A stretch of DNA of 64,000 bases from assembly GCA_023229115.1 (NCBI GenBank), contig JALNZW010000001.1, forward strand, positions 70,861-134,860. The letters are read 5' to 3'. Origin of the DNA: Patescibacteria group bacterium. Its GTDB lineage: Bacteria > Patescibacteriota > Patescibacteriia > Patescibacteriales > UBA12465. The notes under the pieces were generated by a model that was not told the DNA's origin, did no database searches, and saw only the letters and a program-made list of their open reading frames with translations. A program made the translations under genes and the position numbers. Below are positions 1 through 64,000 of the stretch, one piece after another (positions within the stretch are counted from its first letter, which is position 1; every line of letters begins with the position of its first letter).

Positions 1-113
1 ATTAATTTTTTGACACTATTAACATCACAAGCATCACCACACAAAAGCTTATGAGGCCCTAGTTCAATAATATCACCTAGCTTAATTAAGCTTTTTTGAT
101 TTTGTATTTTCAT
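1..113 (-). CDS. DNA methyltransferase, N-terminal fragment (gene runs off the window edge)
   Basis: Absent from the ORF track because the window cuts it. My minus-strand translation from the ATG at 113-111 gives MKIQNQKSLIKLGDIIELGPHKLLCGDACDVNSVKKL... This mirrors the GDMFEIAGQRVACGDCTNIETIKKL segment that precedes the DPPY motif in the adjacent methylase. The start overlaps the 3' end of that gene by 32 nt. Confidence 0.45.
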   Translation of the reverse strand, partial: MKIQNQKSLIKLGDIIELGPHKLLCGDACDVNSVKKL

Positions 114-1356
114 ATTTTTCAAGTCTATTAATGATTAATTGAACAAAGATAGGGCTTTGTTCACAGATAAAGCTCTTTCTTTTAAGCTGAGCGCATGCTA
201 GAGCCAGAGATCCTCCGCCCCCGAACATATCGAGTACCACATCATTAACTTTTGTGCATCTTCTAAGGGCTTTCTCGTGGAGCTCAGGGTTCTTATCCGT
301 TGGATGCTCATATTCAGTACTAGGTAGTCGTTTAACTAACCAAATATCTAGCATATCAAGAATATCATCTATAGCTCGGTTGCCATTTTCTATATCTTTG
401 TTAAGGATCTCACTGAGGTTTTTAGTGTTTGATAGATAAGGTTTTCCTTTTACCCCATAAAGCACTGGCTCATAACATCTATTGAAAGCAGTTTGAGGAG
501 TAATATTCATGCCATTTTTTATCCAGAGTGCTGTACGCTTATAATTAACTTTCAACTCTTTGTATATCTCTTGAAACATTCCAGTGTATTTTGGATCGTG
601 ATAATAGAAGACATGAACATTATCTTTGCTAACTGATAATCCATTCGATAATGACTTTTTTATAAACTCCTTATATTCACTGTCGCTTTTATTATCATTA
701 ACTACGCCTCTATAATTTTGTTTACCCCCTAAACCTTTTGAATAATTCAAGCCAATATTATAGGGTGGATCTGTATAGATCATGTCAGCTTTGTCTTCAC
801 CCATTAACTTCTTAATGGTTTCAATATTTGTGCAATCCCCACAAGCAACTCTTTGCCCAGCAATCTCAAACATATCACCCGTTGTAATTTTGGTTGTCTT
901 AGCTTTTTCTATCTCTTTTTCAATATTGAAGTTATCATCTTCTACTTCTAGAGTTTCATCAAAGATTTTTGAAAAATCTAATTCATCAAAACCTGTGTCT
1001 AGGAGCAGATCAATATCTAAGGACTTTAATAGTTCGTAATCCCATTCGCCAGTGTTACGATTTAATCTTAGATTTAGTTCTTTTTCTTTGTCTTGGGGAA
1101 GTGATAGGTATACAACTGGAACTGTTTTGAATTTTAGCTTTTGAGCTATCTTAAAACGTGCATGCCCACCAATTATTGTATTTTCTCTTCCAGGGTAGGA
1201 GTTGACTATAATAGGATCAACTAAGCCAAAGCGTTTTAGGCTTTCCGTTAAATCTAGTTCTTGTTTCTCGGTCATTTTACGAGGATTATAACTAGAAGGT
1301 TTTAAAGAGCTGATAGAAACCTCTTCAATTTTAATGTTTTGAATTGTTTTCTGCAT
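82..1356 (-). CDS. ParB-like nuclease domain fused to N6-adenine/N4-cytosine DNA methyltransferase
   Basis: 424-aa ORF. The N-terminus has a ParB/Srx-type pattern (LKPSSYNPRKM...IIGGHARFKIAQKL). The C-terminal half has motif IV IYTDPPYNIG followed late by motif I FGGGGSLALA (beta-class order). No restriction enzyme is seen nearby. Confidence 0.85.
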   Translation of the reverse strand: MQKTIQNIKIEEVSISSLKPSSYNPRKMTEKQELDLTESLKRFGLVDPIIVNSYPGRENTIIGGHARFKIAQKLKFKTVPVVYLSLPQDKEKELNLRLNRNTGEWDYELLKSLDIDLLLDTGFDELDFSKIFDETLEVEDDNFNIEKEIEKAKTTKITTGDMFEIAGQRVACGDCTNIETIKKLMGEDKADMIYTDPPYNIGLNYSKGLGGKQNYRGVVNDNKSDSEYKEFIKKSLSNGLSVSKDNVHVFYYHDPKYTGMFQEIYKELKVNYKRTALWIKNGMNITPQTAFNRCYEPVLYGVKGKPYLSNTKNLSEILNKDIENGNRAIDDILDMLDIWLVKRLPSTEYEHPTDKNPELHEKALRRCTKVNDVVLDMFGGGGSLALACAQLKRKSFICEQSPIFVQLIINRLEKYENTKSKKLN

Positions 1357-1732
1357 AGAAATTAATTTAAATTATTAGATGTTGGTTTTTCCAAATAAAA
1401 AAACCCACATTTTCGAATTTGAAGTATAGGGACTCACCCCTCTTCAAAATTCTTTCCGTTAGGTTCTTATAATTGCTTATTAATTTCTATTAGCTCTATA
1501 AAGGCAGGCTTTTTTGGTAACGCATTTGTGCGGACCTGTCTCTAGTTATTTAGTTGTTAATTTAATAATAGCATTATTAAAAAAATAACGCAAGTATTTT
1601 GTTTAATGTTAGCAAAAACAGATATAATATGACTTGTGATATCGCATTATAAGTTATTTAATTTTAGATAAAAAATAGGCTATCTGGGCAATAATAGTTA
1701 ATAATTTGTGTATAACTTTTTGTTTAACTATC

Positions 1733-1760
1733 TTGACTTTATTATTATTTGTGCTATACT
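1733..1760 (+). promoter_or_regulatory. sigma70-type promoter with extended -10
   Basis: TTGACT (1733-1738), 16-nt spacer, TGcTATACT (1752-1760). It lies 785 nt upstream of the next convincing CDS (2545). Confidence 0.5.
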
Positions 1761-1766
1761 AGATAT

Positions 1767-2380
1767 TGAGAATGATTCGTTCTCTTAGCTCATTGACAGT
1801 ATAAAGAAGAGAGATTACCAATTATCAGGTTAATCCAGACTCTCACGGGTTTAAGACCCATAATTGAAAAGAGATATTTATCTCTTACTTCTCGGATAGA
1901 GAAGGCGTTTTGCCCCGTGCAGATATTTGTCTCTGTTGCTCAGAAACATGAAATATTTGTATTGTGTGTGATTTAACATCATAAACAAAATAAATATTAC
2001 ATAACACTGTGTAAATCTAACTGTTTTATAGTTGAATATAAAATTAGTAGACAAATAAAATTCCGGAATAGGTAAAAATACATCCTTTGTTTTAGCGACA
2101 AGGGGTTAACGGTTCTGCTACTTTTAGTAGTTGCAGGCCAGTATGCTGCCAAAGAGCCGAGAGTCAGAAATTGGCCTGCGATGAATGAAGTGCAAATCGT
2201 TAGATTTAGATTTCGGATGACTTATAAATTTAACAATTTAAACTTTAAATATATGCAATATAAAAATTCATATAAGCAAGATAAGGTAATCGCCCTGCTC
2301 ATTACCTTTAATCAAATAACCAAACAGGTTTTGAGGTTAAAAATAAAAGATAAGCAGGCTCTCGGCCTGCTTGCTGATGC
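1767..2380 (+). ncRNA. Candidate structured non-coding RNA region (possible retron msr/msd); boundaries unresolved
   Basis: Downstream of the promoter are GC-enriched patches in an AT-rich background. Hairpins: AAGAGAT/ATCTCTT (1869-1886) and CTTCTC/GAGAAG (1888-1904), possibly enclosed by CACGGG(1854-1859)/CCCGTG(1914-1919). Also GCAGGCCA(2133-2140)/TGGCCTGC(2172-2179) and AAGCAGGC(2352-2359)/GCCTGCTT(2365-2372). I could not identify a1/a2 repeats or a branching G. Confidence 0.3.
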
Positions 2381-2544
2381 CATGCAAATTAATAAGCAAT
2401 TATTATCCTTAATTAAGAATAATAAAACCAGTTTAGAATTTGTAAGACAGACGTTCACTATTATTTCAATTATTTTGAAAGAAGTAGTCAGCAAGTGGCT
2501 CTTCCGTTACAATTTAACGCCAGTAATGGCTTAAAAATATAAAT

Positions 2545-2859
2545 ATGGCATCAATAGGACAATTAATAAAAATTGGCAGAATCAATAAGAGTCTTAGTCA
2601 GGAAGATGTTGCCTCTAAGTTAAAGGTGACAAAGAATTATATTTCTTTGGTTGAAAATAATAAGAAAGATCCAAGCATAAACTTCTTGAAAAAGATTTCA
2701 AAATTACTTGATATTCCTGTAATTCTTTTAATTTGGGAAAAAATTGATCTACCAAAAGGGAAAACAGAGTCTGAAAAGAAAATATTGTCTCAATTAGAGA
2801 ACATGATAGAAAATGCTCAGAAGATTTTTGCAGACGAATCTTTTAAAACAAAAAGATGA
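2545..2859 (+). CDS. XRE-family helix-turn-helix transcriptional regulator
   Basis: 104-aa ORF with a classic XRE HTH (LSQEDVASKLKVTKNYISLVENNKKDPSINFLKKISKLL). Its stop overlaps the RT start (ATGA at 2856-2859). Confidence 0.85.
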   Translation: MASIGQLIKIGRINKSLSQEDVASKLKVTKNYISLVENNKKDPSINFLKKISKLLDIPVILLIWEKIDLPKGKTESEKKILSQLENMIENAQKIFADESFKTKR

Positions 2860-3773
2860 AAAAAAGGAAATTATTAAATATTAATACGATCTCAGAACTT
2901 AGTCGTCAAATCGGTCTTCCAGAAGAATTTTTATTAAGGGTTTCTGAAAATATAAATAATTATTATGAAAAATTTGAAGCTAGAGATAAAAAAGGTAAAG
3001 AAAGGTCATTTTATTCTGCAAATAATGATTTAAAAAAAATACATAAGTCTATAAACAGGCTTTTAGATTCATTAGACTATCCAATTAATATACAAGGAGG
3101 AATTACTAAAAGATCAATAGTAACAAATGCTTCAATGCATGTGGGAAAAAAATATGTAGCAAACTATGATATAAAAAATTTTTTCCCCAGCGTGAATTAT
3201 AGAATTGTCTATAAAGCCTTTCGGAGGCAAAAATGTGCACCAGATGTTTCAAGAATATTAACAATGCTGACTACTGCAGATGGATGTCTGCCTCAAGGTT
3301 TTGCTACAAGTCCTAAAATTTCTGGATTAGTTTTATATAATGCTAATTTCAGAATAGAAAAACTTTTGCGACCATTTGGATTAGTTCATACTTTTTGGAT
3401 AGATGATTTAACCATATCTGGCCATCATCCAATAAAAAAGTTTCAAAAATTATTATATAAAATATTTAAACAAGAGGGTTTTAGTTTGCACGATGATCCT
3501 AAAAAGGCTAAAATAACCGATTCAAAACATCGTCAAACTTGCACTGGACTTATTATTAATCAGGAATTAAACCCCGAAAGAGGGCTTAAAAGTAAGGTTA
3601 GAAAAGAAATTTATTTATGTAAAAAGTTTGGTATTAAAAATTTTTTAGAAGAGCATAATTCACCATTTGATAAAGATACATACTTAAAAAAATTAGCTGG
3701 TAATATTAGTTTTTTATGCAATGTAAATAAAAAGAATATAATTTTTAAAAAAGAATTAGAATTATTAAAATAA
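2856..3773 (+). CDS. Retron-type reverse transcriptase
   Basis: 305 aa, retron-size. Motifs: TNASMH (retron NAxxH), NYDIKNFFPSV, CLPQGFATSPKISGL, FWIDDLTISG (YxDD box) and RQTCTGLIINQ (VTG-like). It is collinear with Ec86 RT as I recall that sequence. Confidence 0.85.
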   Translation: MKKRKLLNINTISELSRQIGLPEEFLLRVSENINNYYEKFEARDKKGKERSFYSANNDLKKIHKSINRLLDSLDYPINIQGGITKRSIVTNASMHVGKKYVANYDIKNFFPSVNYRIVYKAFRRQKCAPDVSRILTMLTTADGCLPQGFATSPKISGLVLYNANFRIEKLLRPFGLVHTFWIDDLTISGHHPIKKFQKLLYKIFKQEGFSLHDDPKKAKITDSKHRQTCTGLIINQELNPERGLKSKVRKEIYLCKKFGIKNFLEEHNSPFDKDTYLKKLAGNISFLCNVNKKNIIFKKELELLK

Positions 3774-3774
3774 T

Positions 3775-4524
3775 ATGTCAGAATATTATACGCCAAAAAG
3801 AATGAAGGGGCTATACAATCCAGAATCAAAAGAACCATTCAAGTTGTCGAGATCTAAAATAGATTTATTTTTAGAATGTCCTCGATGTTTTTATTATGAT
3901 CGCAGACTTGGGACTGGCAGACCACCAGGATTTCCCTTTGCTTTAAATTCGGCAGTCGATTATCTTCTGAAACAAGAATTCGATATTTATAGAGCAAACG
4001 GAGAAAATCATCCGCTAATACATAAGTATGGGATAGACGCTCGACCGATTCCGCACGAAGATTTGGATAATTGGAGACATAATTTTACAGGCATTCAATT
4101 TTTACATAAACCAACCAATCTTTTAATATTTGGCGCCATTGACGATCTTTGGCAGAATTCAAAAGGTGAATATATTGTCGTTGATTATAAGTCGACATCT
4201 AAAAATGAAAAGATATTTGAGCTTAATAAGGATTGGCAGATTGGTTACAAAAGACAGATGGAGGTTTATCAATGGCTATTGAGACAAAATGGGTACAAAG
4301 TATCAGATGTTGGCTATTTTGTTTATTGTAACGGAATAACTGATAGAAAAGCATTTGACGCTAAATTAGAATTTGATATAACCCTTATCCCTTATACGGG
4401 TAATGATTCATGGATAGAAAAAACAATTTTGGCCGCTCATAAATGTTTAAATGACGACGTAATCCCAGTATCTGGTCAGGATTGTGATTATTGTAAATAT
4501 ATAGATGCTGTTAATAATAGATAA
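3775..4524 (+). CDS. PD-(D/E)XK (Cas4/RecB-like) nuclease with four Cys
   Basis: 249 aa. N-terminal LSRSKIDLFLECPRCFYY, then GAIDDL...YIVVDYKST (D...DxK), QMEVYQWLL (QxxxY) and a C-terminal CDYCKY. Starts 1 nt after the RT stop. Confidence 0.75.
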   Translation: MSEYYTPKRMKGLYNPESKEPFKLSRSKIDLFLECPRCFYYDRRLGTGRPPGFPFALNSAVDYLLKQEFDIYRANGENHPLIHKYGIDARPIPHEDLDNWRHNFTGIQFLHKPTNLLIFGAIDDLWQNSKGEYIVVDYKSTSKNEKIFELNKDWQIGYKRQMEVYQWLLRQNGYKVSDVGYFVYCNGITDRKAFDAKLEFDITLIPYTGNDSWIEKTILAAHKCLNDDVIPVSGQDCDYCKYIDAVNNR

Positions 4525-4541
4525 AACTATTTTGATTTTAT

Positions 4542-5030
4542 ATGTCTGTAAAAAAGTCTGAAAAGAAACGTAGATCGGATATTATCTTTGGTATTTTGTT
4601 AGCCTCAACTCTCGGGGTAATTTTAAATTTATTTTCAAGTTTATATTATGATTTATTTGTTAAAAAAATAATAAAATGGTCAGATGTTAATCAGCAGCAC
4701 GTGATGATTTGGTTTTTCATTCTTTTAGCCACATGGGGTTTTATTAGCTTCTTTGTTTATGATTATAAAAATAATGTAGAAATAAATAAGGTTCTTTTTT
4801 GGAAAAGGTTTGGAAACTATTTTTTTAAATCTTTCAAGCCTTTTAAGATACTAAAAATAATTACCGGATTATATTTAATTATCTTTATAATTTTTTTGAT
4901 TTTTATATTTTTGATAACTTTATTTTTTATAATAAATGAGGTTACAAATTGGCTATTTGCATCTACTTCGGTCGTCTTAATATTAATAGGTATAATTTTA
5001 CATATTTACAAGAAGTACTTAAAAAAATAA
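4542..5030 (+). CDS. Small integral membrane protein (about 4 TM segments)
   Basis: 162-aa ORF, 17 nt after the nuclease gene. Four hydrophobic stretches, e.g. IIFGILLASTLGVILNLF and LYLIIFIIFLIFIFLITLFFII. No recognisable domain. Confidence 0.6.
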   Translation: MSVKKSEKKRRSDIIFGILLASTLGVILNLFSSLYYDLFVKKIIKWSDVNQQHVMIWFFILLATWGFISFFVYDYKNNVEINKVLFWKRFGNYFFKSFKPFKILKIITGLYLIIFIIFLIFIFLITLFFIINEVTNWLFASTSVVLILIGIILHIYKKYLKK

Positions 5031-5063
5031 TAGATATTTTTAAATAGGTTTTTATTAAATATA

Positions 5064-5092
5064 AAAAATCACCCTCGACCTAGGTGATTTTA
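5064..5092. terminator. Bidirectional intrinsic terminator
   Basis: AAATCACC (5066-5073) / GGTGATTT (5083-5090) stem, with an A-run upstream and T's downstream. Sits between convergent genes ending at 5030 (+) and 5169 (-). Confidence 0.5.
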
Positions 5093-5168
5093 AATAAATA
5101 TCTAAAACATTTTGTCCCTATATTGCCCGCATTTCTGCGTATGACTAACAAAATATAATAGAATATTC

Positions 5169-5384
5169 TTATTTCATTATATCAATCTTATTCTCTTTCA
5201 AATAATTAATAATATCTTCTTCTGAAAATCTGATAACGCCGCTTATTTTATAAAAAGGAATTTTTCTGCTCTCAACTATTCTATAAGCTGTCGTTTTAGA
5301 TATATTAAATATATTTTTAAGATCATTAATTGATAATAATTTTAAATTTTTTAGCAACTTTTCATTCATAATATTATTATACAA
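5169..5384 (-). CDS. Excisionase-family (MerR-like) HTH DNA-binding protein
   Basis: 71 aa. LSINDLKNIFNISKTTAYRIVESRKIPFYKISGVIRFSEEDIINYL matches the excisionase-type HTH pattern. Confidence 0.7.
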   Translation of the reverse strand: MYNNIMNEKLLKNLKLLSINDLKNIFNISKTTAYRIVESRKIPFYKISGVIRFSEEDIINYLKENKIDIMK

Positions 5385-5405
5385 TAAAATAAATCAATTA
5401 AAAAT

Positions 5406-5807
5406 ATGAGGTTTATAAGATTAGCCAGGAAGTTGGATTTAGATAATATAAAAATATGGCTTGAAGATGAATATAAAAAGTACGGCGAAGGTTTTTTTGT
5501 TAATGTAGACGTTGTAGAGAAATATTTTGAAAAGAAAGAGTTATTTGTCTGTATTCATGATAATTTTCCAGCTGGTTTTATAACAGGTCCATTTGATGGG
5601 CCAAGCATTCTAAATGTAAAGAAAGGGCATAAAAGAAGAGGTATTGGTAAGAAATTATTTAAATATTTTTTAAATGAAGCTAAAAAACAACATATTAATG
5701 TTATAAAAATACAATGCAAGCCAGAATCATCTATCAAATTCTGGGAAACAATGGGTTTTTCTATTAAAAATGATAATGGTCACCACTATGGACAATATAA
5801 AATATAA
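5406..5807 (+). CDS. GNAT-family N-acetyltransferase
   Basis: 133 aa. Acetyl-CoA motif A-like KRRGIGKKLF plus a C-terminal FWETMGF pattern. Confidence 0.7.
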   Translation: MRFIRLARKLDLDNIKIWLEDEYKKYGEGFFVNVDVVEKYFEKKELFVCIHDNFPAGFITGPFDGPSILNVKKGHKRRGIGKKLFKYFLNEAKKQHINVIKIQCKPESSIKFWETMGFSIKNDNGHHYGQYKI

Positions 5808-5988
5808 TGCATCCAAAACAAAAAATATATCATTAACAAGCTGTAAGAGTTTGAAGATAATTTTTGATATTACAGAAATAAACTTGGTGTATTTTTAGCA
5901 TTCCCAGAATTAGATAATAATAAGTATTTTGAATTAATTCCTCAAAGTTTTTTAGTAAAATACAAACTAGATAAATAAATCATAAAAT

Positions 5989-7581
5989 ATGGAAAATAAA
6001 GACTTAAAGTTACTAGATACAATTGATTATATAAAAAATAAGCTTGGAAAATCAGAGTGGATTGCTGTTTTTGAATTTATCGAAAACAAGTCTTATGATC
6101 AGGGCACATATTTTTCAGCCCTAATTTCAAACAAAAATGTCAGCGATAGTTTAAAGAAATATGACTGGGATTTGCGTCTCTCTGACGGAAGGCCAGGATT
6201 TTCTACTACTTATAAAAATGGAAAATCAAAAACAAAGTATTATCGTTTTCTCGACAAGAATATTGAGTCATTTGTTTACGTAAGATTTTTTAATGGTAAA
6301 GAAAAAATATTAGAGATATCTGAAGAATTTAGATTGTTTTTTGATTTATATGAAAAATATATTGATCAAAATAATAAAATATATATTAACACAGATGAAG
6401 ATGGGGATGAAAATGAGGTAGCTCGTATAAGTAAAAATAAAATTGAAATAAAACTAAAGTATCTTAAAGAATACTTGTCTATTAAAAAAAAGAGTTTAGC
6501 TATTTATTATGAATTTACGAGATTTTCAGATAAAAAAATCGAAGACTTAGATATAGATTTTGCTGATAAAATTGAATCAGGAGAAGATTACATTTATCAT
6601 TTATCTATTAGGAATTTAAGTTTAGATGAAAGACAATCTATTGGATCTATTCTTGGGAAAAAGATTATAAAAGGACTAAAAAGATATTCTCCGCCCGATA
6701 TTTTAAAGCCAGATAAAAGTAAATTCGAAAAATATATTATAAATACTGATAGTGATGGTAATGACGTTTTATCTACTTGTAATATAGGGTATCAATCAGA
6801 AGTTCATTATTTAACCCCTATATTTTTTAAAAAAGAGGTGCTGAGAAAATATTACGATAGTCCAGCCAAATATACAGTCGATGATGGATATTTAAAGTGT
6901 GACGGTTTTTGGAGTTTAAGAATGATGAATAACCATTTAGATCATGTTGTGGTTTGGCTTGGTGATTTAAAAGGACTTCCACATAAAGAGCAAACTTATT
7001 GGAAAGGTTTTAATCTAACTCCTGATAATAGAAAAATTAGTCATGCTGATTTTGAAAGAAATATAAATGGTGAATTTTCGGATCCTGAAAATCCGGAGTA
7101 CTATTTTAAGTATAAATTCGAAGATTTTCAAGAAAAATGGAATAAAAAATTTGGCTGGTATTTATTTAAAAAGCTAAATGAGGATGATAATCATCATCTT
7201 AAATCTTTACATGTGCCCACAACTAATGAGCAGAAAGAATTTGATGAGCAGATTATTTCAATTACAAAAATACTAATTGATTCTTTAAATGAGGCAATGC
7301 TAAACAAGGGCATTTCTCTTGAAAGTGAAAACCCTAAAGGAATAGATAAATTAGAGGGTTTTTTAAAAAATAAAGGGGTTGTTTTTAAGGAGATGATATC
7401 TTTTTTGAGAAATCTGCAATCATTACGCTCTACTGGAGTAGCTCATCGCAAGGGCACTAAGTACGAAGAGGTGAAAAAGATATTTGGAGTTGGGGATAAA
7501 GAATTTAAAGATGTTTTTGATGATATATTGATAAAATGTATTTGGACTTTAAATTCACTGGAAAGTAAATTATTGTCATAA
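5989..7581 (+). CDS. Hypothetical protein, 530 aa (possible C-terminal HEPN-like motif)
   Basis: Long uninterrupted ORF with non-random composition. No family recognised. The C-terminal FLRNLQSLRSTGVAHRKG contains an Rx5H spacing. Confidence 0.6.
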   Translation: MENKDLKLLDTIDYIKNKLGKSEWIAVFEFIENKSYDQGTYFSALISNKNVSDSLKKYDWDLRLSDGRPGFSTTYKNGKSKTKYYRFLDKNIESFVYVRFFNGKEKILEISEEFRLFFDLYEKYIDQNNKIYINTDEDGDENEVARISKNKIEIKLKYLKEYLSIKKKSLAIYYEFTRFSDKKIEDLDIDFADKIESGEDYIYHLSIRNLSLDERQSIGSILGKKIIKGLKRYSPPDILKPDKSKFEKYIINTDSDGNDVLSTCNIGYQSEVHYLTPIFFKKEVLRKYYDSPAKYTVDDGYLKCDGFWSLRMMNNHLDHVVVWLGDLKGLPHKEQTYWKGFNLTPDNRKISHADFERNINGEFSDPENPEYYFKYKFEDFQEKWNKKFGWYLFKKLNEDDNHHLKSLHVPTTNEQKEFDEQIISITKILIDSLNEAMLNKGISLESENPKGIDKLEGFLKNKGVVFKEMISFLRNLQSLRSTGVAHRKGTKYEEVKKIFGVGDKEFKDVFDDILIKCIWTLNSLESKLLS

Positions 7582-7901
7582 TATTTATTAATTATTAGCT
7601 AAAATATTTAATGATTTCACATAAAATGCAAAAATCCTAGGAGTGTCTCATTTGTCTCATTATTATTCTTAGACCCCGACCCACTTACTTAAAATGGTAT
7701 ATAGAAAAATCATCAAAAATCCCTTATAATATTGCTATATGGTGGTACTTAACTCAGGTAGCCCGCTAAAAAAAAGAAAAAACTGATTCTTACCAGGCTT
7801 TTCTTTATTTGAAGATGGGGGAGAGTGATTCGAAAGCCGAATCACTTATTCTTCACTGTCTTTAGTTTTTTAATAATTTAGCTCAAATAAAGTCTTGGAA
7901 A

Positions 7902-8324
7902 ATGAAAAAAATCAACATTCTTATTGTGGAAGATGACTGCATTCAAGCCGATATGTTAGCTATTATATTTAAGAATTTTTTTTCTAAGTATAAAAAGGTT
8001 AACAATGTTCAAAGCGATATTGTCGCTAGTAATGTAAGTCTAAATGATTGCTTATCGATTGATTTTGCCATTGATAGCAAGGAAGCTGAATTAAAAATCA
8101 GTAAAAGTGATTATTTTTTAATTACTTTAGACGGTGTTCTCTACGGGGGAGATCATGGAAGGAATTTGTTGAGATTAATGAATTTTCAACAAATAAAAAA
8201 GACCATGATTATTTCAGGTGATATTGAGTTTATTACGGAATGTGAAAAAAAAGGGATGGTCTGTATCGAAAAACCTGTTTCCGCTGGTAGCCTTGAAAAG
8301 TCTCTAAAGATTTTTCTCTCTTAA
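7902..8324 (+). CDS. Stand-alone response-regulator receiver domain protein
   Basis: 140 aa. ILIVEDD near the N-terminus, a candidate phospho-acceptor in FLITLDGVL, then MIISGD and IEKP (the conserved Ser/Thr and Lys-Pro positions). Confidence 0.6.
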   Translation: MKKINILIVEDDCIQADMLAIIFKNFFSKYKKVNNVQSDIVASNVSLNDCLSIDFAIDSKEAELKISKSDYFLITLDGVLYGGDHGRNLLRLMNFQQIKKTMIISGDIEFITECEKKGMVCIEKPVSAGSLEKSLKIFLS

Positions 8325-8330
8325 TTTTAA

Positions 8331-8358
8331 AAGCCGCATTAAACCGTGGCTTTTTTTA
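8331..8358 (+). terminator. Intrinsic terminator
   Basis: AAGCCGC/GTGGCTT stem (one G-U pair) followed by T7 (8351-8357), directly after the stop at 8324. Confidence 0.5.
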
Positions 8359-8367
8359 TTAAACCTA

Positions 8368-8396
8368 TTGACTTTATTGATTTTATATGATACAAT
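8368..8396 (+). promoter_or_regulatory. sigma70-type promoter with extended -10
   Basis: TTGACT (8368-8373), 17-nt spacer, TGaTACAAT (8388-8396). About 45 nt upstream of the ORF at 8443. Confidence 0.5.
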
Positions 8397-8442
8397 AACA
8401 TAATGTACTTTTAAATTTTTTAAAACCTTAAAACCAGAGAAA

Positions 8443-8922
8443 ATGAATACGGAAACCAAAACGAATAGTCTCATCTTAGTCCTCGATGACAAAGATTTAT
8501 TTATTGAGGAGTGCGATGGTAAAGATTTAATTACTGAGGCTAAGGACGTTTTTGCGGCCTGCATTGATGATCATTTTGAAGCGCTGGGATTTAATATTCC
8601 TTTTGCGTCGACACCTGAAACCAATTTCAAGGTTTATGAACTGGACGATGATTTGCCTTTTGAAAAAATTTTCAAAAGCATTTCTAAAGATTTAGATAAG
8701 ATAACTTTTACCCCAGCTCAGATTATTAATTTTTGTCGAAAATTTAGAAAAGTTTTGCCAGACAATCAATATGCTCTTCTTTTTTTGACAAGAAATAATG
8801 ATCATTACTTTGTTGTTAACTCTGATGTCTTCAGTTCAGGTTATGGAGCAGAAATTAATCCTCTTCATCGCCCAGATGTTTTGATGGCAGATGATTATTA
8901 TTATATTGTCGTGCCGACTTAA
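8443..8922 (+). CDS. Hypothetical protein
   Basis: 159-aa ORF flanked by a good promoter and terminator. No recognisable domain. Confidence 0.6.
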   Translation: MNTETKTNSLILVLDDKDLFIEECDGKDLITEAKDVFAACIDDHFEALGFNIPFASTPETNFKVYELDDDLPFEKIFKSISKDLDKITFTPAQIINFCRKFRKVLPDNQYALLFLTRNNDHYFVVNSDVFSSGYGAEINPLHRPDVLMADDYYYIVVPT

Positions 8923-8942
8923 TTTCATTTCATGACATTTTT

Positions 8943-8975
8943 AAACCTCAAAATTTATTTTTTGAGGTTTTTTAT
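8943..8975 (+). terminator. Intrinsic terminator
   Basis: AACCTCAAAA / TTTTGAGGTT 10-bp stem followed by a T-run. Confidence 0.55.
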
Positions 8976-9006
8976 TTTATAAATTTTTGCTATATTGTAA
9001 AAGAAT

Positions 9007-9588
9007 ATGATTGATAAAAAAAGACAATTAAATAATTTAAAAAATAAAATTCTTAGAGATAAATCTTTACCACTTCAAGGGTCTAATTTGGTTTTTGGTG
9101 AAGGATCATCTGAGGCTGATATTTTTTTTATTGGTGAGGCCCCAGGTTTAAAAGAAGAACAATTGGGTCAACCTTTTGTTGGTCGTTCTGGACAACTATT
9201 AACCAGGACGATAGAAAGTTTGGGGTTTAATAGGGGTGATGTTTATATCAGTAATATTGTTAAAAGGAGACCACCTGATAATCGCGATCCGCTTCCATTA
9301 GAGATTGAAGCTTATAAGCCGTATTTACAAAAACAGATAGAAATTATAAAACCAAAAATAATTGTTACTCTAGGTAGGTTTTCTTTTAATTATTTTATGC
9401 CTGACAGAAAAATATCTCTTGACCAAGGCAAAACTTTTAAAATTAGCAATTTTTTGTTAATACCTATGTTTCATCCAGCGGCGGCTCTAAGGAGCACCAA
9501 AACTTTGAAACAATTTCAAAAAAGTTTTCAGAAGTTGCCCTCTATTTTAAAAAAAATTAAAGAGCTGACTGGCCCTCAAATAGCTTGA
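9007..9588 (+). CDS. Uracil-DNA glycosylase, family 4
   Basis: 193 aa. GEGSSEADIFFIGEAPGLKEEQLGQPFVGRSGQLL and a C-terminal HPAAALR fit family-4 UDG motifs. Confidence 0.85.
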   Translation: MIDKKRQLNNLKNKILRDKSLPLQGSNLVFGEGSSEADIFFIGEAPGLKEEQLGQPFVGRSGQLLTRTIESLGFNRGDVYISNIVKRRPPDNRDPLPLEIEAYKPYLQKQIEIIKPKIIVTLGRFSFNYFMPDRKISLDQGKTFKISNFLLIPMFHPAAALRSTKTLKQFQKSFQKLPSILKKIKELTGPQIA

Positions 9589-9670
9589 CTGTTTTTAAAA
9601 TAAGTTGTATTATTAATCTCGGACAAACTAGATATAGAAGTTTTCGAAAAAAAGTAGAATTTTTTATATC

Positions 9671-9695
9671 AATTACGCTCATGCGTAATTTTTTG
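9671..9695 (+). terminator. Intrinsic terminator
   Basis: AATTACGC (9671-9678) / GCGTAATT (9683-9690) stem followed by T's. Confidence 0.5.
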
Positions 9696-9724
9696 CTTTT
9701 ATAAATAAAAATTAAATAAAAAAT

Positions 9725-11512
9725 ATGGAAATTAGAAATATAGCCATTATTGCTCACGTTGATCATGGCAAAACAACTCTAACAGATTCTTTGATGCGTC
9801 AAACAGGAATGTCTTCTGACGAAACAAGTATGGATAGCAATGCCCTAGAAAAAGAAAGGGGAATTACTATTTATTCTAAAAACACTTCTGTTTTTTATAA
9901 AGATACTAAAATAAATATAGTTGATACTCCGGGTCATGCTGATTTTAGTTCAGAGGTAGAGCGAATACTTAGATCAATTGATTGTGTTTTGCTTTTAGTT
10001 GACGCTCAAGAAGGTCCAATGCCTCAAACCAAGTTTGTTTTAAAAAAATCATTAGAACTTGGTTTGAAGCCAATTGTGGTTATTAATAAAATTGATAAAC
10101 CAGCTGCTCGTCCTGAAGAGGTAGTTGAAATGGTTTATGAATTATTTTTAGATTTAGGAGCTAATGATAAACAATTAGATTTCACGGTTGTTTTTGCTGC
10201 CTCTAAACAGGGAATAGCTAAAATGAAATTAGAAGATCAATCTGATAATTTAAATCCTTTATTAGATATAATTATTGAAAAAGTTAAACCAGCCTCTAGT
10301 CTTAATTCAGGAGATTCTTCTTTAGCTGTTCAGCCTTTTAATTTGGCCTATGATAATTTTCTAGGAAGACTAGCTATCTGTCGTGTTTACAATGGAACTA
10401 TTAAGGCAGCTCAAGAAGTTGTTGTTAAAAATCAAAATGGTGAAGTTAGAAATCGAAAAATTTCTAAATTATTTACTTTTCAGGGTGTGGAGAGAAAGGA
10501 AGTTAAAGAAGCTGAAGCTGGAGATATCGTAATGGTGGCTGGTTTGTCTGATATTTATATCGGAGAAACAATTTGTCAAAATGTTGATCAAGAAATGCTT
10601 CCAGCTATAAAAATTGACGAGCCAACAATTTCTCTTAATTTTTTAATCAACAATTCTCCTTTTGCTGGTCGAGAGGGTAAATTTGTGACCAATCGTCAGC
10701 TAAGAGAAAGATTAGAAAAGGAATTGGAAATAAATGTTGGTTTAAAAATAGATTTTTCAGACGCTAGTTATTATAAAGTTTTTGGTAGAGGAGAGCTTCA
10801 CGTTGCTATTTTATTGGAAAATTTAAGAAGAGAAGGATACGAACTACAAGTATCTCAACCTCAGGTTATTATTAAAAACATTGATGGAGTTGATCACGAG
10901 CCTTTTGAGGAGGTTACTGTTGATGTTCCTGAAGAAATGTCTGGCTCAGTTATTGAAAAACTTTCAAAAAGAAAAGGGCAAATAATGAACATTAAAAACC
11001 ACAATGGTCAGGCTAGATTAATTTTTGAAATTCCAACCAGAGGTCTTTTGGGCTATCGCAATGAATTTGTGGTAGACACTAAGGGCGAAGGTATTTTATG
11101 CACTCATTTTTTAGATTTTAAACCTCATGTTGGTAATATTGAAAAGAGCGAACTAGGCTCAATGATTTCAATGATTTCTGGTAAAGCCCTGGCTTATGCT
11201 TTGTGGAACTTACAAGAAAGAGGCGTTTTATATATTAGCCCTAACGTCGAGATTTACGAAGGAATGGTTATTGGTAACGTTGCTAAGGGCAATGATTTAT
11301 GTGTTAATCCAATTAAGGGCAAACAACTAACTAATGTTCGTGCCTCTGGTTCTGATGAAGCAATTAAATTAACTCCGCCAACTGAGCTTAACTTGGAAAC
11401 TGGGCTTAGCATCATGAATGATGATGAATATTTAGAAGTCACTCCTAAAAATATAAGATTACGTAAAAAATATTTAACAGAAAACGATAGAAATAGGGCC
11501 AAGAGACAATAA
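9725..11512 (+). CDS. typA: Translational GTPase TypA/BipA
   Basis: 595 aa. IRNIAIIAHVDHGKTTL, DTPGHADF and NKIDK G-motifs, with collinear BipA-type domains. Confidence 0.95.
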   Translation: MEIRNIAIIAHVDHGKTTLTDSLMRQTGMSSDETSMDSNALEKERGITIYSKNTSVFYKDTKINIVDTPGHADFSSEVERILRSIDCVLLLVDAQEGPMPQTKFVLKKSLELGLKPIVVINKIDKPAARPEEVVEMVYELFLDLGANDKQLDFTVVFAASKQGIAKMKLEDQSDNLNPLLDIIIEKVKPASSLNSGDSSLAVQPFNLAYDNFLGRLAICRVYNGTIKAAQEVVVKNQNGEVRNRKISKLFTFQGVERKEVKEAEAGDIVMVAGLSDIYIGETICQNVDQEMLPAIKIDEPTISLNFLINNSPFAGREGKFVTNRQLRERLEKELEINVGLKIDFSDASYYKVFGRGELHVAILLENLRREGYELQVSQPQVIIKNIDGVDHEPFEEVTVDVPEEMSGSVIEKLSKRKGQIMNIKNHNGQARLIFEIPTRGLLGYRNEFVVDTKGEGILCTHFLDFKPHVGNIEKSELGSMISMISGKALAYALWNLQERGVLYISPNVEIYEGMVIGNVAKGNDLCVNPIKGKQLTNVRASGSDEAIKLTPPTELNLETGLSIMNDDEYLEVTPKNIRLRKKYLTENDRNRAKRQ

Positions 11513-11573
11513 GTTTTTAAATTTTGTTTTTAGTTATAAATTTGTTATAATAATATTGATTATTATCAAATTT

Positions 11574-14150
11574 ATGATTGATTATTCTTGCAACTATTAT
11601 ACTTTAATTTATTCTGTTTCTGTTTTAATAACTGCTTTTTTAGTTTTGGTATCTTGGAGAAGAAAGTCCGACAGAGTTGGGGCTTCTTTTTTTTATTTAA
11701 GTCTTTTTTTATTTTATTGGTCATTAATTGGTGCAGTAGAGTCAGCCGTGATTGCTCCAGATTTAAAAGTTATTTTATCCAAATTTGATTATATTGGAGC
11801 TATTTTTGTTCCTTTCTTTTTTTTAATATTCTCTTTTAATTATAATAAACTAGATTTTTATATAAATACTAAAAATATTTGTCTGCTTTTGGTAGTTCCT
11901 TTTATCACTTTAATATTAGTTTTTACTAATGAGTATCATGGATTAATTTGGAGTCATTATCATCTTTCTGGTTATAAAGTTGGTTTAGTTTATCCTATTG
12001 TTTATAGATATGGTTTATGGTTTTGGTTTGTTCATTTAACTTATTCTTATACACTTCTTTTTCTTGGTTCTTTTTTGTTTATTAAAAATTTTCTGAAGCT
12101 AAAGAAGCCACATAGTTATCAAGTTAGTGTTATTTTAATTGGCGTTTTAATACCCTTAATTGCTAATATTTTTTATATCTCTGGGTTTTTTAGATTTCCG
12201 GGTCTTGACATAACTAGAATTTCTTTTTCTTTAACTGGAATTTTATTTGTAATTGCTATTTTTTACTGGAAGTTTTTAGATCTTATTCCTTTGGCCAGAA
12301 GTCTTTTGGTTGAAAAAATGTCTGATGGTTTGATTGTGGTTGATAGAGCCAATAAAATAATAGACATTAATCCTTCAGCTTTGAGTTTTTTTAATTTAAA
12401 AAATAATTTTAATGCCTTAGGTAGAGATTTAGAAAAAGTTTTTAGTTTTTGTCCAGATTTAAAAAAAATAATAGAAATCTCAAAATCTTTTAGAATTAAT
12501 TTTAAAAAACAAATTGAAATTAATAAAAAATATTTTGATTTATCGGTGGAGCAATTATTTGATAAAGATAATAAACCCTATGGTCGCTTATTTGTTTTCC
12601 GAGATATAAGTAGAATGAAATCAATTGAGGATAAATTAAAAGACGAAAGAGAAATGGCCCAAAAGTATTTAGACATAGCTAAAGTTGTTTTGTTGGCCCT
12701 AGATAAGAGTGGTAATGTTTTAATGGTTAATAAAAAGGGTTTAGAGATTTCTGGTTTTAAAAAAGAAGAGCTTATAGGTAAAAATTGGTTTAAAATTTGT
12801 TTACCTAAAGAAGAACAGGAAAGAGTCTTAACTTTTTTTAAAAAATTAGTTTCTGGAAAAATAAAGAAAATAGATGAGTCATTTGAGAATGAAATTTTAT
12901 CAAAAAAAGGTGATAGAAAATTAGTTGCTTGGAGTAGTACTTTTATTAGGAATAATTCTGGAAAAATTATTGGAACTCTTAGTTCTGGTGAGGATATAAC
13001 TATTAAAAGGAAAAATGAAGAAATAATTAAAGAAAATTCTAGGAAATTAGGTCGTTTATTGCATCATTTAAAGCTAGCCACTGAATCAGCTCAAATTGGG
13101 ATTTGGGATTTAAACTTAAAAACAAAGGCTTTAATTTGGGATGATCAAATGTATAAACTTTATGGATTAAAGCGCGGTGAATTTGATGGCAAATTTGATT
13201 CTTGGAAAAAATTTTGTCATCCCGATGATTTGTCTAGAGTGGAAAAAGAAATTGAATTGGCCATTTCTAGTGGGAGTAATTTTAATTCAGTTTTTAGAAT
13301 TGTTTTTCCAGATGATTCTATTAAATATATAAAAGCTTTTGCTAATCTTGTTTTTGATAAAAAAAATAAACCATATAAAATGATTGGAGTTAATTTTGAT
13401 GTTACTGAAGAGAAGGAGGTTGATAAAGCTAAGTCGGAATTTGTGTCCCTGGCTTCTCATCAACTTCGCACCCCCTTAACAGCTATTAATTGGTATACTG
13501 AAATGTTGTTGGAAGATGACGATAAAATCGATGAAGATCAGAGATCTTACTTGGAGGAAATTCATACTAGTAATCAGCATTTAGTTGGCTTGGTTAATTC
13601 TTTGTTAAACGTTTCCCGAATTGAACTTGATAGTTTGATGATTGATCCAGAGAAAATAAATTTAGTAGAATTGGTGGATGACATTGCTAATTTTCATAAA
13701 ATTATCATGGACAGCAAAAAAATTAAATTTTATCGTCGAATAGCTAAAGATATTCCTTCAAAATTTTTAGCCGATAAAAGACTTTTGGGTATGGTCTTTC
13801 AAAATATTTTATCTAATTCTATTAATTATACTCCAGATGGAGGGTCTATTCGTTTAAGTCTTAATCTTGATAAAAGTAAAAAAAATATTATTTTTAAAAT
13901 AGCTGATAATGGTTATGGCATTCCCAAAAGTCAACAAGCAAAAATTTTTACTAAACTTTTTCGAGCTGATAATGCTCAAAAAATAGATACTAGTGGAACT
14001 GGCTTGGGTTTGTATATAGTTAAGTCGATTGTTGATAAATCAGGAGGAAAAATTTGGTTTGAATCGGCTGAGAACAAGGGAACTAGTTTTTATGTGTTTT
14101 TTCCTTTAGAAGGAATGAATAAAATAATCGGATTTAAGAGTCTATTATAG
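11574..14150 (+). CDS. Sensor histidine kinase (N-terminal 7TM domain, PAS domains, HisKA, HATPase_c)
   Basis: Track ORF 11556-14150; I prefer the first ATG at 11574. About 7 N-terminal TM helices, PAS-like repeats, H-box FVSLASHQLRTPLT and G-box GTGLGLYIVKSIV. Confidence 0.85.
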   Translation: MIDYSCNYYTLIYSVSVLITAFLVLVSWRRKSDRVGASFFYLSLFLFYWSLIGAVESAVIAPDLKVILSKFDYIGAIFVPFFFLIFSFNYNKLDFYINTKNICLLLVVPFITLILVFTNEYHGLIWSHYHLSGYKVGLVYPIVYRYGLWFWFVHLTYSYTLLFLGSFLFIKNFLKLKKPHSYQVSVILIGVLIPLIANIFYISGFFRFPGLDITRISFSLTGILFVIAIFYWKFLDLIPLARSLLVEKMSDGLIVVDRANKIIDINPSALSFFNLKNNFNALGRDLEKVFSFCPDLKKIIEISKSFRINFKKQIEINKKYFDLSVEQLFDKDNKPYGRLFVFRDISRMKSIEDKLKDEREMAQKYLDIAKVVLLALDKSGNVLMVNKKGLEISGFKKEELIGKNWFKICLPKEEQERVLTFFKKLVSGKIKKIDESFENEILSKKGDRKLVAWSSTFIRNNSGKIIGTLSSGEDITIKRKNEEIIKENSRKLGRLLHHLKLATESAQIGIWDLNLKTKALIWDDQMYKLYGLKRGEFDGKFDSWKKFCHPDDLSRVEKEIELAISSGSNFNSVFRIVFPDDSIKYIKAFANLVFDKKNKPYKMIGVNFDVTEEKEVDKAKSEFVSLASHQLRTPLTAINWYTEMLLEDDDKIDEDQRSYLEEIHTSNQHLVGLVNSLLNVSRIELDSLMIDPEKINLVELVDDIANFHKIIMDSKKIKFYRRIAKDIPSKFLADKRLLGMVFQNILSNSINYTPDGGSIRLSLNLDKSKKNIIFKIADNGYGIPKSQQAKIFTKLFRADNAQKIDTSGTGLGLYIVKSIVDKSGGKIWFESAENKGTSFYVFFPLEGMNKIIGFKSLL

Positions 14151-14155
14151 TTTTA

Positions 14156-14198
14156 AGGCCTATTTTTTGTTTTTTTGTCAAAATAGGTCTTTTAATTT
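14156..14198 (+). terminator. Intrinsic terminator
   Basis: AGGCCTATTTT (14156-14166) pairs with AAAATAGGTCT (14180-14190), with one G-U pair, then TTTAATTT. Confidence 0.45.
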
Positions 14199-14239
14199 GT
14201 ATTTTTTTGTGTTATAATAGTAGTGTAAATAAGTATCAT

Positions 14240-15205
14240 ATGAAATATATTTGGCCGGAAATTGGAAATCAGAAAGCTATCAGTTTTTTGGAAAAAAATA
14301 TAGAAAATAGTCATTTAGCTAATTCTTATATTTTTTCCGGAATTCGTGATTTAGGTAAATTTTCTCTGGCTAAATATTTTGCTAGAAATATTTTTGTTAA
14401 AGAAAAGCCGGAGTTTGAAAGTCGAGAGAATATTTTAGAGATAAATAAAGATTTTTTAGTCATTGAAAAACAGGGGGATAAGAAAAATATTTCGATTGAA
14501 CAAGTTAGATCATTGATATCATTCTTGTCTTCTGGTTCTTTTTTAAATTCCTATCGAATAGTTGTAATAAAAGATGCTGAAAATCTTAACCAGAATTCAG
14601 CTAATGCGTTGCTTAAAATTTTAGAAGACTTTAGAGATAAATTAGTAATCATTTTAACTGTTAATAATATTGACTCTTTGCCGAAAACAATTATTTCTCG
14701 TAGTCAAATTATTAATTTAAGTCCTTTAAATTTTGATAGTCTTTATTCTTTATTAAAAGACGATTATAAGTTAAATCCTTCTGAGGCTAAAAATATCACT
14801 AAACTTTCTTTGGGCAGGCCAATGTTGGCTAAAAAGTTTGTTAAAGATTCTGAATTTTATGATAATTATCGTCAAACGGCTGAGTATTTAATTGATTTTT
14901 TAAATCATGATTTAGTAGAAAGAAGTGGTATTGTTAATGATCTTTGTCGCCTTGATTCTGTTTTGAGTGAAAATTTAAGTATTATTGATATTTGGCGTTC
15001 GTTGTTTAGAGATTTAAATTTTTTAAATAATAATCGGCCAGATTTAATTCAAAATGATTTTTTAATCGAAAAAATGAAAAAAAATAATTATAAAGATGAT
15101 GATTCTATTTTAAGGGCTGAGATTATTTTTAAGAAATCTAACAGTTATTTGGCTAGTAATATGTCATTAAAATCAGTTCTAGAATATATAGCTATAAATA
15201 TTTAA
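14240..15205 (+). CDS. holB: DNA polymerase III delta-prime subunit
   Basis: Track ORF starts at TTG 14207 inside a TGtTATAAT box, so the ATG at 14240 (MKYIWPEIGNQKAISFL) is more plausible. AAA+ clamp-loader layout with LANSYIFSG...GKFSLA and SRSQII. Confidence 0.75.
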   Translation: MKYIWPEIGNQKAISFLEKNIENSHLANSYIFSGIRDLGKFSLAKYFARNIFVKEKPEFESRENILEINKDFLVIEKQGDKKNISIEQVRSLISFLSSGSFLNSYRIVVIKDAENLNQNSANALLKILEDFRDKLVIILTVNNIDSLPKTIISRSQIINLSPLNFDSLYSLLKDDYKLNPSEAKNITKLSLGRPMLAKKFVKDSEFYDNYRQTAEYLIDFLNHDLVERSGIVNDLCRLDSVLSENLSIIDIWRSLFRDLNFLNNNRPDLIQNDFLIEKMKKNNYKDDDSILRAEIIFKKSNSYLASNMSLKSVLEYIAINI

Positions 15206-15228
15206 AATATAATAAAAATTAAATAAGT

Positions 15229-16332
15229 ATGAAAAAAACAAAATTTATATTAATTCTCGTATCAGCCGTTTTTCTTTCAGCTTGTTCTCTTAATGTTAAG
15301 ACCAAGGGTGTTGGTGTGATGGATGGGGGAGTTTATGTTAGTGGTAATAAAGGTGAGACTTGGAAGCATGTTCCTCAGATTCCAACTATAACTGGCAATC
15401 CAGGAAGTATTGCTAGCGTTGATGTTAATAAACTAATAATTGATCCAGGTGATAGCGCGGCTGTTTATTTAGCCACTATTGATAACGGTCTTTATTATAC
15501 TTATAATGTCGGTCGTGGATGGAACAAAGTTTTGTCTCTTCCGGATGTAACTGTTAATGATGTTGCTATAAATTACAAAGATAAATGCACCATTTTTGTT
15601 GGTTTAGAAAATAAATTATATAAAACCGATGATTGTGCTCGTAGTTTTGAACAGGTTTATTTTGATAACAACCAAGGTGTTTCTGTTATGGCCGTTGCTC
15701 TAGATCATTACAACCCTCAAATCGTTTATATGGGGACATCTCGTGGTGATGTTTTAAGAAGTATGGATGGTGGAAACAGCTGGAGAGCGATTCAGAGATT
15801 AAATGATGGAGTTGAAAAAATATTAGTTAATCCTAAGGATAGCCGTTCAGTTTTTGTGGCAACTGTTAAAAGTGGAGTTTATCGTTTTAATTCAGCTGGA
15901 GGTGCTAGCTTGGAAGAATTGGAGCAATACAAGAATCAATTTGATAATACTAATTGGACTGACTATGGTAAAGAATTGAAAGAGTTTTCTTTGGGTGTTA
16001 ATTTTAAAGATTTGATTTATTCTTATGATGATAATTCTTTGTTTTTGGCAACTGACAAAGTTATTTTAAGATCTTTTGATGAAGGGCATAGTTGGACCAA
16101 GTTAAGTCTTTTAACCCCCGAAGCTGATTCTTCTATTAACGCTATTGCTGTTAATCCTCAAAATGCTGATGAAGTTTTCTATGTTACCAATACCAGTTTT
16201 TTCCGTTCTTTTGATGGGGGGAATACTTGGAATGTTAAAAAATTACCGACATCTCGTGCTGGTAGTAATTTGTTGATTGATTTTAATAATCCTTCTATAA
16301 TATATATGGGGATTAGGAAAATTAAAAAATAG
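15229..16332 (+). CDS. Lipoprotein with BNR/Asp-box (Ycf48/sortilin-like) repeats
   Basis: 367 aa. Signal peptide plus lipobox (FLSAC). Repeated SxDxGxxW boxes: GNKGETWKHV, SMDGGNSWRAI, SFDEGHSWTKL, SFDGGNTWNV. Confidence 0.75.
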   Translation: MKKTKFILILVSAVFLSACSLNVKTKGVGVMDGGVYVSGNKGETWKHVPQIPTITGNPGSIASVDVNKLIIDPGDSAAVYLATIDNGLYYTYNVGRGWNKVLSLPDVTVNDVAINYKDKCTIFVGLENKLYKTDDCARSFEQVYFDNNQGVSVMAVALDHYNPQIVYMGTSRGDVLRSMDGGNSWRAIQRLNDGVEKILVNPKDSRSVFVATVKSGVYRFNSAGGASLEELEQYKNQFDNTNWTDYGKELKEFSLGVNFKDLIYSYDDNSLFLATDKVILRSFDEGHSWTKLSLLTPEADSSINAIAVNPQNADEVFYVTNTSFFRSFDGGNTWNVKKLPTSRAGSNLLIDFNNPSIIYMGIRKIKK

Positions 16333-16342
16333 TAAAATTTAT

Positions 16343-16562
16343 ATTTTGATGAATTTTTTCGTCAAGGATTGCGATACTCATTCGCTGTATTAAAATACAG
16401 CTCATTCCGTTTCTCGTCCTTTCCTAAAACTTTATTCAAAATATTAAATTTTAAAATTTTGCTAGAATATGAAATTTAGATAATATTATTTTGATGAATT
16501 TTTTCCTAAAACTTCATTCAAAATATTAAATTTTAAAATTTTACTAAAATATGAAATTTAGA
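16343..16562. repeat. Tandem AT-rich duplication; first copy carries a 62-nt GC-richer insert
   Basis: ATTTTGATGAATTTTTTC + CTAAAACTT(T/C)ATTCAAAATATTAAATTTTAAAATTTT(G/A)CTA(G/A)AATATGAAATTTAGA occurs twice. In copy 1 the two halves are separated by about 16361-16422. Confidence 0.8.
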
Positions 16563-16648
16563 ACTTTGTATAAAATCTAAATTTTAAAGATAAAAAAATT
16601 TTTAGTAAATCTTTAAACAATTAATAATTTATAATTAACTTTAATATT

Positions 16649-17203
16649 ATGAATATTTACATTCAAAACAAGGTAGAAGAACTTAAGGCTGTGATTGATT
16701 ATTTTAAAAAGGATTTATCAACTGTTAAGGTTGGTCGAGCCAATCCTGCAATGCTGGATGGGGTTTTGGTTGAGGCTTATGGGGTTAAAAGTCCTTTGAA
16801 TTCTGTTTGCAATATTTCTGTAAGTGATTCTCGCAGTATGACTTTGACTCCTTGGGATAAGAATTCTTTAAAATCCATAGAAAAGGCTATAATTGAAGCT
16901 AATCTTGGTTTGGGCGTAGTAAATGAGGGAGATAAGATTAGATTAAACATTCCTCAAATGACGGAAGAAAATAGAAAAGAGGCCGTTAAAAAAGTTAATG
17001 AAAAGCAGGAAAAATCTAGAGTTTCATTAAGACAGGTTAGAGATGATGTTAAATCTAGCATTGAAGATGCTTTTGATTCTAAAGAAATTGGTGAAGATGA
17101 TAAATTTCGCTTTGTTAAAGAATTGGATGAAGAAATAGAAAAAATTAATGGAGAAATAAAACAAATTAGAGACAAGAAAGAGATAGAAATAATGGAAATA
17201 TAA
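16649..17203 (+). CDS. frr: Ribosome recycling factor
   Basis: 184 aa. Typical RRF sequence (VKVGRANPAMLDGV...LNIPQMTEENRKE). Confidence 0.95.
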   Translation: MNIYIQNKVEELKAVIDYFKKDLSTVKVGRANPAMLDGVLVEAYGVKSPLNSVCNISVSDSRSMTLTPWDKNSLKSIEKAIIEANLGLGVVNEGDKIRLNIPQMTEENRKEAVKKVNEKQEKSRVSLRQVRDDVKSSIEDAFDSKEIGEDDKFRFVKELDEEIEKINGEIKQIRDKKEIEIMEI

Positions 17204-17207
17204 AATT

Positions 17208-18341
17208 ATGTTTATAACGATTATAGTTTTTTTAGCAGTTTTATCAATCTTAGTTTTGTTTCATGAATTTGGTCATTTTTATTCGGCCAAAAAATTGGGC
17301 ATAAAAGTTGATGAGTTTGGGCTTGGTTTTCCTCCAAGAATTTTTGGTTTTTATAAAAACAAAAATAATAAATGGAAAGTTAAATGGGGAAGGGGAAAGA
17401 TTAGTGATTGTCCAGGTGTTGTTTATTCTATAAATGCTATTCCGATTGGTGGTTTTGTTAAAATCAAAGGTGAGGATGGTGAAAATCGTCAAGATAAAGA
17501 TAGTTTTTCTTCACAGAAAGTTTGGAAGAGATTGGTGGTTGTTTCAGCCGGTGTTTTGATGAATATTTTTTTAGCCTGGATTTTGATATCTATTGGTTTT
17601 ATGATTGGTTTTCCTCATGCTGTTGATGATGAATTTGTAAAAGAGAAAAATGTAAAAATATCGGATGCTAAAGTTCAAATTGTAGAAATAATTAAAGATT
17701 CTCCAGCTGAAAGAGCTGGCTTGAAACCTTTAGATATTATTCTTAATATTGATAATCAGGAAGTAAAGAGTGGTGACGATGTTCAGTCTTTTTTAAATAA
17801 TCCAGAGGAATCTTCTTTAAAAATAAAAAGAAGTGGTGAGGAGCAGGATATTTTGATTACTCCCGAATTTAGGGAAGATTTAAATAGGCATGTAATTGGC
17901 ATCTCTATTGCTGACACAGCCACAATTAAATATCCTTGGTATTTGGCTCTGTGGGAGGGCCTTAAGGCTACCTTTATTTTCTTATGGACTATTATTTATA
18001 CTTTTTATGTAGTTATTAGAGACTTAATAGTTGGTCAATCTGTTGGGGTTGAGGTGGCTGGGCCAGTTGGCATTGCTAATTTAACTGGACAAATGGCTAG
18101 AATGGGAATAATTTATTTGATTCAATTTACAGCCTTGCTTTCTTTAAACTTGGCAGTTATTAATTTTTTTCCTTTCCCAGCTTTAGATGGTGGTCGGTTT
18201 ATATTTTTACTGATTGAAAAAATAAAAGGTAAACCAGTTAAACAAGAAGTTGAGGCCATTATTCACAATTCTGGCTTTGCTCTTTTGATGCTACTTTTTG
18301 TTTGGATAACTTTGAAGGATTTGATTGGATTGTTTAATTAA
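17208..18341 (+). CDS. rseP: RIP zinc metalloprotease RseP (M50 with PDZ)
   Basis: 377 aa. HEFGHF zinc motif, a central PDZ-like segment, and a C-terminal NFFPFPALDGG. Confidence 0.9.
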   Translation: MFITIIVFLAVLSILVLFHEFGHFYSAKKLGIKVDEFGLGFPPRIFGFYKNKNNKWKVKWGRGKISDCPGVVYSINAIPIGGFVKIKGEDGENRQDKDSFSSQKVWKRLVVVSAGVLMNIFLAWILISIGFMIGFPHAVDDEFVKEKNVKISDAKVQIVEIIKDSPAERAGLKPLDIILNIDNQEVKSGDDVQSFLNNPEESSLKIKRSGEEQDILITPEFREDLNRHVIGISIADTATIKYPWYLALWEGLKATFIFLWTIIYTFYVVIRDLIVGQSVGVEVAGPVGIANLTGQMARMGIIYLIQFTALLSLNLAVINFFPFPALDGGRFIFLLIEKIKGKPVKQEVEAIIHNSGFALLMLLFVWITLKDLIGLFN

Positions 18342-18393
18342 TTATTTATTATTAATTTAATGTTTTACCTTAAAAATAAAACATATAGAAAAT

Positions 18394-18717
18394 ATGGATA
18401 TCAGAATTAAAACAACTAAATTAGAATTAACAGATGATTTAAAGAAATATGTAGGGGAAAAAATGAATATGTTGGAAAAATATTTGGGAGGTGTCAGTAT
18501 TAGTAATTGTGATGTAGAGTTGGAGCATGCCTTAAATAAACAAACTTCCGGTAAAATTTATCGAGCTGAAGTTAATTTGTCTTTACCAGGAACTGTTTTG
18601 AGGGTTGAGAAGATGGAGCCGACAATCAATAAAGCAATTGATAAAGTTAAAGATCATTTAATTTTATCAATTAAGAAGTATAAGGAGAAGAAATTAGACA
18701 AAAAAAGAGACAAATAA
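18394..18717 (+). CDS. hpf: Ribosome hibernation promoting factor / RaiA family
   Basis: 107 aa. MDIRIKTTKLELTDDLKKYVGEKM... is a typical HPF N-terminus. The hpf-secA neighbourhood is common. Confidence 0.85.
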   Translation: MDIRIKTTKLELTDDLKKYVGEKMNMLEKYLGGVSISNCDVELEHALNKQTSGKIYRAEVNLSLPGTVLRVEKMEPTINKAIDKVKDHLILSIKKYKEKKLDKKRDK

Positions 18718-18720
18718 TAA

Positions 18721-18749
18721 TTGACTTTTTTGTTATATTGTGTTATAAT
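18721..18749 (+). promoter_or_regulatory. sigma70-type promoter with extended -10
   Basis: TTGACT (18721-18726), 17-nt spacer, TGtTATAAT (18741-18749). Confidence 0.5.
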
Positions 18750-18756
18750 CAAGCGT

Positions 18757-19112
18757 TATAATTTAGTTCTTTGTGTTAAAGATCCCCGCTTTTTTTAAAA
18801 GCGGCAAAAGCTCTCACTACTCTCTTTAGAGAGGTACGCTATTTATATAAAAAATTAAAACATTTTTTAAATGGAAGTACTTTATAAGGGGGAGCTTTGG
18901 TACCAAGTAAGTGTCAGAGCTTCGTTTTTTAGTATTTTAAAGAGTTCTAACTCCCAAGAAACGGTTTCTATAACCAGAAAAGGGAACGATGGCTCTAATG
19001 AGTATTTGGAAGTGTTAATAAGCGAGCTGACTGAGGCATAATCAGTAGCTTCTCAATGTTTAAACCAGAGGGGGATTTGAAAAAATCCCCCCTAAAAATT
19101 AAAATGAAAATT
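18757..19112 (+). other. Long GC-enriched 5' leader or unassigned ncRNA upstream of secA
   Basis: About 350 nt between the promoter and the conserved SecA N-terminus. Contains a GGGGGATTT/AAATCCCCC hairpin (about 19070-19097) just before the start. I found no match to RNase P, tmRNA or SRP signatures. Confidence 0.3.
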
Positions 19113-21851
19113 ATGGGATTTTGGGATAAAATTTTTGGTGATCCAAATGAAAAAATTATAAAATCTTTACAACCAATTGTTGATCAAATAAATTCTTTTG
19201 AAGATGACTTCAAAAAGAAGACTGACGAAGAGTTGAAGAATTTTAGTTTGGAAATGAAAAAACGTTTGAGTGTTTTAGATAATCAAGAAGAAATTGATTT
19301 TAATAAACAACAAGAAAAACTTAATGAAATATTACCAGAAGCTTTTGCAGCTGTTAGAGAAGCTTCTTCTCGCATATTAGGTCAGAGACATTACAATGTT
19401 CAATTAATTGGTGGTATTGTTTTGCATCGTGGTCAAATTGCTGAAATGAAGACTGGTGAAGGTAAAACTTTAGTAGCTACCTTGCCTTTATATTTAAATG
19501 CTTTATTGGGCAAGGGAGCTCATCTAGTTACGGTTAATGATTACTTGTCTCGAGTAGGTGCTGGTTGGATGTCTCCAGTTTATCATGCTTTGGGATTAAC
19601 TACGGGTGTTATCGTTCATGACTCAGCTTTTGTTTATGATCCAAGCGCTAATGATGAAAACGAGTTTGATCCTCGCTTAAAACCTTTTAGAAAAGTTAGT
19701 CGCAAAGAAGCTTATGATTGTGACATAACTTATGGAACCAATAATGAATTTGGTTTTGATTATTTGAAAGATAATATGGTATCTGATTTGAGTCGAATGG
19801 TTCAAAGAGATTTTTATTATGCTATTGTCGATGAAATTGATTCTATTTTAATTGATGAAGCTCGAACACCTTTAATTATCAGTGCTCCAGCTGAAGGCTC
19901 TAATGATAAGTATGCTCGTTTTGCTGAGTTAGTTAGAAATTTAAAAGAAAATGAGGATTATAATGTTGATGAAAAAATGAGAGCAGCCACCTTAACTGAA
20001 GAAGGTATTTCTAAAATGGAAAAATGGTTAGGTGTTGAAAATATTTATGTAGCCGGGGGAGTTAAGGATGTTCATCATATTGAGCAAGCTTTAAAAGCTC
20101 AGGTTTTATTTAAAAAAGATAAAGATTACGTTGTTAAAGATGGCGAAATTTTAATTGTTGATGAATTTACTGGTCGTTTAATGCCTGGTCGTCGTTATAG
20201 TGAAGGATTGCACCAAGCTATTGAAGCTAAAGAAGGTGTAATTGTTCAAAGAGAATCACAAACTTTAGCGACAGTTACTTTTCAAAATTATTTTAGAATG
20301 TATCCAAAACTTTCTGGTATGACTGGAACAGCTGTAACTGAGGCTGAGGAGTTTTATAAAATTTATAGTTTGGAAACTATAATTATTCCAACCAATAAAC
20401 CTAATATTAGACAAGATGCTCAAGACTTAATTTACCGAACTAAAGAGGGTAAATTCATGGCTGTGATTTCGGAGGTTAAAGAAAGAACTAAAAAGGGTCA
20501 GCCAATTTTGATTGGAACAGTTTCAATTGAAGATAATGAGTTATTGGGAGAAATGATGGAGCGAGAAGGTTTACATCCCAATATTTTAAATGCTAAAAAT
20601 CACTTTAGAGAGGCGGAAATAATTTCTCAAGCTGGTCAACCAGGATCTATAACCATTGCTACTAACATGGCCGGTCGTGGTGTTGATATTATTTTAGGTG
20701 GAAATCCGCCGGTTGGAGAAGATCAAACCAAGGTAAGGGATTTAGGTGGTTTACATGTGATTGGCACTGAAAGACATGAATCTCGTCGTATTGACAATCA
20801 GCTTCGTGGTCGTGCTGGTCGTCAAGGTGATCCTGGTTCTAGTCAATTTTATATTTCAGCTGATGATGATTTAATGAGAATTTTTGGTGGTGATAAGCTA
20901 AAGTCAATTATGAACACTTTGAAATTACCAGAAGACATGCCGATTCAAAATAAACTAGTTTCTGGTTCAATCGAATCAGCTCAAAAAAGAGTTGAGGGCA
21001 ATAATTTTGACTTGCGTAAACACGTGGTTGAATATGATGATGTTATCAATAAACATCGCGAAGCTATTTATAAAAAACGTCGTGAAATATTAAATTCTTA
21101 TAACAATCAAAAAGAAAATTTAGATAAAAAGGGAAGAGTTTTGTCAGAAATTATTTTAGAGATGGTAGAGGATGAAATTTGGCAAACAATTAATTTTCAT
21201 ACTGCTTCAGAAAATAATAAAGACTGGAATTTAAAAGAAATATCCGAAACTATCAATACTATTTTTTCTTTGAGTGGTGAGCAAAAAAATAAAATATTAT
21301 CTTTTATTGAATCCGATGATGGTTCAAAAGATTTAAGAAAAGATTTAAATGATTATTTAGTTTCTTTGGCCCAAGAAAATTATAAGCAGATGTCAGAGGG
21401 TTTTAAAGGTTTGGATATAAATTTTATTGAAATTGAAAAAGGAATACTTCTTCGTTCTATTGATAATTTATGGATTGAGCATTTAGAAACAGTTGATTAT
21501 TTAAGAAGAGGTATTGGTCTTCGTGGTTATGGTCAAAGAGATCCTTTGGTTGAATATAAGAAAGAGGCTTACAGAATGTATCATGAACTTTTAGGTCTTA
21601 TTCAAAAACAAGTAGCTTATTCTATCTTTAAGACTGGTGATGTTAGTAATTTCATAGCCCCAAGTTTAATGGAGAGGGCTAGTAATTTCTCAGCTCCAGC
21701 TAAAGAAATGGCCAAAAGAAGTATAAACAGCACTGGAACTGTTGATTTAGTTAAGGACAAGGTTAAAGATGATGAGGGCAATAAAGTTGGTCGTAATGAT
21801 CTTTGTCCTTGTGGTAGTGGTAAGAAATACAAGAAGTGTTGTGGAGCTTAA
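19113..21851 (+). CDS. secA: Preprotein translocase ATPase SecA
   Basis: Track ORF 19056-21851. The conserved SecA N-terminus MGFWDKIFGDPNEK starts at 19113 (an alternative ATG is at 19104). Walker motifs and a C-terminal zinc finger CPCGSGKKYKKCCG. Confidence 0.95.
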   Translation: MGFWDKIFGDPNEKIIKSLQPIVDQINSFEDDFKKKTDEELKNFSLEMKKRLSVLDNQEEIDFNKQQEKLNEILPEAFAAVREASSRILGQRHYNVQLIGGIVLHRGQIAEMKTGEGKTLVATLPLYLNALLGKGAHLVTVNDYLSRVGAGWMSPVYHALGLTTGVIVHDSAFVYDPSANDENEFDPRLKPFRKVSRKEAYDCDITYGTNNEFGFDYLKDNMVSDLSRMVQRDFYYAIVDEIDSILIDEARTPLIISAPAEGSNDKYARFAELVRNLKENEDYNVDEKMRAATLTEEGISKMEKWLGVENIYVAGGVKDVHHIEQALKAQVLFKKDKDYVVKDGEILIVDEFTGRLMPGRRYSEGLHQAIEAKEGVIVQRESQTLATVTFQNYFRMYPKLSGMTGTAVTEAEEFYKIYSLETIIIPTNKPNIRQDAQDLIYRTKEGKFMAVISEVKERTKKGQPILIGTVSIEDNELLGEMMEREGLHPNILNAKNHFREAEIISQAGQPGSITIATNMAGRGVDIILGGNPPVGEDQTKVRDLGGLHVIGTERHESRRIDNQLRGRAGRQGDPGSSQFYISADDDLMRIFGGDKLKSIMNTLKLPEDMPIQNKLVSGSIESAQKRVEGNNFDLRKHVVEYDDVINKHREAIYKKRREILNSYNNQKENLDKKGRVLSEIILEMVEDEIWQTINFHTASENNKDWNLKEISETINTIFSLSGEQKNKILSFIESDDGSKDLRKDLNDYLVSLAQENYKQMSEGFKGLDINFIEIEKGILLRSIDNLWIEHLETVDYLRRGIGLRGYGQRDPLVEYKKEAYRMYHELLGLIQKQVAYSIFKTGDVSNFIAPSLMERASNFSAPAKEMAKRSINSTGTVDLVKDKVKDDEGNKVGRNDLCPCGSGKKYKKCCGA

Positions 21852-21990
21852 AAGCGCTACGCGCTCACGCTCCAAGGAGCAAAAGTAATCGCGCTCACGC
21901 TCCAAGGAGCAAAAGCTCGCACTCACGCTCCAAGGATTGTAAAAGCGCTACGTGGGAACCTACGTGGCCACACGCCGAAGGCTCACGCTT
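21850..21990. repeat. GC-rich tandem repeat array (28-30-nt unit, about 3 copies plus related flank)
   Basis: GCGCTCACGCTCCAAGGAGCAAAAG(TAATC/CTC) x2, then GCACTCACGCTCCAAGGATTGTAAAAGCGCTACG. AAAAGCGCTACG recurs at 21850 and 21941. A tail, CTACGTGGGAACCTACGTGGCC, follows. Confidence 0.8.
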
Positions 21991-22062
21991 CAGTTCTATA
22001 AATTTTAGCTTAATTTTATCTGCCATTTGTTATATTTATGTCATAATAATTAATTTTGAATT

Positions 22063-22896
22063 ATGACAAAAAAAACTAAAGAAATTTCTCTTTTTGAGGG
22101 AAAGGAAATTAGAAAAATATGGGATGATGATCAAGAAAAATGGTATTTTTCAGTGGTTGATATTGTAAGCGCTTTAGAGGCTAGCAAAGACTCAAGAAAA
22201 TATTGGAATAAATTATCTCAAAGATTGCGGGAAGAGGGTAGTGAGGTGGTGACAAAATGTCACCAACTGAAAATGATGGCTAGCGACGGTAAATATTATT
22301 TGACAGATACAGCTGATACGGAATCAATTTTTCGTATTATTCAATCAATTCCATCTCCAAAAGCTGAGCCGTTTAAACTTTGGTTAGCTAAAGTTGGCTA
22401 TGAAAGAGTTGAAGAAACGGAAGATCCGGAAAGAGCGATTCAAAGAGCGATGAACACTTATTTGAAAAAAAGTTATTCAAAAGACTGGGTTAATTTAAGA
22501 TTAAAAAGTATTGAAATCAGGAAAGATTTAACTGAAGAATGGTAAAATAGGGACGTGAAGACTGGTGATAAATTTGCTGTTTTAACTGATGATATTACTT
22601 TTGCCTGGGCCGGATTAAGAACTAAAGAATATAAAAAAATTAAAAATTTAAAGAAAGAAAGTTTGAGAGATAACATGACTAATTTGGAATTAGTTTTAAA
22701 TATGTTAGCTGAAGCTTCAACCACTGAGATTTCTAAAAAAGTTGAACCAAAAAATTTTAAAGAAAATAGAAAAGTTGCTAAAAAGGGTGGTGGTGTAGCC
22801 AAAAAAGCAAAGAATGAATTAGAAAAACAAACAGGAAAATCAGTCATTTCAAAAAATAATTTTTTAAATAACAGCAAGAAGGAAATAAAAAAATAG
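22063..22896 (+). pseudogene. Bro-N / DNA-damage-inducible protein D-like gene interrupted by an in-frame TAA
   Basis: ORFs 22063-22545 and 22555-22896 are in the same frame, separated only by TAA at 22543-22545 (..LTEEW*NRDVKTGDKFAVLT..). The N-terminal part has a Bro-N-like pattern (FEGKEIRKIWDDDQEKWYFSVVDIVSAL). Confidence 0.6.
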
Positions 22897-23041
22897 AGTT
22901 CTTCTAATGTTTTTAAAATAATATGAATAGAGAAGTTTTTGAGAGAGAAATCGCAATGTGTAAAGAATTATCAAACTATCTTGAAAACTTTTTTCAGAAA
23001 TTATATAATTTTTAGGTAATATAATTAATTTTTATAAAATT

Positions 23042-23482
23042 ATGCAACAGACAAAAAAAATTTATCGGTCACAAGATGATCGCATAATATTTGGCGTTTG
23101 TGGAGGTATCGCCAAGTATTTTGAAGTAGACGCTTTAATAGTGCGTTTAATCTTTTTAGCTTTAGTTTTTGGTGGAGGCTCAGGACTTATAATTTATTTA
23201 ATTTGTACTCTTTTAATCCCAACAGAAGGTAAAAAAAATAATAATAACTTTATTAACGAAGAGAAGGCTGAAGAATTTGTCGAAAAAATAGGCGAGAAAA
23301 TAAAAGACTTAGGTTCAGAAACAAAAAGAAGTGATTGGAGATTTTTATTAGGAATAATTTTTGTTTTGTTTGGTTTTATTTTTCTAGTAGATAATATTTT
23401 TGATTTAAGAAATATTTGGGCTAATTTTTGGCCAATATTTCTAGTTTTAATTGGTTTAATGATTCTATTTAAAAGAAAATAG
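23042..23482 (+). CDS. PspC domain-containing membrane protein
   Basis: 146 aa. IYRSQDDRIIFGVCGGIAKYFEVDALIVRLIFL is the PspC signature. Confidence 0.8.
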   Translation: MQQTKKIYRSQDDRIIFGVCGGIAKYFEVDALIVRLIFLALVFGGGSGLIIYLICTLLIPTEGKKNNNNFINEEKAEEFVEKIGEKIKDLGSETKRSDWRFLLGIIFVLFGFIFLVDNIFDLRNIWANFWPIFLVLIGLMILFKRK

Positions 23483-23510
23483 AATAATTTTATAATTAAT
23501 TCATAAAAAT

Positions 23511-24110
23511 ATGGAAAATAAATATGGACAACAAACAGAAGAATTAAAAGACAAAGTGGAGAAGGTGGAAGAAGTTAAAAAAGAAGAAAAGAGGGAAGAG
23601 AAAAAAGAAGAATCAAAAGAAGATAATAAAAATAATCCTAGAAGAAATCACGAAAAAATTGGTTTTAAATCTTTTTTTGGTTTAATAATTATTTTATTAG
23701 GCCTTTTCTATTTAGGTAGAAATATGGGTTGGTGGAATTTTTATTTTGATCAAGCTATTTTTTGGCCATTAGTTTTAATGATGATTGGTCTTTTAATAAT
23801 TGGTAATCATCTTATTCTGAGATGGTTATTAGTAATGATTTCTATTTTTGTAGCCGTTGTTTTAATTTCATCTTTATTCTTTTATGCTAAAGATAGTAGG
23901 AAAATAGAAAAAGGACCAATAAATCAAGTAGAAAATAGTGTTTACCAAACTAGCGTTTACCAAAGTAGTCGAGGTGACTATAATACTTATTTTTTTGGTG
24001 ATTTAAATCGATCAGAAGTAGAACAAAAAATTAACTCAATTTTAGATTATATTTACAGATCAAATCCTGGTGACAAAGAGTATGTAGAGGTAAAAATAGA
24101 TAAAAAATAA
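23511..24110 (+). CDS. Membrane protein with Lys/Glu-rich N-terminus
   Basis: 199 aa. KE-rich first 45 aa, then 3-4 TM segments. No confident family. Confidence 0.6.
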   Translation: MENKYGQQTEELKDKVEKVEEVKKEEKREEKKEESKEDNKNNPRRNHEKIGFKSFFGLIIILLGLFYLGRNMGWWNFYFDQAIFWPLVLMMIGLLIIGNHLILRWLLVMISIFVAVVLISSLFFYAKDSRKIEKGPINQVENSVYQTSVYQSSRGDYNTYFFGDLNRSEVEQKINSILDYIYRSNPGDKEYVEVKIDKK

Positions 24111-24117
24111 ACTAAAT

Positions 24118-25227
24118 ATGAAAATATTGTATTTGATAACCAAGTCTGAAGTTGGTGGGGCACAAATCTTTGTGTCTAATTTAAGCCGAAAAATTTCTAA
24201 CTTAGGTCATCAAATAACAATTGCTTCTGGCGAAAAAGGTTATCTGTCTGATTTTGCTCAAGAAAATAAAATAGATTTTAGATTAGTAAAAGGATTGGAA
24301 AAAAGCTCCAATCCTTTTAATATTATTAAGTTTTTATTCAATTTTTATCGTTTACTTCGAGAAATTAAGCCCGATGTAGTTCATTTAAACAGTTCTAACG
24401 CCTTGTTAGGTGCCTTTGTGTCTAAAATAGCGAATATGGGCGTTAAAAATGTTTTTACGGTTCATGGACTATCTGTTTTAGATAGTAATTACAAGACTAA
24501 CATCATAAAAGGGGCTATATTTAGACTATTTTTTAAGTTTGGCTTCTTTTTTGTGGATGACTTGGTATTTGTTAGCCAAAAAAACCTTGATTTTGCCTTG
24601 AGTCAAAAGATAGTAAAATCAGCTGAATTAATATATAATGGAGTTGAAACTAATTTTTTAAGTCGAGAAGATGCTCGAAAATTTGCTCTAAATAAGGCTA
24701 AAATTGAGGATAATGATTGTTTTTTGATAGGATCTATTGGAAGATTGGCTTATCCTAAGAATTATGAGTTTTTAATAACTAATTTTGCTAAAATATTAGA
24801 AATTAAGCCTAATTCTAGACTAATTCTTATTGGTGAGGGCCCAGAAAGGGAGAAGTATCAGAAAATAGCCGAAAGTTTCCCGGGAAAGATTCATTTTTTA
24901 GGTCAAATTGAGGGAGCCAGTCAGTATTTGAAAGCTTTGGACTTGTTTGTTCTGCCGTCAATTTATGAGGGTCTATCTCTTTCTTTAATTGAAGCTTATA
25001 TGTCTGGTATAAAAATTGTGGCTAGCGATGTCGGTGGCAACAGTGAAGTGATAGGTAGTGAAAACTGCTACAAATTGAATGATATTGATGATTTTATTAA
25101 TATTTTTAAGAAGAATATAATTACTGAACAAAAAAGTTGCACAGATATAAACAAAAGAAATTTAGATAAGGCTAGATTTTCTTTAGATAAAATGACTGAA
25201 AAATATCTAAAAATCTACAATAATTAA
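24118..25227 (+). CDS. Glycosyltransferase family 4
   Basis: 369 aa. GT-B/GT4 pattern with N-terminal [10 protein letters not shown] and C-terminal [19 protein letters not shown] (EX7E region). Confidence 0.85.
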
Positions 25228-25249
25228 ACTATTTATTTATAATAATTTT

Positions 25250-26191
25250 ATGAGAATTTTAGTTACAGGTGGTTCGGGCTTTATTGGCTCGTTTTTATGT
25301 GAAAAATTGCTATCTGAAGGACATCAGGTTGTGTGTTTAGATAATCTTTTTACTGGAAACCAAGAAAATATTGATTATTTGAAGGCTAATCCTAATTTTA
25401 GCTTTGTTTTGCATGATATTATAGAGCCTTTCTATAGTGAGGAAAAGATTGACCAGATATATAATCTGGCTTGCCCAGCTTCTCCTGTTCATTATCAGAA
25501 GAATCCAGTCAGAACTATTAAGGCTAATACTATTGGTGTTATTAATATGTTGGGCCTAGCCAGAGCTCATCAGGCTAGAATACTACAAGCTTCAACCAGT
25601 GAAGTTTATGGCGATCCAGAAGTTAGTCCGCAAGATGAGACTTATCGGGGGGCAGTTAACACTATTGGTCCTAGGGCTTGTTATGATGAAGGCAAAAGAT
25701 GTGCCGAAACCTTATTTTGTGATTATAAAAGAATGCATGGCTTAGATGTTCGGATTATTAGAATTTTTAATACTTATGGCCCTAAAATGGCTTTAAATGA
25801 TGGTCGAGTGATGTCTAATTTTATCGTTCAGGCTTTAAAAGGCGAGGATATAACAATTTACGGTGATGGTAATCAAACTAGAAGTTTTTGTTATGTTAGT
25901 GATTTAGTGGATGGTATGATTAAAATGATGAATTCTGATTTTTCTGGTCCAGTTAATTTGGGCAATCCTAATGAAATTACTATCAAAACCTTGGCTGAGA
26001 GGATAATTGAGAAATTAAATAGCAAAAGTAAGTTGATATTTATGAATTTACCAGAAGATGATCCTAAACAGCGTTGTCCTGATATTTCTCTAGCTAAGAG
26101 TAAATTAAATTGGGAACCGAAGGTTTACTTGGATGAGGGTTTAAACTATATATCTGATTTTTTTAAGAAAAAAATAGAAAATATTGTTTAA
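25250..26191 (+). CDS. UDP-glucuronate decarboxylase (UDP-xylose synthase), SDR family
   Basis: 313 aa. [51 protein letters not shown] and [11 protein letters not shown] are characteristic UXS blocks. Confidence 0.9.
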
Positions 26192-26208
26192 TTTTTTGCG
26201 ATTTTTTA

Positions 26209-26238
26209 TTTGACATATATTTTTAAATATTATATAAT
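26209..26238 (+). promoter_or_regulatory. sigma70-type promoter
   Basis: TTGACA (26209-26214), 18-nt spacer, TATAAT (26233-26238). Confidence 0.45.
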
Positions 26239-26273
26239 AAACATATACTAAACAAGTATAATAAATATTATAT

Positions 26274-26324
26274 ATAAGCTTTTAAGCTTATGAAATTATA
26301 TAAAAAATAAGCTTTTAAGCTTAT
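26274..26324 (+). promoter_or_regulatory. Twin palindromic operator-like sites
   Basis: ATAAGCTT-TT-AAGCTTAT occurs at 26274-26291 and again at 26307-26324, 33 bp apart. The second copy overlaps the ATG at 26323. Confidence 0.5.
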
Positions 26325-26787
26325 GAAAAAAAATATAAATAAATTACAATTAGAGCAATTAGATAGAAAAATAAAGGCTTTTAATAGATTGAATAATGTT
26401 GGCCAACCTGTAGAGGGATGGATTCGCTCTATTCGTGTTGCTTTGGGTATGTCGCTGGAGCAGCTATCCAAGATTTTGGGTGTAAAACCCCAAAGTCTTA
26501 TTAAGGTTGAACAAAGAGAAAAGGAGGGGGTGGTTAATATTAAAACACTTAAACAAATTTCTGAAGTCTTGGGCTTAAAATTTGTTTATGGTTTTTCTGC
26601 TCCCAAGAGTAGTTTAGAAAAAATTGTTAAAAAAAGAGCCCATGATGTTGCCAAAGGTATAGTTTTAAGAAGTGATAAAAATATGCGACTAGAGGGTCAA
26701 GGTAATTCTCGTCTTAGAATCAAGAAAGCAATCAAAGAAAGAGCCGATAAAATTATAGCTAATCAAGAAAAAATACTATGGGATTAG
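26323..26787 (+). CDS. HTH protein resembling 'mobile mystery protein A' (putative antitoxin/regulator)
   Basis: 154 aa. PVEGWIRSIRVALGMSLEQLSKILGVKPQSLIKVEQRE is an XRE-type HTH. It overlaps the downstream Fic gene by 10 nt. Confidence 0.7.
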   Translation: MKKNINKLQLEQLDRKIKAFNRLNNVGQPVEGWIRSIRVALGMSLEQLSKILGVKPQSLIKVEQREKEGVVNIKTLKQISEVLGLKFVYGFSAPKSSLEKIVKKRAHDVAKGIVLRSDKNMRLEGQGNSRLRIKKAIKERADKIIANQEKILWD

Positions 26788-27374
26788 TTTTTAATTATTT
26801 AGAAGGGGAGACCCCACTAGACACTGGTGCTTTGAGTGGTTTGCGTATAGGTACTATTAGCAATAAGAGAGAATTGGACGAATTTGAACAGCAGAACATT
26901 GAATCGGCTATTTTATATTTTTCTAGAAAAAAGATTAATTTAAACAATTTTTTGTCTGAAGATTTTGTAAAATTATTGCACTTAAAAATGTTTGGCGATG
27001 TTTGGTCTTGGGCTGGTAAGTTACGCAAATCAAATACAAATATTGGAGTTGATTGGGCTGTGATTTCGGTTGAATTAAAAAAGCTTTTAGACGATTGTTT
27101 ATACTGGATTAAAAATAATGTATTTGTTGATGAAGAAATAGCCATTAGATTAAAACATCGAATTGTAGCAATTCATCCTTTTAGTAATGGTAACGGTCGT
27201 CATTCTAGATTATTAGCTGATTTAATAATGGAAAAAATTTTTAAAAAGAAACATTTTTCTTGGGGATCTGATAATTTGTATAAAGAAAACAAGGCCAGAA
27301 ATGTTTATTTAAAGGCCTTAAGAGAAGCTGATAATAGTTATTACGAAGATTTAATAAGTTTTGCTAGGTCTTAA
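26778..27374 (+). CDS. Fic/DOC family protein ('mobile mystery protein B'-like)
   Basis: 198 aa. Canonical Fic motif HPFSNGNGRHSR. Confidence 0.85.
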   Translation: MGLVFNYLEGETPLDTGALSGLRIGTISNKRELDEFEQQNIESAILYFSRKKINLNNFLSEDFVKLLHLKMFGDVWSWAGKLRKSNTNIGVDWAVISVELKKLLDDCLYWIKNNVFVDEEIAIRLKHRIVAIHPFSNGNGRHSRLLADLIMEKIFKKKHFSWGSDNLYKENKARNVYLKALREADNSYYEDLISFARS

Positions 27375-27376
27375 TT

Positions 27377-29659
27377 ATGAAAGAAAACAAAAAAATCTTA
27401 ATATTTTCCACCGCTTATTTTCCTTTTGTAGGGGGAGCCGAGGTGGCCGTTAAAGAAATCACTAATCGTCTAGGTGATGATTTTTCTTTTGACTTATTAA
27501 CGGCTAAGATGAGTAAGGGTTTGCCAAAATTTGAAAGAATTGGACAAGTTAATGTTTATAGACTGGGTATCGGTCACCCTTTGTTTGATAAGCTTTTTTT
27601 AGCTTTTTTAGGTTGGATTAAAGCTAGAAAACTACACAAACAAAATAATTATCTTTTTTCTTGGGTAATTATGGCTAGCTTTGGAGGGCTATCAGCTCTT
27701 TTTACTAAGAAAATATGTAAATTGCCATTATTTTTAACTTTACAAGAAGGTGATGATTTGGAATATATAAAAAATAAAAGCAAGTTTATTAGAAAAAATT
27801 TTTTAGAAATTTTTACTCAAGCTGATTTTATACAAGTAATCAGTAGTTTTTTAAAACATTGGGCAGTTAGAAATGGGGCAGAGTCAGAAATCAGGATAAT
27901 TCCCAATGGAGTTGATTTTTTGAAATTTAAGAGAGAGGAAAGTTTTAACAGAAACGAATTTAGAAAACAGTTAGGTTTTAATGAAGATGATAAATTAATA
28001 ATAACCACCTCTAGATTAGTTAAAAAGAATGGAGTTAAGGATTTGCTCAAGAGTTTGTCTTATTTAGAAAATGAATTTAAATTTTTAATATTGGGAGAAG
28101 GAGAAGAAAAAGATGATTTACTTAAAATAAGCGAAGAATTAAATTTAAAAAATAGAGTATATTTTTTAGGGACTATTAATCATCAAGAGTTGCCAAAATA
28201 TCTCTGGGCTAGTGATGTTTTTTGTCGACCATCACTATCTGAGGGTTTGGGTAATTCTTTTTTGGAGGCCATGGCTTCTGGTCTTCCAGTTGTAGCCACT
28301 GAAGTTGGCGGTATTCCTGATTTTTTACATCACGAAGAAAATGGTTTGTTTTGTGAGGTGGAAAGCCCAGAAAGCATTGCTAGTAGAATTAAAGAAATAT
28401 TTAGTGATGAAAATTTAAAAAATAAAATTATTGCAAATGGAATAAAAACCGTTCAAGAAGTTTATACTTGGGATTTAGTAGCTAGTCGGATGTCTAAAGC
28501 TTTTTCTGACTTGGCAGAAAAAAATAAAAAAAGAAAAATAAATATTTTAATTGCTACCGGAATTTTTCCGCCAGATATTGGTGGGCCTGCAACTTATAGC
28601 AAATTGCTTTTACAGGAATTGCCTAAGAGAAATTTTAATGTTTCACTTTTAAGCTTTTCTCATTTTAGGGATAAGTGTCCTAAAGTGATTAGTCATTTTT
28701 TGTATTTTTTAAATATTTTAAAATTAGGTAGAAAAACAGAAATAATTTATGTTCAAGATCCAGTTAGTGTTGGTTTACCGGTAGCTTTAGCTAATTTTTT
28801 TCTAAGAAAAAAAATGCTTTTAAAAATTGTCGGTGATTATGCTTGGGAGCAGGGATGCCAAAGGTTTGATGTTAAAGATTTCTTGGATGATTTTTCTGTA
28901 AAATATAAGGATTATTCTTGGCCAGTTAAAATTTTGAAAAAGATTCAACTTTTTTCAGCTAGAAGAGCTAAAAACATAATTGTTCCTAGTAATTATTTAA
29001 AAAAAATAGTTTCTAATTGGGGAGTTAATCCTAATAAAATAAAGGTTATTTATAATGCCTTTGATGGTATTAATTGTGGTTTTAGCAAGGAAGAGATAAG
29101 AAGGGAATTAAGACTTGATTTTGATGATAAAATTATAATTAGTTCTGGTCGTTTGGTTCCTTGGAAGGGTTTTAATATTCTAATAAAAGCTTTTAAGGAT
29201 TTTAATAGCAAATATCCTAAATCAAAACTACTGATAGCTGGTGAGGGAGGAGAAAGAGAAAATTTACTCAATTTAATTAAAGATTTAAAATTGGAAAATA
29301 AAGTAATTTTACTGGGCAAATTAGATAGGAATTTGCTGATGAAATATTTGAAAACCAGCGATTTGTTTGTTTTAAATACATCCTATGAGGGATTCTCTCA
29401 TCAATTGTTAGAAGTGATGGCCTTAGGTTTACCACTTTTAACAACCAGAGTGGGTGGTAATGTGGAACTGGTAACTGACAGAGAAAATGGATTATTTTTT
29501 GATTTTAATGATTTAGATAAAATAACAGAGTTGATGTTTGAGTTTTTCAGCGATTCAGTTTTGCGCTACAAGCTTTCAGAAAACTCTAAAAAAAGAATTG
29601 AGGACTTTACGGAGTATAAAATGTTAGATAATTTAAATAATTTTTTAAGAAATATATAA
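27377..29659 (+). CDS. Two-module glycosyltransferase (GT4 + GT4 fusion)
   Basis: 760 aa. Two complete GT-B units, each with a C-terminal E..G...LEAMA.GLP motif (PSLSEGLGNSFLEAMASGLPVV and NTSYEGFSHQLLEVMALGLPLL). Confidence 0.85.
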   Translation: MKENKKILIFSTAYFPFVGGAEVAVKEITNRLGDDFSFDLLTAKMSKGLPKFERIGQVNVYRLGIGHPLFDKLFLAFLGWIKARKLHKQNNYLFSWVIMASFGGLSALFTKKICKLPLFLTLQEGDDLEYIKNKSKFIRKNFLEIFTQADFIQVISSFLKHWAVRNGAESEIRIIPNGVDFLKFKREESFNRNEFRKQLGFNEDDKLIITTSRLVKKNGVKDLLKSLSYLENEFKFLILGEGEEKDDLLKISEELNLKNRVYFLGTINHQELPKYLWASDVFCRPSLSEGLGNSFLEAMASGLPVVATEVGGIPDFLHHEENGLFCEVESPESIASRIKEIFSDENLKNKIIANGIKTVQEVYTWDLVASRMSKAFSDLAEKNKKRKINILIATGIFPPDIGGPATYSKLLLQELPKRNFNVSLLSFSHFRDKCPKVISHFLYFLNILKLGRKTEIIYVQDPVSVGLPVALANFFLRKKMLLKIVGDYAWEQGCQRFDVKDFLDDFSVKYKDYSWPVKILKKIQLFSARRAKNIIVPSNYLKKIVSNWGVNPNKIKVIYNAFDGINCGFSKEEIRRELRLDFDDKIIISSGRLVPWKGFNILIKAFKDFNSKYPKSKLLIAGEGGERENLLNLIKDLKLENKVILLGKLDRNLLMKYLKTSDLFVLNTSYEGFSHQLLEVMALGLPLLTTRVGGNVELVTDRENGLFFDFNDLDKITELMFEFFSDSVLRYKLSENSKKRIEDFTEYKMLDNLNNFLRNI

Positions 29660-29662
29660 GTT

Positions 29663-30766
29663 ATGAATATTTTGAGTTTAAGTAGTGATAAAACTTTTTT
29701 TGATAAAAATTCGGATACTTTTAATAGGATAAAAGAATATTCTAAACTGGTAAATCAGGTTGTGGTGGTTGTTTTTAATCAAAAAAAAGAATATTTAGAG
29801 ATTGATAATAAAATTTTTATTTATTCCATTAAAAGTAAAAATATTTTTTGTGGTTTTATTAAATCAATTTTTTTTGCTTTTTTTATTAAAAGAAAACATA
29901 AAACAGATGTTGTTACTTCTCAAGATCCATTTTTAAATGGATTCGCTTCTTTAATTTTTAGTAAAATAATTGGAGCTAAACTGCTTTGTTCTGTTTATGG
30001 AACAAATATCTTTGATTCCTATTGGAGTAGTAAAAAATCTTTATTTTTTAAAAGGTTGCTAGCTAAATTTGTTTTTAAAAACAGCCACGCTATTCAGGCT
30101 GATGGTCTGGAGGCTATTGATGATTTAAAAAAGAAATATGGCGACAAGGTTTTTTGGAAACCAATGATACCTTACAATATTAAAGATTTTTTTAAAGACA
30201 AAATAAGTCATTCCGAAATTAATATTATTTATGTTGGTAGAATGGTTGAACAAAAAAATATCCCATTATTAATTGATATTTTGGAAAAAGTAGTGGGCGA
30301 TAATCGGGGAATTAATTTTAGATTTAAAATAGTCGGTCAGGGACCATTTTTAAATTATTTTCAAGAACAAATAAAATTAAGAAAGATTGATGGTTTTATT
30401 GATTTTCACAAATCTTTAAATAGGGACGAAATAGTAGATCTTTTTTTGAGGGGTGATTTTTTTATTTTATGTTCAAGGTTTGAAGGATTTCCCCGTGTTT
30501 TTATGGAATCAGCTGCTTCAGCCTTGCCAGTTATAACCACCAGAGTCGGAGGAATTAAGGGTATTTTGAAGGATGGAGAAAATTCTTTTATTATTGAACA
30601 GGGTGATTTTTCTGGTTTTGTTGATAGGGTTAATTTATTAATAAGAGATAATGATTTAAGGAAAAAAATGTCAGAGGCTATTAAAAATAATTTTAGAAAT
30701 AATTATAGTTTTGAATTGACCATCGATAGTCAAAAAAAGATATTCGATTATTTAGAGGCTTTATGA
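29663..30766 (+). CDS. Glycosyltransferase family 4
   Basis: 367 aa. CSRFEGFPRVFMESAASALPVITTRVGG. Confidence 0.8.
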   Translation: MNILSLSSDKTFFDKNSDTFNRIKEYSKLVNQVVVVVFNQKKEYLEIDNKIFIYSIKSKNIFCGFIKSIFFAFFIKRKHKTDVVTSQDPFLNGFASLIFSKIIGAKLLCSVYGTNIFDSYWSSKKSLFFKRLLAKFVFKNSHAIQADGLEAIDDLKKKYGDKVFWKPMIPYNIKDFFKDKISHSEINIIYVGRMVEQKNIPLLIDILEKVVGDNRGINFRFKIVGQGPFLNYFQEQIKLRKIDGFIDFHKSLNRDEIVDLFLRGDFFILCSRFEGFPRVFMESAASALPVITTRVGGIKGILKDGENSFIIEQGDFSGFVDRVNLLIRDNDLRKKMSEAIKNNFRNNYSFELTIDSQKKIFDYLEAL

Positions 30767-31830
30767 ATTTATTAATACTAACTCAAAAAGTAGATAAAAA
30801 CGATAGCAATCTCGGTTTTTTTCATCGATGGTTGGAGGAATTTTCAAAAAAATGTGAAAAAGTAACAGTCATTTGTCTTTATAAGGGTGAATATAGTTTG
30901 CCCAATAACGTTAGAATTTTATCTTTGGGCAAGGAAAAGGGGGTTTGTCGTCTAAAATATTTATTTAATTTTTATAAATACATTTTTAAATATAGAAGGG
31001 AATACGACAATGTTTTTGTACATATGAATCAGATTTATATGATTCTGGGGGGTTTTTGGTGGAAAATGATGAATAAAAAAATTGCTTTGTGGTATGCTCA
31101 TAAAAATATAAGCCTTTCTTTACGCTTAGCTACAAAAATAACCGATATTGTTTTTACCGCCTCAGAGAAAAGCTTTCGCTTACAAAGCAGAAAAATAAAA
31201 GTAATGGGTCATGGAATGGATACGGAAAAATTTTGTCCGGCCTTTAACAATCGTCAAGATAATTTTTTTAATATTGTGACTATCGGTCGCATTTCTCCTG
31301 TTAAAAAATATGAGGATTTAATAATTGTCATTGAAGAATTGTCTCAAAATGATAAACTTCATAGTAAAATAAAAGTTAATATTGTTGGGGGCGCAATTGA
31401 TGATTTGGGCGAGAAATATTTTTCTGAGCTCAAAAATTTAGTAAAAGTAAAAAAATTAGAGAGTTTAATAAATTTTGTTGGTCCAGTTAGCAATGATCAA
31501 GTTGTGGATATTTTAAGGAATTCCGATTTATTTATTCATATGAGTCAAACCGGGAGCTTGGATAAGGCTGTTCTAGAGGCTATGGCTTGTGAGGTCTTGG
31601 TTTTATCTAATAATGAATCAGTAGTAAATGATGTTTTTAAAAATAATAGTTTATTTTGCTATAAAGACAATAATGAGTTATTATATAAAATAGAAAAAAT
31701 TATTGGTTTAGACGAGAAAGAATTAGATAATTTTAAAAAAGAAAATAGGCAACTGGTTGTTTTTAATCATAATTTAGCCAATTTAATTAATAGAATTCTG
31801 ATTAACTTAAATGGAAAAACAAGTCAATAA
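30763..31830 (+). CDS. Glycosyltransferase (GT-B, GT4-like)
   Basis: 355 aa. C-terminal MSQTGSLDKAVLEAMACEVLVLS. Overlaps its neighbours by 4 and 20 nt. Confidence 0.75.
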   Translation: MNLLILTQKVDKNDSNLGFFHRWLEEFSKKCEKVTVICLYKGEYSLPNNVRILSLGKEKGVCRLKYLFNFYKYIFKYRREYDNVFVHMNQIYMILGGFWWKMMNKKIALWYAHKNISLSLRLATKITDIVFTASEKSFRLQSRKIKVMGHGMDTEKFCPAFNNRQDNFFNIVTIGRISPVKKYEDLIIVIEELSQNDKLHSKIKVNIVGGAIDDLGEKYFSELKNLVKVKKLESLINFVGPVSNDQVVDILRNSDLFIHMSQTGSLDKAVLEAMACEVLVLSNNESVVNDVFKNNSLFCYKDNNELLYKIEKIIGLDEKELDNFKKENRQLVVFNHNLANLINRILINLNGKTSQ

Positions 31831-32437
31831 AAATTTTTATAATTTTTGGAAATACTGCGATTTAGATAGGTGGTCTAGTTATTGGTATCAAATAAAAGAA
31901 ATCCTTTCTTTTAATCCTAAAGATGTTTTGGAAATTGGAGTAGGAGAAAAAGTTCTCTATTCTTATTTAACTAATAATACAGAAATTAATTATAAAAGTG
32001 TTGATATTGCCAAGGACTTAAAACCAGATATTGTTGCCAGTTTAGACAAATTACCACTGGAGGATAATTCTTTCGATGTGGTTTGTGCTTTTGAAGTTTT
32101 AGAGCATCTTCCTTTTGAAAAATTTGTTAGTAGTCTAAATGAATTAAAAAGGGTTTCTAGATCTTATGTAATTTTAAGTTTACCACATTGGGGGAGGCAT
32201 TTTTCTGTTTCTTTTCGTTTACCATTTTTTAAAAAAATTAAATTTCAATTTAAATTTTCTATTCAAAAACCTAGTCATTTATTTAATGGCCAGCATTATT
32301 GGGAAATAGGGAAAAAGGGTTATAATTTGTCAAAAGTTAAAAATGAAATAAAAAAAACTGATATGAAGATTATTAAGGATTATGTCTGTTTTGAATCTCC
32401 TTATCATCATTTTTTTGTGTTAAAAAAATATGTATAG
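31811..32437 (+). CDS. Class I SAM-dependent methyltransferase (type A)
   Basis: 208 aa. VLEIGVGEKV (motif I) and DVVCAFEVLEHL. Paralog of 34844-35455. Confidence 0.75.
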   Translation: MEKQVNKNFYNFWKYCDLDRWSSYWYQIKEILSFNPKDVLEIGVGEKVLYSYLTNNTEINYKSVDIAKDLKPDIVASLDKLPLEDNSFDVVCAFEVLEHLPFEKFVSSLNELKRVSRSYVILSLPHWGRHFSVSFRLPFFKKIKFQFKFSIQKPSHLFNGQHYWEIGKKGYNLSKVKNEIKKTDMKIIKDYVCFESPYHHFFVLKKYV

Positions 32438-33073
32438 ATTTTTATTGAAAGAAATAAAAAAGAAAAAAAGCCTGGCTAGAGCTTTGATGAATTATGAAGT
32501 TAAAAATATTGATTTGGATGGTGAAGTTATAGATATTGGTGGTGGAAAAAAAGATTATTATTATAAAATTTTTAAATCAAATAAAGCTAATATTAGTCCG
32601 GTTGATATTTGTTTGTCGGATGATAATAAGAATAAAATTAATTTAGAGTGTGATCAACTTCCTTTCAGCGATAATTATTTTAACAGCGCTCTGATGTTTA
32701 ATGTCTTGGAGCATATCTATAATTATAACTTTTTAATTTCTGAAACCAAAAGAGTTTTAAAAAATGGAGGAAAAATAATCGGTTTTGTTCCTTTTTTGGT
32801 AAATTATCATCCAGATCCAAATGACTACTTTAGATATACTAAAGAATCTTTAAAAAAAATATTTCAGGAAAATGGTTTTAAATTGTTAGAAATAAAAGAG
32901 GTCGGCCTTGGTCCGTTGTCGGTTAATTTCAACAATCTTTTTCTTTATTTGCCGGTTTTTTAAGAGTTGTCTTATTTTCTTTGAGTTATCCCTTTTTTAT
33001 CTTTTCAATTTTTCTCCGTCCAATTCTTAAAGAAAGGTATCCTCTAGGTTATTTTTTTATTTTTGAGAAATAA
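32430..33073 (+). pseudogene. Class I SAM methyltransferase (type B) with apparent frameshift near a T-run
   Basis: The track ORF ends at 32963 (..NFNNLFLYLPVF*). The frame beginning at 32951 continues AGFLRVVLFSLSYPFFIFSIFLRPILKERYPLGYFFIFEK* to 33073, abutting the next gene. That tail resembles the paralog's C-terminus (..SSGYYLVANK). Confidence 0.6.
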
Positions 33074-33078
33074 AATAT

Positions 33079-33738
33079 ATGGAATCTCGTTTTTCTAGCG
33101 TTAAAAAATCTAAAACTTTCAGGGAGATGCTAAATAAATATGATTTAAAATCGAAAAAAGTTTTAGATATTGGTTGTGGATTGGGACAATATTTGGTTAA
33201 TTTTGGTAGTGGTAGCGTAGGTTTAACAAGCACTTTGAGTGAAGTTGAATACGGAAAAAATAATAATATTAATATTATAAAAGGTAATGCAGAGTTGATT
33301 GATGGTTTTGGTTTAGGCGTTTATGATGCTATTTGGGCAAATAATTTAATTGAACATATTTTATCACCCCATTCTTTTTTGATTAAATTAAAAAAAGTTT
33401 CTAGCGATAAAACTATTTTAATATTAGGTGTTCCAGTTTTTCCATTTCCTTTATTTTTGTTAAAACTAAAAAGGTTTAAAGGATCACTTGCCAGTAATCA
33501 TATTAATTTTTTTACAAAAAAAACATTAGAAAAAACGGTAGAACGAGCAGGTTGGGAAATATTAGAATCTAGGTCATTTTTATTTTCTAATAAATTTATT
33601 GATTATTTATTTTCGATTTTTTCTCCCCATATTTATATTGTGGCTAAAAATGTTGTAGATTTTAATTATCCAGTTAAAAAAATAAATGAATGGAAGGATG
33701 ACGATTATTATAAAAATTTATTAAATGTTGTTAAATAA
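33079..33738 (+). CDS. Class I SAM-dependent methyltransferase (type C)
   Basis: 219 aa. VLDIGCGLGQY motif I. Confidence 0.8.
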   Translation: MESRFSSVKKSKTFREMLNKYDLKSKKVLDIGCGLGQYLVNFGSGSVGLTSTLSEVEYGKNNNINIIKGNAELIDGFGLGVYDAIWANNLIEHILSPHSFLIKLKKVSSDKTILILGVPVFPFPLFLLKLKRFKGSLASNHINFFTKKTLEKTVERAGWEILESRSFLFSNKFIDYLFSIFSPHIYIVAKNVVDFNYPVKKINEWKDDDYYKNLLNVVK

Positions 33739-34866
33739 ATGAAAATAACTTATATAACAAATGCCAGAATTCCGACCGAGAAAGCTCATGGATATCAGAT
33801 ATGTAAGATGTGCGAAGAATTTTCTAATATTGGTATAGATGTCGAACTCGTTGTTCCTACTAGAAAAAATGATATAAAAAAAGATATTTTCGATTATTAT
33901 GATTTAAAACGTAATTTTAAGATTAGATATGTTCAATCACCGGACTTTTTGTTTCTTGACAAGTTTTTTAAAAAAATTATATATTTAAATAATTTATTTT
34001 TTTTGATTAAATCTTTATTTTTAAAGTTTCAAAAAAATGATTTAATTTATACAAGAAGTCCAGAGATAGCATGGTTGTTTTCATTGAGAAGATATAATGT
34101 TTTTTTTGAGGCTCATAACTGGCCAGGTTCTAAAACTTGGATTTATAAGCAAATGCTTAAAAAAGTAGATTTACTGATTTGTAATTCAAACGGAACAGCT
34201 AATTATCATATTAAGAATGGTCTTGGTAAGGCAGAGGTTTGTCATAATGGGGTAGATTTAGAAAAATTTTCTTTAAATTTTGACAGGAATTATTGTAAAA
34301 AAAAGATAGGTTTTTCCAATAATGATGTATTAGTTATGTATGTCGGTCATTTATATGATTGGAAGGGAGCTGATATTTTGGCAAAGTCAGCTAATTTTAT
34401 TGATGAAAAAATAAAAATTGTTTTTGTTGGAGGTAATGATAGTGATATTTTTGAATATAAAAATAAATATGATAAAAAAAATATTATTTTTGTTGGCAAA
34501 AGAAAACATGAGGAAATACCTTTTTATTTGAAAGCTGCTGATATTCTTGTTTTACCTAATGTTCCAATTAGTAAAGAGTCTGTTAAATTTACATCGCCTA
34601 TAAAAATGTTTGAGTACATGTCTAGCGGAACCCCTATTATAGCTTCAAATTTGCCATCAATTAAAGAAATTTTAAATAAAGATAATTCAATCTTGTTTAA
34701 ACCTGGTGATGAAAAAGAGTTATCAGAGAAGATAGTTTTTTGTCTCAATAATAAAGATGTTATGGATGAGATTTCTCGAAAAGCTTTGTCCGATGTTCAG
34801 TATTATTCTTGGTTTAATAGAGCAAAAAAAATTATAAAAAAATATGAATCAATCAAAAAAATATAA
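33739..34866 (+). CDS. Glycosyltransferase family 4
   Basis: 375 aa. KFTSPIKMFEYMSSGTPIIASNLPS C-terminal GT4 motif. Confidence 0.85.
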   Translation: MKITYITNARIPTEKAHGYQICKMCEEFSNIGIDVELVVPTRKNDIKKDIFDYYDLKRNFKIRYVQSPDFLFLDKFFKKIIYLNNLFFLIKSLFLKFQKNDLIYTRSPEIAWLFSLRRYNVFFEAHNWPGSKTWIYKQMLKKVDLLICNSNGTANYHIKNGLGKAEVCHNGVDLEKFSLNFDRNYCKKKIGFSNNDVLVMYVGHLYDWKGADILAKSANFIDEKIKIVFVGGNDSDIFEYKNKYDKKNIIFVGKRKHEEIPFYLKAADILVLPNVPISKESVKFTSPIKMFEYMSSGTPIIASNLPSIKEILNKDNSILFKPGDEKELSEKIVFCLNNKDVMDEISRKALSDVQYYSWFNRAKKIIKKYESIKKI

Positions 34867-35455
34867 TAAAGAATATGATCATCATTCTCGTTGGATGAGT
34901 TATTGGCATCAAATAAAAAACATTTTTGACTTAGAGCCAAATTCTATTGTCGAAATTGGCGTTGGAAGTGGTGTTTTGTCGGAATATTTAAAAAAAAGAG
35001 ATTTTAATATTTTTACTCTAGATATTGATAATTTTCTTAAACCTGATATGGTATGTGATATTTCTAGTCAGTATATAGATGGGATTTATTCTGATGTCGT
35101 TTGTGCTTTTCAAGTTTTAGAGCATATAAATTTAAATAAAATTGAAACAGCCCTTGATAATATTTGTAGAATGTCAAAAAAGAATGTTGTAATATCTTTA
35201 CCACAAAATGTTTTTTCTTTTAAATTTTATTTTAAAATCCCCTTATTTAAGTCTTTTAAATTATTATTAATTATTCCAAAGCTTAGAAAAAATAGGTATT
35301 TTCAGAAAAATGGGCATTATTGGGAAATTGGAAACATAGGAACGTCAAAAAAATGGTTAATTAAAAGTTTTAAGAAAAGAGGATTTGAATTGGTCAAAAG
35401 TTATACGGTTTTCGAAAATTCTTATCATGTTTTTTTTGTTTTTAAAAAAATATAG
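34844..35455 (+). CDS. Class I SAM-dependent methyltransferase (type A')
   Basis: 203 aa. IVEIGVGSGV, DVVCAFQVLEHI, GHYWEIG and YHVFFVFKKI. Clear paralog of 31811-32437. Confidence 0.75.
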   Translation: MNQSKKYNKEYDHHSRWMSYWHQIKNIFDLEPNSIVEIGVGSGVLSEYLKKRDFNIFTLDIDNFLKPDMVCDISSQYIDGIYSDVVCAFQVLEHINLNKIETALDNICRMSKKNVVISLPQNVFSFKFYFKIPLFKSFKLLLIIPKLRKNRYFQKNGHYWEIGNIGTSKKWLIKSFKKRGFELVKSYTVFENSYHVFFVFKKI

Positions 35456-35642
35456 TATTAAATTTGTTTATAAATTTTTAAATTTTTAATATCAATAGAA
35501 ATTTGATAATAATTTTGATTATTTAATGTTATAAGGATTGATAATTTTTTATAAAAATAATAAATAATTTTGAGTTAATTTTTTAAAAATATTTTTTAAT
35601 AAAAACAATGTAGTGTTTTATTTATTATTAATAATTATAAAA

Positions 35643-36287
35643 ATGTTTATGGAATTAAATAAAAAAATAACAAGAGAGAGGATGAGTCTATTTTTAGAAA
35701 AAAACAAAACAAAAGTCAATGTCTTAGATGTTGGTTCCGGTGGTAGCTGTTATAACGTTTATTTTCCTAATAGGACAACTTTTGATATTGATGAGTTGAG
35801 AAGTCCTGACATTGTGGGGGACATCCATAAAATGCCTTTTCAGAATGAGCAATTTGATGTTGTTTTGTGCACAGAGGTTTTTGAGCATTTAAAAAATCCC
35901 TTTAAAGCAGCTCAAGAAATAAAGAGAGTTTTAAAAAATAATGGTAAGTTAGTATTGACTACAAGATTTATCTTTCCAATACATGATTCTCCTAATGATT
36001 TTTTTAGGTATACAAAATATGGATTAAAAGAAATATTTAAAGATTGGAAAGATGTTGTTATCATTGAAGAAGCTGAGACTGTTGAAACAATTTCTATATT
36101 ATTGCAAAGATTAATTTTTCAAGTAGATTATAAATTTAATAATTTAATTAAAGTTTTATTTTTAGTTTTAATTAAACTGTTTTTGTGTTTAAATAAATTT
36201 AAGTTAAAAGAATTCGGTGAAATTTCTAAAAAAAATCAAGAAAAAACAATAATGTCTAGCGGTTATTATCTAGTTGCGAATAAATAG
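35643..36287 (+). CDS. Class I SAM-dependent methyltransferase (type B')
   Basis: Track ORF 35613-36287 starts at GTG; the first ATG is at 35643. VLDVGSGGS, DVVLCTEVFEHL and FFRYTKYGLKEIF. Paralog of 32430. Confidence 0.75.
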   Translation: MFMELNKKITRERMSLFLEKNKTKVNVLDVGSGGSCYNVYFPNRTTFDIDELRSPDIVGDIHKMPFQNEQFDVVLCTEVFEHLKNPFKAAQEIKRVLKNNGKLVLTTRFIFPIHDSPNDFFRYTKYGLKEIFKDWKDVVIIEEAETVETISILLQRLIFQVDYKFNNLIKVLFLVLIKLFLCLNKFKLKEFGEISKKNQEKTIMSSGYYLVANK

Positions 36288-36297
36288 TTTAAATATT

Positions 36298-37545
36298 TTA
36301 TATTTTTTTTGTTGTTAAAAAAAATAATTCAAATAAGTATGATAATAACACGGCTATTATTACACCAGTTACATCGAGGTAATTAATTAAAACAAAAAGC
36401 AATGCTATTTTTACGATTGGTTTAACAATATTGTATTGATACAGTATTGTTTTTTTTTCTTTTGCCTGAAAGATGCTTAGCATTATTATTATTGGTCCCA
36501 TGAAAATTAAAGATATTGAAAATAGTTGAGAATAAAAAGTTGACCCTAAATATTGAGGGAAAAACAGTTTGTACATAAGGGGAGCTATTAAAATATAGCA
36601 AAATGACATTATTGTTAAAACAATAATCATCTTTATTATTTTTGGTTTTAAGGTTGAGGTCAGGTTTTTGTCTTCTGCTGTGCTGAATTTTGGGAGTGCT
36701 AAAATATTTATATTTTTAATTAATCCCTTTATTTGTTCCACTGGAGCTATGGCTACTGAATAAACGGCAAGCTCTGTCGCTCCCAAATAATGAAAAATTA
36801 ATAATTTATCAGCGTAAAAAGAGACAATGTTTAAAATACCCATCAAACTCAAATGCTTCCCATAGGAGATCGTTTCTGGATCTTTTTCTTGATTTAAACT
36901 ATTTTTTCTAAATACAAGTTTAAAAATTATTAATCTTAAAATAGTGTGGGTCGTAAAATATGAGGCTATAAATAGAAAAATATTGTCTGTCAGAAAAACG
37001 GTTAAAATCAAAACTATAGTCGATATTATTTTAATAAATATATTGTAATTACTTAAGCTTTTAAAATCTTTCTTGCCATTTAAATAGGAATCATAGATTA
37101 AAAGAGAGTCCATAAATGGAACAAAAACTGAAGAAATTAAAAAAGCGATAGCTAGGACGTTATTTCCTTGAAAATAATAATATCCCGCTAAAGCTAAGGA
37201 GGCTAAACCTCCTAGTAGTCCCCATTTAACTTTAGTTTTAAAGGCGGGAATAACTGAACCCTCGTAACCACGAGCTACGGCTTGAATTATGGCCGTGTTC
37301 ATTCCAGCTAGTGTCGGTATGGCCAGTAGCGAGACTATCGACATTATATATTTATATGTTCCGTAAGTTTCTTTGGGTAGTAAATTAGCAAAGGCTATGG
37401 CTAATAAAAAAGACGAGACGCTGGAAACGCCTTGTCCTAGGGTTAGCCAAAAACCGCCTTTAGCCAGATAAATCATGTCGGTCTTAGTCCATTTTTCTGA
37501 TTTTTTAAGTAGCCTATAGGCTACTATTTTTATTTTTTCAATCAT
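36298..37545 (-). CDS. Polysaccharide flippase (Wzx/MOP superfamily)
   Basis: 415 aa with about 12 TM helices. N-terminal KGGFWLTLGQGVSSVSSFLLAIAFANLL is typical of the polysaccharide biosynthesis protein family. Confidence 0.8.
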   Translation of the reverse strand: MIEKIKIVAYRLLKKSEKWTKTDMIYLAKGGFWLTLGQGVSSVSSFLLAIAFANLLPKETYGTYKYIMSIVSLLAIPTLAGMNTAIIQAVARGYEGSVIPAFKTKVKWGLLGGLASLALAGYYYFQGNNVLAIAFLISSVFVPFMDSLLIYDSYLNGKKDFKSLSNYNIFIKIISTIVLILTVFLTDNIFLFIASYFTTHTILRLIIFKLVFRKNSLNQEKDPETISYGKHLSLMGILNIVSFYADKLLIFHYLGATELAVYSVAIAPVEQIKGLIKNINILALPKFSTAEDKNLTSTLKPKIIKMIIVLTIMSFCYILIAPLMYKLFFPQYLGSTFYSQLFSISLIFMGPIIIMLSIFQAKEKKTILYQYNIVKPIVKIALLFVLINYLDVTGVIIAVLLSYLFELFFLTTKKI

Positions 37546-38526
37546 TTATATTTTATGATATTTTTTATACCAATTAATAAAATTTTTAACCCCTTCTTCT
37601 ATTTTAGTTTTTGGTTTGAAATCTAGCATTCTTTCAGCTTTAGAGATATTAGCAAAAGTTTTTTCAACATCTCCTGGTTGAATTGCTTCTAATTTGATTT
37701 TAGCTTTTTTGCCCAAGGAGTTTTCTAATAATTCAATTAAATACTTTACTTCAATCGTCTGTGAATTTCCTAAATTAAATATTTCATAAGCGTAAGATTT
37801 TTCTAATGATTTTATTATTCCATCTACTATATCATCAATATAGGTAAAGTCTCTGAGCATTTTTCCGTAATTGAATAATTTAACTTCTTGATTGTTAATT
37901 ATTTCATTGGTAAATAGATACATGGCCATGTCGGGACGACCACTTGGACCATAAACCGTAAAAAATCTTAATCCAGTACAATTTAAGCCAAATAAATGGT
38001 GGTAATTGTGAGCGATTAATTCATTGGCTTTTTTAGTAGTAGCATAGAGTGAAATGGGATGATCAACACTATCTTCTTCGCTAAAACCACTTTCTTTCAT
38101 TTTATTTTTTCCATAAACTGAAGAGCTGGAAGCGTAAATAAAATCTTTAATATTAAAATTTCTAGCACATTCTATAATGTTAATAAACCCTTGTAAATTA
38201 CTTTGATGATAAGCGCTGGGGTTTTGTAAGGAATATCTAACTCCAGCTTGAGCAGCTAGATGGCAAATTTTATCAATTTTATTTTCTGTAAATATTTTTT
38301 TTAAATCTTCTGCTTGACTAATATCAACTTGATAGAATTTGTAATTACTATATTCTTTTAAAATGTTATTGCGATAATTTTTTAAATTAGGATCATAGTA
38401 ATCATTAAGAGAATCAATTCCAATAACATTTATTCCTTCTTCTAATAATTTTTGGCTAGTATGAAAACCAATAAAGCCGGCTGAACCGCTTACTAAAATT
38501 GTTTTATCTTTTAATTCATTTTTCAT
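37546..38526 (-). CDS. NAD-dependent epimerase, UDP-glucuronate 4-epimerase-like
   Basis: 326 aa. VSGSAGFIGFH, AAQAGVRYSLQNP, SSSSVYG, SLYATTKKANE and TGLRFFTVYGPSGRPDMA. Confidence 0.9.
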   Translation of the reverse strand: MKNELKDKTILVSGSAGFIGFHTSQKLLEEGINVIGIDSLNDYYDPNLKNYRNNILKEYSNYKFYQVDISQAEDLKKIFTENKIDKICHLAAQAGVRYSLQNPSAYHQSNLQGFINIIECARNFNIKDFIYASSSSVYGKNKMKESGFSEEDSVDHPISLYATTKKANELIAHNYHHLFGLNCTGLRFFTVYGPSGRPDMAMYLFTNEIINNQEVKLFNYGKMLRDFTYIDDIVDGIIKSLEKSYAYEIFNLGNSQTIEVKYLIELLENSLGKKAKIKLEAIQPGDVEKTFANISKAERMLDFKPKTKIEEGVKNFINWYKKYHKI

Positions 38527-38535
38527 AATATAAAT

Positions 38536-39912
38536 TTACCGACCCTCATGTCCTAGAGCGGTTCTGATTGTTTTTAAAATAATGCTTATATCTAAATAAA
38601 CCGATCTATTTTTAATATAGAATAAGTCATATTGTAGTTTTTTGTAAGTGTCTTCAATTGAAGGGGAGTGATATTCTCCTGAAATTTGATCCCAGCCAGT
38701 TATTCCTGGGCTAACCAAGCTACGGACATTATAGAAAGGAATATTGTTAGATAATTCTTTGATTAATTCTGGTCTTTCTGGGCGAGGACCAACAAAGCTC
38801 ATATCTCCTTTAATAACATTAAATAGTTGCGGTATTTCATCTAGGCGACTTTTTCGTAAGAATTTGCCAATTTTGGTTATCCGTGGATCATCTTGAGCTG
38901 TTGGAGCTTGATTATTATTTTCCACTCGCATGGTTCTGAATTTATAAAGACTAAAATCTTTATTATTTTTTCCTAATCTAGTTTGTTTAAAAATAATTGG
39001 TCCTGGACCACTAATTTTTACTAGTAGAATTATAAAGAAGCAAATAGGCAAGGCGAATATCATGAAAACAAAAGATAAACAAATATCAAAAACTCTTTTT
39101 ATTCTTTCAAAGTTTTTCTTTTCAGCTAGATTTAAATTTTCCAAGAACCAAGCTTTGTTTAAAATTTCTAAAGGAATTTGACCACTAATTTCTTCATAGA
39201 AATTAATGAGATTGTAATAATTTATTCCAGTCGGTAATAAGTTAAATAGAGTTTTTTGTAAGTCTTTCATGTCACTAATATCTCTTTCTAAAATTAAGCT
39301 GTCTATTTTATAATCTTTGATAGCCCGAGAAAGTTGATGAACATCTTCGATGATTACTAAGTCATATATTTCCGCAATATCAATTAAAACATTGTTTTTA
39401 GGACTGATAATGAGTTTAACTTTAAATCCAAGCTGGGGATTTTTTTTAATAGCTGTTATTGTTTTTCTGATAATTTCATTATAGCCAATAATAGCAATGT
39501 TGGAGCTTGGCAAATATCTTTTATTAGCAGATAAGAAAAATAGGCGCCATAGCAGGAATAAGACTAAAAAAAATACAGAAAAGATTATTAAATTGGTCTT
39601 AGGGGTGATTTGAGCATAGGGAACTAGATAAAAAATTATCATGGACAAGAAAAAGGAAGCCAGAACGCTTTTAACAGTTTTTTCTACTAGTTTATTTTGG
39701 TTGATAATTTTTTTGAAATCGTATAAGCTATTGATGTATATAATAACTAACCATAATCCAAAAATTGGTGTGAATACTTGAAAGTGTTGTTTTTCCAGTA
39801 CTTTACTTATATCATTGGCATATCTTAAAATTAAAGTTATTTTTAAAGATAGGACTAAAATAAGTAAGTCAACTATTATTAATATGGTTTGTTTTATTTT
39901 ATTATTATTCAT
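38536..39912 (-). CDS. Polyprenyl-phosphate glycosylphosphotransferase (WbaP/WcaJ-type priming enzyme)
   Basis: 458 aa. N-terminal TM helices, then a C-terminal bacterial sugar transferase domain (KRVFDICLS...PIIFKQTRLGKN...LYKFRTM...DEIPQLFNVIKGDMSFVGPRPERPE). Confidence 0.9.
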   Translation of the reverse strand: MNNNKIKQTILIIVDLLILVLSLKITLILRYANDISKVLEKQHFQVFTPIFGLWLVIIYINSLYDFKKIINQNKLVEKTVKSVLASFFLSMIIFYLVPYAQITPKTNLIIFSVFFLVLFLLWRLFFLSANKRYLPSSNIAIIGYNEIIRKTITAIKKNPQLGFKVKLIISPKNNVLIDIAEIYDLVIIEDVHQLSRAIKDYKIDSLILERDISDMKDLQKTLFNLLPTGINYYNLINFYEEISGQIPLEILNKAWFLENLNLAEKKNFERIKRVFDICLSFVFMIFALPICFFIILLVKISGPGPIIFKQTRLGKNNKDFSLYKFRTMRVENNNQAPTAQDDPRITKIGKFLRKSRLDEIPQLFNVIKGDMSFVGPRPERPELIKELSNNIPFYNVRSLVSPGITGWDQISGEYHSPSIEDTYKKLQYDLFYIKNRSVYLDISIILKTIRTALGHEGR

Positions 39913-39995
39913 AATTTCGCTTTTATCTAGCTGGTATATTATAATATATTATAGCAATAATTATCTTATTAAATCAAATTTAAAAATAAAAAAAT

Positions 39996-42299
39996 ATGAC
40001 CGAAAAAAAATATTTGTGGATTTTAAAAATTGGAGTTTTTTCATCTTTGATAACTCTTTTTTTGGTTTTTTCTAATTGGCTTTTTCCTTTTGTAACTTCC
40101 AAACAGTTAGTATTTAATATTTTGATTGAAATTTTATTTGTTTTTTATTTAGTTTTTATTTTGAAATTTCCAGCTTATCGTCCCAAAAAATCTTATGTTA
40201 GTTTTGGTCTTTTGGCTTATTTTGTAGCTCTTCTTTTTTCTTTGTTTGTCAGTGTTGATTCTAATTTAAGTTTTTGGGGTGATTTAGAGAGACTTTTGGG
40301 ATTTTTTCACCTTTTACATTTTTTGGCTCTTTATTTAATTACTATTACTGTTTTTAAAACTAAACAAGAATATTATTGGCTTTTTAATGCCATGCTTTTG
40401 GCTTGTTTAATTATTTCAGTTGCCATGATTACTAATTCGGCTGAAAGATATTCTCAGAGCTTATTGGGTAATAGAGCTTATTTAGCCGCTTTTGTTCTTT
40501 TTGCTATATTTTTAAGTTTTTTAATGATTAGTAATTATAAAAATTGGTGGAATAGGAGTATTTATATTGTTTCTATCCCAATCTTTATTTATACCCTTGT
40601 GAAAGCCGACATTTCAGGCTCTCATGCTGGTTTATTGTCGGGAATATTCATTTTTCTTTTATTACTTTCAATTTTAAATAGAAATAAAAAAAAGAAAATT
40701 ATCGGAGTTTCATTATTGTTGTCTTTTATAGTATTAATATCTACTCTTTTTTATTTTCGCTCTAATCAGATTTTTGATGGAACTTATTTGGGACGAGCTT
40801 TGAGAGATTTTTCTAGTGAAAACGTTACTTTAAATACTCGACTCATTTCTTGGAAAGCTGCTGGTAATTATTTGCTTGATCATCCTATTAATATGATCTT
40901 CGGAGTTGGTTTGGGTAATTATGCTTTGGTTTTTGATAAATATTTTGATGCTGATTTTTATAACTACGATCGACATGCAACTTATTTTGATAGGGCTCAT
41001 AATAATTTAGTTGATATTACTGCTACCACTGGTTTGCTTGGTCTTTTAACTTATTTGTTATTTATTGTTTCTTTGTTTTATTTCTTGTTTAAATCTTATT
41101 TACAGTATCGTAAGAACAATGATAATCCTAGAGCTTTAAATTTGCTGGAGTTGTCAGCTTTAAGTGGTCTTCTAGTGGCTTATTTTGTCCAGAATTTAGC
41201 TGTTTTTGATTCTTTTTCAACTTACATGTATTTGATGTTTGTAGCCGCCTATATTCATTTCTTAGAATTATCTGCCAAAACTAAGGTGGAAGAAAAAAAG
41301 AAGGAAGGTGTGAAAATCAAAGAAGGTGTTTTATTTCTATTTTTTGCTTCAATATTTTTAATTCTAATCTTTAGTGTTAATATTCGAGCTATTAAAACAT
41401 CCAAGGCTACGATTGGTGCTTATATTTCTTTGGGCAAGGGTGATATAATGGGGAGTTACAATAATTTTGAAAAAGCTTTTGGATATCAATCAGTTTTAGT
41501 TCGTGATAGTCGCGAATCTTATATAACTTTAATGACTAATAATTTTGATTCAATGTTGAATAAGGTTTCTTTGGAAGATTTAGAGAAAATTGTTTCGCTA
41601 GGTATTTATGCGGCTAATTCTAATTTAAATTATAATGTCAATGATAGTTTAATGCTATTTCGAGCAGCTAAAATATATGAAATGGCTGGTCGTTTTTATG
41701 CTAAAAAAGGGGATAACGAATTGGCGGTTGAGAATAATTCTTTAGCCTTAAAAATGATTGACTTGTCAATTGAGGCAAGTCCTCAAAGAGTTCCTCTGTA
41801 TTCTTTTAAATCCAGTATTCTTTTAAATTTTGGTAAAGATCAAGAGGCTATTGATACCTTGAATTATGCTAAAGAAATTAATCCGAAAATGCCCGACGCT
41901 TTTTGTCAGGTTGCTAATTTATATTTTTTAGAAGATGATATTGATAATTTTCTTTTAGACCTTAAATCTTGTGCTGACAACAGAGGTTTTGATTTAATGA
42001 GTTTTGATTCCTTTATAACTCGTTTTGAAGAAAAGTTGTTAGAAGATAAAAAGTATGAAGCAGTTATTGGGATGTATGATATTATTTTAGAAAAATATCC
42101 TGACAATATTGACTGGTTGTCTCGCGGGGGGTTAGCTTATTATGTGGCTGGTGATTTTTCTAAAGCTAGAACTTGCGCTGAAAGAATATTAGAATTAGAT
42201 GAATCTTATCAAGAAGATGTTGATGTTTTTTTAGAGCAACTTGACGCTGAAGAAGCAGTAAAAAATCAAGAAGAAAATATAGTAGAAAACAACAATTAA
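39996..42299 (+). CDS. O-antigen ligase/polymerase-like (Wzy_C) membrane protein with C-terminal TPR domain
   Basis: 767 aa with about 12 TM helices. Wzy_C-type loop RLISWKAAGNYLLDHPINMIFGVGLGNY...DRAHNNLVDITATTGLLGL. TPR-like repeats in the C-terminal 300 aa. Confidence 0.8.
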   Translation: MTEKKYLWILKIGVFSSLITLFLVFSNWLFPFVTSKQLVFNILIEILFVFYLVFILKFPAYRPKKSYVSFGLLAYFVALLFSLFVSVDSNLSFWGDLERLLGFFHLLHFLALYLITITVFKTKQEYYWLFNAMLLACLIISVAMITNSAERYSQSLLGNRAYLAAFVLFAIFLSFLMISNYKNWWNRSIYIVSIPIFIYTLVKADISGSHAGLLSGIFIFLLLLSILNRNKKKKIIGVSLLLSFIVLISTLFYFRSNQIFDGTYLGRALRDFSSENVTLNTRLISWKAAGNYLLDHPINMIFGVGLGNYALVFDKYFDADFYNYDRHATYFDRAHNNLVDITATTGLLGLLTYLLFIVSLFYFLFKSYLQYRKNNDNPRALNLLELSALSGLLVAYFVQNLAVFDSFSTYMYLMFVAAYIHFLELSAKTKVEEKKKEGVKIKEGVLFLFFASIFLILIFSVNIRAIKTSKATIGAYISLGKGDIMGSYNNFEKAFGYQSVLVRDSRESYITLMTNNFDSMLNKVSLEDLEKIVSLGIYAANSNLNYNVNDSLMLFRAAKIYEMAGRFYAKKGDNELAVENNSLALKMIDLSIEASPQRVPLYSFKSSILLNFGKDQEAIDTLNYAKEINPKMPDAFCQVANLYFLEDDIDNFLLDLKSCADNRGFDLMSFDSFITRFEEKLLEDKKYEAVIGMYDIILEKYPDNIDWLSRGGLAYYVAGDFSKARTCAERILELDESYQEDVDVFLEQLDAEEAVKNQEENIVENNN

Positions 42300-42358
42300 T
42301 TTTGTTGTTTTTTTATTAATATCTGTTATAATAATTTAAATATAATTAAAATCATTTT

Positions 42359-44404
42359 ATGATTTCTAACACAAAAAAAAGAGGTTTTACCCTTATTGAA
42401 CTCTTAGTAGTAATAGCTATTATTGGAATCCTTGCCACTTTAGCGGTTGTAGCTCTACAACAAGCTAGAAGCAGAGCTAGGGACTCTAAAAGAATGGCTG
42501 ACATGAAGCAAGTTCAAACAGCCTTAGAGTTATTCTTTAATGAAAATGGTAGATATCCAACCACTGAAGAGTGGAATAGTGGCTCTATAGTTTCTTCTAC
42601 CTCTCAAGAAACATTTATGTATTCTATCCCAACTGCCCCCTCTCCTGCTGATGGAGATTGTCTAGAAGCTTCTAATACTTATACCTACGTACCTCAAAAT
42701 GATGGTGCTAGCTATACCATAGACTTTTGTACTGGTAAACAAGTGTCTGATATGCCAGACGGAGCCAAGCAAATGACTCCTGGAGGAATAATATTTGGTA
42801 GTAGTGAGGTTGGTGGTGATAGTCTTCCTGGCGTTGGCTGTTTAGTGGACTCAACTGGTTGTGGTTGGGCGTCAGTTTCATCTTCTTTTTCTACTGTTAA
42901 TCCTGATTTTCTTTCTTTTTATGTTGAAAATGATATTTTGTATGTTGCTTACAGGGATTCATTGTATTCTAGTAGAGCTACTGTTAAAAAGTTTGATGGC
43001 ACCAACTGGATAACTGTTGGTAATCCAGGTTTTTCGGACGGAATGTCAAATGATGTCTCTTTGTTTGTTTATAATGGCACTCCGTATATAGCTTATCGTG
43101 ATTACGGAAACAATTCAAAGGTTACCGTTATGAAATTCGATGGTTCCAGCTGGGTTAATGTTGGAAATCCAGGCTTTTCAGCTGGCGATGGATGGAATGT
43201 TTCTTTGTATGTTTATGATGACACTCCCTATATTGCTTATTCTAATAATTTTAATAGTGGAAAGGTTACAACTATGAAATTTGATGGTTCTAGCTGGGTT
43301 GATGTTGGAAGTCCTCTCCCTGTTGCAGAATCTTCTTTTGATTTATTGCCTCTTTCAATCTTTATTTATAACGGTAGTCCTTATTTAGCTTATAAAGATA
43401 ATTCTAATAATGGTGACATTTCAGTTTCAATGTTTAATGGTTCTGACTGGGTTAATGTTGGTGATCTCGGATTTTCTATTGGTTCAGTTGATTCAAATAA
43501 TTTAATATCATTTTTTGTAGACAATAACGTTCCTTATGTTGCTTATAGTGATTCCGAAAATAACTACTCTATAAGAGTTATGAAATATGATGGTTCATCG
43601 TGGGTTGTTGTTGGAGATGGTTTTTTTGGGCAATATTCATATGTTTATTCAAGGTCTCTATTCGTTTATCAGGGGGTTCCTTATTTGGCTTATTCTAGCG
43701 ATGAATATTCGGGTTTAATGAGCGTGGCTAGGTTTAAAAACTCCAACTGGGAATTTGTTGGTAATCAAAATTTTTCAGATGAAGAAAGTTATTGGATTAA
43801 TATTTTTGTTGATAATGACAATGCTTATGTTGCTTATTCTGGTTTGAAAACAATAGCTAATGTGGTTTCTTATACTAGCTGTGTTCCGGATTGTTCTGGT
43901 AAAAGTTGTGGTAATGACGGTTGTGGTGGACTATGTGGTTCTTGCCCAGATTTTTATACATGTGAGTCTGGCGTTTGTATACCACCAGTTTGTTTTTTAT
44001 CGGGCACAAAGATTTCAATGGCCGATGGAAGTTATAAAAACATAGAAGATGTTGTTGTTGGAGATGTGGTGAAGAGTTATGACTTTACAACAAAAAGTTT
44101 GGTTTCTGGTAAGGTTTCAGAATTAATTAAACATTCGTCTGAAAAAACTAGTTCATATTTAATTATAAATAAAAACTTAAAGGTGACTCACAATCATGAA
44201 ATATTATTGAATGGATATTGGAAGCAAATAGGCGAAGCCAGAATAGGTGATTATATGCAATTAGAAGACGGAAGTTTTAGATTTGTTGATTCTATAGAAA
44301 TCGTTTATGAAAATGTTCCAACTTATAATTTTGAAGTAGAAGATTACCATAATTATTATGCTGAAGGAATTTTGGTTCATAATGCACTTCCTCCTGGTTG
44401 TTAA
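42359..44404 (+). CDS. Type IV pilin-like protein fused to 7 propeller-type repeats, a Cys-rich module and a C-terminal Hint domain
   Basis: 681 aa. Prepilin leader [26 protein letters not shown]. Seven repeats of ..PY(I/V/L)AY.D......[48 protein letters not shown]. Hint domain [13 protein letters not shown]...VTHNHE...[20 protein letters not shown] (43991-44382), then ALPPGC*. Confidence 0.85.
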
Positions 44405-44511
44405 TTTTTAGGTACGTATAGTTTTGTGTTTATAATCAAAATTTAAGTTTTATTAAATAACGTTAGTTTTTTAAATATTGCACATTAAAATATTAATTGG
44501 AGGACGACACA

Positions 44512-45201
44512 ATGAAGGGAAAAAATTTAATAAAGATGTTTTTTGGTTTCTTTTCTTGTTTGGCGGAGAAAAGAAAAGAAATGAACAATCTATTTGATTG
44601 GGAAGTTGATCAATTAAGAAAAAACGGTTTTCCAGAAAAAATTTTGTTTCATTTAGAGAGTCAAAGAAAGAGGGTTGTTAAAAAGGCTTGTAACTATTGT
44701 TATCCAGTTTATTTAGATTCAATTCCTTTTTTACCTGTATTTTCTCTCAAGGTTTTAGAAGAAGTATTTAAATCTCCTTTGCTTAGTATTAATCAAAAAG
44801 AGGGGAGTGAGTTAAATCTTTTTGATTCTATTAACATGGAAAAGATTTATAATAAAATTGGTTTGGATAAAGATTTTTATTTTTTATTTGGCGGGGGAAA
44901 TGGTTTGGATGAAGATTCTATTGCAGGAATTTCGCCAGAAAAAGCTGAAAAAGTTTTTGAATGCCTTGACATTACCCCAATGAATGTTAATGAAGCTTTA
45001 TCTTTTCTTATTTTGTTTTCTAGTTTGTATAATGGTGGCGGAGAGAGGATATCAATTTTAGGATCAAGGTACAGAAAGGAAGATTTTGTTCCCGAACTTT
45101 TCAGGTGTCGAAATGGATTTAGACTTTCAGACGATCTAATAAACAATGATGATAAGAAGAAAGTTTATCCAACCTGTTTAAAAAGAATATCTTTTTCGTA
45201 A
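44512..45201 (+). CDS. Hypothetical protein
   Basis: Track ORF starts at TTG 44497. GGAGGA (44499-44504) sits 7 nt before the ATG at 44512, which I prefer. No recognisable domain. Confidence 0.55.
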   Translation: MKGKNLIKMFFGFFSCLAEKRKEMNNLFDWEVDQLRKNGFPEKILFHLESQRKRVVKKACNYCYPVYLDSIPFLPVFSLKVLEEVFKSPLLSINQKEGSELNLFDSINMEKIYNKIGLDKDFYFLFGGGNGLDEDSIAGISPEKAEKVFECLDITPMNVNEALSFLILFSSLYNGGGERISILGSRYRKEDFVPELFRCRNGFRLSDDLINNDDKKKVYPTCLKRISFS

Positions 45202-45220
45202 ATATTTTTACGAACAAAGA

Positions 45221-45248
45221 AAAAAAGCGACTTTTATGTCGCTTTTTT
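45221..45248. terminator. Intrinsic terminator overlapping the 3' end of the convergent gene
   Basis: A-run, GCGAC (45227-45231) / GTCGC (45238-45242) stem, then T6. Confidence 0.45.
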
Positions 45249-46388
45249 AATTTCCTCTAATATTCTTTCGGCGTATTTTTCCTCACCAATTTGTGGTAGT
45301 TTGGCACCAATGTATTTAGAAAAATTATTACAAAAATAATCTATTTTATTTATTAAGTCATGAGAATTTTTAGCTTCGAATAATATACCTTTGTATTTTT
45401 TAATTAATTCACTTATTCCGCCCAGATCCGAGGCTATTACTGGCAGATTAAAAGCTGACGCTTCGTAGATAACTGTGGGCGAATTTTCGTAGCAAAGAGA
45501 AGGGACTATTAAACAATCGTGTTTTAGAAGTTCGCCTCTAACTTCATTTCCGCTTTTTTTACCTAAAAAGGATATGTTTTTATTGTCTTTGGCTAGTTTT
45601 TGGGCTTGATTCATCAAAGTTCCATCACCTACGATAGTCAATTTTATATTTTGTCTATCTTTGATTTTATTAAAGGTTTTAATTAAAAAAATAATTCCTT
45701 TATGTTCTTCAATTTGACCAACAAAAATAAAGTTATAATCTTTTTTGTTTTCTATGACTTCTTTTTTTATTTCACTTTTTTTAAAAGCTAAGGGATTATC
45801 TAAAACTAGTTTTTTACTTTTTTTAAAGAAATCTCTTCTCAAATGTTTTTCTAATAACCATTTGGAAGGCGAAACAATTAAATCGGGTGAGGAGCTTATT
45901 TTTTTGTTTAATAATTGAAAAATTTTAGCAGCTAAAGTATTGGCTATATTTTCTTGGTGATAAAAAATTAATCCTGATGGATGAATTAGTTGAATGTCGT
46001 GCAGTATATGAACGTGTTTTATTTTTAATTGCCTGATTATAAAAAAACTTAAAAAAGACAAGCCCATTAAATTGTTGCTAATAACTAAGTCTGGTTTTTC
46101 TTTTTTTAAAATTTTTTTTAATTTTAAAGATTTTTTGATATTAAAAACATTATCTATTTGCCAGAGAAGGCGGTAGGTATAACTATAGTCTTTTAGGTTG
46201 TAATATTTGGAGTTTATATAATAAGTTTTGGGAGATGTGTTTTCTTCTTTTTTGTTTTTTGGCTTGGTGGTAACTAAAAAAACTTGATGATCTAAGGATT
46301 GTAGTTGGTTAACTGTTATTTCAGCTACTTTTTCGGCACCACCTTTTTGATAGGGTTTGTATAAATTGTTGATTATAGCTATTTTCAT
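45234..46388 (-). CDS. Glycosyltransferase family 4
   Basis: 384 aa. PSLCYENSPTVIYEASAFNLPVIASDLGG. Confidence 0.85.
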   Translation of the reverse strand: MKIAIINNLYKPYQKGGAEKVAEITVNQLQSLDHQVFLVTTKPKNKKEENTSPKTYYINSKYYNLKDYSYTYRLLWQIDNVFNIKKSLKLKKILKKEKPDLVISNNLMGLSFLSFFIIRQLKIKHVHILHDIQLIHPSGLIFYHQENIANTLAAKIFQLLNKKISSSPDLIVSPSKWLLEKHLRRDFFKKSKKLVLDNPLAFKKSEIKKEVIENKKDYNFIFVGQIEEHKGIIFLIKTFNKIKDRQNIKLTIVGDGTLMNQAQKLAKDNKNISFLGKKSGNEVRGELLKHDCLIVPSLCYENSPTVIYEASAFNLPVIASDLGGISELIKKYKGILFEAKNSHDLINKIDYFCNNFSKYIGAKLPQIGEEKYAERILEEIKKAT

Positions 46389-46428
46389 AAGCTTATTGTA
46401 GCAAAAGATTAGCGATTAAACAATTTTT

Positions 46429-47529
46429 TTATATTAACAATTCTTCTATTTTAGAAACAAATACTTTTTTCGAATATTTTTTTTCGGCTAAAATTTTGGC
46501 CTCTTGGCTCATTTTGTTTCTTGAATCCTTATTTTTTATTATATAGCTTAATTTATTTTTTAAATCTTCAATGTTTTTTGGTTCCACTTTTAAACCAGAG
46601 ATATTATTTTCAAAAACACTTCTTACCCCTGGTAAATTAGAAGCAATTACTGGCGTAGCACAAGCCATCGCTTCTATTAATACTATTCCAAAAGCTTCAT
46701 TACTATTAATAGATGGTAGAACCAGAACATCGACTTTTTGATAATTATTTATTAGTTCTTCTAAACTTAATTTTCCGATAAAATTAACTTTATTTTCTAT
46801 GCCCAAGTTTTTAACTAATTGTTGGTATTCATTTTTTAGTTCGCCTTCGCCCGCAATTAATAATTTGGTATTTTCTAGATTAGCTTGAGCAAAGGCTTGA
46901 ATTAAGATGTTAACCCCTTTAAAATAATGAGCCTTATCTAGTCCTCCAATAAATAAGATTTCTTTGTTTTCTTTATTATTTTTTTTATCAAAATCAGGAC
47001 AAAATCTAATAGTATCTACAAAAAAAGGAATTTCTACAAACTTTTCTGGCCAAAGATTAAAATAATTTTTTATTTGACTGTATTTAATATAATCAAGTGA
47101 GGCACAAACTATTTTATCAGCTTTTTCAAATAGAGATTTTCTGATTAATGTTTCTGGCCAAGACAAAATTCTGAAAAAGATATTTTTATGTTTAACATCC
47201 ATGTGATAATGAATGATTAATTTTTTTTGCGGATTTAATATTTTAAATAGCCAGATTATAAAAGCCGTACCAAAAAAGGGGTAGTGGAAATAAATCAAAT
47301 CAAATTCTCTCAGTTTTTTTAAGAGTTGCCACAAAATGCCAGCATGACCTAAATCGGGTAGCGCTTTTAAGTTAATAATATTTTTTTCAGTATTATTTTC
47401 TTTTTTATTTTTTTTAGTAAAAACAAAAGACTGGTGATTTTTTTGAAACACTTCATGATTTTTGTAAGCTGAGGTGCCAATTCCACCGGCATAGGGAGGG
47501 TAGACACAAACCACTTGGGCAATTTTCAT
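46429..47529 (-). CDS. Glycosyltransferase family 4
   Basis: 366 aa. LPSINSNEAFGIVLIEAMACATPVIASNLPG. Confidence 0.85.
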   Translation of the reverse strand: MKIAQVVCVYPPYAGGIGTSAYKNHEVFQKNHQSFVFTKKNKKENNTEKNIINLKALPDLGHAGILWQLLKKLREFDLIYFHYPFFGTAFIIWLFKILNPQKKLIIHYHMDVKHKNIFFRILSWPETLIRKSLFEKADKIVCASLDYIKYSQIKNYFNLWPEKFVEIPFFVDTIRFCPDFDKKNNKENKEILFIGGLDKAHYFKGVNILIQAFAQANLENTKLLIAGEGELKNEYQQLVKNLGIENKVNFIGKLSLEELINNYQKVDVLVLPSINSNEAFGIVLIEAMACATPVIASNLPGVRSVFENNISGLKVEPKNIEDLKNKLSYIIKNKDSRNKMSQEAKILAEKKYSKKVFVSKIEELLI

Positions 47530-47557
47530 ATTATCTTTTTTTTGTTATAGTATTGCT

Positions 47558-49510
47558 ATGAGAGTTTTAAAGATTTTAAGACAAAATATTCTAACAGTTT
47601 CTCTTTTTTTTATTTCCAGCATTGCTATCATTGGATCTTTTTTGTATTATTTCTGGGCTTTAAATAATTTTTCTTATTTTATTCTTTTATTTTTAAGCCT
47701 TTTGGTTAGTACTGTCTTTTTTTATTTTATCATTTATAAGTCTTATCGGCAAGAAAAAGAGTTAAATAATAATTTAAATTCAAAGACTCTTTTTATAAAT
47801 TTTTCTCTTTTTTTATTAGCTTTCTTTTTGTTTATTTCTTTAATATTGGCTCTATCTGGGGCTTCTAGCGATTTAGCCATAATATCTCCTTGGCATCTTA
47901 TTCCTAATTATTTTTATTTACTTTTATTTGTTTTTTTATCTTTATTGTTTATTTCTTTTTATCTTAATTCCTCTTTTTCTAAAATATTAATTATTTTAGC
48001 TTATTTTCTTTTTTTCTCAATTTCTTTCTTTGTTTATAAAATAGCTTTTGGCTATGATCAATTACTTCATCAAAGAGCTTTAAGTGAAATATTGCAGTTT
48101 GGTTTTATAAATCCCAAAACTTTTTATTATATTGGACAATACTCTTTAGAATTCTTTTTAATTAAAACCTTGCCTTTTTCATTGGAGTTTATTAGTCGAA
48201 GCTTGGTTCCGGTTTTATCAGCTCTTTTTATTCCTTTAAGTTTCTTTAAGGTTTTTAAAAATAAAATAAGCTCTAATTATTATTACTTATTAATTTTATT
48301 ATTACTTCTACCTTTTTCTATTTTTACTTATACTGTTCCACAGAATTTAGCTTTCTTCTTTTTAACTATTTTAATTATTTTTTCTTTAGATAAAGATTTT
48401 ATTTCAGAAAGAAAAAATTACATATTCTTGTCCGCCTTGGCCTTAGCTTCCTTTTTTGTTCATCCTTTAGCGGGCATTCCAGCAGTTATTTTTGTAGTGA
48501 TAATGTTTTTTTCCTTTTGTCATCCCAGCGAGCCACGTTTTACGTGGCGAAAGCTGGGATCCAGATCAAGAGGAATAAGACTTTTATTAATTTCTGGTCT
48601 TTATCTTGCTCAAATATTTATTTTGCCAATTCTTTTGTTTTTTGTTGGCGGAAAATTAGCTTGGCCACAAATTGGTTTTCAGTTTTTGATTCCTAAATTT
48701 TTGGGACAAGAAAATATTTATTTAAACACTGTCTATTTTTTATTTTTCAATAGATTTTATTTATTTTTTGTTTTGTTTTTAATTGGACTTTATTTCTGGA
48801 TTAAAAAGAGAAGGGAGGCATGGTCTAATATTTATTTATATAATTTCTTAGCCTTATTTTTATCTTATATTTTAAGCTTATTTGTTTCTTTTCCGTTTTT
48901 AAGTGCTATTGATAAAAATTCTTATTCCCAAAGAGTTCTAATTATTTCTTTATTGTTTTTAATTCCAATCTTTTTGAATTTATTTTTAGAAATTATTGAA
49001 AGAGTTAAAAAACAAGAAAAAAACTTTAAATTTTATTCTATCCTGTTCTTGTTGTTGTTTTTGCTATCATCACTTTATTTAAATTATCCACGTAAAGATA
49101 ATTATTTTAATTCTCGTGGTTATTCAGTTTCTAGCTCTGATTTTGAGGCAGTAAAATTGATTGAGGATGTTAAAATTAATGATAATTATATAGTTTTAGC
49201 CAATCAACAAGTGGGCGCAGCCGCTATTAAAGAGTTGGGGTTTAAGAGATATTATGACGGTTGGCTATATTATTCAGTTCAAACTGGTGGCTTGTTTTAT
49301 GATTATTATTTAAAAATGTTAGATAACCCAGACAGGAAATTAGTAAAAGAGCTTTTATCTCAAGTAGAAGCTGACAATGCTTATCTTGTAGTTAATGACT
49401 ATTGGTGGGCTTATGAGCGAATAATAAATGAGATGAAAGTTGAGGCTGATAATTATTATCAAACGAGCGACGGAAAGGTTTCGGTATTTCATTTTGATTT
49501 TGTTAAATAA
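47558..49510 (+). CDS. Large polytopic membrane protein with C-terminal soluble domain (possible GT-C-type glycosyltransferase)
   Basis: 650 aa. More than 12 hydrophobic segments, then a C-terminal domain of about 150 aa. Divergently adjacent to two GT4 genes. Family not recognised; the GT-C idea is architecture-based only. Confidence 0.65.
   Translation: MRVLKILRQNILTVSLFFISSIAIIGSFLYYFWALNNFSYFILLFLSLLVSTVFFYFIIYKSYRQEKELNNNLNSKTLFINFSLFLLAFFLFISLILALSGASSDLAIISPWHLIPNYFYLLLFVFLSLLFISFYLNSSFSKILIILAYFLFFSISFFVYKIAFGYDQLLHQRALSEILQFGFINPKTFYYIGQYSLEFFLIKTLPFSLEFISRSLVPVLSALFIPLSFFKVFKNKISSNYYYLLILLLLLPFSIFTYTVPQNLAFFFLTILIIFSLDKDFISERKNYIFLSALALASFFVHPLAGIPAVIFVVIMFFSFCHPSEPRFTWRKLGSRSRGIRLLLISGLYLAQIFILPILLFFVGGKLAWPQIGFQFLIPKFLGQENIYLNTVYFLFFNRFYLFFVLFLIGLYFWIKKRREAWSNIYLYNFLALFLSYILSLFVSFPFLSAIDKNSYSQRVLIISLLFLIPIFLNLFLEIIERVKKQEKNFKFYSILFLLLFLLSSLYLNYPRKDNYFNSRGYSVSSSDFEAVKLIEDVKINDNYIVLANQQVGAAAIKELGFKRYYDGWLYYSVQTGGLFYDYYLKMLDNPDRKLVKELLSQVEADNAYLVVNDYWWAYERIINEMKVEADNYYQTSDGKVSVFHFDFVK
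48523..48559. repeat. GC-rich nested palindromic element inside a coding sequence
   Basis: TCCCAGC-GA-GCCACGT-TTT-ACGTGGC-GAAA-GCTGGGA. Translated in frame as ..HPSEPRFTWRKLGS.. within a hydrophilic loop. Confidence 0.7.
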
Positions 49511-49535
49511 AAAATAAAAAACATATTAGTATTTA

Positions 49536-49566
49536 AAACCATTATAAAAAAATAATGGTTTTTTTA
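49536..49566 (+). terminator. Intrinsic terminator
   Basis: AACCATTAT (49537-49545) / ATAATGGTT (49552-49560) stem followed by a T-run. Confidence 0.6.
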
Positions 49567-49620
49567 TTATTAATTTAGGCTTAATTTAATTCATTTGTAC
49601 TATACATTATATAAGCTTGT

Positions 49621-49649
49621 TTGACTTAGAAATAATTTTAATATAATAT
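49621..49649 (+). promoter_or_regulatory. sigma70-type promoter
   Basis: TTGACT (49621-49626), then either TATAAT (49642-49647, 15-nt spacer) or TAATAT (49644-49649, 17-nt spacer). Confidence 0.45.
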
Positions 49650-49650
49650 A

Positions 49651-49676
49651 TCAATATAACAATTTTGTTATATTGA
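49651..49676 (+). promoter_or_regulatory. Perfect 26-bp palindrome (operator-like)
   Basis: TCAATATAACAA-TT-TTGTTATATTGA, directly between the promoter and the toxin gene. Confidence 0.55.
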
Positions 49677-49689
49677 TTTGAAGCTATCA

Positions 49690-50055
49690 ATGAACAAAAT
49701 TAAAGAATATTTAAATTCTAGAGGTGATAATATTGTTTTTGTGTATGTAAATAATTTAACTAAAACTGGTAGACTGGATCATGCCAAAAAAATGTTAAAA
49801 ACAATAGAAAGGCTAGAAAATAATAATTTCGAATTATTATTAAAAATAAAATTAGCTAAAAAGCTAAAAGGATTTAATAATATATTTGAACTTATTGTCA
49901 ACTGGAAGGACGCTAATTATAGAATATTTTTTTCTATTATAAATAATATTTTTTATTTAACTAATATTTTTAATAAGAAAAAACAAAAGACGTCTTCAAA
50001 GGAAATGAAATTGTCAGAAAAAAGAAAAAATGAAATTATAAATAATTTAAAATAA
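49690..50055 (+). CDS. RelE/HigB-like (Gp49-type) toxin
   Basis: Track ORF starts at TTG 49678 inside the palindrome; the ATG at 49690 (MNKIKEYL) is preferred. LKGFNNIFELIV...ANYRIFFSIINNIFYLTNIFNKK fits the HigB/Gp49 pattern. Followed 1 nt later by an XRE gene. Confidence 0.65.
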   Translation: MNKIKEYLNSRGDNIVFVYVNNLTKTGRLDHAKKMLKTIERLENNNFELLLKIKLAKKLKGFNNIFELIVNWKDANYRIFFSIINNIFYLTNIFNKKKQKTSSKEMKLSEKRKNEIINNLK

Positions 50056-50056
50056 T

Positions 50057-50368
50057 ATGAGTACTAATAATTTAAAAAAAGAATTATTTAAAAACAAAAA
50101 GTTCAAAAAATATTATAATAATTCATCTGATTTAAATTTAGAAATATCAGAAAGCATTATTAGTGCCAGGCTAAAAAATGGTCTTACTCAAGAAGAGTTA
50201 GCTGGGCTTCTTAACACTAAACAATCTAGTATTTCCAGGTTGGAGAGGGGTTTGTCTTTGCCTAGTTTAAGTTTTTTATTAAAAATTGCTGAGGTTTTAG
50301 GTATGAGATTGTCAGCTCCAAAATTTTTTACTTACCCTGTTAATACTTCTTGTAAGAGTAGTGTCTAG
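50057..50368 (+). CDS. XRE-family HTH antitoxin (HigA-like)
   Basis: 103 aa. RLKNGLTQEELAGLLNTKQSSISRLERG. Confidence 0.8.
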   Translation: MSTNNLKKELFKNKKFKKYYNNSSDLNLEISESIISARLKNGLTQEELAGLLNTKQSSISRLERGLSLPSLSFLLKIAEVLGMRLSAPKFFTYPVNTSCKSSV

Positions 50369-50469
50369 TGTTTTTGATTACTTAATTCTGTTATTATTTT
50401 TATTAAAAATTTAAATTAGATTTAAATAAATTTTGTTAAAATAAATAAATTATATTTATTAATTTATTT

Positions 50470-50607
50470 ATGGGGAAGAACAATTTATGCTTTATTGATG
50501 GTCAAAATTTATATATTGGTACAAAATTAGAAGAAGATCCTTGGATTATTGATTTCAAAAAATTAAGAAAATACTTAAAGAAAAAATATAAAATCAAAAT
50601 TGAGTAA
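50470..50607 (+). pseudogene. Remnant of an NYN-domain (LabA-like) gene
   Basis: My translation is MGKNNLCFIDGQNLYIGTKLEEDPWIIDFKKLRKYLKKKYKIKIE* (45 aa). This resembles only the first part of NYN/LabA proteins (..FIDGQNLY..). Confidence 0.4.
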
Positions 50608-50612
50608 AAAAC

Positions 50613-50642
50613 AAAAACCACTAGAAAACTAGTGGTTTTTTG
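50613..50642 (+). terminator. Intrinsic terminator
   Basis: CCACTAG (50618-50624) / CTAGTGG (50629-50635), with an A-run before and T6 after. Confidence 0.6.
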
Positions 50643-50753
50643 TTAAAAAGGGAATCTCCACTTAGGCTAAGCCAATGTCTTGAGGCCCTCTTCGTATGTA
50701 TGTCCTTACTATAGCAAATTTTTTATAAAAAATCAATAGTTATTTTTATAAAT

Positions 50754-50783
50754 AAAAAAAGGAAACTTGATGTTTCCTTTTTA
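50754..50783. terminator. Bidirectional intrinsic terminator
   Basis: A7, GGAAAC (50761-50766) / GTTTCC (50772-50777), then T-run. Serves the minus-strand genes ending at 50823. Confidence 0.55.
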
Positions 50784-50822
50784 AGAATTTTTTATTTTAC
50801 GACCTCCAAACTATTACTTTTC

Positions 50823-50996
50823 TTATTTAAAGTTAATAGCTAAAGATATCACTCCCTTTATTTTACCATCTTCAAGATCATAAAGAGGTGCTCCCCATAA
50901 AGTAAAACCTTCTAAAACTTTTATTTCTATTCTTGGACCCACTTCGTTGAATCTTCTAGCCATTAGACCGGCAGAGATTTTTTTCCACGACTTCAT
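50823..50996 (-). CDS. 57-aa ORF continuing the upstream secreted-protein gene (ATGA overlap)
   Basis: Below the track threshold. My translation is MKSWKKISAGLMARRFNEVGPRIEIKVLEGFTLWGAPLYDLEDGKIKGVISLAINFK*. Its ATG overlaps the TGA of ORF 50993-51475, and a terminator follows. Confidence 0.35.
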   Translation of the reverse strand: MKSWKKISAGLMARRFNEVGPRIEIKVLEGFTLWGAPLYDLEDGKIKGVISLAINFK

Positions 50997-51475
50997 TGCT
51001 TGAGTGTGGTACCAATAGTTATCGTCTCCTTGTCCTTTTCAGCTACTAAAAGGAAATGCATTCCAGGTTTAAAGGCTATAAAAGCGCTTGTTGCCATTCG
51101 GAATTTATTTCCACCAGTTTCGATACCAGCTGAAATAGAAAAGCATGAATTGGGGGTAGGCGAGAACGTTGGTCCAAAATTTGCCTCAGCCCAACCAGCC
51201 TCGCTTATTAAAGAAAAAAAAGTCAGACCAAATTTTTCGTTAAAATTTTTACTGGCAGAAAAATTGATTACTGAAGTAATTTTTTCTTCATTAATTTGAC
51301 CGAAAAATTCCATCTTTTGTCCTGAGACAGAAAAAAGAGTTGAAACTAAAAGTAGGGAAGAAAGTAATAGATTTTTTATTTTTTTGGTTTTTTTAAGTTC
51401 AACAATTAGATTATTTAGTAAAATCTTTTTGTTAAATGATCTTGCTAAATAATCTAATTTTAAACTATTTTTCAA
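50993..51475 (-). CDS. Hypothetical secreted protein
   Basis: 160-aa ORF. An internal signal-peptide-like stretch (KKIKNLLLSSLLLVSTLFSVSG) suggests the true start is downstream of the annotated Met. No family recognised. Confidence 0.5.
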   Translation of the reverse strand: MKNSLKLDYLARSFNKKILLNNLIVELKKTKKIKNLLLSSLLLVSTLFSVSGQKMEFFGQINEEKITSVINFSASKNFNEKFGLTFFSLISEAGWAEANFGPTFSPTPNSCFSISAGIETGGNKFRMATSAFIAFKPGMHFLLVAEKDKETITIGTTLKQ

Positions 51476-51581
51476 AGTACAAGCACTAACCTCAAATTAT
51501 ATCATATTTAAACTATTTTGTCAATATCGACAAAAAGCTTAATTATTATTATACTTTTATTATAAAATTAAGCTTAATTGA

Positions 51582-52325
51582 ATGGAAAATATTGAAAAAC
51601 ATAAACAAAACTGGGAAAAATTAGGTGAACTTGATCCTTTATGGGCGGTTTTATCTGATAATAACAAAAGATTCAATAATTGGAATTTAGAAGAATTTTT
51701 AGCCACCGGTTTGTCTGAAGTGGAAAATGTTTTTACTGTTATGCAAGAATTAAAACTCGGACAGGAGAGGGGGAGAATGCTTGATTTTGGCTGTGGTGTG
51801 GGACGTTTGGCTCGTCATTGGTTAAAATATTTTGATAAATATGTTGGATCAGATATATCATCTAAAATGCTAGAAAGAGCTTTAAAAATAAATCAAGATT
51901 TATCAGTTGAGTTTTATGAAAATCAGGATGATTTGAAGATATTTGAAGATAATAAGTTTGAGTTTATTTATTCCGGAATAGTTTTACAACACATGCCTAG
52001 TAGAGAGATTATTAAAAAATATATTTTAGAGTTTTATAGAATTTTAAAAGAAGATGGAGTTTTGGTTTTTCAACTACCGGCTAAAATTCCTTGGCGTTTT
52101 CGTTTACAGCCAATTAGAAAAGTTTATTCTGCCTTGAGATTTTTAGGGTTAAGTGACGACTTTCTTTATAACCATCTTGGACTTTATCCAATTAAAATGA
52201 ATTTTATTTCTGAAAATGATATGAAAAATTTTTTGGAAAAAGTTGGTTTTAAAGTTTTGAATATCAAAAACGATACTTATTGTGGTCCAAATGTTGAAAG
52301 TAGAACCTATTATTGCCAGAAATAA
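51582..52325 (+). CDS. Class I SAM-dependent methyltransferase
   Basis: 247 aa. MLDFGCGVGRLARH motif I and FEFIYSGIVLQHM. Confidence 0.8.
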   Translation: MENIEKHKQNWEKLGELDPLWAVLSDNNKRFNNWNLEEFLATGLSEVENVFTVMQELKLGQERGRMLDFGCGVGRLARHWLKYFDKYVGSDISSKMLERALKINQDLSVEFYENQDDLKIFEDNKFEFIYSGIVLQHMPSREIIKKYILEFYRILKEDGVLVFQLPAKIPWRFRLQPIRKVYSALRFLGLSDDFLYNHLGLYPIKMNFISENDMKNFLEKVGFKVLNIKNDTYCGPNVESRTYYCQK

Positions 52326-52368
52326 ATAATTAAAAATTTATTTTAAGTACTATAATATTTATATAATA

Positions 52369-52404
52369 AGACTATCAAGACTATTAGGACTATTAAGAGT
52401 ATTA
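52369..52404. repeat. Four tandem 9-bp units
   Basis: AGACTATCA AGACTATTA GGACTATTA AGAGTATTA, about 100 nt upstream of the pilin gene at 52503. Confidence 0.6.
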
Positions 52405-52502
52405 TTATATTTTTTTATCTTAAAATCCTTAAATATTATAATTCTTCTAAATATCCTAAAAACAATATTGATATAATCATAATAAGTTAATTTTAAAACT
52501 CT

Positions 52503-53780
52503 ATGTTTAAAAAAAGACGAGCCTTCACCCTCGTTGAACTGTTAGTAGCGGTAGCTATCATTGGCATACTCGCTACTTTAGCGGTAGTAGCTCTACAACA
52601 AGCTCGTTCTAGAGCTAGAGACAGCAAAAGAGTAGCTGATATCAAGCAAATTCAGACAGCTTTGGAATTGTTTTTTAATGAATACAATAGATATCCAAGT
52701 AGTAATGAGTGGAGTAGTAATGTAATAGGCACAAGTACTAATAATATATATATGCATTCCATTCCCGAAGCACCAAAAACTATTGATGGTGATTGCGAGA
52801 TGGGAGACTATATATATTCCTTGGTTGATGATGGTTTAAGTTATCAGATAAATTTTTGTATAGGAAGACAAGTCTCTGATTTGCCAGCGGGTAATTTATG
52901 TGCTAGTCCAGGTGGTATAAACTATTGTGGTATTCAAGACGAAGAAATTGGTGAAACTATTACTTATATTCTAAACTTCGATGCTCAAGGTGGTACTGTT
53001 AATCCTTTATTCAAAGAAGTCGTTTATAATCAAGCAATAGGGGAGCTTCCTATTCCAACAAGAGAATATTATGTTTTTTTAGAATGGAACACTCAAGCCG
53101 ACGGCAGTGGAGATACTTATGAATCTAACACAATATATATTAATGAAAATAATTCAATTATTTATGCTATTTGGGAATTTGTTTGTGAGGGTGCTATTCC
53201 TTTTGAAGGTTTAAATTATAATTTAGTTGAAGCTCTTGATGGAAAGTGTTGGCTTGATAGAAATTTAGGAGCTAGTGCCGTAGGTTCTGTTGGTTGGATG
53301 TATCAGTGGGGAAGATTAAAAGACGGTCATCAATTGTATAATAGTAATACAACTACGATTTTATCTTCTAGTACGAATCCTGGAAATTCTAATTTTATTA
53401 TAAACACTTCTCATCCTAGAAATTGGTTAAATTACAGAGATAACACACTTTGGCAAGGGGTGCATGGTGGTAATAATCCATGCCCACCAGACTTTAGGGT
53501 TCCCACTATATTTGAATGGCAAAATTTTGTTTCTGCTGAAAATATTAGCAATAATAGTAATGCTTATAATTCTTCATTAAAATTACCTAGTTATAAAGAG
53601 CGTTATTCAAGTGGTAGTTATAGAATCACTTCATTTGATGAAGCTAATTATTGGTCCAGTAGTCCAGTATCTTCTTATCCAGATTATTCTTATTATTTGC
53701 GCATAACACATGAAGAGGTTTATACCACTGGCTATACCTTTAGAGCAACTGGATTTACAGTAAGGTGTATAAGAAATTAG
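52503..53780 (+). CDS. Type IV pilin-like protein fused to a Listeria-Bacteroides repeat and a FISUMP-type domain
   Basis: 425 aa. MFKKRRA/FTLVELLVAVAIIGILA. YILNFDAQGGTV...YVFLEWNTQADGSG...IIYAIW. CWLDRNLGA...YQWGR...CPPDFRVPT..EW...YWSSS...GFTVRCI. Confidence 0.8.
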   Translation: MFKKRRAFTLVELLVAVAIIGILATLAVVALQQARSRARDSKRVADIKQIQTALELFFNEYNRYPSSNEWSSNVIGTSTNNIYMHSIPEAPKTIDGDCEMGDYIYSLVDDGLSYQINFCIGRQVSDLPAGNLCASPGGINYCGIQDEEIGETITYILNFDAQGGTVNPLFKEVVYNQAIGELPIPTREYYVFLEWNTQADGSGDTYESNTIYINENNSIIYAIWEFVCEGAIPFEGLNYNLVEALDGKCWLDRNLGASAVGSVGWMYQWGRLKDGHQLYNSNTTTILSSSTNPGNSNFIINTSHPRNWLNYRDNTLWQGVHGGNNPCPPDFRVPTIFEWQNFVSAENISNNSNAYNSSLKLPSYKERYSSGSYRITSFDEANYWSSSPVSSYPDYSYYLRITHEEVYTTGYTFRATGFTVRCIRN

Positions 53781-53840
53781 CTGATATTTATTTTTATCAA
53801 TCAAAACTAAGTTTATTAAAAACTATTTTTTTAAAAAATA

Positions 53841-54947
53841 ATGGAAAATCTAATCAAAAAACTTAATGAGCTAAGAGAAAAGGTTTTACAAGTTAAAGAA
53901 ACTTTGAATATTGAAAGAAAAAAAGTTAGAGCCAAAGACTTAAATTTTTTAATTTCTCAAGATAATTTTTGGCAAAACAATGAGGAGGCGGTAAAAGTTA
54001 CTCAAGAATTAGAAGATTTAAAAACGGAAATAAATAATTTTGAAGAGCTAGAAAAAGAAATTAGAGAAATGGAGGAATTGGCTGCTTTGTCAGGAGAGTA
54101 TCAGGATGATTCAGTTTATGAAGAGATTAGTAACAAATTTCAAGAGTTAGAAAAAAAATTTAAAAAATTAGAATTTTTACTTTTGTTTTCAGAAAATCAA
54201 GATAATAGTTCGGCTATAGTTTCTGTTCATGCTGGAACTGGTGGAGTTGATGCTCAGGATTGGGCTGAAATGTTAGAAAGAATGTATTTAAGGTTTGCTG
54301 AAAAAAAGGGTTTTAAAATAGAAATATTAGACAGGGTGGTAGCTAATGAGGCTGGCATTAAAAATTCTACTTTTAGAATAAGTGGTGCTTATGCCTATGG
54401 TTATTTTAAGAGCGAAAACGGGGTACATCGTTTGGTGCGCATTTCTCCTTTTGACGCTGAACAAATGAGACATACTTCTTTTGCTGGTGTTGAAGTTATT
54501 CCCGAATTAAAAGATAATTCTTTTATTGATATAGATGAGAAAGATTTAAGAATAGATGTTTATCGTTCGTCTGGCCCTGGAGGGCAAAGTGTTAATACTA
54601 CTGATTCAGCTGTTCGTATTGTTCATATTCCAAGCAATATTTCAGTTGCTTGCCAGAGTGAACGATCTCAGCACCAAAATAAAGAGAGAGCTCTGGCTGT
54701 TTTAAAGTCAAAGCTTTATAAAAAACAACAAGAAGAAAGAGATGAAAAAGAAAAACAAATAAAGGGTGGTGCCGGACAAGGTACTTGGGGCAAGCAGATT
54801 AGGTCTTATGTTTTTCAACCCTATCAAATGGTTAAAGATCATCGTACCAATTTGTCAGTAAGCGACATTTCTAGTGTTATGGACGGGGATTTAGATTCTT
54901 TTATCGAATCCTATTTGTCTTTGCTTTTAAAAAATAAAAATAAATAG
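53841..54947 (+). CDS. prfB: Peptide chain release factor 2
   Basis: 368 aa. SPF tripeptide (RISPFDA) and GGQ (SGPGGQSVNTTDSAVRIVHIP). One uninterrupted frame, so no +1 frameshift site. Confidence 0.95.
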   Translation: MENLIKKLNELREKVLQVKETLNIERKKVRAKDLNFLISQDNFWQNNEEAVKVTQELEDLKTEINNFEELEKEIREMEELAALSGEYQDDSVYEEISNKFQELEKKFKKLEFLLLFSENQDNSSAIVSVHAGTGGVDAQDWAEMLERMYLRFAEKKGFKIEILDRVVANEAGIKNSTFRISGAYAYGYFKSENGVHRLVRISPFDAEQMRHTSFAGVEVIPELKDNSFIDIDEKDLRIDVYRSSGPGGQSVNTTDSAVRIVHIPSNISVACQSERSQHQNKERALAVLKSKLYKKQQEERDEKEKQIKGGAGQGTWGKQIRSYVFQPYQMVKDHRTNLSVSDISSVMDGDLDSFIESYLSLLLKNKNK

Positions 54948-55021
54948 TTTATTACTTATTTATCTTTATTTTTATTATTTTTTATTAATCTTTTTTTATA
55001 ATACCGTTTTAGACGGTATTT

Positions 55022-56542
55022 ATGTTTTTAAAATACTTTTGGCCAGTTATTTCTATTTCTTTTTCTTTAGGCTTGTGTCTGGCTAATATTTTTTTGGATT
55101 TTTCTAAAAGAGAAGAATTTTATTTTTTCTCTTTATTTTTATTATTTTTAATTTTATCCTTTTTCTTTTTTAAATTAAATAAAAATTCTTATTCCAATAA
55201 ACTTCCTTTATTTTTACTCTTTATTTCTTTTTTGTTTTTTGGTTTTTGGCGTTACTTAATTTCTTGGCCAGATTATAATGATAAGCATATTATTTATTAT
55301 GCCAAACAAACTAATCGATTAATTTGTTCAATTGAAAATATTGAACTGAAAAATGAACAACAGAAAATAAAAGCCCAAGTTTTAAAAATATTAAGCGACA
55401 AAGGAGAAACAAACGTCTCTGGTAAAATTTTAATTATTGGTGAAAAATTTCCTTTATATAGAGTGGGTGATATTTTAGAAGTAGAAGCTTTTTTGGAGAA
55501 AGGAAGTAAAATTGCTAATTTTGATTATAATCTTTACCTTAAAAGAAATAATATTTCTCTATTTTCTTCTTATCCAAAAATTAAAATAGTGGGAGAATTA
55601 AACAAACATTTTCTTTTTAAAAAACAAATTTTAGGGATTAAAAAATATTTAATAAGTGTTTTTGATTTTAATCTTTCTCTTGAATCAGCTTCCTTAGCCA
55701 AGGCTATTTTATTGGGCGATAAAAGTGATTTAAGTTATGAACAAAAAGATGTTTTTTCCAAATCGGGTCTGAGTCATTTGGTGGCTATTTCTGGTTTGCA
55801 TATTAGTTTGCTTTCAGGTTATTTTTTAAATTTATTATTATCCTTGGGGTGCTCTCGTCGAAAATCTTTTTATTTTATTAATATTTTTTTATTATTTTAT
55901 TTAAGTTTGATTGCTTGGCCGCCCTCTGCTTTTAGGGCTTATTTAATGGGCTCTTTGTCTCTTCTTTCTGTTTACTTAAACAGAAAGGGGAGCGTAGTTA
56001 ACGTTTTGTTTTTTTCGGCTTTTATTCTGTTAATAATTAACCCCTTTTTGTTATTAGCTGATTTGGGTTTTCAATTATCATTTTTGGCTGTTTTAGGTAT
56101 TATTTATATCTATCCCAGGTTTAAAGAATTTTTATTGAAAATTATTTTTAAATTTAAAATATTAAAATGCAAAAAAATTGTTGCCAATATTTTGGATATT
56201 TTTAGTCTCACCTTGTCGGTTCAATTAATAACAGCTCCAATTTTGATTAGGAGTTTTGAGCAGTTTTCTTTGGTAGCTCCTTTGTCTAATTTATTTGTTT
56301 TGTGGCTGATTCCTCTTATTATTATTTTTTTAATTTTAGGATTAATTTTATCTTTTTTATTTCCTTTTTTATCATCTCTTTTATTTATCCCAGCTGAAGT
56401 TTCTTTTGAGTATTTTAATTTTATTGCTGAGAAATCTTTATTAGTACCAAAGTCGTTTATCAATTTAGAAATTAACTCACCTTTATTTTTTTGTTTCTAT
56501 TATTTGTTGTTGTTTTATTTTATTTTTAAAACAAAAAAATAG
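55022..56542 (+). CDS. comEC: ComEC/Rec2 competence channel protein (no MBL domain evident)
   Basis: 506 aa. SKSGLSHLVAISGLHISLL competence-domain signature and an N-terminal OB-like region. No HxHxDH metallo-beta-lactamase motif seen. Confidence 0.85.
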   Translation: MFLKYFWPVISISFSLGLCLANIFLDFSKREEFYFFSLFLLFLILSFFFFKLNKNSYSNKLPLFLLFISFLFFGFWRYLISWPDYNDKHIIYYAKQTNRLICSIENIELKNEQQKIKAQVLKILSDKGETNVSGKILIIGEKFPLYRVGDILEVEAFLEKGSKIANFDYNLYLKRNNISLFSSYPKIKIVGELNKHFLFKKQILGIKKYLISVFDFNLSLESASLAKAILLGDKSDLSYEQKDVFSKSGLSHLVAISGLHISLLSGYFLNLLLSLGCSRRKSFYFINIFLLFYLSLIAWPPSAFRAYLMGSLSLLSVYLNRKGSVVNVLFFSAFILLIINPFLLLADLGFQLSFLAVLGIIYIYPRFKEFLLKIIFKFKILKCKKIVANILDIFSLTLSVQLITAPILIRSFEQFSLVAPLSNLFVLWLIPLIIIFLILGLILSFLFPFLSSLLFIPAEVSFEYFNFIAEKSLLVPKSFINLEINSPLFFCFYYLLLFYFIFKTKK

Positions 56543-56561
56543 GCTATTGGCCTATTTTTTT
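56533..56561. terminator. Bidirectional intrinsic terminator
   Basis: A-run, AATAGGC / GCCTATT stem, then T-run. Sits between convergent comEC and rpmB and overlaps the comEC stop. Confidence 0.55.
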
Positions 56562-56575
56562 ATTATCATCTTTAA

Positions 56576-56902
56576 TTATTTTTTTGTAGATTTTTTACTA
56601 GCTGATTTTTTAACTGTTTTTTTTACTTCTTTTTTCACTCCTTTTTTTACTTCTTTCTTTTCAGTTTTATTTTTGTTTTTAGCTTCAGCTTGTTTTAGTA
56701 AATTTTTTTGTTTTTTTTCTTCTTCAATTTTATCGTTTTTCTTCATGGTTCGAAGGCAGGTTGTACAAATTTTTGCCTTAATTCCCATGACATTTTTGTT
56801 TTGTAAATTAATTCCTTGTCTTTTTAAAGTTTTGATATTAGAGTGTGATCTGCTGGCGCCTTTAGTTGAGCTTCTTCCACAGATATCGCATTTCTTTCCC
56901 AT
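56576..56902 (-). CDS. rpmB: 50S ribosomal protein L28 with Lys-rich C-terminal extension
   Basis: 108 aa. MGKKCDICGRSSTKGASRSHSNIKTLKRQGINLQ matches the L28 core. The last 50 aa or so are KKE-rich. The overlapping + strand ORF is low-complexity Phe-rich. Confidence 0.85.
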   Translation of the reverse strand: MGKKCDICGRSSTKGASRSHSNIKTLKRQGINLQNKNVMGIKAKICTTCLRTMKKNDKIEEEKKQKNLLKQAEAKNKNKTEKKEVKKGVKKEVKKTVKKSASKKSTKK

Positions 56903-57093
56903 ATGATTTTCTTAAAATTTATAAATTTATATTATTCTTTTTCAAATATGTGCTAATTGTAGCATAAATTTAAAAATAATCAAGAGCGATTATTTAAACC
57001 AGTTATTTTAATCTAAAAAGTATTTGAATGTGGATTAATTGCCTTAAATCACTTACTTTGTTATAATTATAAAAAATAATTAAGAAAAAAAAC

Positions 57094-57780
57094 ATGTCTA
57101 TAACTATTTTATCGATAGCTATTTTAATATTTTCTATCATAGTTCATGAGGTTGCTCATGCTTGGATGGCTGATAAATTAGGTGATCCAACTGCCAGAAG
57201 TTTGGGGCGTTTAACTTTAAACCCTATACCTCATATAGATCTTTTTGGTTCAATTTTATTACCTTTATTTTTTGTGTTGTCGGGGTCTAATTTTTTATTA
57301 GCTTGGGCCAAACCGGTTCCTTATAACCCTTATTTAATAAGAGACAAGAAATTTGGTGATTTAAAAGTGGCGCTTGCTGGCCCAGGGTCAAATATTGTCA
57401 TGGCTATTTTTTTTGGCTTGGTGGCTCGTTTTATTCCTTTGGCTCAGGGCTTAAAAAGTTCTTTGGCTGTTTCTTATTTTTCAGGTGAGAATAATTTTAT
57501 TCTAAATAGTATTTCTGGTAATTTTTTGGCGGTGATTTTTGTGATGTCAATTATTTTTTGTTTTTTGAATTTACTCTTAGCCTTTTTTAACTTAATTCCA
57601 ATACCTCCTTTAGATGGTTCTAAGATAATTTCTAATTTTTTGCCAGAAAGAGCCAAGATGAAATTCTTTGTTTTGGAAAAATATGGAATTTTCATTCTTT
57701 TGATATTTTTATCCTTAGGTTTGTTTAGATTTTTGTTTTATCCCTTGATTTATTCTTTTTCTTTGATTGTTGGTGTTTAA
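57094..57780 (+). CDS. Site-2 protease family (M50) membrane metalloprotease
   Basis: 228 aa. HEVAHAW zinc motif and NLIPIPPLDGSK second motif. Multi-TM. Confidence 0.8.
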   Translation: MSITILSIAILIFSIIVHEVAHAWMADKLGDPTARSLGRLTLNPIPHIDLFGSILLPLFFVLSGSNFLLAWAKPVPYNPYLIRDKKFGDLKVALAGPGSNIVMAIFFGLVARFIPLAQGLKSSLAVSYFSGENNFILNSISGNFLAVIFVMSIIFCFLNLLLAFFNLIPIPPLDGSKIISNFLPERAKMKFFVLEKYGIFILLIFLSLGLFRFLFYPLIYSFSLIVGV

Positions 57781-57789
57781 TTTGAGTTT

Positions 57790-59778
57790 ATGTTTAAATA
57801 TTTTTCTAAAAATTACAAATTTAAAAAAGCCTTCACCCTCATCGAACTCCTAGTGGTAATCGCTATTATTGGAATACTGGCTACTCTAGCAGTTGTCGCC
57901 TTACAACAAGCTCGCTCTCGTGCTCGTGATAGTAAAAGAATAGCTGATATAAAACAAGCTCAAACAGCCCTAGAATTATTCTTTAATGAACAGGGAAGAT
58001 ATCCTACCGAAGAAGAATGGTTAAGTGGTTCTCTCATTACTTCCAGTGGCCAAGTACTTATGTATAATATTCCTTCTGCTCCTTATCCAGCTGATGGAGT
58101 ATGTGATGCCAGTCAAAATAACTTCTACTATCAAGTAAGCGAAGATAATTCTACCTACACTTTATCATTTTGTCTAGGAAATGATGTCTCTAATCTTTCT
58201 AAAGGTTTAAAATGTGCTACTCCTGGAGGCATACTTAATTATAGCTGCTTGGGAGATAATAGTGGTGGTGATAATAATGGTGGTGGTGATAATAATGGTG
58301 GAGGTGATAATAATGGCGGAGATGAAGGTGGTGGAGATGATAATAATGAAAATCCTAATCCTAATATTTGCCACCCCGATTGTCAACCTGGTTATATTTG
58401 CAATAATGAATCTGTTTGCGTTATAGATTTTGAAAATAATGGTCAAAATCTTATACATAATTGTGGAAATGAATCAAGTGTTGCTCCGGGGACTGTTTGT
58501 GGTGGTGGAATAGTTGTCTATAATGGAACTGATATTTATTCTGGGGGAAGCATTATTTTAATCGCAGCTGCTAAGAATGCTTGGTATTCCTGGAACAACA
58601 ATAGTACAGATGATCCAACGTCTCCCTGGGGTTGTAGTTCTAAATTGATAGGAGGTACTAGTCAGGAGATTGGCGCTGGAAAAAGTAATACCGCCTTAAT
58701 TGTGTCTAATTGTACTGACTCAGGGGCTGCCAAAAAAGCTGATGAATATACTGATGGTTTTTATACTGATTGGTTTTTAGCTTCTTCTAAAGAAGCTTTA
58801 GAGTTTAGAAAATATATGAATCAAGTTTCATACGTTAGAAATTCTTTCTGGACATCATTTGAATTCTCAAGTGATGGTGCTCATAATTTAAGAATGGATA
58901 ATATTTCTCTTTCTAATCATTCAAAAAATAATCAAAATAATTTTAGGCCAATTAGAATGATTAAGTATGACAAAGGGGTTCCAGTAATAAAAACAAAATC
59001 CTTCAGCAATGTAACTGGTAACACAGTCATAGTTAACGCAGAAATAGAAAGTGAAGGGGCTTCTAGTGTTACTGAAAGAGGTTTTGTTTGGAGCGTTAAT
59101 TATAATCCAACAATAAATGATAGCAAGTTAGTTATTAATTCTGGCTCTAGTCAGTTCTCTGGAGAGATAACTGGTCTTAACTCTATTACAAAATACCACG
59201 TTAGAGCTTATGCAATTAACAGTATGGGTCTTTCTTATGGGGAAAATATTTCTTTTACAACCGTTTACTCGGAGTGTTTACCGGGCGCTTCTTTGGGAAG
59301 TATTTGTGGTGGTGGAATAGTTGTCTATAATGGAACTGATATTTATTCTGGGGGAAGCATTATTTTAATCGCAGCTGCTAAGAATGCTTGGTATTCCTGG
59401 AACAACAATAGTACAGATGATCCAACGTCTCCCTGGGGTTGTAGTTCTAAATTGATAGGAGGTACTAGTCAGGAGATTGGCGCTGGAAAAAGTAATACCG
59501 CCTTAATTGTGTCTAATTGTACTGACTCAGGGGCTGCCAAAAAAGCTGATGAATATACTGATGGTTTTTATACTGATTGGTTTTTAGCTTCTTCTAAAGA
59601 AGCTTTAGAGTTTAGAAAATATATGAATCAAGTTTCATACGTTAGAAATTCTTTCTGGACATCATTTGAATTCTCAAGTGATGGTGCTCATAATTTAAGA
59701 ATGGATAATATTTCTCTTTCTAATCATTCAAAAAATAATCAAAATAATTTTAGGCCAATTAGATCTGTTAAATATTAA
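57790..59778 (+). CDS. Type IV pilin-like protein with GGDNN linker, two identical DUF1566-like domains and a central Fn3-like domain
   Basis: 662 aa. ..[25 protein letters not shown]1566-type pattern CGGGIVVY...[11 protein letters not shown]...AAKKADEY...[11 protein letters not shown], twice. The middle domain has ERGFVWS...[25 protein letters not shown]. Confidence 0.8.
58264..58350. repeat. Imperfect 15/18-bp tandem repeat (GGTGGTGGTGATAATAAT-like)
   Basis: Encodes [28 protein letters not shown]. It also generates spurious ORFs on both strands. Confidence 0.7.
58496..58956. repeat. Direct repeat copy 1 (461 bp)
   Basis: Line-by-line comparison shows no difference from 59303-59763. Confidence 0.9.
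59303..59763. repeat. Direct repeat copy 2 (461 bp)
   Basis: Matches 58496-58956 with no difference found. The offset is 807 bp (269 codons, in frame). Confidence 0.9.
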
Positions 59779-59819
59779 TACAAATATTAATAGGCTTTGG
59801 GATTTTAAAAAAATAGCTC

Positions 59820-59848
59820 TTGACAATAATAACAATTATCTATATAAT
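59820..59848 (+). promoter_or_regulatory. sigma70-type promoter
   Basis: TTGACA (59820-59825), 17-nt spacer, TATAAT (59843-59848). Upstream of infA. Confidence 0.5.
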
Positions 59849-59953
59849 TTTATTATAGAAAATATTTTTAGAAATATTTGCTTTTTGTATTTTGTAAAAC
59901 TGTTATAAATTGCTTATTTTTATTGAGTAATTTATATCGTTTTTATTTTTTTG

Positions 59954-60193
59954 ATGGATAAAAAAGAGAATCAAGTAATCGATTCAAAAGATTTTATTGA
60001 ATTAAAGGGTGAAGTTACCGAACTTATGCCGGCTGCAACTTTTAAAGTTCAGTTGGAAAATGGTCATGAAATAATGGCTCATTTGTCGGGTAAAATGAGG
60101 ATGTATAAAATTCGTCTTCTTCCTGGAGATAAGGTTAAGGTTCAAATGAGTCCTTATGACCTAACCAAGGGAAGAATAGTTTTCCGTCTTTAA
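59954..60193 (+). CDS. infA: Translation initiation factor IF-1
   Basis: Track start is TTG 59951; the ATG is at 59954. [47 protein letters not shown] is canonical IF-1. Confidence 0.95.
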
Positions 60194-60294
60194 TTCTTTT
60201 TAATAGTTTATAAATTAAAAACTGACATTTGTTGTAAGATTTTTATTTTGCGATTTTTCCAATAAAAATTTATAATGTTTAGTTAATATCAAAT

Positions 60295-60408
60295 ATGAAA
60301 GTTAGAGCCAGTGCTAAAAAAATATGTAAAGATTGTAAGATAGTTCGTCGCAAGGGGCGAGTTTATGTTATTTGTAAAAACCCTAAGCACAAACAGCGTC
60401 AAGGTTAA
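60295..60408 (+). CDS. rpmJ: 50S ribosomal protein L36
   Basis: Below the track threshold. My translation is [37 protein letters not shown]. Confidence 0.9.
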
Positions 60409-60436
60409 TTAATTTTTTAAATAAATAAAAAAATTT

Positions 60437-60832
60437 ATGGCAGTAAGAATATCAGGCATTACAATACCAAACGATAAAAGAGTAGAGGTTGCTTTAACCT
60501 ATATATTTGGTATTGGTCCTAAATTTTCTAAAGATATTTTAGAAATGGCTAAAGTTAATAAAGACACTAGGGTTAAAGATTTGAAAGAATCAGAGGTTAA
60601 TACTTTAAGAGAAATAATTGAAAAGAAGTTTTTAACAGAAGGTGACTTACGTCGTGAGGTTGCTAGTAACATAAAAAGAGTTAAAGAAATTGGGGCTAGA
60701 AGAGGTGTTTGTCATACTAAGAGATTACCGGTAAAGGGACAAAGAACAAAAACTAACAGCAGAACAGTTAGGGGTAATAAAAGGCTTACTATGAGCTCTG
60801 GTAAAAGCAAGGCTGCTGCTCAAAAGACCTAA
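60437..60832 (+). CDS. rpsM: 30S ribosomal protein S13
   Basis: 131 aa. [27 protein letters not shown]. Confidence 0.95.
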
Positions 60833-60860
60833 TAATATTAATAAGATAAAATAACAAAAT

Positions 60861-61469
60861 ATGTCAGAAGAAAAAAAAGACAAAAAAATAGAGGAAACAA
60901 ATAAAAAGGAAAACGTTGCAGTTAACGAAGATGAGTTAAGTGACGATTTTTCTGTTGGTGATTTAGATGATGATTTGTTTTCTGATGGACCCTCTAACCC
61001 TAACGAAAAAGATGAAACAGAAGATTTGCCTGAGGAGATAAAGCAAAAGCTAGAAAAAAACAAACAGGCTAGAAGTAAAAAGAAAATAATAAAAAAGAAA
61101 AAGAAAAAAGAGAATGTTAAGGTTAAATCTGGTCACGCTTATATTAGCGCTACTTATAACAATACAATCCTTTCTTTAACTGATAAAAATGGCAATGTTA
61201 TTTCTTGGGCTAGTGCTGGCATGGCTGGTTTTAGGGGTGCTAAGAAAGCTACTCCTTATGCTTCTCAAATTATAACTAAAATAGCTGTTATGAAGGCTAA
61301 GGAAGAGTTTGGCCTAGAAAGTGTTAAGGTTTTTGCATCTGGAGTCGGCACTGGCCGTGAAGGAGCTATTAGAGCTCTTAATGCCAATGGTTTGGAAATT
61401 GAATCAATAAAAGATACAACTTCAGTTCCACATAATGGTTGTAGACCAAAAAAACCTCGAAGAGTATAA
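60861..61469 (+). CDS. rpsK: 30S ribosomal protein S11 with long charged N-terminal extension
   Basis: 202 aa. The S11 core starts near SGHAYISATYNNTILSLTD. The preceding 85 aa or so are acidic and then Lys-rich. Confidence 0.9.
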   Translation: MSEEKKDKKIEETNKKENVAVNEDELSDDFSVGDLDDDLFSDGPSNPNEKDETEDLPEEIKQKLEKNKQARSKKKIIKKKKKKENVKVKSGHAYISATYNNTILSLTDKNGNVISWASAGMAGFRGAKKATPYASQIITKIAVMKAKEEFGLESVKVFASGVGTGREGAIRALNANGLEIESIKDTTSVPHNGCRPKKPRRV

Positions 61470-61489
61470 ATATTTAATTATTATATAAT

Positions 61490-62125
61490 ATGGGAAAAAA
61501 TTTAGATGCAAAATGTAAGCAATGCCGAAGGATAGGAGAAAAACTTTTACTTAAAGGTGAGAGATGTTCTTCTGCTAAATGTGCTATGGTGAAGAGAAAT
61601 TATCCACCAGGCTTTCATGGCCCAAAAGGAAAAAAGAGGTTAACTGATTACGGTTTACAATTAATCGAAAAACAAAAGGCTAGAAGATACTATGGTCTAA
61701 CTGAAGGTCAGTTTAAAATATCTTTTGACAAAGTTCAAAGAAAAGGAGGTGACGTTGGAATTAATTTCTTAAAATTTTTAGAAATGAGATTAGATAATGT
61801 TATTTATAGATCAGGGATTGCTTCTTCTAGAACTTTGGCTAGACAATTAGTTAATCATGGTCATTTTAAAATCAATGATCGTAAGGTTAATATTCCTTCC
61901 TATCAAGTTAAAGTTGGTCAAGTTATAAAAATCAAAAAAAGCTCTCTTAATAATAAATATTTTAAAATGTTGCCAGAAAAATTAAAGAGCTTGGCTTCAG
62001 AACAAAAAAGTTGGTTGGGAACAGATGCTAAAGAGTTATCTGTTAAGGTTTTACACGAACCAAGAATTCAAGACTTGCCTTTAAATATCAAAACTCACAT
62101 GATTATTGAGTATTACTCAAAATAA
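61490..62125 (+). CDS. rpsD: 30S ribosomal protein S4
   Basis: 211 aa. CKQCRRIGEKLLLKGERC and the S4 domain LDNVIYRSGIASSRTLARQLVNHGHFKINDRKVNIPSY. Confidence 0.95.
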   Translation: MGKNLDAKCKQCRRIGEKLLLKGERCSSAKCAMVKRNYPPGFHGPKGKKRLTDYGLQLIEKQKARRYYGLTEGQFKISFDKVQRKGGDVGINFLKFLEMRLDNVIYRSGIASSRTLARQLVNHGHFKINDRKVNIPSYQVKVGQVIKIKKSSLNNKYFKMLPEKLKSLASEQKSWLGTDAKELSVKVLHEPRIQDLPLNIKTHMIIEYYSK

Positions 62126-62152
62126 TATATTAAAATAATTCACTCTACTTAT

Positions 62153-62938
62153 ATGGAAAAAATAGCCTTAGCTAAAAAAATAGAATTTAATCAAGATCCT
62201 AAATCTAATGATGGTTCAGTTATAATAGAACCTCTTCATCCTGGTTATGGAATGACTTTGGGTACTTCTTTAAGAAGGGTTTTGCTTTCCTCTCTTTCTG
62301 GGGCTGCTGTTGTAGGGGTTAAAATAAAAGGAGTAAAACATGAGTTTATGTCTCTTGCTGGTGTAAAAGAGGATGTTATTGATATAATTTTAAATTTAAA
62401 ACAATTAAGGTTGAAAATTTTTTCTGAAAGTGAAGAGCCAATAAAATTAGAAATTAATGTTAAGGGCAAAAAACAAGTAACAGCTGCTGATATTGAAAAA
62501 AATAGTCAAGTAGAAATAATTAGCAAAGATTTGGTTTTAGCTAATACAACTGAAGCTACTTCTAATTTAAACATGGAGATTTATGTTGCTAAAGGAAAAG
62601 GTTATTCTTTGGTAGAGAAGAATAAAAAAGAAGGTAAAGAAATTGATTATATTGAAATTGATTCTATTTTTTCACCAATTTTGTCTGTTAGTGCTAAGGT
62701 AGAAAATGTTCGTGTTGGTAAAATGACTAACTGGGACAAATTAATACTTGAAGTAGGAACAGATGGAACTTTAAGTGTCAAGGAAGCTTTTGAAAAATCA
62801 GTTAATATTTTAATAGAGCAATTTAAGTCCTTAGTAACTCTGACTGATGATAACAAAGATTTGAAAACTAAAAAGATTGAAGAGGAAAAAGAGGAAAAGG
62901 TTGAAAAAAAGACAAAAACCAAAAAAGAAAAAAAATAA
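62153..62938 (+). CDS. rpoA: DNA-directed RNA polymerase alpha subunit, N-terminal domain only plus K/E-rich tail
   Basis: 261 aa. IEPLHPGYGMTLGTSLRRVLLSSLSGAAVVGVKIKGVKHEF is alpha-NTD. The sequence ends in ..DDNKDLKTKKIEEEKEEKVEKKTKTKKEKK with no alpha-CTD. Confidence 0.85.
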   Translation: MEKIALAKKIEFNQDPKSNDGSVIIEPLHPGYGMTLGTSLRRVLLSSLSGAAVVGVKIKGVKHEFMSLAGVKEDVIDIILNLKQLRLKIFSESEEPIKLEINVKGKKQVTAADIEKNSQVEIISKDLVLANTTEATSNLNMEIYVAKGKGYSLVEKNKKEGKEIDYIEIDSIFSPILSVSAKVENVRVGKMTNWDKLILEVGTDGTLSVKEAFEKSVNILIEQFKSLVTLTDDNKDLKTKKIEEEKEEKVEKKTKTKKEKK

Positions 62939-62959
62939 TAAATAAAATAATATTTTTAT

Positions 62960-63310
62960 ATGAGACACAGAAATAAAGTTAAGACTTTAGACAGAACAAA
63001 GGAAGCTCGAGAATTGATGCTTAGAAATTTAGTTTCAAGTATTATTATTCACGAAAAAGTTAAGACAACTAAGGCTAAGGCTAAAGTTGCTAAGTCAGCT
63101 GTCGAAAAAACTATTAGTATTGCTAAAAAAGGTGATTTAACCGCCAGAAGAGCCTTACTTAAGACATTAGTTCAACCTAAAGCTGTTGAAAAAGCTATTA
63201 CTGTTTTAAGTGAAAAATATAAAGAGAAAAATGGTGGTTATGTTAGAGTTATTAAACTTGGTAATCGTCAGGGTGATGGAGCTGAAATGGTTCAAATTGA
63301 ATTAGTATAA
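62960..63310 (+). CDS. rplQ: 50S ribosomal protein L17
   Basis: 116 aa. MRHRNKVKTLDRTKEARELMLRNLVSSIIIHEKVKTT. Confidence 0.95.
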   Translation: MRHRNKVKTLDRTKEARELMLRNLVSSIIIHEKVKTTKAKAKVAKSAVEKTISIAKKGDLTARRALLKTLVQPKAVEKAITVLSEKYKEKNGGYVRVIKLGNRQGDGAEMVQIELV

Positions 63311-63329
63311 TTAATTTAAGACTATAAAT

Positions 63330-63686
63330 ATGAAAAATATTGAAAGAAAGCTACACAAAATAGACGCTGAGGGTAAAACCATCGGAAGATTAGCTACTAG
63401 CATTGCTACTATTTTGAGAGGAAAAAATAAACCAGAATTTGAACCTCATTTGGATTTAGGTGATGTGGTTGAAGTTTCTAATATTGAAAAGGTAAAATTT
63501 ACTGGTAAAAAAATTGATCAAAAAAAATATTTTAGTTATTCTGGTTATCGTGGTGGTTTAAAAGAGAAGAAGATGAAGGATGTTTTCGATTCTAAGCCAG
63601 CTGAGGTTTTGAAAAAAGCTGTTAGAGAAATGTTAGCTCCAACTAAAATGAGAAATGATTTATTAAAGAGATTAATTATTAGATAA
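63330..63686 (+). CDS. rplM: 50S ribosomal protein L13 (short form)
   Basis: 118 aa. IDAEGKTIGRLATSIATILRGKNKPEFEPHLDLGD. Lacks the C-terminal 20 aa or so found in E. coli L13. Confidence 0.9.
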   Translation: MKNIERKLHKIDAEGKTIGRLATSIATILRGKNKPEFEPHLDLGDVVEVSNIEKVKFTGKKIDQKKYFSYSGYRGGLKEKKMKDVFDSKPAEVLKKAVREMLAPTKMRNDLLKRLIIR

Positions 63687-63696
63687 TATTTATAAT

Positions 63697-64000
63697 ATGA
63701 GTGAAGTTAAAAAAACATCTCCAAAAAAGACGGTTAAAAAGCAGGAAACTAAAAAAACTGTGAAAAAAACCAAAGATAAGGTGGTTGATAAAACTGAAAA
63801 AGCTTCAGTTAAAAAAGCGCCTTCTACTAAATATATTAGAGCTATTGGAAGAAGAAAAACATCCGTTGCTCAGGTTAGACTTTATTTTCCTGGAAAAGGG
63901 GAAATGACTATAAATGATAAAAAAGCATCTGATTTTGTTTCTGAAGATAATTTGAATACTATTTTACAACCATTAAAAGCTTGCTCTAAATTAAATGATT
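63697..64000 (+). CDS. rpsI: 30S ribosomal protein S9, N-terminal part (runs off window), with Lys-rich N-terminal extension
   Basis: Not in the track (no stop within the window). My translation from the ATG at 63697 is MSEVKKTSPKKTVKKQETKKTVKKTKDKVVDKTEKASVKKAPSTKYIRAIGRRKTSVAQVRLYFPGKGEMTIND... GRRKTSVAQV is the S9 signature. Confidence 0.85.
   Translation, partial: MSEVKKTSPKKTVKKQETKKTVKKTKDKVVDKTEKASVKKAPSTKYIRAIGRRKTSVAQVRLYFPGKGEMTINDKKASDFVSEDNLNTILQPLKACSKLND

Follow-up and report, generated by a model that had tools for sequence, protein, structure and literature searches.

A probable type VI retron from a candidate-phyla-radiation bacterium, with a structured leader RNA, an SP gene and a Cas4-like nuclease gene

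Results

Gene content and extent of the locus

Within the window, by which we mean the whole 64,000-nt stretch of DNA that was analysed, a methyltransferase start (1356) and an HTH gene (2545) are separated by a 1.2-kb stretch that a sequence-only reading had described as an unusually long, gene-free and locally GC-enriched gap upstream of a reverse transcriptase (RT) operon. Its length is borne out by a crude ORF map, on which 1357-2544 is the largest of 53 intergenic gaps (median 52 nt, only two above 500 nt). So is the GC enrichment, which stands at 0.334 at 1762-2252, 0.434 at 1838-1920 and 0.475 at 2100-2200, compared with 0.292 for the window. The stretch is not, however, free of genes. 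ORF 2181-2534, which had been put down to random AT-rich sequence and is the only ORF of at least 60 aa between the methyltransferase start and the HTH gene, contains a conserved gene of 93 codons, SP (2253-2534, with its start ATG at 2253; all features described here lie on the forward strand), and since this gene begins at 2253, the actual non-coding gap is 1357-2252. In a nucleotide comparison with 27 distinct loci, homology sets in sharply at 1698-1707 and extends to 2540; the same comparison found no conservation from 1357 to about 1700, which places that part outside the element. An 18-nt perfect inverted repeat (1469-1486/2386-2403) is unusual (E = 5e-5), but was discarded as a component of the element because it is absent from the other loci.

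SP has 52 homologues (E down to 7e-49) with 24 invariant columns, a median dN/dS of 0.19 and codon-position variabilities of.148,.095 and.279, and by these measures is conserved and subject to purifying selection. No match to it was found in Pfam, PADLOC, NCBIfam or PHROGs, BLASTP detected no similarity to the cl2075-type SP of a Yersinia phage retron (L039), and Foldseek of its structural model, which has three helices (pLDDT 72.5), returned nothing from the PDB below E = 1. In codons 36-41 third-position variability is 0.0, i.e. the synonymous sites are frozen, and these frozen sites coincide with complementarity to the ncRNA. They fall in a stretch where a short stem had been noted previously (2352-2359/2365-2372); it exists, as part of the hairpin AAGCAGGC-UCUCG-GCCUGCUU (2352-2377), which includes a 23-mer (2355-2377) that is identical in 18/19 aligned sequences, occurs once in the window and had no match in the viral contigs scanned for it.

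Downstream, the HTH gene (2545-2859) encodes a Cro/C1-type protein of 104 aa (Pfam HTH_3, 2.1e-12; PADLOC HTH_VI, 2.9e-20) with weak matches to HipB- and antitoxin-like models, and overlaps by 4 nt the gene for a retron RT of 305 aa (2856-3773; Pfam RVT_1; PADLOC RT_VI, 1.6e-65). RT_VI is the best of 40 PADLOC retron RT models and matches over the full length, at 219 bits slightly above RT_III-A at 209 bits; a tblastn comparison of the RT with plasmids and phages found relatives at no more than 32% identity. The order SP-HTH-RT is kept in 38/38 related loci, except where a contig end cuts the locus short. The RT gene is followed by a gene for a Cas4-like PD-(D/E)XK nuclease (3775-4524; Pfam PDDEXK_1, 1.6e-14; Cas4 models, about 1e-7 to 4e-8), which is a conserved fourth gene of the lineage: of the 25 distinct loci with enough sequence, 22 have it 5-20 nt downstream of the RT. 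Across loci the gap between RT and nuclease measures 1-20 nt, and the operon contains no other conserved non-coding stretch. The nuclease carries CxxC motifs at both ends and scores 31.5 bits as a Cas4, under the family cut-off of 65 bits; phmmer against PDB sequences gave nothing meaningful, and no CRISPR context was found around the gene.

Promoter and upstream block

The sigma-70-type promoter that had been proposed at 1733-1760 (TTGACT, a 16-nt spacer and the extended -10 element TGcTATACT) proved to be the top match in a scan of the region, with 10/12 positions and the extended -10. Promoter-like matches are no commoner in the region than in shuffled sequences (9 vs 8.7), and we take the promoter as real for its conservation among homologues, not for the scan count: the -35 element, a TGnTAnnnT -10 element and a fixed distance of 6-9 nt to the first hairpin of the leader, H1, recur in at least 16 homologues. 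Transcription would start at about 1767. Just 5' of the -35 element lies a further conserved block (1706-1730; TGTGTATAACT-N4/5-GTyWAAC), kept across loci whose farther-upstream sequence is unrelated, which may be an operator for the HTH protein.

A conserved, covarying leader RNA

The promoter and a leader of about 490 nt are conserved throughout the related loci, and the non-coding blocks of the leader (1767-2252) reach a conservation of 0.84-0.93, on par with coding sequence. With the SP coding sequence (2253-2534), this structured non-coding part would form a hybrid RNA (1767-2534) that probably runs on into the HTH, RT and nuclease genes. RNA of the 1767-2534 region has a predicted folding energy of -205 kcal/mol (z = -6.4), and the ncRNA is predicted to fold differently alone and as part of the extended transcript. 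Alignment of homologous loci, which had been suggested as a check, yielded a structure of 74 pairs in which 98.0% of cells are paired, vs 33-44% with the partners slid. Compensatory changes, with both sides altered, occur in 17 of the 74 pairs against 5.3 +/- 1.6 in shuffles (0/500 reach the observed number), in alignments of 19 to 28 mutually related sequences and with a shuffle control that ignores phylogeny. A covariance model of the 5' domain, R1, has exactly one strong match per locus, always upstream of SP, and also matches a locus left out of model building (L007). No known family matched the ncRNA, either in an Rfam scan of 1-6000 at E <= 10 or in one cl2075 type VI retron, L039, to which R1 had no match; nor did R1 match a Bacteroides plasmid RT locus. 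Together, the conserved leader, its covariation and the single R1 match per locus support the earlier suggestion that the region upstream of the RT operon encodes a structured RNA of retron type with its own promoter.

The 5' end of this RNA is predicted to form H1 (1768-1784; GAGAAUG-AUU-CGUUCUC), a 7-bp hairpin with 100% of cells paired and 4/7 pairs changed on both sides. A cluster of short hairpins lies further on, beginning with H2 (1847-1859; GGGU-UUAAG-ACCC), which forms locally in 19/19 sequences; its stem shows compensatory substitutions (GGAC/GUCC, for example), and some of the loops are GNRA. The two adjacent hairpins that the sequence-only reading had picked out, H3 (1869-1886) and H4 (1888-1904), both exist and covary, with both-side changes in 4/7 pairs of H3 and one compensatory pair in H4 (99% of cells paired); H5 (1905-1913; GCG-UUU-UGC), of 3 bp, likewise has one compensatory pair and 98% of cells paired. 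A CACGGG/CCCGTG closure around H3 and H4 had also been suggested. Such a closure is possible and is the one that RNAalifold picks, but CACGGG lies at 1844-1849, not at 1854-1859, and as a preferred fold the closure was rejected, being broken in L008, L037, L022 and L034, whereas H2 is kept in 19/19.

Between this cluster and the SP gene lie larger elements. H6 (1924-2063) is a long, imperfect hairpin, variable in sequence and length, that appears in individual folds; it is the least conserved stretch (0.26-0.55), and its 17-pair skeleton is paired in 90% of cells vs 30-47% when slid, with both sides changed in 8/17 pairs. H6 is the candidate msd stem, the template for reverse transcription. 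H7 (2083-2105), directly 5' of UUAACGG, recurs in most homologues, its stem being unrelated in sequence from one to another, as judged from per-sequence folds, the MAFFT alignment being out of register at this hairpin. The most conserved non-coding block (0.86-0.92) is the region of stem P, which had been described as 8 bp (2133-2140/2172-2179) and in fact extends to 13 bp (2130-2142/2170-2182); it is paired in 98% of cells, and the pair 2132/2180 is CG in nine sequences and UA in seven. Finally, the sequence 5' of the SP start codon is covered by H8 (2186-2247), a hairpin that most sequences are predicted to form when folded singly and that, in most of them, ends 4-9 nt ahead of the AUG. Its core, AUCGUUAR (2196-2203)/UUAACRAU (2229-2236), is paired in 84% of cells vs 16-45% when slid, with one pair CG in eight sequences and UA in four. 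No recognisable Shine-Dalgarno sequence was found at the SP start, and H8 may sequester the translation start region of SP, the exact element sequestered being a matter of interpretation.

Long-range pairings converge on one loop

The loop of stem P holds a segment, here termed hub X (2150-2165; CAAAGAGCCGAGAGUC), that is complementary to three others: segment A (1788-1795), segment B (1838-1847) and a site in the SP coding sequence (2359-2366). Segment A (GCUCAUUG) is the 5' arm of a pairing, LR1, with 2150-2157 (94% of cells paired), which is present in the MFE fold of the ncRNA alone and shows compensatory changes from A-U to U-A in L008 and L026 and from G-C to A-U in L023. Segment B (GACUCUC), followed by CACGGG (1838-1849 together), is the 5' arm of a second pairing, LR2 (1838-1847/2158-2165; 98.7% of cells paired), with compensatory changes in L008, L007 and L034. 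The CACGGG 3' of segment B is near-invariant and G1848 invariant; it holds the candidates for the branching G, G1847-1849. One of LR1 and LR2 is likely to be the a1/a2 priming duplex, adjoining the near-invariant CACGGG; since the two cross each other, at most one of them can be. The complementary segments GCCGAGAG and CUCUCGGC are present in 19/19 sequences.

A different a1/a2 pair had been proposed from the recurrence of GCAGGC/GCCTGC, with arms at 2133 and 2365. The recurrence holds in that five copies lie within 1504-2370, out of eight in 64 kb, about the chance number for the whole window; the copy at 1504, however, falls outside the conserved module. Both arms of the proposed pair are invariant, and there are better candidates, LR1 and LR2, which do carry compensatory changes.

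A further long-range repeat flanks SP. Its 5' arm (2106-2121) forms 11 pairs with 2495-2509 (100% paired), and its 3' arm (2495-2530) comprises GUGGC (2495-2499), CCGUUA (2504-2509), UUUAAC (2513-2518) and a GCCA/UGGC hairpin (2519-2530). The pairs 2107-2121/2495-2509 are invariant or show G-U changes only, and thus no covariation; the nucleotides of the 3' arm stay conserved even in L006 and L018, where the SP gene ends early. UUUAAC itself is repeated at 2105, 2228 and 2513, a repetition kept in 18/19 sequences, and alternative pairings, designated a:b, b:c and a:d, are predicted.

Discussion

We consider it very probable that the locus is a type VI retron, a kind of anti-phage system described only recently, and of a distinct lineage from candidate-phyla-radiation bacteria with an added Cas4-like nuclease gene. 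With the same high confidence, we read the supposedly empty 1.2-kb stretch as a promoter, a structured RNA of about 490 nt and the 93-codon SP gene, which form the front half of the operon (1700-2544). Type VI retrons encode a small Cro/C1-type HTH protein (91-110 aa) upstream of or overlapping the RT, and their auxiliary proteins consist of three helices (classification of Mestre et al., 2020); the named SP clusters are cl2075, cl2760, cl3272 and cl3897. Here the RT agrees with type VI by a small margin over RT_III-A, the Cro/C1-type HTH protein has 104 aa within the expected 91-110 and its gene overlaps that of the RT, and a 93-aa protein of three predicted helices is encoded directly 5' of HTH in 38/38 loci. 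Before two preprints of 2025-2026, type VI was the retron class for which no RNA was known; in these, one RNA carries the msr-msd together with an embedded toxin gene (Zhang et al., 2025, bioRxiv 10.1101/2025.10.22.683967; Garcia-Rodriguez et al., 2026, bioRxiv 10.64898/2026.04.27.721009). The RNA described here shares the corresponding traits: a stem-loop (H1) immediately ahead of a 5' repeat (A) that pairs with 2150-2157, a structured RNA with covariation between promoter and SP, an internal stem-loop, H6, that is long and not conserved in its middle, the SP start region in a stem (H8), and a long-range repeat around the SP gene (2107-2121/2495-2509). Homology to the published RNA families was not detected, either by R1 against L039 or in Rfam. 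The sequence-only reading had set a conserved ORF against an ncRNA at this position; the ORF is conserved, and the ncRNA stands all the same, because in type VI retrons the toxin gene lies within the msr-msd RNA, so that a conserved SP and an ncRNA can coexist (Zhang 2025; Garcia-Rodriguez 2026).

A close architectural parallel, on published description, may be drawn with the hyRNA of Retron-Vpa2 from Vibrio parahaemolyticus, in which one transcript from the native promoter likewise contains an msr-msd-like part and then the SP gene. The two also share the SP start region in a hairpin, base pairing of the 3' end of the SP region with the non-coding part, short direct repeats common to template side and riboregulator (here UUUAAC), and the order SP-HTH-RT. 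They differ in that the RNA is about 770 nt here vs about 470 nt, the SP has 93 aa and comes from an unrelated family of sequences, the host belongs to the candidate phyla radiation, and the gene after the RT encodes a Cas4-like nuclease. Retron-Sen3 and the cl2075 retrons resemble the present locus in the long internal stem-loop with its non-conserved middle, in the long-range inverted repeat around the SP gene, in RNA-level selection within the SP coding sequence, and in the predicted difference between the folds of the ncRNA alone and of the extended transcript. In contrast, the long-range repeat has its 3' arm within the last SP codons here and after the stop codon there, and the nuclease gene is extra. 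Compared with the cl2075 example of Yersinia phage vB_YenM_56.17 (L039), the HTH protein is 36% identical; the RTs share only about 29% identity, no similarity could be detected between the SPs, and R1 gave no match.

In canonical msr-msd RNAs such as that of Ec86, inverted repeats join the 5' region to the 3' end of the template, and no protein gene is embedded. The leader is like these in its conserved G after a 5' arm, the short hairpins beside it and a long variable stem, and unlike them in the embedded SP gene, its two competing 5' arms, a length several times greater, and the lack of an Rfam match at E <= 10. The nuclease, for its part, resembles the Cas4/RecB family of PD-(D/E)XK enzymes in matching PDDEXK_1 and Cas4 profiles and in its CxxC motifs at both ends, as in Fe-S Cas4; it departs from Cas4 in its score (31.5 against a cut-off of 65 bits) and in having no CRISPR context. 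The published type VI retron descriptions that we compared make no mention of a linked nuclease.

By analogy with Retron-Vpa2 and Retron-Sen3, a working scheme can be outlined in which reverse transcription, toxicity, anti-phage defence and trigger are carried over from those systems. The promoter at 1733-1760 would drive a long hybrid RNA, in which the 5' hairpin cluster would be msr-like, the long variable hairpin an msd-like template, and stem P with loop X the central hub. The RT, bound to this RNA, might make single-stranded DNA from the msd-like part, while the HTH protein would hold the system back, either as a repressor of reverse transcription or as an antitoxin; SP, the presumed toxic effector, would be the toxin, released when a phage interferes with DNA-end or recombination functions. 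On toxin control the two preprints disagree, placing it at translation in Retron-Vpa2 (Zhang 2025) and after translation in Retron-Sen3 (Garcia-Rodriguez 2026). The Cas4-like nuclease of the lineage may handle the DNA product. A more specific proposal, which we put forward tentatively and consider rather unlikely as a whole, is that of a four-gene type VI lineage specific to candidate-phyla-radiation bacteria, in which the operon's own nuclease takes over the part that host RecBCD has for Retron-Vpa2 and Retron-Sen3 and the three-way hub couples reverse transcription to toxin translation. Were this so, the nuclease would turn over msDNA or be a guarded target; loop X (2150-2165) would pair with A, with B or with the invariant site in the SP gene, and once X was copied or degraded, that site would be released and the hairpin at the SP start rearranged.

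Other readings of the leader need to be set against the type VI assignment. It might act purely in cis, as a 5' UTR with riboregulator or attenuator function for SP, HTH and RT, the RT template lying elsewhere or there being no dedicated msd. H8 over the SP start region and the switch-like pairings a:b, b:c and a:d would suit this role; no particular G can be named with certainty as the branching one, and earlier tests of type VI retrons were mostly without detectable msDNA: in a retron census, no tested type VI retron, one of Candidatus Levybacteria included, yielded msDNA detectable in E. coli. We nevertheless think such a role improbable. The operon offers no other conserved non-coding stretch to serve as template, with HTH and RT overlapping and only 1-20 nt between RT and nuclease; the 5' hairpin cluster, covarying terminal inverted repeats and long variable hairpin are hallmarks of retrons; and the region equivalent to the leader is reverse transcribed in Retron-Vpa2 (Zhang 2025) and Retron-Sen3 (Garcia-Rodriguez 2026).

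Two further explanations carry little weight in our judgement. A gene-free, canonical msr-msd with GCAGGC(C)/GGCCTGC at 2133 and 2365 as a1/a2, and with ORF 2181-2534 spurious, is very improbable: its arms GCAGGCC and GGCCTGC complement each other perfectly and are kept in 17/19 sequences, and the motif is clustered, but the ORF encodes a conserved protein under purifying selection that includes the 2365 copy in its codons 38-40, the invariance of both copies leaves no covariation where other long-range duplexes compensate, and the covarying 5' hairpins (1768-1913) would fall outside. Scarcely more credit, and if anything a shade less, goes to SP and HTH as an ordinary type II toxin-antitoxin pair beside an unrelated RT, with the upstream conservation reduced to promoter, operator and leader. 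The HTH-SP module of Retron-Sen3 does act as a toxin-antitoxin independently of RT and ncRNA (Garcia-Rodriguez 2026), and the present HTH protein weakly resembles HipB and antitoxins; even so, 38/38 loci keep SP, HTH and RT in one order and at a fixed spacing, with HTH and RT overlapping, a covarying leader of 490 nt far exceeds what an operator needs, and the constraint on the RNA extends into the SP gene.

Read as a type VI retron, the locus adds a lineage that is independent and deeply divergent yet shares the RNA architecture, which favours a hybrid transcript of ncRNA and toxin as ancestral to the type. Its roughly 28 natural variants with covariation, the three-partner hub and the co-inherited RecB/Cas4-like nuclease would provide handles on the coupling of reverse transcription to toxin release. 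The composition of SP does resemble random AT-rich sequence, and a gene of this kind is easily missed unless homologues are compared.

Locus organization and relatives

The largest gap of the window (on a crude ORF map with a median gap of 52 nt, only two exceeding 500 nt) separates a minus-strand methyltransferase gene (82-1356) from a plus-strand operon encoding an HTH protein (2545-2859), a reverse transcriptase (RT; 2856-3773), a PD-(D/E)XK nuclease (3775-4524) and, at its end, a predicted membrane protein (4542-5030). The best PADLOC models, HTH_VI for the HTH protein (2.9e-20) and RT_VI for the RT (1.6e-65), indicate a type VI retron, despite an RT_III-A score close behind RT_VI. No Rfam family matched across 1-6000, even at E <= 10. 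Protein-alignment scans of genomes and metagenomes returned 38 loci, chiefly from candidate-phyla-radiation assemblies, and a small-protein (SP) gene within the gap stands in fixed synteny with HTH, RT and, usually, a Cas4-like nuclease: SP-HTH-RT order and spacing are identical in 38/38 loci, as far as contigs reach, and the nuclease gene begins 5-20 nt past the RT in 22 of the 25 distinct loci with sufficient downstream sequence. The product of 3775-4524 carries CxxC motifs near both termini. The membrane protein gene recurs only in the near-identical loci L001/L009, and is outside the conserved module.

A conserved small-protein gene

The sequence-only reading had called this gap gene-free and its ORF random AT-rich sequence, a view overturned by a conserved SP gene under purifying selection, with 52 homologues (E down to 7e-49), one of them 100% identical and from a Patescibacteria assembly. 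As most homologues have 93-99 aa and align to the last 93 residues of the ORF, the start is placed at ATG 2253 (gene 2253-2534). The median dN/dS across 19 representative genes is 0.19, and variability at codon positions 1, 2 and 3 (0.148, 0.095 and 0.279) is a coding signature. The AlphaFold model of SP has three helices (pLDDT 72.5), and Mestre et al. (2020) described the type VI small auxiliary proteins as three-helix bundles. Searches of SP against Pfam, PADLOC, NCBIfam and PHROG gave zero matches, and no similarity was found to the small protein of the cl2075 type VI retron of Yersinia phage vB_YenM_56.17.

Constraints on the RNA extend into this gene. Of the 19 aligned sequences, 18 share an identical 23-mer (2355-2377), the exception being L022 with one A-for-G change; codons 36-41 show zero third-position variability, and the last codons (2495-2509) pair with 2107-2121. 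The SP genes of loci L006 (about 3560-3600) and L018 (about 1270-1300) stop 7-9 codons early, through TAC to TAA or TAG, and the nucleotides past the early stop are still conserved (CCGTTA, TTTAACGCCA...TGGC), which places the constraint at the SP 3' end at the RNA level.

A conserved, covarying RNA and its promoter

The suspicion that a retron RNA lies upstream of the RT operon is supported by a conserved, covarying RNA with a conserved promoter. Nucleotide similarity among loci has a sharp onset at 1698-1707 and extends to about 2540; sequence from 1357 to ~1700 is unrelated from locus to locus and, given that the methyltransferase is divergent from the retron, is probably the promoter region of the former. 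The non-coding blocks 1763-1802, 1863-1922 and 2103-2202 are conserved at 0.83-0.93, at least as strongly as the SP coding sequence, and 2003-2042 is a variable stretch. The proposed promoter (1733-1760) is the top consensus match of the region, where the count of promoter-like sites is not above that of shuffles; its -35 and extended -10 are conserved, and so is the spacing to the first hairpin, fixed at 6-9 nt. Another conserved block, 25 nt long and located upstream of the -35, is a candidate operator.

For RNA 1762-2547, the predicted folding energy is -205 kcal/mol, with z = -6.4 relative to dinucleotide-shuffled controls. On a 19-sequence alignment, a 74-pair structure has 98.0% of cells paired, versus 33-44% with partners slid by 1-3 columns, and both sides have changed in 17 pairs, versus 5.3 +/- 1.6 in shuffles (0/500 reach 17). 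R1, a covariance model built from the 5' domain, finds exactly one strong match per locus (129-184 bits), including locus L007 (132.8 bits), which was left out of model building, and no other significant match in the rest of the 64-kb window. A weak, non-significant second match inside the SP gene (2349-2495; 12.9 bits, E = 1.3), present in L001 too, arises because GACUCUCACGG (1838-1848) resembles GGCUCUCGG (2357-2365).

The RNA opens with hairpin H1 (1768-1784; covariation in 4/7 pairs), and a near-invariant CACGGG precedes four short hairpins, H2 (1847-1859), H3 (1869-1886), H4 (1888-1904) and H5 (1905-1913), that complete the 5' cluster. Two hairpins occupy the template-like middle of the RNA. 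One, H6 (1924-2063), is long and imperfect, and its skeleton (17 pairs tested) is 90% paired, with both sides changed in 8 pairs; in the other, H7 (2083-2105), structure is retained despite sequence change, and the segment containing both spans about 136 to 257 nt across homologues. A central hub follows, comprising UUAACGG...GCUAC (2106-2121) and stem P (2130-2142 with 2170-2182), the loop of which holds hub X (2150-2165). H8 (2186-2247), the start-region hairpin, ends 4-9 nt upstream of the SP start codon. Much that had been noted from sequence alone finds a place here: all four named stems are present, two patches are GC-enriched (0.43-0.48 versus 0.29 window-wide), and 5 of the window's 8 GCAGGC/GCCTGC sites cluster within 1504-2370. 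CACGGG itself lies at 1844-1849, not at 1854-1859 as first placed.

Competing pairings

The earlier suggestion that GCAGGC/GCCTGC copies at 2133 and 2365 pair as a1/a2 repeats was not supported. Hub X is complementary to three sites, namely segment A (1788-1795), segment B (1838-1847) and CUCUCGGC (2359-2366) in the SP gene. Pairing is maintained with A in 94% of cells and with B in 98.7%; compensatory changes occur in L008/L026 and L023 for A, and in L008, L007 and L034 for B. The 8-nt complement to X at CUCUCGGC is found in 19/19 sequences. As the A and B duplexes cross, they must be alternatives or form a pseudoknot, and the a1/a2-type priming duplex is presumably one of the two. Segment B is favoured as the priming arm by the near-invariant GGG that directly follows it; segment A comes after H1, and the 5' repeat of the cl2075 family is placed likewise (Garcia-Rodriguez et al., 2026). 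Further, UUUAAC(G/A) occurs in three copies (2105, 2228, 2513) and its complement in two (2196-2203, 2504-2509), such that mutually exclusive pairings (a:b, b:c, a:d) are possible, and the minimum-free-energy structure of the full transcript uses a different pairing set from that of the ncRNA alone. Retron-Sen3 is likewise described with two conformations (Garcia-Rodriguez et al., 2026), the alternative folds here being predicted.

Comparison with published type VI retrons

In Retron-Vpa2, a hybrid RNA of roughly 470 nt combines msr-msd with a translationally repressed toxic SP; HTH represses reverse transcription, msDNA accumulates through phage recombination proteins, and msDNA derepresses SP translation, possibly via short direct repeats common to the msd and the riboregulator (Zhang et al., 2025). 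Retron-Sen3 produces ssDNA and SP constitutively, with HTH as antitoxin and RecBCD inhibition as trigger; a stem-loop before the 5' repeat, a long variable SL3, a repeat flanking SP and RNA-level selection inside the SP gene were also described (Garcia-Rodriguez et al., 2026). The architectural features listed in both studies are all present here. By contrast with described type VI retrons, the RNA is larger, the SP family is unrelated and there is an additional nuclease gene; no RNA or SP sequence homology to the published families was found, the comparison covering the cl2075 retron of Yersinia phage vB_YenM_56.17, and the literature compared, including both studies, mentions no PD-(D/E)XK partner of type VI retrons. 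We regard the locus as a new lineage and variant of a recently described kind of retron, not a new kind.

By analogy with these systems, the RT would bind the RNA and reverse transcribe part of it, SP would be the toxin, and HTH would hold the system in check, while DNA synthesis may be coupled to SP expression via RNA remodelling around hub X and H8. That the nuclease replaces the role of host RecBCD is speculative.

Possible cassette exchange and genomic setting

Relative to L001/L009, a second assembly with the same retron (window 1-4780 compared), the window has 10 differences in 1401-4780 (0.3%) and 114 in 1-1400 (8%, methyltransferase gene), the final cluster being at 1509-1517; this pattern suggests a recent exchange of the retron cassette. 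The left edge of the cassette is close to one copy of an 18-nt perfect inverted repeat (1469-1486 versus 2386-2403; BLAST E = 5e-5 in a small search). That copy sits in non-conserved spacer and precedes the retron promoter by ~250 nt; its partner is within the SP gene (codons QINKQLL). Other loci lack the repeat, their longest inverted matches being 10-14 nt. L007 (1027-3717) has lost the SP N-terminus and its PD-(D/E)XK gene is broken into two ORFs; it looks like a decaying copy, and MAG assembly errors could also cause these defects.

On the left flank, the methyltransferase gene joins a ParB-N-terminal domain to an N6/N4 DNA methyltransferase; no nuclease partner was found beside it. Directly downstream of the operon lie genes for an excisionase-like HTH_17 protein (5169-5384, minus strand) and a GNAT acetyltransferase (5406-5807), a possible sign of a mobile or defence-island setting.

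Follow-up and report, generated by a model that had tools for sequence, protein, structure and literature searches.

We consider it probable that positions 1706-3773 of the DNA analysed here, a 64,000-nucleotide stretch of a Patescibacteria chromosome (hereafter the window), form what the sequence indicates to be a complete type VI retron cassette of promoter, long structured ncRNA, small protein (SP), HTH protein and reverse transcriptase (RT), and that the Cas4/RecB-like nuclease gene following it is not a retron component but a widespread, strongly conserved gene of Patescibacteria. The neighbouring nuclease is read not as a new retron effector but as a gene adjoined by many different defence systems; it bounds, on the right, a variable slot in which complete defence systems replace one another. 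The retron is of a kind already described, an anti-phage element, found here in a Patescibacteria chromosome. The sequence labels and relatives agreed with the CPR-type host presumed in the first-pass annotation, and the location of the locus within a defence or mobile island was likewise supported. The features of the locus are as follows.

1706-1732, + strand: conserved box TGTGTATAACT..GTTTAAC directly upstream of the -35 hexamer (conserved columns, alignment A2)
1733-1760, + strand: sigma-70-type promoter, TTGACT, 16-nt spacer, TATACT, with TG before the -10 hexamer
1766-2252, + strand: structured ncRNA of about 490 nt, 5' part of a hyRNA-like transcript (covariation, MFE)
1917-2078, + strand: region variable in sequence and length with a long imperfect hairpin, candidate msd
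2253-2534, + strand: SP, small protein of 93 aa in the type VI toxin position (conserved, syntenic, AF2 model)
2545-2859, + strand: Cro/C1-type HTH protein of 104 aa (PADLOC HTH_VI 2.9e-20, HTH_3 2.1e-12)
2856-3773, + strand: retron RT of 305 aa (PADLOC RT_VI 1.6e-65)
3775-4524, + strand: Cas4/RecB-like PD-(D/E)XK nuclease of 249 aa (PDDEXK_1 1.6e-14)
4542-5030, + strand: predicted membrane (TM) protein of 162 aa
5065-5091, no strand assigned (reported on the - strand): terminator-like hairpin between an A-run and a T-run

The first-pass annotation had described the HTH, RT, nuclease and TM genes as four co-directional genes packed like one operon. The list of ORFs with translations confirmed the four packed ORFs on the + strand, their junctions and the quoted motifs: the HTH stop and the RT start share ATGA at 2856-2859, the nuclease ATG follows the RT stop after a single nucleotide, and 17 nt lie between the nuclease and TM genes. 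This four-gene reading stood for the genes and motifs that it named, and overlooked the SP gene and the structured ncRNA upstream. The interval drawn in that annotation began at 1733, the promoter start of the structured RNA. The profile searches that it had proposed gave matches far above chance for the nuclease (PDDEXK_1, 1.6e-14), the RT (RVT_1, 3.8e-11) and the HTH protein (HTH_3, 2.1e-12), and no family match for the TM protein in Pfam, PADLOC or NCBIfam. The TM protein has about four hydrophobic segments, as counted by eye, and tblastn found it only in L001 and L016, both near-identical copies of the window sequence. Missing from all other related loci, it was dropped from the system to which it had been assigned and is an unrelated neighbour specific to the genome of the window.

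No convincing + strand terminator was detected from 1760 to 5030, and transcripts begun at the 1733 promoter would plausibly first end at the hairpin at 5065-5091. The same hairpin also serves a convergent HTH_17 gene. As neither promoter nor terminator was found between the RT and nuclease genes, the two are probably co-expressed, and in the window transcription from the retron promoter probably continues into the nuclease gene.

The RT motifs NASMH (residues 91-95, positions 3126-3140), LPQGFATSP (residues 145-153), FWIDD (residues 180-184; WIDD at 3396-3407) and CTGLIIN (residues 229-235, positions 3540-3560) were fully or almost fully conserved in 30 homologues (alignment A1). The earlier identification of a retron RT was borne out by its PDB relatives, the retron RTs Ec86 (2e-24), Ec67 and Kva2, and by retron HMMs, which dominated its profile matches. 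As the top PADLOC matches of the HTH protein and the RT were HTH_VI and RT_VI, the locus was assigned to the type VI retrons (Mestre et al. 2020, PMC7736814). RT_VI was the best of the 40 PADLOC RT models (219 bits, E 1.6e-65), with a margin of only 10 bits over the RT_III-A models, which scored the RT at 209 and 203 bits. This small margin, in a class assignment made by HMM score, would favour an RT of another retron type (III-A) or of a non-retron class (DRT/Abi or group II), accompanied by an HTH protein acting as an ordinary transcriptional regulator. Such an explanation is highly improbable, since the HTH_VI match (2.9e-20) covered 83 of 92 profile positions and its 70 bits were twice the score of the next HTH model, the RT reached just 27 bits with the group II model, whose cut-off is 300, type III-A partner genes were absent from the locus, and the locus shows type VI hallmarks in its gene order (SP-HTH-RT), its three-helix SP and its SP-spanning RNA.

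The gene order and the overlap between the HTH and RT genes agreed with the published type VI architecture, in which the HTH protein is of Cro/C1 type, 91-110 aa long, and encoded immediately upstream of the RT or overlapping it. The HTH protein was also found to co-evolve with the RT (Spearman 0.90, Mantel test). In the first-pass annotation, the effector arrangement had been regarded as uncharacterised. That proposal was rejected, because the HTH protein is the canonical HTH_VI partner and the SP gene, missed at that time, holds the type VI effector position; the PADLOC check matched the locus to an already described retron subtype, the outcome upon which the proposal was to be given up.

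The SP gene ends 10 nt before the HTH gene, and its exact 93-aa product is annotated in an NCBI Patescibacteria genome. SP was syntenic in every locus with RT identity of at least 50%, and its family of 51 protein clusters (54-77% conserved) was about as large as that of the RT (74 matches); the Mantel correlation between RT and SP was 0.51 (Spearman). The AF2 model showed a three-helix bundle (pLDDT 74), the fold described for type VI auxiliary proteins. Judging from its position and this model, SP is a candidate for the type VI toxin, and in characterised type VI systems the HTH protein serves as an antitoxin or an RT repressor. Compared by length, SP (93 aa) exceeds the four published type VI SP clusters (cl2075, cl2760, cl3272 and cl3897; 75-79 aa), and it may be a member of the heterogeneous 'Large' lineage.

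The conserved box at 1706-1732 marks the left edge of the cassette, with DNA homology to related loci starting at about 1698-1710, and is possibly an operator for the HTH protein. The adjoining promoter matched at 10 of 12 positions, the best within 1300-5500, and both of its hexamers were kept across 19 loci. Like the promoter, a non-coding block of about 560 nt is conserved, and the DNA identity of the ncRNA was 68-76% even at RT identity of just 53%. RNAalifold predicted 118 pairs, 31 of them with compensatory changes; 93.9% of the cells were paired versus 33-50% with slid partners, none of 500 shuffles matched the observed covariation, and the MFE z-score was -5.85. The structure comprises a 5' stem-loop (1768-1784), three hairpins (1869-1886, 1888-1904 and 1905-1913) and, at 2106-2203, a conserved multi-stem domain, one stem of which has 13 bp (2130-2142 / 2170-2182). 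It extends into the SP coding sequence by the helices 1788-1794 / 2494-2499 and 2372-2377 / 2488-2493, the latter being, together with a hairpin at 2353-2371, nucleotide-invariant in that coding sequence. The ncRNA and the SP coding sequence appear to share one transcript. The variable region at 1917-2078 gave fold z-scores of -3.7 and -4.7 in the window, and its counterparts ranged from 57 to 232 nt with a long hairpin in most of the 19 loci. This region is the candidate msd and would be the template for reverse transcription.

Characterised examples of type VI are Retron-Vpa2 (Zhang et al. 2025, bioRxiv 10.1101/2025.10.22.683967) and Retron-Sen3 (Garcia-Rodriguez et al. 2026, bioRxiv 10.64898/2026.04.27.721009), and the published set already has a CPR member, Candidatus Levybacteria; when a CPR type VI retron was assayed in E. 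coli, ssDNA was not detectable. The locus in the window resembles them in its RT and Cro/C1 HTH protein matching type VI HMMs, the HTH gene overlapping the RT start, the gene for a small helical protein upstream of the HTH gene, the stem-loop at the RNA start, and a long structured RNA enclosing the SP coding sequence by long-range pairing, as in the hyRNA of Vpa2 and IR1/IR2 of Sen3. It differs in the length of its non-coding part (about 490 nt), in having a conserved complementary triad where 7-nt direct repeats have been reported, and in its Patescibacteria host, where it is known from sequence alone. A further difference is that transcription of its operon probably continues into a gene for a Cas4/RecB-like nuclease. 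Retron-Ec48, the subject of a 2020 study by Millman et al., reportedly guards RecBCD, with the guarded nuclease encoded elsewhere and a 2TM protein as the effector. The present locus would be similar to it in concept if activation were tied to the state of a RecB-family nuclease, although here the adjacent nuclease is tied to the retron by position only.

[quoted passage not shown] This RNA would be bound by the RT and the HTH protein, the latter silencing the system. Phage recombination or anti-nuclease functions would upset the silent state, and ssDNA made by the RT and/or loss of HTH control would then free the three-helix SP toxin and stop the infected cell. In this scheme, the roles of toxin and antitoxin, the production of msDNA, co-transcription and the trigger are modelled on the two characterised retrons. 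As type VI retrons are triggered by RecBCD inhibition or by phage recombination proteins, a co-transcribed RecB-family nuclease could matter.

The earlier recognition of a Cas4/RecB-type nuclease held well. The residues C35xxC38 (3877-3888), D123/D124, D137-Y-K139 (4183-4191), Q161xxxY165 (4255-4269) and C237xxC240 (4483-4494) were invariant in 33 homologues, and the best Foldseek matches of the model (pLDDT 70) were the Cas4 structures 4R5Q, 4IC1 and 8D3L (TM 0.40-0.49), along with EXO5, AdnAB, AddB, RecB and the Argonaute-associated ACE1; no PDB relative was detected at the sequence level. In fold and in its catalytic motifs (D..DxK..QxxxY), the nuclease is like Cas4, AddB, AdnAB and EXO5, whereas its cysteine pattern (CxxC...CxxC) differs from that of Cas4/AddB, and the terminal cysteines could be ligands for a metal or an Fe-S cluster. 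A CRISPR-associated Cas4 would fit the fold and motifs but was rejected, as the TIGR00372 (Cas4) score of 31.5 bits was below the cut-off of 65 and no cas genes were present in the neighbourhoods examined; no CRISPR array was found near the nuclease. The nuclease family, with more than 8000 close matches (the best 120 of these at 77% identity or higher) and 311 representatives of 50% clusters at E <= 1e-30, far exceeds the RT and SP families in size. No second copy was found within the 64-kb window. The size of the family, together with the three housekeeping contexts described below, would fit a near-universal, single-copy core gene of the clade, the kind of marker that flanks core defence hotspots.

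The adjacency of the RT and nuclease genes, pointed out in the first-pass annotation, proved real and recurrent in the neighbourhood check. The nuclease directly followed the RT in 28 of 35 loci (80%; non-duplicate, RT identity of at least 50%), at gaps of 1-8 nt, and the arrangement persisted down to RT identity of 48-54% (48% in L057). This tightness exceeds what a loose hotspot would predict and counts against our main reading. Together with the apparently translationally coupled junction uninterrupted by promoter or terminator, it would fit recruitment of the nuclease as a true retron component in a CPR sub-clade, either as a second DNA-degrading effector or for cis-encoded basal turnover of msDNA, in which case phage anti-nuclease proteins would let msDNA build up and the SP toxin fire. 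The RecB/AddB/Cas4-like fold, the proposed clearance of basal Vpa2 msDNA by RecBCD and other host nucleases, and the triggering of Sen3 by RecBCD inhibition also favour such recruitment. Both versions are nonetheless unlikely given the discordant phylogeny: the Mantel correlation was 0.26 for RT-nuclease versus 0.90 for RT-HTH, identity and homology broke exactly at the RT/nuclease junction, and in an NJ tree the retron-linked nucleases were intermixed with those linked to SIR2-HerA, AbiE, AbiP2 or GmrSD, or unlinked. Indeed, the same nuclease alleles adjoin four unrelated self-sufficient systems, or none. The nuclease is also dispensable, as seven loci (L012, L013, L026, L030, L046, L048 and L049) have an intact SP-HTH-RT set without it and the gene is frameshifted in L005. 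The gene after the RT in nuclease-less loci was unrelated to it (hhalign probability of 0.2% for a DUF2779 protein against the nuclease profile). The earlier proposal of the nuclease as the retron effector was thus abandoned, and any functional tie between the two, such as msDNA turnover, is unlikely.

The contexts seeded with the nuclease itself bear on whether it is instead a generic accessory of Patescibacteria defence islands, a shared sensor or executor for any upstream cassette and not a passive anchor. In five of the eight, a complete defence system lay immediately upstream in the same orientation with gaps of 4-35 nt, and the genes downstream sometimes encoded the defence-like TIR and Mrr_cat. 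Cas4-family nucleases do serve elsewhere as accessories, e.g. the Argonaute-associated ACE1, and horizontal spread along with the islands could account for the 77-83% identity between CPR classes. Against this, the other three contexts were plain housekeeping neighbourhoods without defence or mobility genes, such strong sequence conservation is unusual among defence proteins, and the upstream systems are self-sufficient: AbiP2, SIR2-HerA, AbiE, the GmrSD-like system and retrons are each known to work alone in other bacteria. We therefore consider a generic accessory role unlikely.

A nuclease bordering a variable slot accords with the cargo found upstream of it. The same family lay downstream of AbiP2, SIR2-HerA, AbiEi/Eii or a GmrSD-like gene, or stood alone, and PADLOC confirmed these contexts, giving five cargo types with the type VI retron. 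A cargo swap was seen between L077 and L038, which are alike in a type III RM flank (80% over 3.3 kb) and in the nuclease (78%) and carry AbiP2 and the retron, respectively, in between. Four loci, representing three upstream states, had TspO downstream of the nuclease. As in core defence hotspots, where conserved marker genes flank differing systems (Johnson et al. 2023, PMC10250203; Hochhauser et al. 2023, PMC10121019), flanks of type III RM and/or nuclease and of nuclease-TspO enclose a slot with differing complete systems. Unlike in the published hotspots, a nuclease serves as the right-hand marker, and the cargo lies within 1-35 nt of its start codon, always co-oriented, so that the cargo promoter probably drives expression of the marker. 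A further variable slot was observed directly downstream of the nuclease (L077 versus L045).

Four co-directional ORFs, encoding a helix-turn-helix (HTH) protein, a reverse transcriptase (RT), a nuclease and a 162-aa membrane protein, were found where the first-pass annotation had placed them, and the junctions were as it had described: an ATGA overlap between HTH and RT (2856-2859), 1 nt before the nuclease gene and 17 nt before the membrane-protein gene. The analysis of related loci and a protein search added a gene for a small protein (SP) immediately before the HTH gene, giving the following array.

2253-2534, + strand: SP, 93 aa
2545-2859, + strand: HTH protein (Pfam HTH_3, 2.1e-12)
2856-3773, + strand: RT (Pfam RVT_1, 3.8e-11)
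3775-4524, + strand: nuclease (Pfam PDDEXK_1, 1.6e-14)
4542-5030, + strand: membrane protein, 162 aa

The motifs read earlier in the RT were present in its translation and (nearly) invariant among 30 homologues. Its assignment as a retron RT was confirmed, as the best PADLOC model was RT_VI (219 bits, 1.6e-65) and the relatives with solved structures were all retron RTs, Ec86 (2e-24) being followed by Ec67 and Kva2. The best PADLOC model for the HTH protein was HTH_VI (70 bits, 2.9e-20), with approximately twice the score of the next HTH model. With the group II intron model the RT reached 27 bits, whereas the cut-off is 300. Type VI retrons have been defined by a clade-3 RT together with a Cro/C1 HTH protein of 91-110 aa, often accompanied by a small three-helix auxiliary protein (Mestre et al. 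2020, PMC7736814), and the published type VI set already contains a CPR member, Candidatus Levybacteria. The locus is a type VI retron, an already-known kind, and the retron cassette proper occupies 1706-3773. The new retron-nuclease-membrane effector system proposed earlier was not upheld, and that proposal had overlooked both the SP, the effector candidate, and the RNA. In viral contigs only distant RTs (25-38% identity) were detected, and carriage of the cassette by phages was not indicated.

The SP was called at first as a 117-aa ORF (2181-2534), which was rejected as conservation and the NCBI gene call both put the start at 2253; the apparent conservation upstream of this position was at the level of RNA, not protein. 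The protein search detected SP homologues in 51 clusters at 54-77% identity, and an NCBI genome labelled 'Patescibacteria group bacterium' includes a gene call for the identical 93-aa product. The position was filled by an SP in every locus with RT identity of at least 50%. The AF2 model (pLDDT 74) predicted three helices at 2-28, 34-55 and 61-87. By analogy with the toxin of other type VI retrons, the SP is a real effector candidate of this retron.

No conserved ORF was present in the approximately 560 nt upstream of the SP gene, and this stretch retained 68-76% DNA identity even where the RT protein was only 53% identical. RNAalifold with 19 loci gave 118 base pairs, and compensatory changes occurred in 31 of these. 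The paired cells amounted to 93.9%, compared with 33-50% when the partners were slid, and the observed covariation was reached in none of 500 shuffles. The window's own ncRNA sequence folded with a z-score of -5.85. The promoter and the elements of the RNA were located as below.

1733, + strand: promoter, TTGACT at 1733, 16 nt, then TATACT; conserved, and the best match in the region
1768-1784: 5' stem-loop of the ncRNA
1869-1913: three short hairpins of the ncRNA
1917-2078: region variable in sequence and length, with a long hairpin in most loci; msd candidate
2106-2203: highly conserved multi-stem domain of the ncRNA

The fold extended into the SP coding sequence, where a hairpin at 2353-2371 was nucleotide-invariant and from which long-range helices were formed (2372-2377 with 2488-2493, and 1788-1794 with 2494-2499). 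The conserved segment 2156-2165 can pair alternatively with 1838-1844 or with 2359-2366, the latter lying in the SP gene. These three segments were (nearly) invariant and their pairings mutually exclusive, GACTCTC with GAGAGTC and GCCGAGAG with CTCTCGGC, and from this switch-like appearance they may constitute a riboregulatory switch. The ncRNA together with the SP region has the architecture of a hybrid RNA (hyRNA), in which neither a branching G nor a1/a2 repeats could be assigned. A search of Rfam with window 1-9000 gave no family match, and only weak terminator-like matches near 8245-8385. Those at 8292-8360 (Leu_leader, rimP and ncS54, all far under the gathering score) fell on a GC-rich hairpin with a T-run between two ORFs, which is most simply an intrinsic terminator.

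The nuclease motifs claimed earlier were likewise present in the translation and invariant among 33 homologues. No relative was found in the PDB by sequence. The AF2 model (pLDDT 70) matched Cas4 (4R5Q, 4IC1 and 8D3L), EXO5 and RecE, and also the nuclease domains of AdnAB, AddB and RecB, all with TM scores of 0.40-0.49. The label of Cas4/RecB-like PD-(D/E)XK nuclease is thus fair at the level of the predicted fold, but that of Cas4 proper was not sustained, as the TIGR00372 score of 31.5 bits lies under the cut-off of 65 and the surroundings showed no cas genes. No second copy of the nuclease was present in the 64-kb window. In one related locus (L005:2966-3717), the nuclease after an intact retron was split by a frameshift into ORFs of 80 and 216 aa; the gene may have decayed to a pseudogene, or the assembly may be faulty there.

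Whether the nuclease belongs to the retron was judged from its neighbourhoods. Among non-duplicate loci with RT identity of at least 50% and sufficient downstream sequence, it lay within a few nt of the RT stop in 28 of 35, and the adjacency persisted at 48% RT identity (locus L057). Neither promoter nor terminator was found between the two genes, and since the first plausible terminator downstream of the promoter was located at 5065-5091, read-through into the nuclease and membrane-protein genes is likely. The RT-nuclease adjacency was recurrent, but the nuclease was found equally behind other systems or alone. Its family had at least 8000 matches, the best 120 of them at 77-100% identity, with 311 representatives of 50% clusters at E <= 1e-30, compared with 74 matches for the RT family and 51 for the SP. 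The correlation of pairwise distances over 20 distinct loci was 0.90 for RT-HTH, 0.51 for RT-SP and only 0.26 for RT-nuclease. The RT of locus L040 was approximately 83% identical to that of the L035 group with a nuclease only approximately 62% identical, while in L045 the RT was approximately 58% and the nuclease 85% identical to those of the same group. DNA identity in sliding windows showed an abrupt change, in either direction, on crossing from the RT to the nuclease gene. Mosaicism within the nuclease gene was rejected, as the breakpoints lay at the junction and none inside the gene. In a neighbor-joining tree, the retron-linked nucleases were scattered among nucleases with every other kind of neighbour.

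Seven loci harbored an intact SP-HTH-RT without the nuclease. The RT was followed there by nothing (L026), or else by a weak aspartyl-protease-like ORF (L030), a gene of the Mrr type, a DUF2779 protein (L013) or unknowns, and a constant requirement for a nuclease after the RT was rejected on the basis of L013, L026 and L030. The DUF2779 protein of L013 was unrelated to the nuclease (0.2% probability against its profile), and a supposed nuclease remnant in L046 was not significant (E 0.018 over 17 residues).

The genes surrounding eight nuclease homologues with 78-83% identity to the window's copy were also compared. Three were in housekeeping contexts without RT, with neighbours including an ABC transporter, TspO, LepA, NUDIX and DksA. 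The other five each had a different system upstream: SIR2-HerA with a 4-nt gap, AbiEi/AbiEii, type III RM with AbiP2 RT (and a TIR protein downstream), a GmrSD/HEC-05-like gene, and another type VI retron. PADLOC agreed on the upstream systems (for example AbiP2 567 bits, HerA 576 and AbiEii 250). When L077 and L038 were aligned, the upstream type III RM flank was 80% identical over 3318 nt, and identity in the nuclease was 78%; the interval enclosed by these common flanks carried AbiP2 in L077 and the retron in L038, and homology was restored approximately 8 nt before the nuclease ATG. Four loci had TspO right after the nuclease, and their upstream states were none, AbiE and retron. A further variable slot was detected downstream of the nuclease in L077 versus L045. 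The nuclease gene forms one edge of a slot in which complete defence systems replace one another, in line with the established idea of core defence hotspots; for Patescibacteria, the literature that could be searched contained no description of such a slot anchored by a nuclease. Serine recombinases and HTH_17 genes were frequent near the nuclease in the neighbourhoods examined, and the nuclease gene may be a core housekeeping gene, a scaffold gene of mobile islands or a shared accessory.

Family size, co-phylogeny, breakpoints, neighbours, tree topology, cargo swap and nuclease-free retrons together pointed to a widely conserved nuclease that evolves separately. The evidence against its being a part of the retron, as had been claimed, is therefore stronger than the evidence for it. 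A functional link is improbable, and we retain it as a minority reading because of the tight, recurrent placement before a RecB-family nuclease and the published control of type VI msDNA or triggering by RecBCD-type nucleases.

The mechanism is most likely that of type VI retrons, judging from the homology of the parts and the RNA architecture. In Retron-Vpa2, a single hybrid RNA comprises msr-msd and the coding sequence of the toxic SP and forms a complex with RT and HTH, and phage recombination proteins cause msDNA build-up that unlocks SP translation (bioRxiv 10.1101/2025.10.22.683967). In Retron-Sen3, the SP is the toxin, the HTH protein the antitoxin and RecBCD inhibition the trigger (bioRxiv 10.64898/2026.04.27.721009). 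By analogy, the RT-HTH-RNA complex would be held silent until phage recombination or anti-nuclease functions altered the msDNA level or the HTH control, and the SP toxin would then be freed, leading to abortive infection.

Patescibacteria may be without a RecBCD-type machine. It is conceivable, though we give it little credence, that the conserved nuclease is the principal enzyme acting on DNA ends in these cells and is commonly targeted by phage inhibitors, with defence cassettes wired directly onto its gene. If so, in the type VI retron basal msDNA would be removed by the co-transcribed nuclease, and inhibition of this enzyme by phages would cause msDNA build-up and unlock the SP toxin; more generally, one nuclease would be a shared sentinel for the retron, AbiP2, SIR2-HerA and AbiE cassettes. 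For the preferred reading, a type VI retron beside a separately evolving nuclease, the approximately 30 CPR type VI retrons with well-supported RNA alignment and structure offer a comparative resource distant from the proteobacterial models, which helps to sort the universal hyRNA features, namely the 5' stem-loop, the SP enclosed via long-range pairing and the switch-like complementary segments, from lineage-specific ones. The nuclease-marked slot with base-pair-sharp borders is perhaps more useful than the retron itself, as a place in which to look for new defence genes in a phylum with poorly charted defence.

The 162-aa membrane protein gave no family match in Pfam and other databases. It had been claimed as a system component with four transmembrane segments, yet among more than 60 related loci it was found only in L001 and L016, both copies of the window's sequence, and it is a local neighbour. 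The following features flank the array.

82-1356, - strand: ParB_N-methyltransferase fusion (ParB N-terminal domain, 7.4e-13; N6/N4 DNA methyltransferase, 1.7e-28)
5065-5091: terminator-like hairpin, the first plausible transcription end from the promoter at 1733

In L001, a second, distantly related methyltransferase was located just past the window's left end. The island also holds an excisionase-like gene of the HTH_17 family, a GNAT gene and a 530-aa ORF. The last (5989-7581, + strand), with the GNAT gene on one side and a weak response-regulator-like ORF (7902-8324) on the other, had no Pfam, PADLOC or NCBIfam match and may represent a defence or mobile-element gene that has escaped recognition. 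From 9007 on, the sequence was ordinary chromosome, with UDG, BipA, histidine kinase, DNA polymerase III delta' subunit, M50 peptidase, SecA and glycosyltransferases. No tRNA gene was present in the 64-kb window. Its GC content was approximately 29%, and the almost uniformly positive GC skew, with genes mostly on the + strand, would fit a single replichore in a small genome.

Several related loci showed further arrangements. In L077-L082 (e.g. L077:1-7054), type III RM (Mod and Res), AbiP2 RT, the nuclease and a 432-aa TIR-domain protein were co-oriented with gaps of 2-5 nt, two defence genes thus sandwiching the nuclease, and a serine recombinase and an HTH_17 gene followed on the opposite strand. 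The slot between the Res gene and the nuclease was occupied by AbiP2 or a type VI retron (L077 versus L038), and the second slot, which runs from the nuclease to a conserved 101-aa gene, by the TIR protein or a 321-aa protein (L077 versus L045), both with sharp borders. L013:1-9034 (identical to L041) was a dense defence island with an MmeI-like RM enzyme, CBASS-like SMODS and SLATT, HEPN_AbiV and a type VI retron; the 490-aa DUF2779 protein began 9 nt past the RT, and a GIY-YIG protein came next. Two RT-family proteins (P0167 and P0175; 406-412 aa) had HTH_3/HTH_19 domains fused to the RT; type VI HTH and RT form one polypeptide in some lineages. RTs at 38-46% identity occurred without detectable HTH or nuclease in L006:920-2167, L051, L054, L055 and L059, for example in a Saccharibacteria MAG; in L006 the RT was still immediately preceded by an 83-aa ORF whose C-terminus is hydrophobic, and such loci may be a reduced relative of the type VI system. 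Nearly all relatives were from Patescibacteria, and the labels on identical sequences conflicted, with a 'Bacilli bacterium' MAG on one and 'Patescibacteria group bacterium' on the other.

Follow-up and report, generated by a model that had tools for sequence, protein, structure and literature searches.

A gene on the forward strand of the 64,000-nucleotide stretch of Patescibacteria DNA that we analysed (the window) encodes a type IV pilin ending in a type-A bacterial intein-like (BIL) domain, and on balance we favour the view that this domain cuts itself from the exported modular pilin by way of a Val544-Cys545 thioester, with the terminal Cys of the protein as its thiol partner. The gene (42359..44404; like all features below, on the + strand) specifies 681 aa and stops with TAA, which closes 39 of the 53 long ORFs in the window and is its commonest stop; TGA, though rare in the window, still serves as a stop, and with TAA dominant nothing points to code 25. 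From N to C terminus the protein comprises a class III (prepilin) signal peptide, an alpha-1 helix, a pilin head, a seven-bladed beta-propeller, an 8-Cys module, a Hint domain and the hexapeptide ALPPGC before TAA, the order that an earlier, sequence-only reading had proposed and of which each element, once checked, proved correct. Because an identical protein is deposited at NCBI (MCK9438566.1, on a 221-kb contig) and relatives were found on many independent contigs, an assembly artefact can be dismissed and the gene is not the product of an assembly error.

The N-terminal end carries the hallmarks of a pilin. The class III leader (residues 1-9, MISNTKKRG, 42359..42385) places Gly at -1 and Phe at +1 of a predicted prepilin-peptidase site between G9 and F10, with Glu at +5 and a hydrophobic stretch thereafter, and this leader/helix segment is matched by Pfam N_methyl (E 1.9e-9) and by TIGR02532 with a score that exceeds the cut-off. 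The alpha-1 helix (residues 10-63, 42386..42547), hydrophobic in its N-terminal half and amphipathic in its second, spans residues 8-63 in the AF2 model (pLDDT >90), and the globular head (residues 64-148, including Cys101 and Cys124, 42548..42802) has predicted strands at 85-146, also at pLDDT >90. PDB sequence matches of the pilin part comprise geopilin, GspG, PilA and PilE. A class III signal layout combined with a long alpha-1 helix that in the model packs on a small beta-sheet head is what defines a type IV pilin, and the leader, helix and conserved head recognised earlier from the letters are thereby upheld by Pfam, TIGR02532, the PDB matches and AF2 alike. The head shares 88% and 80% nucleotide identity with the homologous loci L001 and L004, respectively, with a dN/dS of 0.06-0.10, and is followed by a flexible Gly/Ser-rich linker (residues 149-165, 42803..42853; AF2 pLDDT <50 at residues 149-157). 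In CPR/Patescibacteria, type IV pili are generally regarded as the chief organelles for attachment and for motility; no pilus assembly gene, PilD, PilB, PilC or prepilin peptidase was found among the scanned ORFs within the window. With propeller, Cys module and Hint all placed after the pilin module, the protein is a modular pilin as defined previously (Raynaud et al. 2021, PMC8179133).

The bulk of the protein beyond the linker is a beta-propeller (residues ~166-507, 42854..43879) of seven ~49-aa repeats with the pattern PY[IV]AY. The PY[IVL]AY anchors at residues 194, 242, 290, 341, 392, 441 and 489 lie 48-51 aa apart, and AF2 (mean pLDDT 90) arranges the repeats in seven four-stranded blades, in agreement with the seven repeats of about 50 aa counted earlier. 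Judged from the strand list of the model rather than its coordinates, the strand that closes the last blade is probably 168-172, ahead of the repeats on the N-terminal side. The top Foldseek match of the propeller is the seven-bladed EPTP propeller of LGI1 (TM 0.74, E 4e-13), and scans of the region against Pfam and NCBIfam gave zero matches at E <= 1. In L001 the propeller region has for the most part diverged too far for blastn to detect, and L004 has an unrelated SDGGY-repeat module in its stead, both gene ends being conserved across loci that are 80-88% identical elsewhere; from these alignments the propeller emerges as the variable cassette of the locus. The modelled fold is probably that of a ligand-binding or adhesion module.

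Between propeller and Hint lies a segment (43880..43990) that is conserved in five lineages and runs through the junction IPPV up to Val544, the -1 residue. Its eight Cys at residues 508-540, noted before as a Cys-rich module, follow the pattern CxPxCxGKxCGxDGCGGxCGxC...C...C, for which Pfam gave no match even when the module was scanned alone at E <= 1. In P0211 and P0217, which are not pilins, the module precedes a terminal Hint, and it occurs without a Hint and without a terminal Cys in P0016, which is encoded on the same contig as P0052. Because P0016 has the module in this form, the module is self-contained, and therefore Cys545 and Cys681 are the two Cys outside the pilin head, the linker loop and the 8-Cys module in a protein whose Cys total is even (4 + 8 + 2).

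The Hint domain spans residues 545-675 (43991..44383); the sequence-only reading had its start and its length of 131 aa right and placed its end one base short, at 44382. Its key residues are Cys545 (block A), T610-x-x-H613 within VTHNHE (block B), DYHNYY in the block F region and H674-N675 (block G). The domain matches PF07591 (PT-HINT) with an E-value of 8.5e-9 and 36.2 bits against a gathering cut-off of 27.7, TIGR01443 (intein_Cterm) above its cut-off, and, as best PDB sequence matches, Tetrahymena BIL2 (E 6e-10) and C. thermocellum BIL4. AF2 modelled residues 551-670 at a pLDDT of ~95, and Foldseek aligned the model with the solved BIL domains 2lwy (TM 0.86, rmsd 1.7 A) and 6y75 (TM 0.81), so that the AlphaFold model of propeller and Hint proposed earlier as a check now gives seven blades and a confident Hint fold, a horseshoe-shaped beta structure with pseudo-two-fold symmetry. 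Across the family profile all 294 domains have Cys1 and 279 of 292 have HN, and the +1 residue is mostly K (137 of 292), A (40) or G (27) as opposed to C (4) or T (4). Since this profile fits the published definition (PMC4031507, PMC7765530), the Hint is a type-A BIL domain, which settles the subtype assignment that had been called for: Cys and TxxH are joined by HN and a non-nucleophilic +1 residue, the host region is variable and exported, and there is no homing endonuclease. It differs from a class 1 intein in its +1 residue (Ala, Ile or Gly in the five lineages), its hypervariable pilin host and its C-extein of 5-6 residues, and from a Hog-type domain in having only a 6-residue tail past the Hint and in retaining the terminal His-Asn.

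The catalytic residues recognised before are not only present: Cys1, TxxH and the terminal His-Asn are invariant in the five lineages, so the loss of these residues from homologs, which would have spoken against an active domain, is not what we see. The Hint dN/dS of 0.12-0.18, with pN of 0.19-0.26 versus pS of 0.69-0.82 between lineages, points to a domain that is maintained by purifying selection at the protein level while synonymous sites are saturated. The inference drawn previously from Ala at +1 holds for canonical splicing, which is excluded, and fails for splicing in general, because type-A BILs can still splice by aminolysis, though cleavage dominates (PMC4031507). Cleavage products likewise prevail in another account of type-A BILs, in which supplying a Cys nucleophile turned them into efficient splicers (PMC7664689).

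The end of the ORF is genuine. Only ALPPGC (residues 676-681, 44384..44404 including TAA) stands between the Hint and the stop, as had been read from the ORF, and AF2 does not position this mini C-extein with confidence (pLDDT <50 at residues 678-681). All five lineages end G-C-TAA, as GGT TGT TAA in the four full loci and a fifth partial locus, whereas the rest of the tail varies in residues and in length and the downstream DNA is unrelated and contains terminator hairpins. The description 'almost no C-extein' is accurate for this protein and loses its exceptional status in the family, where 46 of 178 relatives end <=8 residues past HN; in complete terminal Hint copies at least one residue always follows the Asn. 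This bears on the idea that the gene is a degenerate polymorphic toxin or an assembly artefact that lost its C-terminal toxin through truncation, a frameshift or a broken contig. Its top Pfam match is indeed named 'Pretoxin HINT', and classic PT-HINT toxins (L013, L014) were recovered as distant relatives; against this, the G-C-TAA end recurs in five lineages on many independent contigs with intergenic DNA and terminators behind it, no downstream frame contains a coding remnant that resembles a toxin or a Hint, and 22 of 22 pilin-Hint proteins examined have a C-extein of <=23 residues and no toxin domain. The conserved ends and the toxin-free set of pilin-Hint proteins effectively refute a truncated toxin or assembly error, the alternative that the sequence-only reading had itself raised, and we give it next to no credence. 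A decayed second Hint, or readthrough past the stop into one (C*FLGT resembling CFLSGT), was considered and rejected, the downstream DNA being AT-rich, with stops in all frames and unrelated between loci.

The origin of the tail can be read from tandem Hints. Of the 292 Hint ends in the family, 131 form tandem junctions, with HN-K-Gly(1-5)-Cys1 as the typical form and a linker mode of 2 (median 6), and ALPPGC has the form of such a junction (HN-x-Gly(n)-Cys1) cut just past the Cys1 of the next Hint. The terminal Cys681, overlooked in the earlier reading, thereby matches the Cys1 of a following Hint and stands out as the most distinctive feature of the protein. Many family relatives end HN-K-stop without a Cys, so the domain can in general do without a terminal Cys. 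The sample behind the conservation argument is small, because the five lineages known all belong to one clade, and further GGC-tail members proved rare: a scan of genome contigs gave one locus, a metagenome scan returned only copies of P0002 and P0007, and an exhaustive HMMER search of representatives yielded approximately three 50%-identity clusters. This search and one with a chimeric profile were more useful than a word-index search with the C-terminal 177 aa, which gave few, mostly fragmentary matches and missed known homologs.

The contrast between a changing middle and constant ends could also mean that the Cys module, Hint and tail, together with the 5' end of the pilin, are a chemically irrelevant block that serves as homology anchors for cassette recombination, the GC tail being a neutral stump of a lost second Hint. 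The wholly different passengers between otherwise similar loci, the known occurrence of BIL domains in hypervariable regions of surface proteins (PMC7765530) and the resemblance of the tail to a truncated tandem junction speak for this idea. It is nonetheless very improbable in our view: conservation of the block is at the protein and not the DNA level, as the saturated synonymous sites, the low dN/dS and the invariant catalytic residues attest, and a neutral stump would not hold Gly-Cys-stop in five lineages while its neighbours change in sequence and length.

From the arrangement of these parts we infer every chemical step of the mechanism that we propose, as well as the location on the pilus and the role as an adhesin. 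In this proposal, the pilin module would display the propeller on the pilus, with the disulfide-rich 8-Cys spacer and the BIL-tail cap behind it. Sec would export the protein, which would fold outside the cytoplasm, and an N-to-S acyl shift at Val544-Cys545 would then load the C-terminus of the whole pilin-adhesin onto a thioester; that the entire pilin-adhesin is the moiety bearing the thioester, as stated before, follows from an N-extein that spans all upstream domains. Cyclisation of Asn675 would cut the bond to Ala676, the net outcome being a 15-kDa Hint self-removed from the pilin. For Cys681, on its flexible Gly/Pro linker, the likeliest role is that of an intramolecular thiol partner to Cys545, for which we envisage two modes. 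Either Cys681 takes the acyl group in place of the missing +1 nucleophile, in which case, after Asn cyclisation, the freed Ala676 amine would ligate and leave a pilin ending ...CIPPV-ALPPGC, or, outside the cytoplasm, a Cys545-Cys681 disulfide shields the active site or holds it latched. We slightly favour acyl capture over the disulfide latch, even though the Cys lies at +5/+6 rather than +1, the closing S-to-N transfer would have to pass through a cyclic transition state of large size, and a Cys at +1 would be the simpler solution for a protein meant to splice.

A simpler, though to our minds rather unlikely, account makes the Hint a plain self-removing pro-domain, shed by N-terminal cleavage and hydrolysis after a transient role, for example as a folding aid for the disulfide-rich region, as a means to delay entry of a bulky pilin into the fibre or as a cap until export, with the terminal Cys only a disulfide partner that keeps Cys545 from oxidation or mispairing. 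The dominance of cleavage products in type-A BILs (PMC4031507, PMC7664689), the commonness of terminal Hints with 1-8-residue tails in the family and the even Cys total, expected if all Cys of an exported protein pair, are compatible with this account. It leaves unexplained, however, why His-Asn is invariant even in terminal copies (279/292) and why a residue past the Asn is constantly kept in complete ones, and its end product is what Hint-less paralogs such as P0016 already encode. Because P0016 directly encodes the hydrolysis product, yet the 131-aa domain is kept under selection, we think that the Hint does more than fall off.

The same observation suggests that the thioester is put to use, and one such use would be transfer: an external nucleophile (for instance an amine or hydroxyl on a host surface, the cell wall, a glycan, a lipid or another pilin) would resolve the Val544 thioester and leave the adhesin covalently attached, much as in Hedgehog or BUBL. 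The closest solved sequence relative, Tetrahymena BIL2, conjugates its N-extein to lysines by an isopeptide bond (PMC8616854), Hedgehog attaches cholesterol by the same first step (PMC7664689), the N-extein here is a putative adhesin displayed at the surface, and the locus lies within a glycan-synthesis cluster beside a Wzy_C-family protein. Conversely, no acceptor-recognition region follows the 131-aa mini-Hint, neither a part resembling the sterol-recognition region of Hedgehog nor a ubiquitin-like partner, simple transfer would not need a conserved HN or tail, an extracellular thioester would hydrolyse unless gated, and no partner gene is conserved across the two sub-lineages. We regard such transfer as unlikely; the covalent link to a host surface, the cell wall or a lipid that the earlier reading suggested has its chemical precedent in BIL2 (PMC8616854), and nothing found here favours it.

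A polytopic 767-aa protein of the Wzy_C (O-antigen ligase/polymerase) superfamily with a C-terminal TPR (39996..42299; Pfam Wzy_C E 1.9e-14, TPR repeats), weakly matching the WaaL-type ligase 7tpg, is encoded on the same strand and stops 59 nt upstream of the pilin gene, a position that it keeps in L001, L004, L007 and L009; we only infer a functional link between it and the pilin. Downstream, a 234-aa ORF with no Pfam or PADLOC match was considered as a conserved accessory gene and set aside, for it is kept in one sub-lineage only and L007 and L017 have other neighbours. A diversity-generating retroelement acting on the pilin was likewise rejected: the reverse transcriptase at 2856-3773 is typed as retron-like and lacks, within 9 kb, any template/variable repeat pair, and is on these grounds unrelated to the pilin-Hint gene. 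In scans for promoters and terminators, the counts did not exceed those of shuffled sequence.

Beyond this locus, the survey of pilin-Hint architectures that had been proposed revealed fusions in at least six unrelated pilin types in which the pilin is always the N-extein and a toxin never occurs, which is compatible with a pilin-directed role. The earlier remark that no described fusion was known does not quite stand, as the IPR012902-PF07591 architecture was catalogued as one uncommented entry among 1,219 proteins (PMC8179133 Dataset S1) and recurs in several pilin families; that single table entry is the literature on pilins with PT-HINT. The locus presents itself as a swappable, putative adhesin cassette set between two constant parts, the pilin module and the predicted self-processing cap, and bears on the functional diversity of pili. 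To our knowledge, the biological function that BIL domains serve in bacteria has stayed essentially unknown two decades after their discovery. In its furthest extension, our proposal would make the BIL a maturation route for type IV pilins, with an extracellular thioester, a Cys relay or redox gate and a covalent bond to a host molecule or a pilus subunit, for which we see little likelihood. Should the bond to a host be real, an episymbiotic CPR bacterium would have in it a one-shot 'harpoon' whose function converges on that of the internal-thioester tip adhesins known from sortase pili of Gram-positive bacteria; with a bond to a subunit, a type IV filament would for the first time be linked covalently. 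If the thioester serves ligation or transfer, pilins would gain a post-translational chemistry that is new to them, and C-terminal protein activation a compact tag (137 aa) that is naturally extracellular and compatible with disulfides; should the Hint simply fall off, the protein adds modestly to the modular pilins already catalogued. The linker with its single Cys is also a natural minimal construct, in which the only residue kept from a downstream Hint is the one that seems to matter upstream, and may therefore explain the frequent tandem Hints with very short Gly linkers.

Several known systems share parts of this design. The modular pilins PilB and PilC of S. sanguinis (PMC8179133) likewise join a pilin module to a bulky functional module via a short linker, with several paralogs per genome that have a common pilin module, and such pilins are frequent in CPR, Falkowbacteria and Magasanikbacteria being cited; unlike the present protein, none of those studied has an autoprocessing domain. 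Type-A BILs, reportedly described by Amitai et al. in 2003 and Dassa et al. in 2004, with the Cth BIL4 structure 2LWY said to come from Aranko et al. in 2013, have in common with the present Hint the fold, Cys1, TxxH, HN and the absence of both a +1 nucleophile and an endonuclease, and they too sit in hypervariable regions of non-conserved exported proteins; by analogy, N- and C-terminal autocleavage would be expected here and low-level splicing by aminolysis may occur. By contrast, the host here is a type IV pilin, the Hint is a C-terminal cap and the 5-6-residue C-extein ends in Gly-Cys. The BIL2 of the Tetrahymena thermophila BUBL protein (6Y75/6TMM; Chiarini et al.), our top PDB sequence match for the Hint and a close structural one (TM ~0.8), can pass its N-extein thioester to an amine to form an isopeptide with the epsilon-NH2 of K (PMC8616854) and has ubiquitin-like flanks as cargo and acceptor in a cytoplasmic, eukaryotic, Zn-regulated setting, whereas the N-extein described here is a 58-kDa exported pilin-adhesin with no acceptor domain and a tail without Lys. 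The Pretoxin-HINT domains (PF07591) of Neisseria MafB class I, Rhs and CDI-type proteins belong to the same Pfam family, are exported and place the Hint at a conserved/variable border. In the present protein, however, no toxin domain follows the Hint, no immunity gene was identified, the variable part lies upstream of the Hint, and the N-extein rather than a C-terminal toxin would be released or activated. The Hog domain of Hedgehog, finally, is a C-terminal Hint in which an N-to-S acyl shift activates a secreted N-terminal domain for transfer, yet Hog uses the first splicing step only, whereas the present Hint keeps its His-Asn and a C-extein and is without a sterol-recognition region.

The gene at 42359-44404 (+) is a 681-codon ORF closed by TAA, and nothing points to an alternative genetic code, since TAA ends 39 of the 53 long ORFs in the window and TGA only three. 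The protein opens with a canonical class III signal peptide, MISNTKKRG|[17 protein letters not shown], which matches Pfam N_methyl (E 1.9e-9), scores above the cut-off of TIGR02532 and has geopilin, GspG and PilA as its best PDB sequence matches. All the elements that a sequence-only reading had listed (leader, seven repeats, Cys-rich module, Hint and short tail) were recovered: seven repeats anchored on PY[IVL]AY start at residues 194, 242, 290, 341, 392, 441 and 489, an eight-cysteine module spans residues 508-540, and the Hint domain (residues 545-675) exceeds the gathering score of PT-HINT (PF07591) and the cut-off of the intein C-terminal motif model, with weaker matches to intein, Hog and Vint models. 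AlphaFold2, run with an alignment of 49 sequences, gave a model (mean pLDDT 90) in which an N-terminal helix of 55 residues leads into a small pilin head, followed by seven blades of four strands each and a compact, all-beta domain at the C-terminus; disorder is confined to the linker at 149-157 and the last four residues. By the list of strands, strand 168-172 probably completes the last blade. In Foldseek comparisons against the PDB, the propeller best matched the seven-bladed EPTP domain of LGI1 (TM 0.74), while the C-terminal domain matched Clostridium thermocellum BIL4 (2lwy; TM 0.86, rmsd 1.7 A) and also Tetrahymena BIL2 (6y75; TM 0.81), both solved bacterial intein-like (BIL) domains. 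The identical protein is deposited from a Patescibacteria-group MAG (MCK9438566.1) simply as 'prepilin-type N-terminal cleavage/methylation domain-containing protein'.

When the Hint plus tail served as query for an exhaustive HMMER search, 1.84 billion representative proteins yielded 11,620 relatives at E <= 1e-3, many of them very large proteins with several tandem copies. Among 178 Hint-bearing relatives used for family statistics, the first residue is Cys in all 294 Hints, a His-Asn end is present in 279 of 292, and the +1 residue at the 292 ends is Lys (137), Ala (40) or Gly (27), and rarely Cys or Thr (4 each). Type-A BILs are defined by an intein-like terminal His-Asn without a +1 nucleophile; cleavage products predominate, and splicing can still occur when the amine freed by Asn cyclisation attacks the N-terminal thioester (PMC4031507, PMC7765530, PMC7664689). 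Judged by its residues, the family profile corresponds to this definition. The earlier view that the +1 Ala bars canonical splicing therefore holds, but BIL-type ligation is not barred and a non-nucleophilic +1 residue is a family trait. Similarly, this protein does have almost no C-extein, but this is no peculiarity, as 46 of the 178 relatives end at most eight residues past His-Asn, most commonly as ...VHNK-stop. Lys is also by far the commonest +1 residue (137/292) among family proteins P0121-P0294, many of which terminate exactly in ...VHN-K-stop, and K-Gly(n) linkers just 1-6 residues long separate their tandem Hint copies. Because Tetrahymena BIL2 makes a Lys isopeptide, it is possible by analogy that the +1 Lys serves as a general family nucleophile and that tandem copies pass an acyl group from Hint to Hint.

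The tail itself is conserved. The pilin, Cys module and Hint recur together in four full-length homologs: P0001 (97% identical; tail ALPPGC), P0002 (61% identical; IIGGC), P0007 (IPGGC) and P0052 (GLGGGC). A fifth lineage, P0201 on the 5'-truncated, higher-GC contig L017, ends in ALGGGC. At the DNA level, the gene end reads GGT TGT TAA in all five lineages, while the preceding tail codons, the tail length (five or six residues) and the downstream DNA vary, and terminator hairpins lie immediately 3' of the stop in loci L004 and L017. This shared end with differing downstream DNA shows that the gene end is genuine and excludes a toxin or C-extein lost by truncation or misassembly. On the same grounds, an 'FLGT' readable after the window stop is a chance feature of AT-rich intergenic DNA. 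Synonymous sites between lineages are saturated (pS 0.69-0.82), the Hint has a pN of 0.19-0.26 and a dN/dS of 0.12-0.18 where measurable, and Cys545 (Cys1), T610 and H613 (TxxH), the DYHNYY block and H674-N675 are invariant. Val precedes the Hint in the four full-length sequences and in L017. A purely neutral Hint block, or one acting as a recombination anchor, is disfavoured by conservation at the protein level. The sequence-only reading was to fall if the catalytic residues varied among homologs or if the gene end was an assembly artefact; since the residues are conserved and the end is genuine, neither objection applies. Finally, the five Hints are mutual nearest relatives, so the Gly-Cys tail had a single origin and has been retained since.

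The family offers a likely origin for this tail. Another Hint follows 131 of the 292 complete Hint C-ends, after a very short linker (mode 2, median 6 residues) that typically consists of Lys and a glycine run leading into the next Cys1 (HN-KGG-C, HN-KGGG-C or HN-GKGGGG-C). Exactly this form is seen in the pilin tail ([23 protein letters not shown]), halted right after Cys1. The mini C-extein is thus a tandem-Hint junction cut down to the linker and one residue of the second Hint, the terminal Cys, which has been retained under selection. Only two cysteines, Cys545 and the last residue, Cys681, lie outside the pilin head, the linker loop and the eight-Cys module. As the related protein P0016 ends in this module with neither a Hint nor an additional Cys, the module is self-sufficient, which leaves Cys545 and Cys681 over as an unassigned pair.

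With architecture, folds, conservation and selection established by these analyses, the best-supported reading is that, once exported, the C-terminal type-A BIL of a modular pilin would process itself. The 58-kDa pilin-adhesin would come to sit on a thioester through an N-to-S acyl shift at Val544-Cys545, and cyclisation of Asn675 would sever the tail and let the 15-kDa Hint depart. Most plausibly, the conserved, flexibly tethered terminal Cys would cooperate with Cys545 by acyl capture or by a disulfide. In the former case, Cys681 could take the acyl group in place of the missing +1 nucleophile, yielding a pilin that ends in ...CIPPV-ALPPGC (+538.7 Da versus the hydrolysis product); BILs supplied with a +1 Cys become efficient splicers (PMC7664689). 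In the latter, the disulfide could shield or gate the thiol of the active site in the extracellular space. That the Hint may do more than detach is suggested by purifying selection on the 131-aa domain, even though Hint-less paralogs like P0016 already code for the product of hydrolysis. Transfer of the activated pilin C-terminus to an external molecule, as originally proposed, has a precedent in Tetrahymena BIL2, the closest solved relative, which conjugates its N-extein to lysines (PMC8616854), but we consider it unlikely here because the acceptor-recognition element is absent.

The pilin-Hint gene lies 59 nt downstream of a gene (39996-42299, +) for a 767-aa membrane protein with Wzy_C (O-antigen ligase/polymerase superfamily) and TPR domains, which weakly matches the WaaL-type ligase 7tpg, within a cluster encoding a Bac_transf initiating transferase, a Wzx-type flippase, an epimerase and GT4 glycosyltransferases. 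The same arrangement recurs at four homologous loci, with the Wzy_C/TPR gene always directly upstream of the pilin gene(s) (L001, 5638-7941; L004, 5614-7917; L007, 3772-6015; L009, 189-2279). As the Wzy_C superfamily includes the pilin O-oligosaccharyltransferases PilO/TfpO and PglL, the cluster and pilin may form a pilin-glycosylation island. Between the window and L001 the flanks retain 85-88% nucleotide identity while most of the propeller part is beyond blastn detection, and in L004 and L009 an unrelated 'SDGGY' repeat module sits in its place between the conserved pilin N-terminus and the Cys-module/Hint end. On the basis that the propeller diverged or was replaced while the gene ends were conserved, the passenger is a swappable cassette between constant ends, a pattern expected for an adhesin under diversifying pressure. 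Similar passenger variability has been noted for BIL-containing surface proteins generally (PMC7765530). At L007 (contig ERZ21878328 contig_9, 6102-11946), three consecutive modular pilin genes follow the Wzy_C gene, encoding a 594-aa pilin, P0052 (SDGGY-repeat module, Cys module, Hint and tail GLGGGC) and P0016 (PYxAY propeller and Cys module, no Hint); this one genome holds graded versions of the same C-terminal cap. Immediately 3' of the pilin gene, ahead of the first terminator-like hairpin (bidirectional, 45221-45248), a 234-aa ORF (44497-45201, +) without Pfam, NCBIfam or PADLOC matches is conserved in L002, L004 and L009 (46-96% identity); the L007/L017 sub-lineage has a 325-aa membrane-anchored HEAT-like protein in its position, and no accessory gene conserved across both sub-lineages was found.

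The window holds two further modular type IV pilins, neither with a Hint: a 425-aa protein with Flg_new (Listeria-Bacteroides repeat) and FISUMP/Fib_succ_major domains (52503-53780, +) and a 662-aa protein whose head is T2SSG-like and part of which weakly resembles an arabinanase (57790-59778, +). Their 5' ends are 77-78% identical in nucleotide sequence to the pilin module of the L001 homolog, so a single pilin module serves again with other passengers. No pilus-assembly genes lie within the window. The two additional pilin genes flank one for a ComEC/Rec2 competence channel (55022-56542, +; Competence and DUF4131 domains), a hint that DNA uptake by a Com-type pilus, and not adhesion, is the role of at least some of the window's pilins. 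A 650-aa, highly hydrophobic polytopic membrane protein encoded among the glycosyltransferase genes (47558-49510, +) has no Pfam or NCBIfam match; the corresponding position in L004 encodes a 656-aa protein, likewise without Pfam matches. Elsewhere, at 2856-4524 (+), a 305-aa retron-like reverse transcriptase (PADLOC RT_VI E 1.6e-65; RT_III-A, Ec107-like) is directly followed by a 249-aa Cas4-like PD-(D/E)XK nuclease and a 162-aa ORF without family match, and the ~1.5 kb upstream (1357-2855) lacks long ORFs. An Rfam scan of 1300-5400 gave no match and no DGR-style template/variable repeat was found near the reverse transcriptase; by its gene content, this CPR segment resembles a retron-type defence module.

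The Gly-Cys-tailed clade is rare, since a clade-specific pattern search of 185,579 species-representative genomes found one locus and a metagenome scan only copies of P0002 and P0007. Searching with a profile of chimeric 'pilin N-terminus + Hint' sequences added eleven pilin-Hint proteins to the earlier matches, for a total of 22 from at least six different pilin types, including minor-pseudopilin-like proteins of ~145 aa with one or two Hints fused straight on. All 22 have the pilin as N-extein and a C-extein of 3-23 residues, and none carries a toxin domain after the Hint. The closest non-pilin relatives, P0211 and P0217, are giant surface proteins with a Sec signal, in which a related Cys-rich module and a Hint form the C-terminus. 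We found no discussion of pilin-Hint fusions in the accessible literature, in line with the initial impression that none had been described, but the combination 'IPR012902 - PF07591' stands, unremarked, as a single entry in the supplementary table of 1,219 proteins that accompanies a 2021 modular-pilin survey (PMC8179133). The original observation thus stands and its interpretation in part: the architecture and conserved catalytic residues are borne out, while the +1 Ala and short C-extein are not peculiar. The conserved one-residue 'stump' of a second Hint had gone unremarked and opens a specific, cheap biochemical test. The domain family, the unusual +1 residue and the terminal position are ordinary; what sets this protein apart is its pilin host, the recurrence of such fusions and the conserved cysteine at its end. 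It joins a type-A BIL domain to a modular type IV pilin, both already known kinds.
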